DNA of 32,000 bases from Delftia acidovorans NBRC 14950 (GTDB taxonomy: Bacteria; Pseudomonadota; Gammaproteobacteria; Burkholderiales; Burkholderiaceae_C): positions 150,001 through 182,000 of the forward strand of contig NZ_BCZP01000010.1 of the NCBI RefSeq assembly GCF_001598795.1, read 5' to 3'. The notes under the pieces were generated by a model. The model ran no database searches. It saw nothing but the letters and a program-made list of their open reading frames with translations, and had not been told where the DNA came from. Below are positions 1-32,000 of the stretch, in pieces (position 1 is the stretch's first letter; each line of letters starts with the position of its first letter). A program made the translations under genes and the position numbers.

Positions 1-671
1 GGCACCAGGCCGATGGGCGCTGCGCCCGCCAGCGCGCCCAGCGCATCGGCCCAGGCGCCAGCCGCGTTGACCACGCAGCGCGCACGCACCTGGCTGCCGT
101 CGGCCAGGTCCACGGTCCAGACACCTGCGTCATGCGCCAGCGCGCGGACCTCGGCGCTGCAGCGCAGCTCGCCGCTGCACTGGCGCAGGCCGCGCAGGAA
201 TCCCTGGTGCAGGCCATGCACGTCGATGTCGCGCGCGCCGTCGTCCGCAAAGCCATCGACCAGCAGCGTGGTGTTCAGGCAGGGCACCAGGGCCTTGAGT
301 TCATCGGGGCCCAGGCGCCGCGCCTGGGGCGAGTGCAGGAGCGCCTCGGCATGGGCGGCATCGAGCAGGTCCTTCTGCGCGGCCGTGCCCACATAGAGCA
401 CGCCGCGCGGCGCCAGGATGGGCGCCTGCACAAAGCCCTGCGGCGGCTGCTCGTAGAAGGCGCGGCTGGCGCGCGTCAGCGCCTGGACCTGCAGCGGGCC
501 ATAGTGCTCCTCATACAGCGCGGCCGAGCGGCCCGTGCTGTGGTAGCCGGGCTGGGATTCGCGCTCCAGCACCAGAACCGAGGCGCCGCCATCGCGCGCC
601 AGCTGCCAGGCCACCGAGGCACCGGCCATGCCCGCGCCCACCACCACGAAATCACGGATGCTGCTGTCCAT
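1..671 (-). CDS. FAD-dependent oxidoreductase (DAO / glycine-D-amino-acid-oxidase-like), N-terminal ~223 codons only; the C-terminus lies beyond the window start
   Basis: Absent from the ORF track because it runs off the window. My own minus-strand translation from the ATG at 671 gives MDSSIRDFVVVGAGMAGASVAWQLARDGGASVLVLERESQPGYHSTGRSAALYEEHYGPLQVQALTRASRAFYEQPPQGFVQAP... This has a Rossmann GxGxxG with an acidic residue at the end of beta-2, and an HSTGRSAA motif typical of the DAO family. A GAGG Shine-Dalgarno sits ~7 nt upstream, inside the uvrA 3' end. I checked codons 420-671 individually; the rest appears open. Confidence 0.75.
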   Translation of the reverse strand, partial: MDSSIRDFVVVGAGMAGASVAWQLARDGGASVLVLERESQPGYHSTGRSAALYEEHYGPLQVQALTRASRAFYEQPPQGFVQAPILAPRGVLYVGTAAQKDLLDAAHAEALLHSPQARRLGPDELKALVPCLNTTLLVDGFADDGARDIDVHGLHQGFLRGLRQCSGELRCSAEVRALAHDAGVWTVDLADGSQVRARCVVNAAGAWADALGALAGAAPIGLV

Positions 672-679
672 GGCCGGCC

Positions 680-3793
<3,114 letters not shown>

Positions 3794-4066
3794 CGGGAAA
3801 ACCCCTGCGAAGGCGAACCCGCCATGATAGGTCAGAACCCGTGCCACCGCATGGCGGCTCGGTCTGCGGGGCGGCAGGGTCTGCCGCGGCGCCCCTTCAC
3901 AAAACTGTCTTGCACTGCCTTGCATAACCCAGCCACCCCGCAGCGCCGGCCTATGGGCGAGAATGGCGGATTGCTTGCCCCCACAACAGTGCACCCCGTG
4001 CTCGATTCCCCCACACCCGTCCACGGCGCCCAGGCGCCAGCCCCCTCCTCGGCCGCATCGGGCCGC

Positions 4067-5242
4067 ATGACCCCGCAGGAACGCCGATCCAGCGCCAGCC
4101 TGGCGCTGATCTTTGCGCTGCGCATGCTGGGCCTGTTCCTGGTGCTGCCGGTGTTCGCGCTGGAGGCGCGCAAGTACCCGGGCGGGGATGATCCGGCCAT
4201 GATCGGCCTGGCCATGGGCCTGTACGGGCTCACCCAGGCCGTGTTCCAGCTGCCCCTGGGCCTGGCTTCGGACCGGTTCGGGCGCAAGCGCGTCATCGTC
4301 GCCGGGCTGCTGGTCTTTGCCGCGGGCAGCCTGCTGGCGGCCACGGCCGACTCGCTGCTGGGCCTGATGTGGGGCCGGGGCCTGCAGGGCGCGGGCGCCG
4401 TCTCGGCCGCCGTGACCGCGCTGCTGGCCGACCTCACGCGCGACAGCGTGCGCACCAAGGCCATGGCCATGGTGGGCGGCAGCATCGGACTCATGTTCGC
4501 GCTGGCCCTGGTGCTCAGCCCCCTGCTGGCTGCCTGGGGCGGGCTGCCTGGCATCTTCGGCCTGACCTGCGCCCTGGCGCTGGCGGGCATTGCCGTCGTG
4601 CTCTGGGTCGTCCCGCCCGAGCCCGCGCGCCACGCCGACCAGCCGCGCGGCCGCATGGCCGAGCTGTGGCGCCACGGCGATCTGGTGCGCCTGAACCTGG
4701 GTGTGTTCGTGCTGCACACCGTGCAGATGTCCATGTGGGTGGCCGTGCCCGCCATGCTGGTGCAGGCAGGCCTGGACAAGCAGGCGCACTGGCATGTCTA
4801 CCTGCCGGCCGTGGTGCTGTCCTTCGCCGCCATGGGCGGCCTGTTCGCCATGGAGCGGCGCGGGCGCCTGCGCGCGGCCCTGCTGGGCGCCATCGCCCTG
4901 ATCACCCTCGTGCAGATCGGCCTGGGCCTGCTGGCGGCCGGCGGCGCGCAGCCGCCACTGTGGGCCATGGCCGTGCTGATGTTCGTGTTCTTCTGCGGCT
5001 TCAACGCGCTGGAGGCCACCCAGCCCAGCCTGGTATCGCGCATGGCCCCGTCCCCGCTGCGCGGCGCGGCGCTGGGCGCCTACAACACGCTGCAATCGCT
5101 GGGCCTGTTCGCAGGTGGCGCGCTGGGCGGCGCCGTCGCCAAATGGGCCGGCATGCCGGGCCTGTTCACCCTGACGAGTGTCCTGGCCGTGCTGTGGCTG
5201 GTCGTCACCTGGCCGCTGCGCCCCGTGGGCCGCCACGGCTGA
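4067..5242 (+). CDS. MFS transporter
   Basis: Track ORF 3779..5242. From [31 protein letters not shown] onward it shows multiple hydrophobic helices and the MFS motif-A-like [13 protein letters not shown]. An alternative in-frame start exists at 3953. It is divergent from uvrA and upstream of ssb. Confidence 0.85.
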
Positions 5243-5402
5243 ACGGCGGATTTTCAGACGGTTACAAGCCGCCGCCACAGGCGGTTGCCACGGGATATCC
5301 GCCCCCTGCCATCGGCGGACGGCTTGCGGCACAATGGCGCGTCTGGCCCGGGATCCATCCCTCTATGCCCGGGCCACTTCCCTATGTAAAGGTATTTCAC
5401 TC

Positions 5403-5969
5403 ATGGCATCCGTCAACAAGGTCATCATCGTCGGCAACCTCGGACGCGACCCCGAAATGCGCACCTTCCCGAGTGGCGATCAGGTGGCCAACGTGACCAT
5501 CGCCACCACCGACCGCTGGCGCGACAAGAACACCGGCGAGAACAAGGAAGCCACCGAGTGGCACCGCGTGGTCTTCAATGGCCGCCTGGCTGAAATCGTG
5601 GGCCAGTACCTGCGCAAGGGCAGCCAGGTCTATGTCGAAGGCAGCCTGCGCACCCGCAAGTGGACCGACCAGGCCAGCGGCCAGGAACGCTACGCCACCG
5701 AAATCCGTGCCGACAGCATGCAGATGCTGGGCAGCCGCCAGGGCGGCGGCGGTGGCCAGCAAGGCGGCGGTTACGGCGATGAAGGCTACGGCGACAGCGG
5801 CTACGACGCCCCTCCGCAGCAGCAACAGCGCCGCCCGGCCCCTGCCCCCATGGCAGCGCCCGCACCGCGCCAGGCCCCTGCCCAGCGCCCCGCTCCCGCG
5901 CCCATGGCACCCCCGCCCCAGCGCGCAGCCTCGGGCTTTGACGATATGGATGACGACATTCCGTTCTAA
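5403..5969 (+). CDS. ssb: Single-stranded DNA-binding protein
   Basis: [66 protein letters not shown] is a canonical OB fold. It is followed by a Gly/Gln/Pro-rich linker and the acidic tip DDMDDDIPF. The ATG at 5403 is in frame with track ORF 5178..5969. Confidence 0.97.
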
Positions 5970-5999
5970 ATCCGAAGAGGATTGTTTTTGTTGATTCGG

Positions 6000-6035
6000 G
6001 CCCGCCTGCTCTTCGGAGAGGCGGGCTTTTTCTTT
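6000..6035 (+). terminator. Rho-independent terminator of ssb
   Basis: GCCCGCCT (6000-6007) pairs with AGGCGGGC (6019-6026). An inner CTC/GAG pairing closes a TTCG loop (6012-6015). The run TTTTTCTTT follows at 6027-6035, 31 nt after the ssb stop. Confidence 0.8.
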
Positions 6036-6118
6036 GCCAGTCGCATGCCGACCCCGCTGAAGCGAACCGAGGCCCAGGCCGCAGCGGATGTGCCGCAGCT
6101 GTGCAAGCCAGCCAGACC

Positions 6119-6185
6119 TTGATCGTCTTCTATATAAAGAATAAAATATTTATCTTTGAATGATTTTTTAATATTTAAAGATAAA
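6119..6185 (+). promoter_or_regulatory. Candidate sigma70-type promoter plus inverted-repeat operator of hipBA
   Basis: TTGATC (6119-6124), a 17-nt spacer, then TAAAAT (6142-6147). A perfect 9-bp inverted repeat TTTATCTTT (6149-6157) / AAAGATAAA (6177-6185) follows. The direct repeat AATATTTA occurs at 6145-6152 and 6170-6177. All of this lies just upstream of the hipB ATG at 6190. Confidence 0.45.
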
Positions 6186-6189
6186 AATA

Positions 6190-6510
6190 ATGAATCTTGG
6201 ACTTTACTCTTCCTCACAAATCGCGGCAGAGCTATCGTCACGGCTGCGCAAGCATCGCATCGCCCAAAAGTTCACTCAGGCGGAACTGGCCAGCCGTGTA
6301 GGCGTATCCAAGGCCACCATCGTCAACATGGAGGCAGGCAAGAACGTCTCATTCGAGACCGTGATTGCCGTTGTACAGGTGCTGGGCCTTGCCATTCAGC
6401 TTGAAGAGCTGTTTCTTTATCAACCACGCACGATTGAAGAGCTTGAAAGGATTTCAACTCTTCCTCAGCGGGTGCGTTCCCTGAAAGCTTCACATGGTTC
6501 AGAAGATTAA
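6190..6510 (+). CDS. hipB: XRE-family HTH antitoxin, HipB-like (106 aa)
   Basis: The HTH segment is FTQAELASRVGVSKATIVNMEAGKNVS. It sits immediately upstream of a HipA kinase gene and overlaps it by 17 nt. It lies in low-GC DNA. Confidence 0.8.
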   Translation: MNLGLYSSSQIAAELSSRLRKHRIAQKFTQAELASRVGVSKATIVNMEAGKNVSFETVIAVVQVLGLAIQLEELFLYQPRTIEELERISTLPQRVRSLKASHGSED

Positions 6511-7747
6511 TGTCTACTACGAAGGCTGGGGCGACAAATTTCATTGGGCAACCCTTGGTGCAGCCGACGCCAGAAGCAGCATTATTTTTGAATATACCGA
6601 CGAGGCTTTTGCCAAGGGACTGGAGCTATCGCCCTACCTTTTCCCGCTTGTAAAGGGACGAGATTTCTCCCAATCTCTACCAAGACACCAATTAGGTCTA
6701 CCAGGCCCTGTCTACGATTCTTTGCCGGATGGATGGGGTTTGCTCCTGATGGACAAACTATTCCAAAAACGTGGATTGGACCCTGCTCGGTTATCTGCGC
6801 TGGATCGATTGGCATATGTCGGCGACAGCGCATTAGGTGCAATGACATTTGCACCTGCTGATAGTTTCATGAAACAGCCTCAAGCAGATATTCCTATGGC
6901 AATGCTTGCACAAGAAGTGCAACAAGTGCTTGAGGACAAGGACACAGCTCTGCTAGCGCAACTCGCCCTGGTGGGTGGCTCGCCTCATGGGGCTCGGCCC
7001 AAGGCGCTGGTCTATCTGAATAGCGAGACACATCGCGCGAGCACCGTACCCATGGAGGGCGCTGAACCTTGGCTGGTGAAATTTCCCGCAATGAATGAAC
7101 ACTCCGAGGTTTGTGCCATTGAGGATCTCTACATCAAGTCTGCCAGTGCATGCGGGCTTGAGGCGCCGCCTACCGTCAGCTTGGATTTGGGACAGGGGCT
7201 GTCTGCCTTTGGCATCAAACGCTTCGACAGAGAAGGCAAGTACCGCGTTCCTGTCCACACCTTGGCTGCATTTGTTGGCGCTGATTTCCGGGTGGCCGGG
7301 TCCATCGGCTATATCACCTTGATTCAGGCAACACGATTTCTGACCAGAGATTCAAGGGAAGTGAAAAAAGCCTTTGAACGCGCTGTGTTCAACGTGATTT
7401 TCAACAATCGGGATGACCACGGAAAGAATTTCTCCTTCAGGATGGGAAAGGATGGCCATTGGAAGCTTGCCCCGGTTTATGACATAACCTTCAATAGAGG
7501 ACCGGGCGGCTACCATCAAATGGACGTAGCAGGCGAGGCATCCATTATTCGATTGGCGCATCTGCAACAGCTCGGCAAAGAAGCTGGAGTCAGCAAAAAA
7601 GAAACAATAGAAATCATTTCGAGAGTTGCGCAGGAGGCATCTTTATTCTCTGCACGAGTGCAGGAATACGATGGCGCCATCCGCAGGCAAACAGAACAGA
7701 GTATCTCGAGAATTCTTCAAGCGAATATCAAAGCGGCCACATCATAG
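6494..7747 (+). CDS. hipA: HipA-family Ser/Thr kinase toxin (417 aa)
   Basis: An N-terminal HipA coupling domain (YYEGWGDKF..., SLPDGWGLLLMD) is followed by a P-loop-like VGGSPHGARPKALV. The kinase core reads WLVKFP..., IKRFDRE, and the catalytic motif NNRDDHGKNFSF with APVYDI. Confidence 0.9.
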   Translation: MVQKINVYYEGWGDKFHWATLGAADARSSIIFEYTDEAFAKGLELSPYLFPLVKGRDFSQSLPRHQLGLPGPVYDSLPDGWGLLLMDKLFQKRGLDPARLSALDRLAYVGDSALGAMTFAPADSFMKQPQADIPMAMLAQEVQQVLEDKDTALLAQLALVGGSPHGARPKALVYLNSETHRASTVPMEGAEPWLVKFPAMNEHSEVCAIEDLYIKSASACGLEAPPTVSLDLGQGLSAFGIKRFDREGKYRVPVHTLAAFVGADFRVAGSIGYITLIQATRFLTRDSREVKKAFERAVFNVIFNNRDDHGKNFSFRMGKDGHWKLAPVYDITFNRGPGGYHQMDVAGEASIIRLAHLQQLGKEAGVSKKETIEIISRVAQEASLFSARVQEYDGAIRRQTEQSISRILQANIKAATS

Positions 7748-7767
7748 GCGCCGCATCCATGGCGCCT
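7746..7767 (+). terminator. Hairpin at the hipA 3' end (possible weak terminator or islet boundary)
   Basis: AGGCGCC (7746-7752) pairs with GGCGCCT (7761-7767) around an 8-nt loop. There is no T-tract, so terminator function is uncertain. Confidence 0.25.
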
Positions 7768-8096
7768 TCATGATCGGAGCGGCGCTTCCCGCCCCCCCGA
7801 ACACCCACCCCCTCGTACAATCGCGCCCGTGATTTCAGTCCACCGGCACCGTCAACCCGAGGCTCGCCATGCGCGCAGCCGCGATGCCGCGCGCCTTCAC
7901 AGCTTCACGCTGGCCCGCATCGCGCGCGGCTCGCAGAGCCGGCGTTCGGGCTGCACCCGCCTGGCGCCGCCGTAGCACGGCCGAACCGTACAAGCCGCCA
8001 GGTTTCGGGCATCGCCCGACGCCCGGCATGTTCATTCCCGTCTACAAAATCCTGCTCCGCCTTGTCACACCCAGCGCGGCGGGGCCGGCCATTTCC

Positions 8097-9551
8097 ATGT
8101 CGAAACACCCCCATCCCTTTCGCGCCGAGTGGGCGCCCAGCATTCCGCGCGAGCTCATGGCCGGCGCCGTGGCCACCTTTGCGCTGATCCCCGAGGTCAT
8201 CGCCTTCTCCTTCGTGGCCGGGGTCGATCCCGCCGTCGGGCTGTTCGCCTCCTTCATCATCAGCATCGTCATCGCCTTCACGGGCGCGCGCCCGGCCATG
8301 GTGTCGGCGGCGGCGGGCTCGGTCGCGCTGGTGGCGGCGCCGCTGGTGCATGCGCATGGCGTGCAGTACCTTTTTGCGGCCGGCATCCTTGCGGGAGCCG
8401 TGCAGATCCTGTTCGGCCTGCTGCGCCTGGGCGTGCTGATGCGCTATGTGTCGGGCTCGGTGCGCACGGGCTTCGTCAATGCGCTGGCCATCCTGATCTT
8501 CTCGGCCCAGATACCGCACCTGATCGGCGCCAATGCCGCCACCTGGGCCATGGTGGGTGCCGGCCTGCTGATCATCTACGGCCTGCCCCGGCTGACCACG
8601 GCCGTGCCCTCGCCCCTGGTCTGCATCGTGGTGCTGACGGTGGCGGCGCAATGGCTGGACCTGCCCCTGAAGACGGTCGCCGACCTGGGCCTGCTGCCGG
8701 ACGGCCTGCCCAGCTTCGGGCTGCCGCAGGTGCCTTGGTCGCTGGAGACGCTGCGCCTGATCGCCCTGCCCGCGCTGGCGATCGCCATGGTGGGATTGCT
8801 GGAGTCCATGATGACGGCCAGCGTGGTCGATGAACTCACGGACACGCCCAGCTCCAAGAACCGCGAGTGCAGCGGCATCGGCGTGGCCAACATCGCGGCC
8901 AGCCTGTTCGGCGGCATTGCCGGCTGCGCCATGATCGGCCAGACCGTGGGCAATGTGCGCTACGGCGGCCGCGGCCGGCTGTCCACGCTGTTCGCGGGCG
9001 CCTTCCTGCTCATCCTGATGGTGCTGCTCAAGCCCTGGGTGTCCCAGGTGCCGGTGGCGGCGCTGGTGGCCATCATGGTGATGGTGTCGGCCTCCACGCT
9101 GGACTGGGGATCGGCCCGCGCCCTGCTCAGGCATCCCAAGCTGTCCAGCGCCGTCATGCTGGCCACCGTGGTGGTCACCGTCGCCACGGACAACCTGGCC
9201 GCCGGCGTGGGCGTCGGCGTGCTGCTCAGCGGGGTGTTCTTCACCTTCAAGGTCTCAAGGCTGCTGTCCGTCGAGAAGACGCAGGACGGCGCAGGCCTGA
9301 CCTACCGCGTATCGGGCCAGGTCTTCTTTGCATCGGCCGACCAGCTGGTCGATGCCTTCGACGTGCGGGACATCGAAGGCCGGCCGGTGCGCATCGAACT
9401 GACCAACGCGCATTTCTGGGACATCACGGCCGTCAATGCGCTGGACAAGGTCTGCCAGCGCCTGCGCAAGCACGGCAGCACGGTCGAGGTGACGGGCCTG
9501 AACGAACACGGCCGGGCACTGGTGTCGCGGCTGGATATCGGCATCGAGTAG
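8097..9551 (+). CDS. SulP-family inorganic anion transporter with C-terminal STAS domain
   Basis: From MSKHPHPFRAEWAPSIPRELMAGAVATFALIPEVIAFSFVAGV there are many TM helices. A STAS-like tail follows (YRVSGQVFFASADQLVDAF...FWDITAVNALDKV). The ATG at 8097 is in frame with track ORF 7869..9551. Confidence 0.9.
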   Translation: MSKHPHPFRAEWAPSIPRELMAGAVATFALIPEVIAFSFVAGVDPAVGLFASFIISIVIAFTGARPAMVSAAAGSVALVAAPLVHAHGVQYLFAAGILAGAVQILFGLLRLGVLMRYVSGSVRTGFVNALAILIFSAQIPHLIGANAATWAMVGAGLLIIYGLPRLTTAVPSPLVCIVVLTVAAQWLDLPLKTVADLGLLPDGLPSFGLPQVPWSLETLRLIALPALAIAMVGLLESMMTASVVDELTDTPSSKNRECSGIGVANIAASLFGGIAGCAMIGQTVGNVRYGGRGRLSTLFAGAFLLILMVLLKPWVSQVPVAALVAIMVMVSASTLDWGSARALLRHPKLSSAVMLATVVVTVATDNLAAGVGVGVLLSGVFFTFKVSRLLSVEKTQDGAGLTYRVSGQVFFASADQLVDAFDVRDIEGRPVRIELTNAHFWDITAVNALDKVCQRLRKHGSTVEVTGLNEHGRALVSRLDIGIE

Positions 9552-9631
9552 GAAACCTGCCCCGGGCATGGTTTTCCAGCGCTGGCAGACCGCTTGCTTT
9601 CCTGGGGCAGACGCGGCCTGCTCTTTCGCAA

Positions 9632-9700
9632 AGAGAAATCCGTCAAATATCGAATGAGTCATTCAGAAATTTCTCTATTTCAAAGAGTTACTCTTTTGAA
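9632..9700 (+). promoter_or_regulatory. Nested palindromes in the AT-rich leader of the unknown cassette (candidate operator/promoter region)
   Basis: AGAGAAAT (9632-9639) and ATTTCTCT (9669-9676) enclose a perfect 13-bp palindrome GAATGAgTCATTC (9652-9664). An imperfect palindrome TTCAAAGAG-tta-CTCTTTTGAA follows at 9679-9700. The region lies 70-140 nt upstream of the ATG at 9771. Confidence 0.35.
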
Positions 9701-9770
9701 ATAAAGATTTCAGCCCGCTCATTTAGGATCTGGACCGCTGTCACCTCCCCAAACCCGTCCCATCTCTTCC

Positions 9771-10256
9771 ATGCGACTCAGATCCGTTATCTTGGGCCTT
9801 GTCCTCCTGGTCTTTGCCGCATCCGCATCCTGGTTGGCCGTGTATGGGTTTCTCATCTCCCAGGAGGACTACTCGCCTGAGCGGGGATCGCTCAGATATT
9901 ACGTAGGAATCTCTTCCCTGATACGCAATGCGCCAGCGACAGGGACGATGGCGCAGCCCGCCTACTTCGGCTCCGTCGGTGATGGCAACAAGCCCCCGCA
10001 GTCCGAGATGACCTTCGAGACCAGCGCCAACGACATCACCGAAGCCACTGCGGCCATCACCAGCTACCTGCGCCAGAAGGATTTCCACCAGAGATCCATC
10101 GATGCCGAAAATGCCGCCGCATCGTTTGTCCCCGAGGGAGAGCGCCTTGTCCAATACGCGCAATACGCGTCATCGGCCGGCGAAGTTGCCGTACTGGCGG
10201 TCACCCAGGCAATGGCAACAGGCCTGTGCAAGGTCACGCTCACCCATTACGACTGA
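9771..10256 (+). CDS. Hypothetical membrane-anchored protein (161 aa), no family recognised
   Basis: Clean ORF with codon-like periodicity. It has one N-terminal hydrophobic helix (VILGLVLLVFAASASWLAVYGFLI) and then a ~125-aa soluble region. It lacks a Shine-Dalgarno and has lower GC than its neighbours. Confidence 0.6.
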   Translation: MRLRSVILGLVLLVFAASASWLAVYGFLISQEDYSPERGSLRYYVGISSLIRNAPATGTMAQPAYFGSVGDGNKPPQSEMTFETSANDITEATAAITSYLRQKDFHQRSIDAENAAASFVPEGERLVQYAQYASSAGEVAVLAVTQAMATGLCKVTLTHYD

Positions 10257-10258
10257 AC

Positions 10259-10951
10259 ATGTCCAGCAGATCCCACATACCCCGAAGACTCATCTATACC
10301 TGCAACTGCGGATGGATTGACCTGGGCCACCTCCAATCGGTCGAGAGCCATCGCAATCGCTACGCCAGTGCGGCCTATCTCTGGAAAGACATACTGCATG
10401 AGCGCGGCATCGGGATTCCCGGTCACTCCGACAGCCATCTGATTCAATACAAGCAATCCATGGGGCGCTTTGGCCTGACCCAGGAATTTGCCAAGTTCTA
10501 TCTCGTCAAGAAAGGCCTGTCTCTTTCAGCGAAGCGCTCCGTGGCCCTGGCCATATTCATGGAGGTTTCCATGGGTTTCGAGAGCCTGCAGGCATCCATG
10601 TCGCTCCTCACAGACAGTGGATTCAGCCAGGAAGACCTCGTTTCCAACCTGATTGGCTTCTACATGGTCGTGCACGGGGCACTGGACTGGAAGAACCTGT
10701 GCAAGCCGGTTTCCACCGAGGCATCGCTGGCCGTCTGGGATGCCAACGGTCCCGTGGGAAGCCATAAAAACAAAGTCTTCCAGCCGCAGTTCCACGCCTG
10801 CGAGGAATGCAAGAGCAAGCACCATGTGCAGCTGCCGCGCTTTCCTTCCGCGTTTCAGTCCATACAGCCCGCATCCAAGGGTTTGCACTTCATCGAAGCA
10901 TCTGATGGGCTGCCAGTGCCAAAGCACATGCTTTCGACACTGTTTCCCTGA
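10259..10951 (+). CDS. Hypothetical Cys/His-rich soluble protein (230 aa), no family recognised
   Basis: The ATG at 10259 lies 2 nt after the upstream TGA and is in frame with track ORF 10226..10951. Motifs are YTCNCGWIDLGH, SGFSQEDLVSNLIGFY and HACEECKSKHH. There is no signal peptide. Confidence 0.65.
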   Translation: MSSRSHIPRRLIYTCNCGWIDLGHLQSVESHRNRYASAAYLWKDILHERGIGIPGHSDSHLIQYKQSMGRFGLTQEFAKFYLVKKGLSLSAKRSVALAIFMEVSMGFESLQASMSLLTDSGFSQEDLVSNLIGFYMVVHGALDWKNLCKPVSTEASLAVWDANGPVGSHKNKVFQPQFHACEECKSKHHVQLPRFPSAFQSIQPASKGLHFIEASDGLPVPKHMLSTLFP

Positions 10952-10984
10952 GTCTTCCTGCCCTGCGCCAGAACGCAGGCGCCC

Positions 10985-12082
10985 TCACCGCTCATCGAAC
11001 GACAGCACCACGCGCTCGGTCAGCGGATGCGCCTGGCAGGTCAGGACAAAGCCGCAGGCGACTTCGTTCTTGTCGAGGGCGAAGTTGCGCTCCATGCGCA
11101 CCTCGCCCTCGACCACCTTGGCGCGGCAGGTGCCGCAGACGCCCGAGGTGCAGGAATAGGGCACTTCCAGCCCGGCCGAGGAGGCCGCGTCCAGGATGCT
11201 GGCCTGGCCGCGCGTGAAGGGGATCTCGCGCGAGAGGCCATCGCGCACCAGGGTGATGCGGGCGGTGGCGGCGTCGCCGGGCTGGGCCTCGTGCACCACG
11301 GCGCCCACCGTACCCTGGCCTGCGGCCGGCAGGGCCACGCCGAAGCGCTCGATGTGGATGCGCTCCTCGGCCACGCCGGCGGCCAGCAGGGCGGCCTCGG
11401 CCTCGTCGTTCATCTGGAAGGGGCCGCAGATGTAGACATGGTCGATGTGCGCGGCCGGCACCACGCCCTGCAGGAATTCGGCGATCTTGCTGCGGTCCAT
11501 CACACCCATGTTCAGCGGCAGGTCGGTGTGCTCGTCCGAGAACACATGCTGCAGCGACAGCCGCGACATGTAGCGGTTCTTGAGGTCCTCGATCTCCTCC
11601 TTGAACATGGTGGACTGCAGCTGGCGGTTGCCGTAGATCAGCGTGAAGCGGCTGGCGGGCTCGCGCGCCAGCACGGTCTTCATGATGGACAGGATGGGCG
11701 TGATGCCGCTGCCGCCGGCGACGCCTACATGGTGGCGCGCGGCCCCGGGCTCGATGGGCACGAAGAAGCGGCCCTGGGGCGCCATGACCTGCAGCGTGTC
11801 GCCGGGGCGCAGATGCTCGTTGATCCAGTTGGAGAACTGGCCGCCGCGCACCTTGCGCACGCCCACGCGCAGCTCGCCGTCATCCACGCCTGCGCAGATG
11901 GAGTAGCTGCGGCGCAGGTCCTGGCCGTCGATCTGGTGGCGCAGGGTGAGGTACTGGCCCTGGGTGAAGCCGAAGACCTCGCGCAGCGCGGGCGGCACGT
12001 CGAAGGAGACGACCACGGCCTCGGCCGTGTCGGGCGCAATGCTGCGCACGCGCAGCGGGTGGAACATCGTGGTCGTGGTCAT
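10985..12082 (-). CDS. paaE: Phenylacetyl-CoA 1,2-epoxidase reductase subunit PaaE
   Basis: MTTTTMFHPLRVRSI opens the protein. It has the FNR-type FAD motif RSYSIC, the NAD motif GVAGGSGITP, and a C-terminal plant-type 2Fe-2S cluster CTSGVCGTCRAK...C. It is the lower part of track ORF 10985..13048. Confidence 0.93.
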   Translation of the reverse strand: MTTTTMFHPLRVRSIAPDTAEAVVVSFDVPPALREVFGFTQGQYLTLRHQIDGQDLRRSYSICAGVDDGELRVGVRKVRGGQFSNWINEHLRPGDTLQVMAPQGRFFVPIEPGAARHHVGVAGGSGITPILSIMKTVLAREPASRFTLIYGNRQLQSTMFKEEIEDLKNRYMSRLSLQHVFSDEHTDLPLNMGVMDRSKIAEFLQGVVPAAHIDHVYICGPFQMNDEAEAALLAAGVAEERIHIERFGVALPAAGQGTVGAVVHEAQPGDAATARITLVRDGLSREIPFTRGQASILDAASSAGLEVPYSCTSGVCGTCRAKVVEGEVRMERNFALDKNEVACGFVLTCQAHPLTERVVLSFDER

Positions 12083-12648
12083 ATCGGCTTGAAGTGTTCG
12101 AAGGGTTCGCGGCAGTCCAGGCAGCGGTGCAGGGCCTTGCAGGCCGTGGCGCCGAAGGCCGAAAGCCGCTCGGTGTGCGCGCTGCCGCAGTGCGGGCAGG
12201 CAACGGGTTCGGGCACGGCAATGCCCTGGCGCCTGCGCACCAGGCGGATGGGCGAGGTGCCTTCCGGCAGGCCGGCGTCGCCGCAGCGCCCGGGCGGCGC
12301 GATGCCGTACTCGCGCAGCTTGCGCCGGCCGTCGTCGCTGATCCAGTCCGTGGTCCAGGCCGGGGCGCGGCGCAGCACGGCGCGCGCGGGGCCCAGGCCT
12401 GCGGCCTCGATGGCATCGAGCACGCTGCGCTCGATGACCTCGGTGGCGGGGCAACCCGAGTAGGTGGGCGTGAGCACGATCTCCATGCCCTGGCCTTCGG
12501 GCAGGGCATGGACCTCGCGCACGATGCCCAGCTCGCAGACCGAGATCACGGGCACCTCGGGATCGGGCACGTCCTGCAGCGCGGCCCAGGCCAGGCGCTC
12601 GCGCTCGGCCAAGGCGGATGTGACGGCCACAAGCCGTGCGGCAGCCAT
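12079..12648 (-). CDS. paaD: Phenylacetyl-CoA epoxidase subunit PaaD
   Basis: MAAARLVAV...DVPDPEVPVISVCELGIVREV...TPTYSGCPA resembles an Fe-S assembly (SufT/MIP18-like) domain. A C-terminal CPHCGS...CLDC cluster follows. It overlaps paaE by 4 nt and shares 1 nt with the paaC stop. Confidence 0.9.
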   Translation of the reverse strand: MAAARLVAVTSALAERERLAWAALQDVPDPEVPVISVCELGIVREVHALPEGQGMEIVLTPTYSGCPATEVIERSVLDAIEAAGLGPARAVLRRAPAWTTDWISDDGRRKLREYGIAPPGRCGDAGLPEGTSPIRLVRRRQGIAVPEPVACPHCGSAHTERLSAFGATACKALHRCLDCREPFEHFKPI

Positions 12649-13436
12649 CACCACACCCCGCCCGGATAGGCGCGCTGCAGGTGCTGCATCTCGGCCAGGA
12701 TGAAGCCCATGTGCTCGCTGTGAACGCCGTTGCGGCCCGTGCTGCGGAAGGCGGATTCGGCTGGCATGTCCAGCGTGGCCTCCTGCAGCAGGGCGGCCAT
12801 TTCGGCCTGCCAGGGCTCGCGCAGCTCGGACCAGGCCGGACCCAGGCCGCTGGCGCGCGCGGCAGCGTCCGTGGCGTCGTCGGTGAACAGCTCGGCCGCG
12901 TAGCGCCACAGCTGGGCCAGCGCCGCCTCCATGCGCTGGCGCGATTCCTCGGTGCCGTCGCCCAGGCGCACCACCCAGTCGCCCGCGTGCTGCTCGTGGT
13001 AGCGCGCCTCCTTGAGCGCCTTGGCGGCGATGGCGGCCAGCTCGGCATCGCTGGAGTGCACCAGGCGCTCCCACATCAGGCGCAGCCAGGTGGCGGCCAT
13101 GGCGTTGCGCAGCACGGTGAAGGCGAAGTCGCCGCGCGGCAGCTCGGCCAGCGTGGCGTTGAAGTAGTCGCGCTCGTCGCGCAGAAAGGCGAGCTGGTCC
13201 TCGTCGTGCGCGCGGCCTTCAAGCTGGCCGGCGCGGGTCAGCAGGGCTCGTGCCTGGCCGACCAGGTCCAGCGCCATGTTGGTCATGGCGATGTCCTCTT
13301 CGAGGATGGGCGCGTGGCCGCACCACTGGCCCAGGCGCTGGGCCAGGATCAGGCAGGTATCGCCCAGGCGCAGCAGGTACTGCACCTCGGGACGGGCGTC
13401 GATGGCGATGGAGGAGGCCGAGGCGGAGGCGTTCAT
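12648..13436 (-). CDS. paaC: Phenylacetyl-CoA epoxidase subunit PaaC
   Basis: Track ORF of 262 aa reading LLRLGDTCLILAQRLGQWCGHAPILEEDIAMTNMALDLVGQAR, a ferritin-like non-catalytic beta subunit. It sits between paaB and paaD. Confidence 0.9.
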   Translation of the reverse strand: MNASASASSIAIDARPEVQYLLRLGDTCLILAQRLGQWCGHAPILEEDIAMTNMALDLVGQARALLTRAGQLEGRAHDEDQLAFLRDERDYFNATLAELPRGDFAFTVLRNAMAATWLRLMWERLVHSSDAELAAIAAKALKEARYHEQHAGDWVVRLGDGTEESRQRMEAALAQLWRYAAELFTDDATDAAARASGLGPAWSELREPWQAEMAALLQEATLDMPAESAFRSTGRNGVHSEHMGFILAEMQHLQRAYPGGVW

Positions 13437-13449
13437 GGCTGCACCCCGC

Positions 13450-13755
13450 TCACATGTGGTCCACCGAGGGCGGCAGCTGGTAGAAGGTCGGATGGCGGTA
13501 GACCTTGTCCTGGGCCGGGTCGAAGAACATGTCCTTGTCGCCGGGGTCGCTGGCCACGATCTGGTCCGAGCGCACCACCCAGACGCTCACGCCCTCCTGG
13601 CGCCGCGTGTAGACATCGCGCGCCATCTGCAGCGCCATCTGCGGGTCGGCCGCATGCAGGCTGCCGCAGTGCTTGTGGTCCAGGCCGGCCTTGCTGCGGA
13701 CGAAGACTTCCCACAGCGGCCATTCGTTGGTGATGTTCTGTTCGACGGTGGTCAT
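13450..13755 (-). CDS. paaB: Phenylacetyl-CoA epoxidase subunit PaaB
   Basis: 101-aa ORF reading [41 protein letters not shown], characteristic of PaaB. It overlaps the paaA stop by 4 nt. Confidence 0.93.
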
Positions 13756-14774
13756 GCGGCCTCCTTGCGGGTCTGGTTTCTCTGTGTCTGCTTGCGGGCA
13801 TGGGCCAGGGCGGCCTCGCGCACCCAGGCGCCTTCGTCCCAGGCCTTGACGCGGGCGCCCAGGCGCTCGCGGTTGCAGGGGCCGTCTCCGGCGATCACGC
13901 GCCAGAACTCGTCCCAGTCGATGGGGCCATGGTCATGGGCCTGGCGGGCCTCGTTCCATTTCAGGTCGGGGTCGGGCAGGGTCACGCCCAGCACCTTGGC
14001 CTGGTCCACCGTGGCGTCGATGAACTTCTGGCGCAGCGCGTCGTTGGAGATGCGCTTGATGCCCCAGCGCATGGACTGCGCGCTGTTGGGCGACTGGTCG
14101 TCGGGCGGGCCGAACATCATGATGGACGGCCACCACCAGCGGTTGACGGCGTCCTGCACCATGGCCTTCTGCGCCTCGGTGCCCTGCTGCATCATGGTCA
14201 GCAGCGCCTCGTAGCCCTGGCGCTGGTGAAAGCTCTCCTCGCGGCAGATGCGCACCATGGCGCGCGCGTAGGGCGCATAGGAGCAGCGGCAGATGGGCAC
14301 CTGGTTCATGATGGCCGCGCCGTCCACCAGCCAGCCGATGGTGCCCATGTCGGCCCAGGTCAGCGTGGGGTAGTTGAAGATGGAGCTGTACTTGGCCTTG
14401 CCCGTGTGCAGCGCGTGCAGCATCTGGTCGCGGCTGCTGCCCAGCGTCTCGGCGGCCGCGTAGAGGTACAGGCCATGGCCGCCCTCGTCCTGCACCTTGG
14501 CCAGCAGGATGGCCTTGCGCTTGAGCGTGGGCGCGCGGCTGATCCAGTTGCCCTCGGGCAGCATGCCGACGATCTCGCTGTGCGCGTGCTGGCTGATCTG
14601 GCGCAGCAGCGTCTTGCGGTAGTTGTCGGGCATCCAGTCCTTGGCCTCGATGAATTCGCCGGCATCGATGCGCTCGTCAAAGCGCTGCTGCAGGCGCATT
14701 TCGTCGGCCGAGCGCACGGCCTTGCCGCCATCGCCCGCTTCCTTGCCCATGGTGTCCATGGCCTGGGTATACAT
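13752..14774 (-). CDS. paaA: Phenylacetyl-CoA 1,2-epoxidase catalytic subunit PaaA
   Basis: 340 aa with di-iron ferritin-like motifs ([30 protein letters not shown]). Confidence 0.95.
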
Positions 14775-14819
14775 GTGCGATCTCCTTCAATGAAATGGTT
14801 GACGACGGCCGGCGGTGCC

Positions 14820-16139
14820 TCAACGCGGCCGCTTGTCGTACACGCGCCGGGCCTTGCCGGTCTGCGTGCGCTCGATGGTGTCGGGATCGAAGACGCGCAC
14901 CGCCGTGGAAATGCCCACCAGGGTCTTGATGCGCTGCTGCACCCACTGCGCGATCTCGCCGCGCTCGGCATCGCCCAGGCCGCGCCGCTGCGGCTGCAGC
15001 TCGCAGTGCACCTCGACGGTGTCCAGCAGGCCTTCACGGCTGATGTGCATCTGGTACAGGCCCGTGAGGCTGGCATTGGCCAGCACGATTTCCTCGATCT
15101 GGGTCGGAAAGACGTTGACGCCGCGGATGATCATCATGTCGTCGCTGCGCCCCACGATCTTGCCCATGCGCCGGAAGCTGCGGGAGGTCGGCGCCAGCAG
15201 CCGCGTCAAATCCCGCGTGCGGTAACGAATGATGGGCATGGCTTCCTTGGACAGCGACGTGAAGACCAGCTCGCCCTCGCTGCCGTCGGGCAGCACCTCG
15301 CCCGTGTCCGGGTCGATGATCTCGGGATAGAAATGGTCTTCCCAGATCACCGGCCCGTCCTTGCTTTCCACGCATTCGCTGGCCACGCCCGGGCCCATGA
15401 CTTCGGACAGGCCGTAGATGTCCACGGCATCCAGCCCCGCCTTGCCCTCGATCTCGCGGCGCATGGCCTCGGTCCAGGGCTCGGCGCCGAAGATGCCGAT
15501 CTTGAGCGAGCTCTCGCGCGGGTCCATCCCCTGGCGCTGCATCTCCTCCACGATCACCTGCATGTAGCTGGGCGTGACCATGATGATGTCGGGCCGAAAG
15601 TCCTGGATCAGCTGCACCTGCTTTTCGGTCTGCCCGCCCGACATGGGCACCACGGTGCAACCCGCGCGCTCGGCACCGTAGTGCGCGCCCAGCCCGCCCG
15701 TGAACAGGCCGTAGCCATAGGCCACATGCACCATGTCGCCGGGCCGCCCGCCCGCCGCGCGGATGGAGCGGGCCACCAGGTTCGCCCAGTTGTCGATGTC
15801 ATTCAACGTGTAGCCCACGACCGTGGGCTTGCCCGTGGTGCCCGAGGAGGCATGCACGCGCGCCACCTTCTGGCGCGGCACGGCGAACATGCCGAACGGG
15901 TAGTTCTCGCGCAGGTCCTTCTTGGTGGTGAAGGGAAAACGGGCCAGGTCGGACAGCGTGCGCAGGTCGGACGGATGCACGCCCTTCTCGTCGAAGGCGC
16001 GCCGGTAGTGGGGCACGTTGTCGTAGGCATGCTGCAGCGACCAGCGCAGGCGCTGCAGCTGCAACGAGGCGATCTCGTCGCGGCTGGCGGTTTCGATGGG
16101 GTCGAGGTCGCCGGGGGCGGGGCGCAGGTCTTTGTTCAT
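14820..16139 (-). CDS. paaK: Phenylacetate-CoA ligase PaaK
   Basis: The protein opens MNKDLRPAPGDLDPIETASRDEIASLQLQRLRWSLQHAYDNVPHYRRAFDEKGVHPSDL. It carries the AMP-binding loop SSGTTGKPTVVGYT and ends VYDKRPR. The ATG at 16139 is in frame with track ORF 14820..16289. Confidence 0.95.
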   Translation of the reverse strand: MNKDLRPAPGDLDPIETASRDEIASLQLQRLRWSLQHAYDNVPHYRRAFDEKGVHPSDLRTLSDLARFPFTTKKDLRENYPFGMFAVPRQKVARVHASSGTTGKPTVVGYTLNDIDNWANLVARSIRAAGGRPGDMVHVAYGYGLFTGGLGAHYGAERAGCTVVPMSGGQTEKQVQLIQDFRPDIIMVTPSYMQVIVEEMQRQGMDPRESSLKIGIFGAEPWTEAMRREIEGKAGLDAVDIYGLSEVMGPGVASECVESKDGPVIWEDHFYPEIIDPDTGEVLPDGSEGELVFTSLSKEAMPIIRYRTRDLTRLLAPTSRSFRRMGKIVGRSDDMMIIRGVNVFPTQIEEIVLANASLTGLYQMHISREGLLDTVEVHCELQPQRRGLGDAERGEIAQWVQQRIKTLVGISTAVRVFDPDTIERTQTGKARRVYDKRPR

Positions 16140-16177
16140 CGGGGTTCTGGCGTCGTGAGGCAAGGGGTTCAGAATAA

Positions 16178-16236
16178 TTGACCGACCGGACGGTAGGATT
16201 ATAAGATGCAGCTTTCTTGAGCAACAAGGCTTGTTG
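16178..16236. promoter_or_regulatory. Overlapping divergent paaK / paaN promoters with a candidate TetR (PaaR) operator
   Basis: Plus strand: TTGACC (16178-16183), a 16-nt spacer, then TATAAG (16200-16205). Minus strand: TTGTTG (complement of 16222-16227), an 18-nt spacer, then TATAAT (complement of 16198-16203). The near-palindrome ACCGACCGGACGGT (16181-16194, 6 of 7 pairs) lies in the paaN spacer and just downstream of the paaK -10. A second palindrome CAACAAggcTTGTTG sits at 16222-16236. Confidence 0.5.
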
Positions 16237-16287
16237 TCCGGTACTAACCCTGATAGCGACGCCACATTCCAACCCAGGAGACATCCC

Positions 16288-17946
16288 ATGCCCGCCCACG
16301 CCCTCTACGAACGCCACCGCCCCCTGCTCGACGACGCCCTGCAGGCCCTGTCCCGCCGGGGCCACTGGTCGCCCTTCCCCGAGGCGCCCTCGCCCAAGGT
16401 CTATGGCGAGACCGCCCAGGCCCAGGGCCACGCCGCCGTGCAGGCGCTGTTCGGCAAGGACTATCCGCTGCGCCAGCCCGGTGAACGCGCCCGCGTGGCC
16501 ACCGAGCAATCGCCCTATGGCGTGGCCCTGGACATCCGCTACCCCGAGTGCGATGCCCAGGCGCTGGTGGATGCCGCCCAGGCGGCCGAGCCTGCATGGC
16601 AGGCGCTGGGACCCCAGGGCCGCACCGGCGTGCTGCTGGAGGCGCTGACGCGCATCCACCAGCGCAGCTTCGAGATCGCGCATGCCGTGATGCTGACCAC
16701 GGGCCAGGGCGCGATGATGGCCTTCCAGGCCGGCGGCCCCCATGCCCAGGACCGGGCCCTGGAAGCCATTGCCGTGGCCTGGAAGGCCATGGCCGACGTG
16801 CCTGCCGAGGCCGTCTGGGAAAAGCCCCAGGGCAAGCATGCGCCCGCCGTGCTGCACAAGCGCTTCGAGATCGTGGGGCGTGGCGTGGCCCTGGTCATCG
16901 GCTGCGCCACCTTCCCGACCTGGAACACCTACCCGGGCCTGTTCGCCGCGCTGGCCACGGGCAACCCCGTGATCGTCAAGCCCCACCCCAACGCCGTGCT
17001 GCCGGCCGCGCTCACCGTGAGCGTGCTGCGCGATGTGCTGACAGAACAGGGCCTGGACCCCAACCTCGTGACCCTGGCCGTGAGCGACAAGCCCGAATTG
17101 ACCCAGGCCCTGGCCACGCACGCGGCCGTGGCCTCCATCGACTTCACCGGCGGCAATGCCTTCGGCCAGTGGCTGCAGTCCAACGCGCCGCAGGCACGCC
17201 TGTATGCCGAGATGGCCGGCGTGAACCTGGTGGTGATCGAGTCCACCGATGCCTACGCAGGCATGCTGCGCAACCTGGCCCTGTCACTGTCGCTGTACAG
17301 CGGCCAGATGTGCACCACCACGCAGAACCTGCTGATTCCGGCCGGCGGCATAGAGACTGACCAGGGCCACAAGAGCTTCGAGCAGGTCGGCGCCGATCTG
17401 GCCGCCGCCATCGACCAGTTGCTGGCCGATCCCAAGGTGGCCTTCACCGTGCTGGGCGCCATAGGCTCTGCGCAGACCGTGGAGCGCGTGGAACAGGCGG
17501 CCACCGTGGGCCGCGCCGTGCGCGCCTCGCAAAAGCTCACCCATCCCGAGTACCCGCAGGCCGAGGTGCGCACGCCCGCGCTGCGCGCGCTGGACGTGGG
17601 GGACGCCGCCATCTACGAGCGCGAATGCTTCGGCCCCGTCTCCTACCTGGTGGCCGTGCCCTCGGCCCAGGCCGCGCGCGAGCTGGCCGAGCGCAGCGTG
17701 CGCGCGCATGGCGCGATGACGCTGGGCCTGTACTCCACGGATGCGGCCTTTGTCGATGCCGTGGCGGCCTCGGCGCTGCGCTCGCGCGTGGCCCTGTCCA
17801 TCAACCTCACGCAGGGCGTGATGGTCAACCAGTCGGCAGGCTTCTCGGACTTCCACGCCACGGGCGGCAATCCCGCGGCCAATGCCAGCTACACCACGCT
17901 GGCCTTCGTGGCCGACCGCTTCGTGGTCGTGCAGCGCAGGTGGTGA
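16288..17946 (+). CDS. paaN: Phenylacetic acid degradation protein PaaN (aldehyde-dehydrogenase-type ring-opening enzyme)
   Basis: 552 aa of the ALDH superfamily. It has the GNPVIVKPHP cofactor loop, the EMAGVN general-base region and the catalytic Cys in YSGQMCTT. AGGAG lies 7 nt upstream of the ATG at 16288. It is divergent from paaK. Confidence 0.9.
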   Translation: MPAHALYERHRPLLDDALQALSRRGHWSPFPEAPSPKVYGETAQAQGHAAVQALFGKDYPLRQPGERARVATEQSPYGVALDIRYPECDAQALVDAAQAAEPAWQALGPQGRTGVLLEALTRIHQRSFEIAHAVMLTTGQGAMMAFQAGGPHAQDRALEAIAVAWKAMADVPAEAVWEKPQGKHAPAVLHKRFEIVGRGVALVIGCATFPTWNTYPGLFAALATGNPVIVKPHPNAVLPAALTVSVLRDVLTEQGLDPNLVTLAVSDKPELTQALATHAAVASIDFTGGNAFGQWLQSNAPQARLYAEMAGVNLVVIESTDAYAGMLRNLALSLSLYSGQMCTTTQNLLIPAGGIETDQGHKSFEQVGADLAAAIDQLLADPKVAFTVLGAIGSAQTVERVEQAATVGRAVRASQKLTHPEYPQAEVRTPALRALDVGDAAIYERECFGPVSYLVAVPSAQAARELAERSVRAHGAMTLGLYSTDAAFVDAVAASALRSRVALSINLTQGVMVNQSAGFSDFHATGGNPAANASYTTLAFVADRFVVVQRRW

Positions 17947-17961
17947 GGGACCGGGCCGGGC

Positions 17962-18597
17962 CTAGGCCTGGCGGGCCTTGCGCGGCTTCTTGCCGTCCGG
18001 CACGCTGACCGCGCGCACGCCGCCGAAGAACAGCTGGGACACCATGGTGCCTATGGCGTCATGGTCCAGCGTGCCGCCCGGCTTGAGCCAGGTGAAGGTC
18101 CAGTTGATCATGCCGAACAGCAGCATGGCCAGGGGCTTGCCCAGGGCGCTGTCGGCAGGTTCTCCGCGCACCTGGGCAATGGTCTGCGCAAAGGCCGCGA
18201 CCACGCGGCGCTCCACGTCCAGGATGCGCTGCTGGTCTTCCTCGCGCAGGAAGCGCACGTCCTCGGTCAGCACGCGGTGGGCATTCTGGGCCTGGGCGTA
18301 CTCCTGGCCGAAGCCGCGGATCAGCGCATGCAGGCGCTGCTCGGGATCGGCATGGGCCTGCAGGGTGTCGTTGACCAGGGCTTCGAGGCGCAGCACATGC
18401 TCTTCGGCAATGCGCACGGCCAGGTCGTGCTTGTCGATCACATAGTGGTAGAGCGTGGCCTTGGAGACGCCGCAGGCCGCAGCCACCTCGTTCATGGAGG
18501 TGCCCGCATAGCCGCGCTGCGCGAACAGCTGGGCGGCGTGGGAGAGGATCATTTCACGCTGGCCATCGTAGCCAGCAGGGTCACGTACGCGTGCCAT
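17962..18597 (-). CDS. paaR: TetR-family transcriptional regulator; PaaR-like by context
   Basis: The N-terminal HTH reads ILSHAAQLFAQRGYAGTSMNEVAAACGVSKATLYHYV. It is convergent with paaN, 15 nt apart. The functional assignment rests on context only. Confidence 0.75.
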   Translation of the reverse strand: MARVRDPAGYDGQREMILSHAAQLFAQRGYAGTSMNEVAAACGVSKATLYHYVIDKHDLAVRIAEEHVLRLEALVNDTLQAHADPEQRLHALIRGFGQEYAQAQNAHRVLTEDVRFLREEDQQRILDVERRVVAAFAQTIAQVRGEPADSALGKPLAMLLFGMINWTFTWLKPGGTLDHDAIGTMVSQLFFGGVRAVSVPDGKKPRKARQA

Positions 18598-18788
18598 GCG
18601 GCGGCGTCCTTTCGGTAGGTGTCGTTGCCAGGGTCCGCCCGTGCGGCCCGGGCCGGAATTATGGACGGCGCAGCGGCGCGCGCCCCCGCGATTACCAGTT
18701 TTCAGGGATATGCAAAGATGCGGGCTTCGCCCACAGTCGGGCGGCCATCCTGCCCCTTTTTACGCCCGCCGCTGCGCACGCCTTTTCC

Positions 18789-19472
18789 ATGCCCGCCCAC
18801 CTGCTTGTCCCAGAGTCCACGCTTCCGGCCCCGGTGCTGGTAGTGGAGGACGAGCCGCTGATCCGCCAGCGGCTGCAGTCCGTGCTGGGCCAGCTGGGCT
18901 ACACGCCCGATGCCCTGCTGTTCGCCGGCTCCCTGGCCCAGGCCCGCGCCTGCCTGGCCGAGCCCGTGGCCCTGGCCCTGGTGGACCTGGGCCTGCCCGA
19001 CGGCAGCGGCATCGACCTGATCGCCGAGATGCGCAGCGCAGACCCGGCCGTGGGCATCCTGGTGATCTCGGCCTGGAGCACGGAGGACGCCATCCTCGCG
19101 GCGCTGCGCGCAGGCGCCACCGGCTATGTGCTCAAGGAGCGCGACGACCTGGAAGTGTCGCTGTCCATCCGCAGCGTGCTGCGCGGCGGCGCCCCCATCG
19201 ACCCCTTCATCGCGCGCCGCGTGATCGCCGAGCTGCAGGGCGCGGCACCCGCCACGCCGGAGAGCAGCGGCACCGAGTCCACGCTGAGCGCGCGCGAAAG
19301 CCAGATCCTGCGCCTGGTGGCCGATGGCCTGACCAACCGCGAGATCGCCGAGCAGCTGCACCTGTCGCGCTACACGGTGGAATGCCACATCAAGCACATC
19401 TACCGCAAGCTGGCCGTGTCCTCGCGCACGCGCGCCGTCAACACGGCACGCGTGCGCGGATTGCTGGGCTGA
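18789..19472 (+). CDS. NarL/FixJ-family response regulator (REC + LuxR HTH)
   Basis: The REC domain reads VLVVEDEPLIR...LALVDLGLPDGSG...GATGYVLK. The LuxR-type HTH reads LSARESQILRLVADGLTNREIAEQLHLSRYTVECHIKHIYRKL. It is in frame with track ORF 18591..19472. Confidence 0.9.
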   Translation: MPAHLLVPESTLPAPVLVVEDEPLIRQRLQSVLGQLGYTPDALLFAGSLAQARACLAEPVALALVDLGLPDGSGIDLIAEMRSADPAVGILVISAWSTEDAILAALRAGATGYVLKERDDLEVSLSIRSVLRGGAPIDPFIARRVIAELQGAAPATPESSGTESTLSARESQILRLVADGLTNREIAEQLHLSRYTVECHIKHIYRKLAVSSRTRAVNTARVRGLLG

Positions 19473-19477
19473 CGGCC

Positions 19478-21448
19478 ATGGGCTGGGGGCGCCGGTGGTG
19501 CGGCCTGGTGCGGCACTTCGCCCTGGGCCTGGCGGTTCTCCTGTGCAGTAGCTGCGCCTTGGCCCAGGCCTGCCTGCCGCAGATCCTGTCCATCCAGTCC
19601 GCCAAGGCCGCAGGCCTGGGACCGCCGCCCATCGCCAGCGCGGTACGCGACTGGCACAACGTGACCCTGCCCGACCACTGGCTGGACCGCTGGCCCGGCT
19701 ACAGCGGCGCCGTCTGGTACCGCATCGACTGGCAGCGCGGCTGCGCTCACCCCCCTGCCGCTTCTGCCACCGCTCCCACCCCCGCCGATCCCGTGGCGCT
19801 GGCCCTGCACTCCATGGTCATGGCCGGCGAGGTCTTCGTGAACGGCGACCTGCTGTGGCGCGACCGGCACCTGGTCGAGCCCCTGTCGCGCAGCTGGAAC
19901 ATGCCGCGCTTTTGGCTGCTGCCCGAATCCGCCCTGCATGCGGGCACCAACAGCGTGTGGATCCGCGTGCACGGCCTGGCCGAGCAGACGCCGGGCCTGG
20001 GCGAAGTGCGCCTGGGCGAGCCCGAGGCGCTGCGCCAGTGGCACGAGCAGACCTGGTGGAACCAGCGCACGCTGTTTGCCATGAACATCGTGGTCTCGCT
20101 GGTGCTGGGCGTGCTGTTCGCCTTTGCCTGGCTGCAGCGGCGCGCCAGCAAGGCCTTTGGCTGGTACGCGCTCAATGCCTTCTGCTGGGCGCTGTTCCTG
20201 GCCAATATCCTGGCCACCGAGGCCTGGCCCTTCCCCGACACCCTGGCCGTGGCACGCGGCAATTTGCTGGTCTTTTTGCTGTTCGGCCAGAGCTTTTGCC
20301 TGTTCACCTGGCGCTTCGGCAGGCTGCACCTGCCCCGGCTGGAAAAGCTGCTGTGGGCGCTGACGCTGGCCGGCATGGCCGCCGCCATCTTCGCGCCCTG
20401 GTCGCTGGTGGACGGCGTGCTGCACATCGGCCTGGTGTACTTCGGCATCTGCGTGGCCGTGTCGCTGCACTTTCCGCTGCACGCCTGGCGCACGCGCGAG
20501 CCGGGCCACCTGGTCTATGCAGCCTGCCTGCTGGTCTTCCTGTGCGCGGGCCTGCACGACATGCTGGCGCTCAAGAAGGTGATTGGCCCCGCCACGCCCT
20601 GGATGCCCTATACCGCGCCGCTGACCATGCTGGCCCTGTCCATGGTGCTGGGCCGGCAGTTCGTGCTCAGCATGCGCCGCATCGAACAGTTCAACCAGGA
20701 GCTGACCGACAGCGTGGCACGTGCCTGCGACGAGCTCGGCGGCACGCTGGCGCGCGAGCATGCGCTGGCGCTCAGCCACTCGCGGCTGCAGGAACGGATG
20801 CAGCTGGCGCACGACCTGCACGACAGCCTGGGCGGCTCCCTGGTGCGCTCCATCGCCATGGTGGAGCAGGCGGGTGGCCCCATGCACAACCGCCAGTTCC
20901 TGTCCGTGCTCAAGCTGCTGCGCGACGACCTGCGCCAGATGATCGACAGCGGCACCAGCGTCTCCGTCACCGTGCCGGACACACCCCAGGCCTGGATCGC
21001 GCCGCTGCGCCACCGCTTTGCCAGCCTGTTCGACGCGCTGGACATGCAGTCCGACTGGCAGGTACCTGCCGCCTGGCCGCAGCCGCCCGGTGCGCTGCAG
21101 TGCCTGGCGCTGACGCGCGTGCTGGAGGAAGCGCTGGCCAATGTGATCAAGCACAGCCGCGCCCAGTGCGTGCAGGTGCAGCTGCAGTGGCCCGAGCCGC
21201 ATTGGCTGATGCTGCGCATCACCGACGACGGCGCAGGCTTTGACGTGGCCGCCGTGCAGCAGGCCGGCATGGGCGTGGGCCTGCGCAGCATGCAGGCGCG
21301 CCTGCAGCGCCTGGGCGGCCATCTGGACATGGATTCAGAGCCCGGCGCCACCGTGCTGGCCGCCTGGCTGCCCGTGCCCGGCGATCACCTGCACGACGGC
21401 ACGGAGCAGGCCACCCTCAGCGGGAAAAGCGCCCTATCCCCGCACTGA
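19478..21448 (+). CDS. 7TMR-DISM-type sensor histidine kinase (HisKA_3 / HATPase_c)
   Basis: A signal peptide is followed by a periplasmic domain (WHNVTLPDHW...GAVWYRIDW...VFVNGDLLW) resembling the 7TMR-DISMED2 carbohydrate-binding-like domain. Seven hydrophobic helices come next. The H-box is LAHDLHDSLGGSL, the N-box LEEALANVIKHS, with G-boxes DDGAGF and GMGVGLRSM. It starts 5 nt after the response regulator stop and is the lower part of track ORF 18596..21448. Confidence 0.88.
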   Translation: MGWGRRWCGLVRHFALGLAVLLCSSCALAQACLPQILSIQSAKAAGLGPPPIASAVRDWHNVTLPDHWLDRWPGYSGAVWYRIDWQRGCAHPPAASATAPTPADPVALALHSMVMAGEVFVNGDLLWRDRHLVEPLSRSWNMPRFWLLPESALHAGTNSVWIRVHGLAEQTPGLGEVRLGEPEALRQWHEQTWWNQRTLFAMNIVVSLVLGVLFAFAWLQRRASKAFGWYALNAFCWALFLANILATEAWPFPDTLAVARGNLLVFLLFGQSFCLFTWRFGRLHLPRLEKLLWALTLAGMAAAIFAPWSLVDGVLHIGLVYFGICVAVSLHFPLHAWRTREPGHLVYAACLLVFLCAGLHDMLALKKVIGPATPWMPYTAPLTMLALSMVLGRQFVLSMRRIEQFNQELTDSVARACDELGGTLAREHALALSHSRLQERMQLAHDLHDSLGGSLVRSIAMVEQAGGPMHNRQFLSVLKLLRDDLRQMIDSGTSVSVTVPDTPQAWIAPLRHRFASLFDALDMQSDWQVPAAWPQPPGALQCLALTRVLEEALANVIKHSRAQCVQVQLQWPEPHWLMLRITDDGAGFDVAAVQQAGMGVGLRSMQARLQRLGGHLDMDSEPGATVLAAWLPVPGDHLHDGTEQATLSGKSALSPH

Positions 21449-22976
21449 CGCCGGCCGGCGTCAGCACATCGTCGAAATACTCCAGCGTGAGCTGGTTGCC
21501 GTCGAACGTGGCCTTGGACAGGCTGCCCGGCGAATCGCCCTCGGGCACGAAGCTGAAGACCTCGCCATCCCAGTGGCTGAGCAGCATGCGCTGCGAACCC
21601 AGGCTGACCTGCAGTCCACCGCCACCCGTCTGCAGGCTGACCTGGGCCGGCCCGTAGAAGCGGTTGGCGTAGCTGCCCACATAGGCGCCCAGCGGCCGGG
21701 GCGGTCGGGGGAAAGGGGGCCGGGTCTTGCCTGCCAGCTCGCCGTGCGGCTGCATGATGGGTGCCAGCCGCTTGGTCCAGATGCTCTCCCAGTCCTGGCG
21801 CTGGCGGCCCCATTCGACCTGGTCCAGGAACTGCGAGACCACGATCTCGGGCACGCCGATGGGCATGCCGTTGGTCAGCACCACGATGCCCAGCTTGAGC
21901 TCGGGCATGACGGTGAAGCTGGTCGCGCTGCCCGTGCCGAAGGCACCCGAGTGGCTGTAGGTGGTGCGCCCCGCCTCGGACACGCCCACGTTGAAGCCGA
22001 AGCCGTAGTAGCGCGCAGGCTCGCCGTTGCCGGCCGGCGACTGCAGCATCTGCGGCGACAGCGCCGTGCGCAGCGCCTGCGCATCGACCACCTGGCGGCC
22101 CTCGAAGCGGCCCTCGTCCAGCAGCATGGTCATCCAGCGCGCCATGTCGCGCACCGTGGAGCTGACGCCGCCGGCGGCCGACTGCGCATCGGGCCGGCGC
22201 ACCGGCCCCGTCTGCCACACGCCGTTGACGCGCAGGTGGCCGGCCGCGCGGTTGGCGCGCGCCTCGAAATCGGCAAACAGCGAGCTGGTCTGCGTCATGC
22301 CCAGCGGGCCGTAGACGGCCTGCTGCGACAGCGCGGCCCAGGACTGGCCCGCGATGGCAGCCACCGCCTCGGCGCCCGTGGTCAGGCCGAAGTTGCTGTA
22401 GGCGTACTGGGTGCCCACGGGCCGCAGCGGCAGGTAGCGCAGTCGCTCCAGGATCTGGCGCTGGCTGTAGCCCAGCTCCTCCAGCGCATCGCCGGCCTGG
22501 CCGGGCAGGCCCGAGCGGTGGGCATACATGTCGCCCACGGTGATGCGCTGGGCCGCGTCGGCATCCTCCAGCGTCCACCAGGGCAGGCCCTGCTGCACGC
22601 GCGTGTCCCAGGACACGCGGCGCTGGCCCACCTGCTGCGCCACCACGGTGGCGCCCACGGACTTGGAGACGGAGGCGAGCTGGAACACCGTGTCCGCATC
22701 CACGGCCAGCGACGAGCCCAGACGGCGCACGCCCATGCCCTGGGCATAGACCAGGCGGCCTTCATGCACCACCGCCACGGCCACGCCGGGCACGCCCGTG
22801 CGCCGCATCTGCGCGCGCACCTGGCCGTCGAGTTGATCGAGCGCACGCTTGACGCGGTCCGTCACGGGCGGATCGATGGGATCGCCCCAGGACACCTCGC
22901 CGTTGCATCCGGCCGTGGCCACGGCGCCCAGGGCCGCTCCCAGAAAATGCCGGCGCGCAAGAATCGATGAAGCCAT
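21417..22976 (-). CDS. Beta-lactamase-family (class C / DD-peptidase-like) serine hydrolase with twin-arginine signal, possibly a lipoprotein
   Basis: MASSILARRHFLGAALGAVATAGC combines an RR motif with a lipobox-like AGC. The protein carries SxxK (SVSK), YxN (YAYSNFG) and HSG motifs, plus an extra ~120-aa C-terminal domain. GGAGA lies upstream of the ATG at 22976. It is in frame with track ORF 21417..23096. Confidence 0.88.
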   Translation of the reverse strand: MASSILARRHFLGAALGAVATAGCNGEVSWGDPIDPPVTDRVKRALDQLDGQVRAQMRRTGVPGVAVAVVHEGRLVYAQGMGVRRLGSSLAVDADTVFQLASVSKSVGATVVAQQVGQRRVSWDTRVQQGLPWWTLEDADAAQRITVGDMYAHRSGLPGQAGDALEELGYSQRQILERLRYLPLRPVGTQYAYSNFGLTTGAEAVAAIAGQSWAALSQQAVYGPLGMTQTSSLFADFEARANRAAGHLRVNGVWQTGPVRRPDAQSAAGGVSSTVRDMARWMTMLLDEGRFEGRQVVDAQALRTALSPQMLQSPAGNGEPARYYGFGFNVGVSEAGRTTYSHSGAFGTGSATSFTVMPELKLGIVVLTNGMPIGVPEIVVSQFLDQVEWGRQRQDWESIWTKRLAPIMQPHGELAGKTRPPFPRPPRPLGAYVGSYANRFYGPAQVSLQTGGGGLQVSLGSQRMLLSHWDGEVFSFVPEGDSPGSLSKATFDGNQLTLEYFDDVLTPAGVSAGIGRFSR

Positions 22977-23003
22977 GGGGTCTCCTGTGGTGCTGTCGTG
23001 AAG

Positions 23004-23042
23004 AACAAAAGGAAAAAGAAAAAGGGGCGGTTGTGCCGCCCC
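23004..23042 (-). terminator. Rho-independent terminator of mnmA
   Basis: Read on the minus strand: GGGGCGG-cacaa-CCGCCCC (23024-23042), followed by UUUUUCUUUUUCCUUUUG (complement of 23004-23023). It lies ~75 nt after the mnmA stop. An extra 8-bp hairpin CGCCGGGC/GCCCGGCG sits at 23062-23085. Confidence 0.75.
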
Positions 23043-23117
23043 CCGTGACGATAGCAAAACGCGCCGGGCCGAATCCTGCCCGGCGTCAATCCGCATCAGT
23101 GCCGCGTCAGTGCTGCA

Positions 23118-24236
23118 TCAGTGCGGATCCACTGCCGCGATGATGCCGCCGCCCAGGCACACGTCGCCGTCGTAGAGCACGGCCGACTGGCCGGGCGTGA
23201 CGGCCCATTGCGGCTCGGGAAAATCCAGCCGGAAGCCTTCGGGCGTGGCGCCCGAGACCAGGGCCGGCGAGTCGGGCTGGCGGTAGCGCGTCTTGGAGCC
23301 GTAGGCCTTGCCCTCGGCGGGCGCGTGGCCGGCCACCCAGCTGACCTGGTCGGCCAGCAGCGACTGCGACAGCAGCCACGGATGGTCATGGCCCTGCACC
23401 ACGCGCAGCGTGTTGGTGTCCAGCTCCTTGCGCGCCACGAACCAGGGCTCGTGGTCGCCGCCGCCGCGCGGCGCGCCCTTTTCCTTGACGCCGCCGATGC
23501 CCAGGCCCGAGCGCTGGCCCAGCGTGTAGAACGACAGGCCCACATGCTTTCCCAGCTTGCGGTTGCGGTCGTCGAGGATGTTGCCGGGCTCCTTGCTGAT
23601 GTAGCGGTTCAGGAAGTCGCGGAACGGCCGCTCGCCGATGAAGCAGATGCCCGTGGAGTCCTTCTTCTTCGCGTTGGGCAGGCCGATCTCCTCGGCAATG
23701 CGGCGCACCTCGGTCTTCTTCAGTTCGCCCACGGGGAACATGGACTTGGACAGCTGTGCCTGGTTGAGGCGGTGCAGGAAGTAGCTCTGGTCCTTGGCCG
23801 GGTCCAGCCCCTTGAGCAGCTCGAACAGCTGCGTGTCGGGGTTCTGGCGCACGCGGGCGTAGTGGCCCGTGGCGATCTTTTCGGCGCCCAGGCGCATGGC
23901 GTGGTCCAGGAAGGCCTTGAACTTGATCTCGGCATTGCACAGCACGTCGGGGTTGGGCGTGCGGCCGGCCTGGTACTCGCGCAGGAACTCGGCGAAGACG
24001 CGGTCCTTGTACTCGGAGGCGAAGTTCACATGCTCGATCTCGATGCCGACCACGTCGGCCACGGCGGCGGCATCGATGAAATCGACATTGGACGAGCAGT
24101 ATTCGCTGTCGTCGTCATCTTCCCAGTTCTTCATGAAGATGCCGACCACTTCATGGCCCTGTTGCTTGAGGAGATGGGCCGTGACAGCGGAGTCCACACC
24201 GCCCGACAGGCCCACCACGACGCGGTGTTTAGTCAT
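23118..24236 (-). CDS. mnmA: tRNA 2-thiouridine(34) synthase MnmA
   Basis: The protein opens [18 protein letters not shown] with a PP-loop. Further motifs are CNAEIKF, ATGHYAR, KDQSYFL and [11 protein letters not shown]. It is in frame with track ORF 23118..24263. Confidence 0.95.
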
Positions 24237-24338
24237 GGCAGCGATTATCCCCGCGCCCTTCAAAGGCTGCGCGCCACGGGCTTTGCAGCCCTGCGCCAGC
24301 AGGAATAATGGCCCTCTTGCCCCCTAGGAAACGCCCGC

Positions 24339-25265
24339 ATGCGCTACGACCTGACCGATCTGAAGCTGTTCATGGCCATCGCCCAGGCCGGCAATCTCTC
24401 GCGTGCCAGCCAGGCGCGGCACCTGACGCCCTCGGCCGCCAGCCAGCGCCTGCGCAACCTGGAGCAGGCCCTGGGCTGCCAGCTGTTCACGCGCGAGCAC
24501 AAGGGCATGCGGCTGACCGAGGAAGGCCACGCCATGCTCGAGCATGCGCGCGGCGTGTTCGCTGCCATCGACGGCATGGAGGCCGAGGCCGCCCTGCTGG
24601 GCAGCAGCCTGCAGGGCAAGGCAACGCTGGCGGCCAACAGCTCCTCGCTGCACGGCTTCATCGGCCCGCACATCGGCGAGTTCCTGACCGCCTTTCCCGA
24701 GGTGAACCTCACCCTGGTGGAGCAGACCAGCGAGACGATTGCCGCCAGCGTGGCCGAGGGCGAGGCCGACCTGGGCGTCTACGCGGGCGAGCCCATGGCG
24801 GGCGCCGTGGCCTGCGAAACCTTTGCGCTGGACCGCCTGGTGGTGATTGCCCCGCCCGGCCATCCGCTGGTGCCCCAGCCGGGCGAGAGGCCAGAGGACG
24901 GCGAAGGCCCTTCCTGCCGGTTCTTCGACACCCTGTCCCATGCCTTCGTGGGCATGGCGCTGACCAGCAGCAACTACGCCTTTCTGCGCGAGCTGGCCAA
25001 GCGCCATGGCCGGCCGCTGCGCTGCCGCATCCACGTGGACGATTTCACCTCCATCGTGCGGCTGGTCTCGCAGGGTGTGGGCCTGGCCATCATTCCGCAC
25101 AGCATCTACCGTAGGCTCGGCACCGCGCATGCGGTGGCCTGCCTGTCGCTGGAGGAAACCTGGGCACGGCGCCCGCTGCAGCTGGTGCGCTCCAGCGAAC
25201 GGCCGCTGACGCCCACCGCGCAGCGGCTGCGCAGCTTTCTGAAAGGGCTGGCCGACAAGGCCTAG
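24339..25265 (+). CDS. LysR-family transcriptional regulator
   Basis: The N-terminal wHTH reads LKLFMAIAQAGNLSRASQARHLTPSAASQRLRNLEQALGCQLFTR, followed by a substrate-binding domain. 308 aa. Confidence 0.92.
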   Translation: MRYDLTDLKLFMAIAQAGNLSRASQARHLTPSAASQRLRNLEQALGCQLFTREHKGMRLTEEGHAMLEHARGVFAAIDGMEAEAALLGSSLQGKATLAANSSSLHGFIGPHIGEFLTAFPEVNLTLVEQTSETIAASVAEGEADLGVYAGEPMAGAVACETFALDRLVVIAPPGHPLVPQPGERPEDGEGPSCRFFDTLSHAFVGMALTSSNYAFLRELAKRHGRPLRCRIHVDDFTSIVRLVSQGVGLAIIPHSIYRRLGTAHAVACLSLEETWARRPLQLVRSSERPLTPTAQRLRSFLKGLADKA

Positions 25266-25267
25266 GT

Positions 25268-26050
25268 TCAGGGCTGGGGCTGGGCTTGGGCCTTGGCCTG
25301 CTTGCGCTCCAGGAAGGCATTCATGTGGTGCTGCGGCTCGCCCGTGTTGAAGGCCGCGCCGAACTCGGCCACGCTGTCGGTGATGGCCGAGTCCACGCCC
25401 ATGCCCTCCCAGCGGCGCAGCAGGCGCTTTTGCTGGCGCAGCGCCTCAATGCCGATCCCGCCCAGCCCCTCGGCAATCTGCGCGATGCGCGCATCGAGCT
25501 GGTCGCCGGGCACGCATTCGTTGAGCAGGCCCCAGCGCTCGGCCTGCAGGGCGCCGATGTTCTCGCCCGTGAGCAGCAGCCAGCTGGCGCGCGTGCCGCC
25601 GATCTGCGCGGGCATCATGGCCGCGTGGATCACCGAGGGAATGCCGACCTTGACCTCGGGCATGCCCACCACGGCATCATCGGCCGCGATGCGCAGGTCG
25701 GCCGCCATGGCCAGCTCCAGCCCGCCGCCCAGCGTATGGCCCTGCAGCCGGGCGATCACGGGCACGGGGAAATGCCGCACCGCGTTGCACAGGTCGCGCA
25801 GCCCGCTGATGAAGGCGCGTGCCGAGGCGGCGTTGAGCGACGCCATCTCGCGGATGTCCGCCCCCGCAACGAAGGCGCGCGTGCCCGATCCGCGCAGCAC
25901 CAGGCAGTGCAGATCAGGGCGCTCGGCCAGCTCGGCCAATTGCGCGGTCAGCGCGCGGATCACGGGCGTGCCCAGGATGTTCAGCGGCCCGCCGCCGGTG
26001 ATGGTGAGCACGGCGGTCTGCGGGGTGGGAAAGGTCACTTGTGCATGCAC
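25268..26050 (-). CDS. Enoyl-CoA hydratase/isomerase (crotonase) family protein
   Basis: Crotonase motifs are FVAGADIREM and GHTLGGGLELAMAADLRIA. I prefer the GVG... correction: the GTG start at 26050, which is preceded by AGGAGA at 6 nt; the track's TTG at 26065 would overlap the upstream gene. Confidence 0.88.
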   Translation of the reverse strand: MHAQVTFPTPQTAVLTITGGGPLNILGTPVIRALTAQLAELAERPDLHCLVLRGSGTRAFVAGADIREMASLNAASARAFISGLRDLCNAVRHFPVPVIARLQGHTLGGGLELAMAADLRIAADDAVVGMPEVKVGIPSVIHAAMMPAQIGGTRASWLLLTGENIGALQAERWGLLNECVPGDQLDARIAQIAEGLGGIGIEALRQQKRLLRRWEGMGVDSAITDSVAEFGAAFNTGEPQHHMNAFLERKQAKAQAQPQP

Positions 26051-26061
26051 GGCAGATCTCC

Positions 26062-27066
26062 TCAAAGTTTCTCGAATCCGATGTCGCGGATCAGTTGGGA
26101 CCAGGCGCGGTTGGAGCGCTCCACCGTCTGCCTGAACTGCGCAGGCTCCTGGAAGTCCACGACGGCGCCCTGCTGCTCGATGGTCTTGATCAGCTCGGGC
26201 TTTTGCAAGGTCTTGCGCATGGCTTCGCTGAGCCTGGCAAGAATGGCGGGATCGAGCCTGGCAGGCGCGCCCAGGCCGTACCAGGACATGTCGTTCATGG
26301 GCTTGAGACCGGCCTCGGCATAGGTGGGCACGCCGGGCAGGGCCGGCAGGCGCACGGGGCTGGACACGGCCAGGGCACGCAGCTGGCCGCCTGCGATCAG
26401 CGCGCCCGAGGACGGCATGTTGTCGAACACCACATCGAGCTGCCCCGCCATCAGGTCGTTGAGCGCCGGCCCCAGGCCCTTGTAGGGCACATGGGTGAGG
26501 GTGGTGCCCGTGGTGCTGCCGAACAGCGCACCGCTCAGGTGGCTGAGCCCGCCATTGCCCGAGGAGCCGTAGTTGAGCCGGCCCGGCGCGGCGCGCGCCG
26601 CGTCGCTCACATCCTTGGCGCTCTTGTAGGCCGAGCCTGCGCTGACCACCATCACGCCCGGCACATTGGCGATGTTGGTGATGGGGGTGAAGTCCTTCAC
26701 GGGGTCATACGCGGGCTTGGCGTAGACGTTGGGATTCACGGCATGCGAGCTCTCCACCATCATCACCAGGGTGTAGCCGTCGGCCGGCTGCTTGGCCGCA
26801 TAGGCCGAGCCCGTGCTGCCGCCCGCGCCGGGGCGGTTTTCCACCACCACGGGCTGGCCCAGCGTCTCGCCCAGGTAGCGGGCCGCCACGCGCGCGATCA
26901 CATCGGTGGCGCCGCCCACCGCATAGGGCACGACCAGGCGTACGGGCCGCTCGGGATAGCTTCCTGCCCCTGCCGCCCCCGCTGCCCCTGCTGCATATGC
27001 CAGCGGCATCCCCGCCAGCGCGGCGGCTGCCACGGCGGCCTTCAGTGCTTTCATGCGTTTCGTCAT
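26062..27066 (-). CDS. Bug/TctC-family periplasmic solute-binding protein (tripartite tricarboxylate transporter receptor)
   Basis: A signal peptide is followed by PVRLVVPYAVGGATDVIARV, VVVENRPGAGGS and HVPYKG, the hallmark Bug family motifs. Confidence 0.92.
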   Translation of the reverse strand: MTKRMKALKAAVAAAALAGMPLAYAAGAAGAAGAGSYPERPVRLVVPYAVGGATDVIARVAARYLGETLGQPVVVENRPGAGGSTGSAYAAKQPADGYTLVMMVESSHAVNPNVYAKPAYDPVKDFTPITNIANVPGVMVVSAGSAYKSAKDVSDAARAAPGRLNYGSSGNGGLSHLSGALFGSTTGTTLTHVPYKGLGPALNDLMAGQLDVVFDNMPSSGALIAGGQLRALAVSSPVRLPALPGVPTYAEAGLKPMNDMSWYGLGAPARLDPAILARLSEAMRKTLQKPELIKTIEQQGAVVDFQEPAQFRQTVERSNRAWSQLIRDIGFEKL

Positions 27067-27102
27067 CCTTGTCTCCTTCTTGGCTTGTCGATGTCTAGGG
27101 AT

Positions 27103-28278
27103 TCAGAGGTCCTGCGGCGCCGCACCGAGCACGGGCGGCGGCGGCACCTGGGCGCCGCTGCCGGCCGGCACCATGGGGTTGCGCACCAGCTTCAGCGTGC
27201 CCAGCTGCGGGTGCTCCACCGTCTGCAGCATCTGGCGGTACCGGACCTGCGGATGGGCGAAGACCTGTTCCATGGTGTTGATGCAGCCCCAGGGCACCTG
27301 GGCGGTGTCCAGCGCATCGGTCAGGGCCTGCAGCGGCCAGCGGCCCAGCGCCGCGCGCAACAGCGGGCGCAGCTGCGGCATGCCGGTCAGGCGCGCGGCA
27401 TTGGTGGCGAAGCGCGCGTCCAGGTGCCAGTCCGTGCCCAGCACGGAGCACAGGGCGGCGAACTGCCCGTCATTGCCGATGGCCAGGATGAAATGCCCGT
27501 CTTCGCAGGCAAACACCTCGTAGGGCGCGCAATTGGGATGGGCGTTGCCCGTGCGGCGCGGGTTCTCGCCGCTGACCAGGTAGTTGGCCGCCTGGTTGGC
27601 ATTCATGGCCACGGCCACGTCCAGCAGCGCCAGGTCGATGTGCTGGCCGCGCCCCGTGCGCTGGCGCTGCACCACGGCCGCCAGCACGGCGCTGGTGGCA
27701 TACATGCCCGTCATCAGGTCCACCACGGCCACGCCCGTGCGCAGCGGGCCCGCGCCCTCCTCGCCATCGGCCACGCCCGTGTAGCCCATGAGGCCGCCCA
27801 GCCCCTGGAACACATAGTCGTAGCCGGGCTTGTGCGCAAAAGGGCCGCTCTGGCCGAAGCCCGTGATCGACAGGTAGATCAGCCCGGGGTTGATCGCGGC
27901 CAGCGCCGCATAGTCCAGGCCGTGGCGCGCCAGCGCGCCGGCCTTGTAGTTTTCCACCAGCACGTCGGCATCGCGGATCTGGCGCAGCAGCCAGGCATGC
28001 GAGGCCGGCTCGGTGAAGTCCAGCGCCACCGACTGCTTGCCGCGGTTGCAGGACAGGAAGTAGGCCGACACGGCCTCGCCACCGGGCGCCTGCACGAAGG
28101 GCGGGCCCCAGGCGCGCGTGTCGTCGCCCGTGCCGGGACGCTCGATCTTGAGCACCGATGCGCCCAGGTCGGCAAGGTTCTGGGTGCACCAGGGTCCCGC
28201 CAGGATGCGGGACAGGTCCACCACGCGCAGGCCGTCGAGGGCGCTGGACAATCCATGGGTTTGTTGCATGGACTCCAT
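27103..28278 (-). CDS. Family III CoA-transferase (CaiB/BaiF/Frc-like)
   Basis: LDGLRVVDLSRILAGPWCTQNLADLGASVLKIERPGTGDDTR, then ENYKAGALARHGLDY and GYDYVFQGLGGLM. 391 aa; the second Met at 28269 is an alternative start. Confidence 0.92.
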   Translation of the reverse strand: MESMQQTHGLSSALDGLRVVDLSRILAGPWCTQNLADLGASVLKIERPGTGDDTRAWGPPFVQAPGGEAVSAYFLSCNRGKQSVALDFTEPASHAWLLRQIRDADVLVENYKAGALARHGLDYAALAAINPGLIYLSITGFGQSGPFAHKPGYDYVFQGLGGLMGYTGVADGEEGAGPLRTGVAVVDLMTGMYATSAVLAAVVQRQRTGRGQHIDLALLDVAVAMNANQAANYLVSGENPRRTGNAHPNCAPYEVFACEDGHFILAIGNDGQFAALCSVLGTDWHLDARFATNAARLTGMPQLRPLLRAALGRWPLQALTDALDTAQVPWGCINTMEQVFAHPQVRYRQMLQTVEHPQLGTLKLVRNPMVPAGSGAQVPPPPVLGAAPQDL

Positions 28279-28299
28279 GCTCGCGGCATGGCGCGCGGT

Positions 28300-28686
28300 G
28301 GTCCATCGGTCATTGCTTCATGCTGCGTTCGCGTGGGCTTCATGCTGCTTGTGCCTTGGCGCGTCCAGCGGCTTGCCTGCGCGGCAGGCAGGGGCCGGGT
28401 CTCGGCCCGGCGGCCGACCCCCTTTCTTGATCGCCAAGAAAGGGGGACAAAGAAGGCGACCCCGAATGTCCGCGACCCTTCGCTTCGCTGCGGGCAACCT
28501 GCACCGGGCCGCCTGCGGGGTTCGCCGTGAAACTCACTTCGCGCTGCGCGCTCCGTTCAGACAATCACGGCGAGTCAGATGACGAGGCAGTCCTGTCCTT
28601 CGGCAGGACTGCAACCCCGCAGACAACCCGGCGCAGGCGCTGACATACGGGGGAGTTGCTGCGGGCCGTCGCTGCGCTCGGCCCCT
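28300..28686. repeat. Structured GC-rich non-coding element (REP/MITE-like or intercistronic RNA structure)
   Basis: This 408-nt gap is unusual in an otherwise tightly packed operon. It contains a 12-bp direct repeat GCTTCATGCTGC (28315-28326 and 28337-28348). A perfect 12-bp stem CCCCCTTTCTTG/CAAGAAAGGGGG spans 28418-28446 with a 5-nt loop. A 9-11-bp stem GCAGTCCTG/CAGGACTGC spans 28587-28612 with a UUCG-like loop. Further GC stems occur around 28374-28410. Confidence 0.5.
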
Positions 28687-29448
28687 TTACCGGGCATGGG
28701 CTACTGCTTCCTCCACCGTTTCCCAGATGAACCGGCCCGACGGGCTTTGCTGCTCCTCCACCACATGCGCCACCAGCCCGGCCGCCCGCGAGATCACGGC
28801 AAAGCCGCGCATCACGGCTGTGGGCACGCCGATCTCGCCCAGCAGGGCGGCCACGGCCCCCGTGGCATTGATGGTGATGGGCCGGCCCGCTGCGGCGTCC
28901 ACGGCGGCAGAGAGGATTTCGAGCGCGCGGATTCTGCTGCCCGCCAGTTCGGGTTCGGCGCGGCCCATGTCCAGCAGCTTGTAGGCGCGCGGGTCCACGG
29001 GCTTGTGCAGGTGGTGGCCAAAGCCGGGGACGGGGCTTTTCAACGCCTTGTGGTGCTGGGCGATGGCGCGGGCCTCGGCCTCGGGGTCGGCGGCGGCGGC
29101 GATGCGGTCGAGCAGCGCGGCGCAGTTCTCCATGGTGCCCACGAAGGAGCTGCCCACGGCCAGCAGGCCGGCCGAGACGGCGCCCTGCAGGTTCTCGGGC
29201 GCGCTCATGTAGATGAGGCGCGTGGCGATGGCGCTGGGCGTGAGGCCATGCTCCATGAGCACGATGAGCACCACATCGGCGATGCGCAGGTCCACGGGGC
29301 GCGGCGTGCGGCCCAGGATCTGCATCAGCATCACCTCGGTGAAGGTCTTCTTGCCCATCAGGTCCTCGACCAGGTCGGCATCGCGGTAATGCAGGCTGGT
29401 GAGGGTGTGGGTGCACAGGCGGGTGACGGGGGGTTGGGGGGTTGCCAT
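28687..29448 (-). CDS. Citrate-synthase-like short protein (citryl-CoA lyase family)
   Basis: PGFGHHLHKPVDPRAYKLL matches the citrate synthase signature region G-x-G-H-x-x-x-K-x-x-DPR. The length is ~253 aa, with helical segments IADVVLIVLMEHGLTPS. AAGGAGA lies upstream of the ATG at 29448. It is in frame with track ORF 28687..29499. Confidence 0.85.
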   Translation of the reverse strand: MATPQPPVTRLCTHTLTSLHYRDADLVEDLMGKKTFTEVMLMQILGRTPRPVDLRIADVVLIVLMEHGLTPSAIATRLIYMSAPENLQGAVSAGLLAVGSSFVGTMENCAALLDRIAAAADPEAEARAIAQHHKALKSPVPGFGHHLHKPVDPRAYKLLDMGRAEPELAGSRIRALEILSAAVDAAAGRPITINATGAVAALLGEIGVPTAVMRGFAVISRAAGLVAHVVEEQQSPSGRFIWETVEEAVAHAR

Positions 29449-29479
29449 GGCCAGGGTCTCCTTGTGATGGTGTGCGGGA

Positions 29480-30979
29480 TCAACGGGGTGCCAGCGCAAG
29501 CTCGCGCACGGCCGTCTTGAGCAGCTTGCCCACGGGCGAGCGCGGCAGGCTGGCGTGAAAGTGGATGCGCTTGGGTGTCTGCACGGGGCCCAGGCGCTGG
29601 CGCACGAAGGCGATCAGCTCGGCCTCGTCCGGCCGCTGGTCGGGACGCAGTTCGGCGCGCAATTGCACGGCGGCCTGCACGGCCTCGCCCCAGTGGTCGT
29701 CGGGGATGCCGAAGACCACGCACTCGTGCACGGCCGGGTGCTGGCCCAGGGCGTTTTCCACATCCACGGGATAGACGTTGAAGCCGCCCGTGATGACCAG
29801 GTCCTTCAGGCGGTCCTTGAGGTGCAGGTAGCCCTGCGCATCGATCAGGCCCCGGTCCCCCGTGTGCAGCCAGCCGTCCACCAGGGTCTCGGCCGTCTTG
29901 CCGGGCAGGCGCCAGTAGCCGCTCATCAGCAGATCGCCGCGCGCCACGACCTCGCCCACCTCGCCCCGGGGCAGCAGGCGGCCGTCGGGCGACATGATGG
30001 CCAGGTCGCTGAACCAGGTGGCCCGGCCCACGGAGGTCCACAGGCCTTCGTCCTCGAAGTCCTCGGGCCGCATGGCCGTGAGGATCTGCGGTGCCTCGGT
30101 CTGGCCATAGGTGGTGGCCAGCACGGGGCCGAAGAAGGCGCGCACCTGGCGGATTTTCTCGGGCGGCATGGCGGCGCCGCCGTAGATGAGGCGGCGCAGG
30201 CCGGGGAAGTCCGCACGGCTGGCGTCCGGCAGCGCCATCAGCATGTAGATCAGGGTGGGCGGCATGAAGCACACGGTGCCGCCGCGCAGGGCAAAGGCGC
30301 TGCGCACGGCCCCGGCACCCACGCCGTCCAGCAGCACATGGCAGCCGCCCTGCGCCAGGATGGGCAGCAGATAGGTGGACGTGCCATGCGTGATGGGCGC
30401 GGCCATGACGTAGCGGTCATGCTCATCGAACCCCCAGGCCTGGATCTGGTTGGCAATGCCGGCCATCCAGGCGCGGCAGGGCTGCATCACGCCCTTGGGC
30501 AGGCCCGTGGTGCCGCCCGTGAACTTGATGGCCTGGATGGCATCGGCGGGCAGGTCGGGCACCACGGGAACGGCGCCACTGTGCGCCTGCTCCAGCGCCG
30601 CCGTGCCCTCGCCCAGCACCAGGTGGATGCCCGGCGCCCCCTGCACCAGTGCAGCGCCGCCGGCATCGCACAGCACGATGGAAGGCTCGGTGGCATCGAT
30701 GATGCGGCGCACCTCGGACTGCGTGCTCTTGGGATTGAGCGGCACCCAGACCTTGCCGCTGGCCATCACCGCCAGCAGGGCGGCGATATGGTCTGCGCTG
30801 TTGCCCGCGCAGATGCCCACGCGGCTTTGCACGGCGGGCTCCAGCGCCTGCAGGCCGGCCGCCAGCGCGGCCACCTTGCGGGCCAGCGCGTCATAGCGGA
30901 TGCAGCCGCCCGGCGCGTCGATGGCGATGCGCTGCGGCCAGCGCTCGGCCGCGCGCCAGAAAAAATCAATGGGTTGCAT
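29480..30979 (-). CDS. AMP-dependent acyl-CoA synthetase/ligase
   Basis: The protein opens MQPIDFFWRAAERWPQRIAI. It has the AMP-binding motif IKFTGGTTGLPKGV, plus YGQTE, TGDRG and the C-terminal PRSPVGKLLK. AAGGAGA lies upstream of the ATG at 30979. It is in frame with track ORF 29480..31258. Confidence 0.9.
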   Translation of the reverse strand: MQPIDFFWRAAERWPQRIAIDAPGGCIRYDALARKVAALAAGLQALEPAVQSRVGICAGNSADHIAALLAVMASGKVWVPLNPKSTQSEVRRIIDATEPSIVLCDAGGAALVQGAPGIHLVLGEGTAALEQAHSGAVPVVPDLPADAIQAIKFTGGTTGLPKGVMQPCRAWMAGIANQIQAWGFDEHDRYVMAAPITHGTSTYLLPILAQGGCHVLLDGVGAGAVRSAFALRGGTVCFMPPTLIYMLMALPDASRADFPGLRRLIYGGAAMPPEKIRQVRAFFGPVLATTYGQTEAPQILTAMRPEDFEDEGLWTSVGRATWFSDLAIMSPDGRLLPRGEVGEVVARGDLLMSGYWRLPGKTAETLVDGWLHTGDRGLIDAQGYLHLKDRLKDLVITGGFNVYPVDVENALGQHPAVHECVVFGIPDDHWGEAVQAAVQLRAELRPDQRPDEAELIAFVRQRLGPVQTPKRIHFHASLPRSPVGKLLKTAVRELALAPR

Positions 30980-31035
30980 GGGGGTCGTCTCCTTGTGGGG
31001 CGGTTGTGTCGAGCTTTTGCCGAACGTGTGTCGAA

Positions 31036-32000
31036 CTACTGGGCGGTGGCGCCCGAGGCCTTGACCACCTCGCGCCAGCGCTTGATCTCCGACGCCGCAA
31101 AGCTGCGCATCTGCGCCGGGGTGCCGGGTTCGGGCGTGGCGGCCATCTCGCCCAGGCGCTGGCGCAGCTCGGGTGCGGCCAGGGCGGTGTTCAGGGCATG
31201 GTTCAGGCGCTCGATCACGGCGGGCGGCGTGCCCGCAGGGGCAGCCAGGCCGAACCACGACTGCACATCGAAGCCCGCATAGCCCGACTCCGCCAGCGTG
31301 GGCACATCGGGCAGCAGCGCCGAGCGCCGGGCGCTGGTGATGGCGATCGCGCGCAGCTTGCCGGCCTGCACATGGGGCAGGGCCGAGGGCGCGTTGTCGA
31401 ACATGGAATCCACCTGCCCGCCCAGCAGGTCGGTGATGGCCGGTGCGCTGCCCCGGTAGGGCACGTGCAGCATGCGCAGGCCCGACAGCTGCCGGAACAT
31501 CTCGCCCGACAGGTGGATCGACGAGCCGCTGCCCGACGAGGCGAAGCTGATGCCCTGCGCACTCTGCCGGGCGTGGCGCACATAGTCGGCCACGTTCTGT
31601 ATGGGCAGGCGCGGGTTGACCACGAGGATGTTGGGAATCTTGGCGATCAGGCCGATGGGCTCGAAGTCCTTGACCGGGTCATAGCCGAGCCGGGGGTAGA
31701 GCGAGGCATTGATGGTGTTGGCAATGGTGTAGACATACAGCGTGTAGCCGTCCGCAGGCGCCCGCGCCACGGCTTCGGCGCCCACATTGCTGTTGGCGCC
31801 CGTGCGGTTGTCCACCACCACGCTCTGGCCCAGCTGCTCGCCCATCCGGGCGGCCACCAGACGTGCGATCACATCGGTGGCGCCGCCGGCCGCATAGCCC
31901 ACCACCAGCCGCACGGGCCGGGCCGGCCAGGCCGCCGGCTGCGCCAACGCGGCGGTCGCGGCGGCCATGCCGGCCAGTGCGCAGGTGAAGGAACAGGCCA
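31036..32000 (-). CDS. Second Bug/TctC-family periplasmic solute-binding protein; N-terminal signal peptide runs off the window end
   Basis: PVRLVVGYAAGGATDVIARL, VVVDNRTGANS and HVPYRGS. The reading frame stays open through 32000 (...FTCALAGMAAATAALAQ looks like the end of a signal peptide). Confidence 0.9.
   Translation of the reverse strand, partial: ACSFTCALAGMAAATAALAQPAAWPARPVRLVVGYAAGGATDVIARLVAARMGEQLGQSVVVDNRTGANSNVGAEAVARAPADGYTLYVYTIANTINASLYPRLGYDPVKDFEPIGLIAKIPNILVVNPRLPIQNVADYVRHARQSAQGISFASSGSGSSIHLSGEMFRQLSGLRMLHVPYRGSAPAITDLLGGQVDSMFDNAPSALPHVQAGKLRAIAITSARRSALLPDVPTLAESGYAGFDVQSWFGLAAPAGTPPAVIERLNHALNTALAAPELRQRLGEMAATPEPGTPAQMRSFAASEIKRWREVVKASGATAQ

Follow-up and report, generated by a model that had tools for sequence, protein, structure and literature searches.

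What is the role of the two small genes that lie side by side between sulP and paaE in Delftia acidovorans NBRC 14950? Both are annotated as 'hypothetical proteins', and from the letters alone they had seemed to belong to no named family. They were analysed here within a window of 32 kb, the whole stretch of DNA under study, in which the two reading frames are placed as follows:

9771..10256, + strand: ORF1, proposed cognate immunity protein, 161 aa, with an N-terminal signal-anchor helix
10259..10951, + strand: ORF2, predicted standalone CapCone-1 Lipocone toxin domain, 230 aa, core at residues 3-139

The layout given in the initial annotation is reproduced in full: both genes lie on the same strand, ORF1 ends with a TGA at 10254-10256, a spacer of 2 nt leads to the ATG of ORF2 at 10259, and the ORF2 stop is separated by 33 nt (10952-10984) from the convergent stop of paaE. 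Reading the sequence upstream of the two ATGs likewise bears out that neither has a purine-rich Shine-Dalgarno motif. We consider it likely that this cassette is an acquired T6SS effector-immunity pair, composed of a CapCone-1 toxin (ORF2) that targets a lipid head group and its immunity protein (ORF1); the annotation would then change from two 'hypothetical proteins' to a predicted effector-immunity pair.

Contrary to the view that it belongs to no named family, the exact ORF2 protein is catalogued under CapCone-1 in published source data. Its residues 3-139 exactly match the core of the entry WP_047328038.1, and a homologue from Noviherbaspirillum (WP_119767272.1) is likewise found in these data (eLife 2025;14:RP108061). 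Judged by sequence, ORF2 is a member of an already published family and not of a new one. CapCone-1 is a soluble toxin domain of the Lipocone superfamily, placed in the TelC clade (Burroughs, Nicastro and Aravind, eLife 2025;14:RP108061, PMC12419801); it was catalogued computationally in 2025, with a context network comprising HCP, RHS and DUF4157 and a published enrichment for 'Biological conflict' (eLife 2025;14:RP108061). The fold that defines the family is a cone core of four helices with a beta-hairpin clasp, an extra strand and a cap. ORF2 is a listed, standalone member that bears all sequence signatures of the family and has relatives in contexts with Hcp, Rhs and DUF4157; the Delftia locus itself is not described in the paper (PMC12419801).

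The active-site histidine of H2 is H24, with G18 six residues before it and I20-D21, the xD element, four residues before. The S/GxxSxx-D signature is present as S120-G-F122-S123-Q-E-D126, in which F122-S123 constitutes the aromatic-Ser pair of the CapCone signature, with the serine three residues before D126. It is followed by S129-N130 as the small residue and asparagine four residues past D126, and by G133, conserved in at least 90% of the family sequences, as the glycine near the end of H4. The acidic residue of H3, ancestrally a Glu, is represented both by E102, a position that varies between Glu and Asp among family members, and by the invariant E108; they lie in the same helix (residues 89-113), and either could be the canonical position. 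Altogether, 37 family sequences share as invariant residues C15, G18, W19, D21, H24, E108, Q111, S120, S123, E125, D126, S129, C148 and C184. In agreement with a soluble domain, 85 of 87 ORF2 homologues have no TM-like segment, and ORF2 itself has no hydrophobic N-terminus, consistent with the earlier observation that a signal peptide is absent.

How would such a domain act? The only experimentally characterised members of the Lipocone superfamily are TelC and PTDSS1/2, and among its toxins, a recently proposed class, only the Gram-positive T7SS toxin TelC has been tested. TelC-TipC of Streptococcus intermedius is a pair of a T7SS lipid II phosphatase toxin and a membrane-anchored immunity protein, in which TelC acts only outside the cytoplasm and TipC faces outwards from the membrane (PMC5555719, PMC6193138). 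By the 2025 classification ORF2 belongs to the same superfamily clade, its predicted chemistry on a phosphate-linked lipid head group is the same, and ORF1 is predicted to be an outward-facing, membrane-anchored partner as well. ORF2 differs from TelC, however, in belonging to CapCone-1 instead of prok-TelC and in having no LXG domain; the Asp that prok-TelC proteins carry six residues past the H4 Asp, where it pairs with an Arg of a C-terminal helix, is replaced by Ile at position 132. Searches of PDB sequences with ORF2 alone or with the family profile gave no match, TelC included, and ORF1 has no detectable similarity to TipC. The AF2 model of ORF2 (pLDDT 91.8) features a beta-hairpin running into the histidine and two long helices, 89-113 and 126-139; in Foldseek it yielded no significant match in the PDB (best E = 0.34), and the matches listed did not include TelC. 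What ties ORF2 to TelC is thus its motifs, its profile similarity and the classification in the 2025 paper. We propose that the pair acts like TelC-TipC, but ORF2 is not a member of the prok-TelC family.

The hydrophobic N-terminal helix previously noted in ORF1 is recovered in its AF2 model at residues ~2-30, followed by an alpha+beta domain of ~130 aa that is predicted to face the periplasm. Conserved in this protein are the motifs EDYxPxxGSxxYYxGISSLxR and YFGSVGDGNKP. Many Delftia records hold a 102-aa form that starts at M60, a truncated start; the position of the conserved motifs, 5' of M60, argues for the longer reading frame. The question whether the two genes co-occur elsewhere can be answered in the affirmative: an adjacent ORF1-type partner on the same strand is present in 65 of 85 loci, upstream of the toxin gene in 41 and downstream in 24, and the two types are homologous (hhalign probability 91%). 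An N-terminal TM-like segment is found in 67 of 71 partners, with a net charge of +2.1 on its N side and -0.9 on its C side, a bias that predicts a periplasmic location for the domain, the compartment in which immunity to an envelope toxin would be expected to act. We read ORF1, from these sequence features, as the immunity protein. This partner is not the one described with the family: the immunity protein in the CapCone-1 paper is a lipoprotein, BamE-like, whereas the Delftia partner is a signal-anchored alpha+beta protein. Where CapCone-1 is fused to DUF4157/eCIS or PAAR-like domains, small membrane proteins are again encoded nearby, but similarity to ORF1 could not be detected in them. In taxonomic terms, the loci with an ORF1-type partner, at least 65 of the 85 sampled, extend from Burkholderiales to Enterobacterales and Acidobacteriota.

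A different role for ORF1, as a T6SS transport or adaptor protein of PsbP/Mog1 fold comparable to Eag/DUF1795, with immunity to the CapCone-1 toxin provided elsewhere or unneeded, is unlikely in our view. It draws on the annotation by the describers of the family, who regard a PsbP/Mog1-like partner of CapCone-1 as transport-mediating and not as immunity, and who call this domain diagnostic of T6SS secretion (eLife 2025;14:RP108061). The Foldseek matches of the ORF1 model, although weak, point in the same direction, with Mog1p at the top (E = 0.048, probability 0.80) and PsbP and LpqN next; on this model the ORF1-type family possibly has a PsbP/Mog1-like fold. With the Eag/DUF1795 proteins, which have this fold, ORF1 shares this weak resemblance and the genetic linkage to a T6SS toxin. 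Eag chaperones, however, are cytoplasmic and bind transmembrane helices of their effectors, whereas ORF1 has a conserved signal-anchor helix with a periplasmic charge bias and ORF2 offers no transmembrane helix to a chaperone. A Pfam search with 23 members of the partner family at E <= 1 returned no match, DUF1795 included. Moreover, in all 37 loci compared the partner has diverged further than the toxin (mean identity 33% vs 50%), it also occurs in tandem or orphan copies, and the Delftia cassette contains no other candidate immunity gene. Nor is the PsbP/Mog1 node of the published network certainly the ORF1 family: its count of 89 lies near the 94 of the Rhs fusions, and it could represent classical EagR genes. 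On balance, we favour the interpretation that the signal-anchored ORF1-type protein is the true immunity protein of standalone CapCone-1, constituting a new and widespread family instead of a T6SS transport factor, and that the Delftia pair would be a minimal, tractable model for the first T6SS-delivered Lipocone toxin, one that attacks lipid-linked envelope precursors.

A toxin function is favoured by the surroundings of the ORF2 relatives, for which the proposed search for T6SS and Rhs loci revealed links with Hcp, VgrG, PAAR-like and Rhs elements. An hcp gene adjoins the relative in eight loci (Vibrio, Pectobacterium, Serratia, Photorhabdus), with hcp-effector-immunity modules in Enterobacterales; vgrG lies at most 10 kb away in five of 85 loci, and also in the locus L093; and the Sorangium homologue is encoded directly upstream of vgrG-PAAR-DUF4123. 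CapCone-1 further occurs as a C-terminal fusion behind DUF4280, a PAAR-like domain encoded beside a VgrG gene, behind Rhs/YD-shell and behind eCIS_core/DUF4157. In Caldimonas, the pair is found inside an island of Tae4, Tai4, Rap1a and Imm35. Together with the frequent presence of the partner, these linkages favour the effector/immunity option among those that had been raised for the cassette. The pair resembles Tae4-Tai4, with which it is co-located in Caldimonas, and Tse1-Tsi1 in being bicistronic and often orphan, and in combining an effector that lacks a signal peptide with a periplasmic immunity protein. It differs from them in its unrelated fold, in its predicted target, a lipid head group as opposed to the amide bond of peptidoglycan, and in the position of the immunity gene, which lies 5' of the effector gene in Burkholderiales. 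No recognised T6SS marker (PAAR, MIX) is present in ORF2.

As Delftia is Gram-negative, delivery would proceed by a T6SS and not, as for TelC, by a T7SS. The 32-kb window contains no T6SS genes; Delftia acidovorans strains have one T6SS cluster (PMC4572682). In the scenario that we envisage, ORF2 would be synthesised in the cytoplasm as a protein lacking a signal peptide, leave the cell through this single T6SS, in the simplest case as cargo of Hcp or VgrG, and reach the periplasm of Gram-negative neighbours. A site formed by H24, D126 and either E102 or E108 would there cleave or exchange the phosphate-linked head group of a lipid. If TelC is a guide, this lipid would most likely be lipid II or a related carrier-lipid intermediate, attacked at its undecaprenyl-diphosphate link, and cell-wall synthesis would be halted as a result; a different envelope lipid may be the target instead. 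The substrate is a guess, the CapCone proteins being experimentally uncharacterised as a family. ORF1, tethered to the inner membrane through a helix of N-in/C-out orientation, would display its alpha+beta domain in the periplasm and neutralise toxin arriving from sister cells, presumably as TipC does for TelC.

If this holds, the Delftia pair is a Gram-negative counterpart of TelC-TipC. It would also make a convenient system, a two-gene orphan cassette with a standalone CapCone-1 in a culturable host with a single T6SS, in which it can be asked whether toxins that cleave lipid II or carrier lipids are delivered by T6SS, what their substrate is, and whether the partner provides immunity or aids secretion.

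The composition of the locus supports its description as a horizontally acquired two-gene module. Its low G+C content, earlier estimated by hand, amounts to 0.567 (56.7%) vs 0.681 (68%) for the window; only 4% of same-size windows fall below it, all within the hipBA islet. The GC3 values of ORF1 and ORF2 are 0.73 and 0.71, as opposed to 0.92-0.94 in SulP, PaaE, PaaC and PaaA and to a native range of 0.88-0.94 in the window. Acquisition is further supported by the unrelated contexts of the pair in other genera and by its absence downstream of paaE in Variovorax, in Comamonas and in a contig with a 91%-identical PaaE. Relatives with 86-91% identical PaaE carry an ABC transporter in this place; the cassette is absent from them, and a search for an exact empty site among them gave no clean insertion junction. 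A search around the cassette for direct repeats on its two sides, or for a scar left by insertion, turned up nothing beyond short repeats at chance level.

Alternatively, the pair could be a housekeeping envelope module, in which ORF2 acts on the head groups of membrane lipids or cell-wall intermediates of its own cell together with a membrane partner. Such non-toxin roles have been proposed for Lipocone families, for example CapCone-DUF4056 (eLife 2025;14:RP108061). This is a separate family in that paper, associated mainly with outer-membrane beta-barrels and not with conflict systems, to which ORF2 is weakly similar over the Lipocone core. At family level 19 of 37 members match Pfam DUF4056 (best E = 8e-8); ORF2 itself matches it (PF13265) with E = 4e-4 and 20.2 bits, against a gathering threshold of 23.6, which by the Pfam rule does not make it a member, and the match extends over profile positions 69-187 of 266, leaving the first ~68 positions unmatched. 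In the genomes of D. acidovorans and D. tsuruhatensis compared, the pair is kept at one locus and ORF2 is 100% identical, which also fits a conserved housekeeping role and counts against the toxin reading, and hcp or vgrG is missing within 10 kb in ~85% of the related loci. Nevertheless, we regard a housekeeping role as quite improbable: ORF2 has neither a signal peptide nor a membrane segment with which to get to the envelope unaided, the same domain occurs in fusions with toxin-delivery modules (PAAR-like, Rhs and DUF4157) and next to hcp or vgrG, and the Caldimonas island, the published conflict enrichment, the patchy distribution and the foreign composition all speak against it.

Very improbable, too, is that ORF2 is a Cys-His hydrolase or metal-binding enzyme built around C15, C17, H24 and the C-terminal HACEECKSKHH cluster, as first supposed. 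C15, H24, C148 and C184 are indeed invariant, Tae4 and Tai4 are neighbours in Caldimonas, and one CapCone-1 fusion bears an Amidase_2 domain. However, C17 and the histidines of the cluster are not conserved in the family, H24 occupies exactly the position of the Lipocone H2 histidine with all flanking signatures present, no solved papain-like or NlpC/P60 structure is matched in fold or sequence, and the catalytic core includes neither C148 nor C184. The more specific candidate, a Tae-like peptidoglycan amidase, was rejected because of conservation and fold. The two outlying cysteines belong to a conserved C-terminal extension of ~90 aa and could form a disulfide.

A toxin-antitoxin or anti-phage module functionally tied to hipBA, which a tightly spaced two-gene foreign cassette 1.8 kb away from it might suggest, deserves hardly any credence, given that neither protein has a PADLOC match (HMM search, E <= 10), that the partner is predicted to face the periplasm, that other Delftia genomes have the cassette but no hipBA in the corresponding slot, and that the neighbourhoods elsewhere are T6SS-related and not defence islands. 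Searches of NCBIfam, PADLOC and PDB sequences with single sequences and family profiles likewise returned nothing for ORF1 or ORF2. The slot in question, and two further features of the region, are:

5975..7805, + strand: variable slot between ssb and sulP, with hipB at 6190-6510 and hipA at 6494-7747 in this window
9552..9770, + strand: low-G+C leader (G+C 0.50) 5' of ORF1, with two related palindromes
10960..10982, no strand assigned: G+C-rich hairpin in the gap between ORF2 and paaE (dG -17.2 kcal/mol, z = -3.05)

In other Delftia genomes, the slot measures ~610 bp and holds an orphan ORF1 paralogue and no hipBA. The hipBA genes are accordingly an independent variable islet outside the module, and the association once drawn between the two is not upheld. 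It is solely through the orphan ORF1 copy that the slot is tied to the cassette.

Scans of 9400-11100 for sigma-70 promoter and terminator consensus sequences gave no match. The hairpin, which has no U tract and went uncalled in the terminator scan, might act as a terminator-like stem-loop for both ORF2 and paaE. The palindromes reported in the leader proved to be two related 15-nt sequences, CTCTTTCGCAAAGAG at 9621-9635 and CTCTATTTCAAAGAG at 9673-9687. They were not found 5' of the pair in other genera; they are shared by the Delftia loci L007 and L008 and may represent an operator or promoter region.

What can be discerned about the two genes between sulP and paaE? The initial annotation described a compositionally foreign unit with a palindromic leader and no ribosome-binding sites, and in all these respects it was borne out: the two-ORF foreign cassette is real and not a product of chance. 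Its genes are separated by 2 nt, and the convergent paaE stop lies 33 nt beyond the end of ORF2.

9771..10256, same strand as ORF2: ORF1, 161 aa
ATG 10259 to 10951, same strand as ORF1: ORF2, 230 aa

As the alignment of homologues begins M-S-S/T-R, the start of ORF2 is ATG 10259 and not the upstream GTG 10226. G+C is 0.567 in the cassette (9552-10984) against 0.681 in the window, and GC3 is 0.73 for ORF1 and 0.71 for ORF2, against 0.88-0.94 for native genes, sulP, paaE, paaC and paaA among them; within the window, only the hipBA islet lies below the cassette in composition. Palindromes of related sequence lie at 9621 and 9673 in the AT-rich leader (G+C 0.50), and a G+C-rich stem-loop (dG -17.2 kcal/mol, z = -3.05) in the 33-nt gap before paaE; a scan for consensus promoters and terminators around the cassette called none. 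Neither gene is preceded by a recognisable Shine-Dalgarno sequence (9740-9770; 10236-10258), the upstream sequence being C-rich instead. The sole other upstream region read, that of the partner gene in an Acidovorax locus (L013), is pyrimidine-rich with no obvious Shine-Dalgarno. Taken together, this hints at non-canonical initiation or low basal translation.

Both proteins had been deemed unassignable. ORF1 has no match in Pfam, NCBIfam or PDB sequences; ORF2 can be assigned to a family. While ORF2 reaches Pfam DUF4056 only below threshold (E = 4e-4, 20.2 bits versus the 23.6-bit cutoff) and has no match in NCBIfam, PADLOC or PDB sequences, publications on that domain pointed to the Lipocone superfamily (Burroughs, Nicastro and Aravind, bioRxiv 10.1101/2025.01.14.632903; eLife 2025;14:RP108061, PMC12419801), in which three CapCone families share a clade with TelC, the lipid II phosphatase toxin of S. 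intermedius. The CapCone signatures are a Gly at -6 and an xD motif at -4 of the histidine in core helix H2; a glutamate in H3; S/GxxSxx before the H4 aspartate, with Phe-Ser at -3; and, after it, a small residue and Asn at +4, with a Gly near the end of H4 (PMC12419801). All are present in ORF2: G18, I20-D21, H24, E102/E108, S120-G-F-S123-Q-E-D126, S129-N130 and G133. The source file CapCone-1.tsv (PMC12419801) contains WP_119767272.1, identical to our homologue P0015, and WP_047328038.1, whose 137-residue core is identical to ORF2 residues 3-139; ORF2 is thus already catalogued and, by its sequence, a published, computationally defined member of CapCone-1, which makes the novelty of the toxin low.

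A word-indexed search returned 331 matches to ORF2, the family comprises 946 representatives (50% identity clustering, E <= 1e-3), and 272 species genomes contain relatives. Invariant in 37 diverse members are, among others, C15, G18, W19, D21, H24, E108, Q111, S120, S123, E125, D126, S129, C148 and C184, and the predicted His/Glu/Asp site is computed to be intact in ORF2. The Cys/His site originally suspected is not supported, neither C17 nor the HACEECKSKHH histidines being conserved among the 37. The confident AF2 model (pLDDT 91.8, pTM 0.90) has a hairpin (11-21) leading into H24, an extra strand (51-53), a long hairpin (56-84) and helices at 89-113 and 126-139, a predicted order that fits the CapCone description. 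Beyond the published core follows an extension:

10676-10951, in ORF2: C-terminal extension past the Lipocone core, residues 140-230, ~90 residues

It is strongly conserved, with invariant C148, D161, G164, K170, N171, P176, C184 and P196, and might serve delivery or contribute to the cap.

The genomic company of the relatives was assessed by clustering neighbours across 85 non-redundant loci and scanning cluster representatives against Pfam. Linkage to T6SS or Rhs genes, which the initial annotation had proposed to look for, is found in some of them: hcp adjoins the homologue in 8/85 loci, in the order hcp-effector-partner in Vibrio ruber and three Pectobacterium species, after the partner in three Serratia loci and on the opposite strand in one Photorhabdus locus, and vgrG lies within 10 kb in 5/85. 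In Sorangium, a homologue stands immediately upstream of vgrG-PAAR-DUF4123; in Caldimonas brevitalea, the same pair stands amid several Tae4/Tai4 effector/immunity genes together with Rap1a, Imm35 and transposase genes. Longer family members carry CapCone-1 as the C-terminal domain after Rhs/YD-shell repeats, LysM or eCIS_core/DUF4157 (once with Amidase_2), and a DUF4280 (PAAR-like)::CapCone-1 fusion shares its locus with a VgrG gene. This reproduces the contexts published for CapCone-1, namely HCP, N-terminal RHS (94) and DUF4157 (21) (PMC12419801); in Salmonella, an independent study picked out a bicistron with DUF4056 in SPI-6 as a possible T6SS effector. One T6SS cluster per strain is known from Delftia acidovorans (PMC4572682); the 32-kb window holds no T6SS genes, the neighbours being uvrA, ssb, hipBA, sulP and paa genes.

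In the Caldimonas locus (L001; CP011371, locus 1-16693), the CapCone-1 pair lies at the centre of a dense T6SS effector-immunity island, which has at least two genes for Tae4 and five genes or fragments for Tai4, along with Rap1a, Imm35, transposases and a ParE toxin. In Sorangium sp. So ce448 (L003), a second 230-aa gene (13966-14658) occupies the equivalent position right upstream of a second vgrG; it escapes the ORF2-family HMM and may encode another type of cargo effector within a duplicate of the vgrG module.

Is ORF1 an immunity protein or a transport factor? The question of co-occurrence raised at the outset is answered by HMM searches, which find an adjacent same-strand partner of the ORF1 family in 65/85 loci (41 upstream, 24 downstream), the Burkholderiales-type upstream and enterobacterial downstream partners being homologous (hhalign probability 91%, E = 1e-6). 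ORF1 has 23 direct homologues; its single N-terminal hydrophobic helix, noted early on, is common to the family, as are the motifs EDYxPxxGSxxYYxGISSLxR and YFGSVGDGNKP. Of 71 partners, 67 have a TM-like N-terminal segment flanked by net charges of +2.1 (N side) and -0.9 (C side), as expected of an N-in/C-out signal anchor that would place the domain in the periplasm. Identity between partners is lower than between toxins in 37/37 loci with adequate alignments (mean 33% versus 50%), and also within Delftia (97-98% versus 100%). A Pectobacterium locus (L061) has two partner copies in tandem, and D. acidovorans MMO-42 and D. tsuruhatensis have an orphan ORF1 paralogue (40% identity) in the ssb-sulP slot, the hipBA site of the window. 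Linkage, topology, faster divergence and extra copies are, at the level of sequence, hallmarks of immunity to a periplasm-acting toxin, and ORF1 would be to ORF2 what the membrane-anchored TipC is to TelC.

The Lipocone paper, however, gives a PsbP/Mog1-like partner of CapCone-1, present in 88-89 loci, the label 'toxin effector transport mediating domain' with reference to Eag-type chaperones, and assigns immunity to a lipoprotein BamE-like protein (PMC12419801). If this node is the ORF1 family, the partner would, by that label, be a T6SS transport factor, which is why the matches of the ORF1 model (AF2, pLDDT 87.6; a TM helix, then an alpha+beta domain) matter: the best in Foldseek, all weak, are Mog1p (E = 0.048, probability 0.80), PsbP and LpqN. 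Should the node and the ORF1 family be the same, topology, evolutionary rate and copy number argue for immunity rather than transport. Where CapCone-1 is fused to DUF4157/eCIS or PAAR-like modules, other small membrane proteins without detectable similarity to ORF1 stand alongside. L093 (1245-5924) runs vgrG, an unannotated 301-aa gene, DUF4280::CapCone-1 and a 159-aa signal-anchored protein, and L094 (4001-7335) eCIS_core+Amidase_2::CapCone-1 and a 152-aa multi-pass membrane protein; the genes that follow the fusions probably represent further immunity families that share no sequence relationship with ORF1.

Among the functions suggested initially, the T6SS linkage of relatives and the immunity-like partner favour effector/immunity: the Delftia cassette is most likely an acquired effector-immunity cassette. 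ORF2, which indeed lacks an export signal, has ~26 kDa and no PAAR domain, would exit via the T6SS, probably carried by Hcp or VgrG. In the recipient periplasm, it would attack a phosphate-linked lipid head group, which the TelC precedent suggests to be that of lipid II or another undecaprenyl-diphosphate intermediate; a C148-C184 disulfide forming there is speculation. ORF1 would bind directly to the toxin at the membrane surface and so block it. Residual interest lies in CapCone-1 being known from computation, in T6SS delivery of a Lipocone toxin and in the partner's role.

The proposed horizontal origin is upheld by the foreign GC3 and by unrelated contexts in other genera, such as Paracidovorax, where transketolase and GAPDH genes flank the pair. 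With 97-98% DNA identity to the window, the cassette is found again between sulP and paaE in the representative genomes of D. acidovorans MMO-42 and D. tsuruhatensis, and the exact ORF2 sequence occurs on 857 contigs from several Delftia species. The GC3 deficit, the sulP/paaE flanks restricted to Delftia, and the different neighbour downstream of paaE where the nearest PaaE orthologues outside Delftia are encoded (a periplasmic-binding-protein/ABC transporter in Variovorax, Comamonas and a contig with 91% identity) speak for an old acquisition by the Delftia lineage; the cassette shows no insertion scar.

Many Delftia records carry a 102-aa form of ORF1 starting at M60, without the membrane helix and the EDY...GISSLxR motif, and only a few carry the 161-aa form. 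As conserved motifs lie upstream of M60, the longer reading is the correct one, and the 102-aa records are probably a systematic start-codon misannotation. P0004 (299 aa), from one 6.79-Mb ENA genome, matches ORF2 at 99% identity along 75% of its length, suggesting that in one Delftia assembly the cassette is frameshifted, fused or called differently. The hipB/hipA islet that the window has between ssb and sulP (5975-7805, G+C about 0.51) is strain-specific; in MMO-42 (L007, 6940-7551) and D. tsuruhatensis NBRC 16741 (L008, around 6928-7547), this slot measures about 610 bp and encodes the 165-aa orphan paralogue, with no adjacent toxin gene. Beyond ssb lies its divergent neighbour:

680-5332, minus strand: uvrA, 1550-aa ORF with UvrA domains at residues 675-949 and ABC domains beyond

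Its long N-terminal open extension is probably spurious, as is typical of high-G+C DNA.
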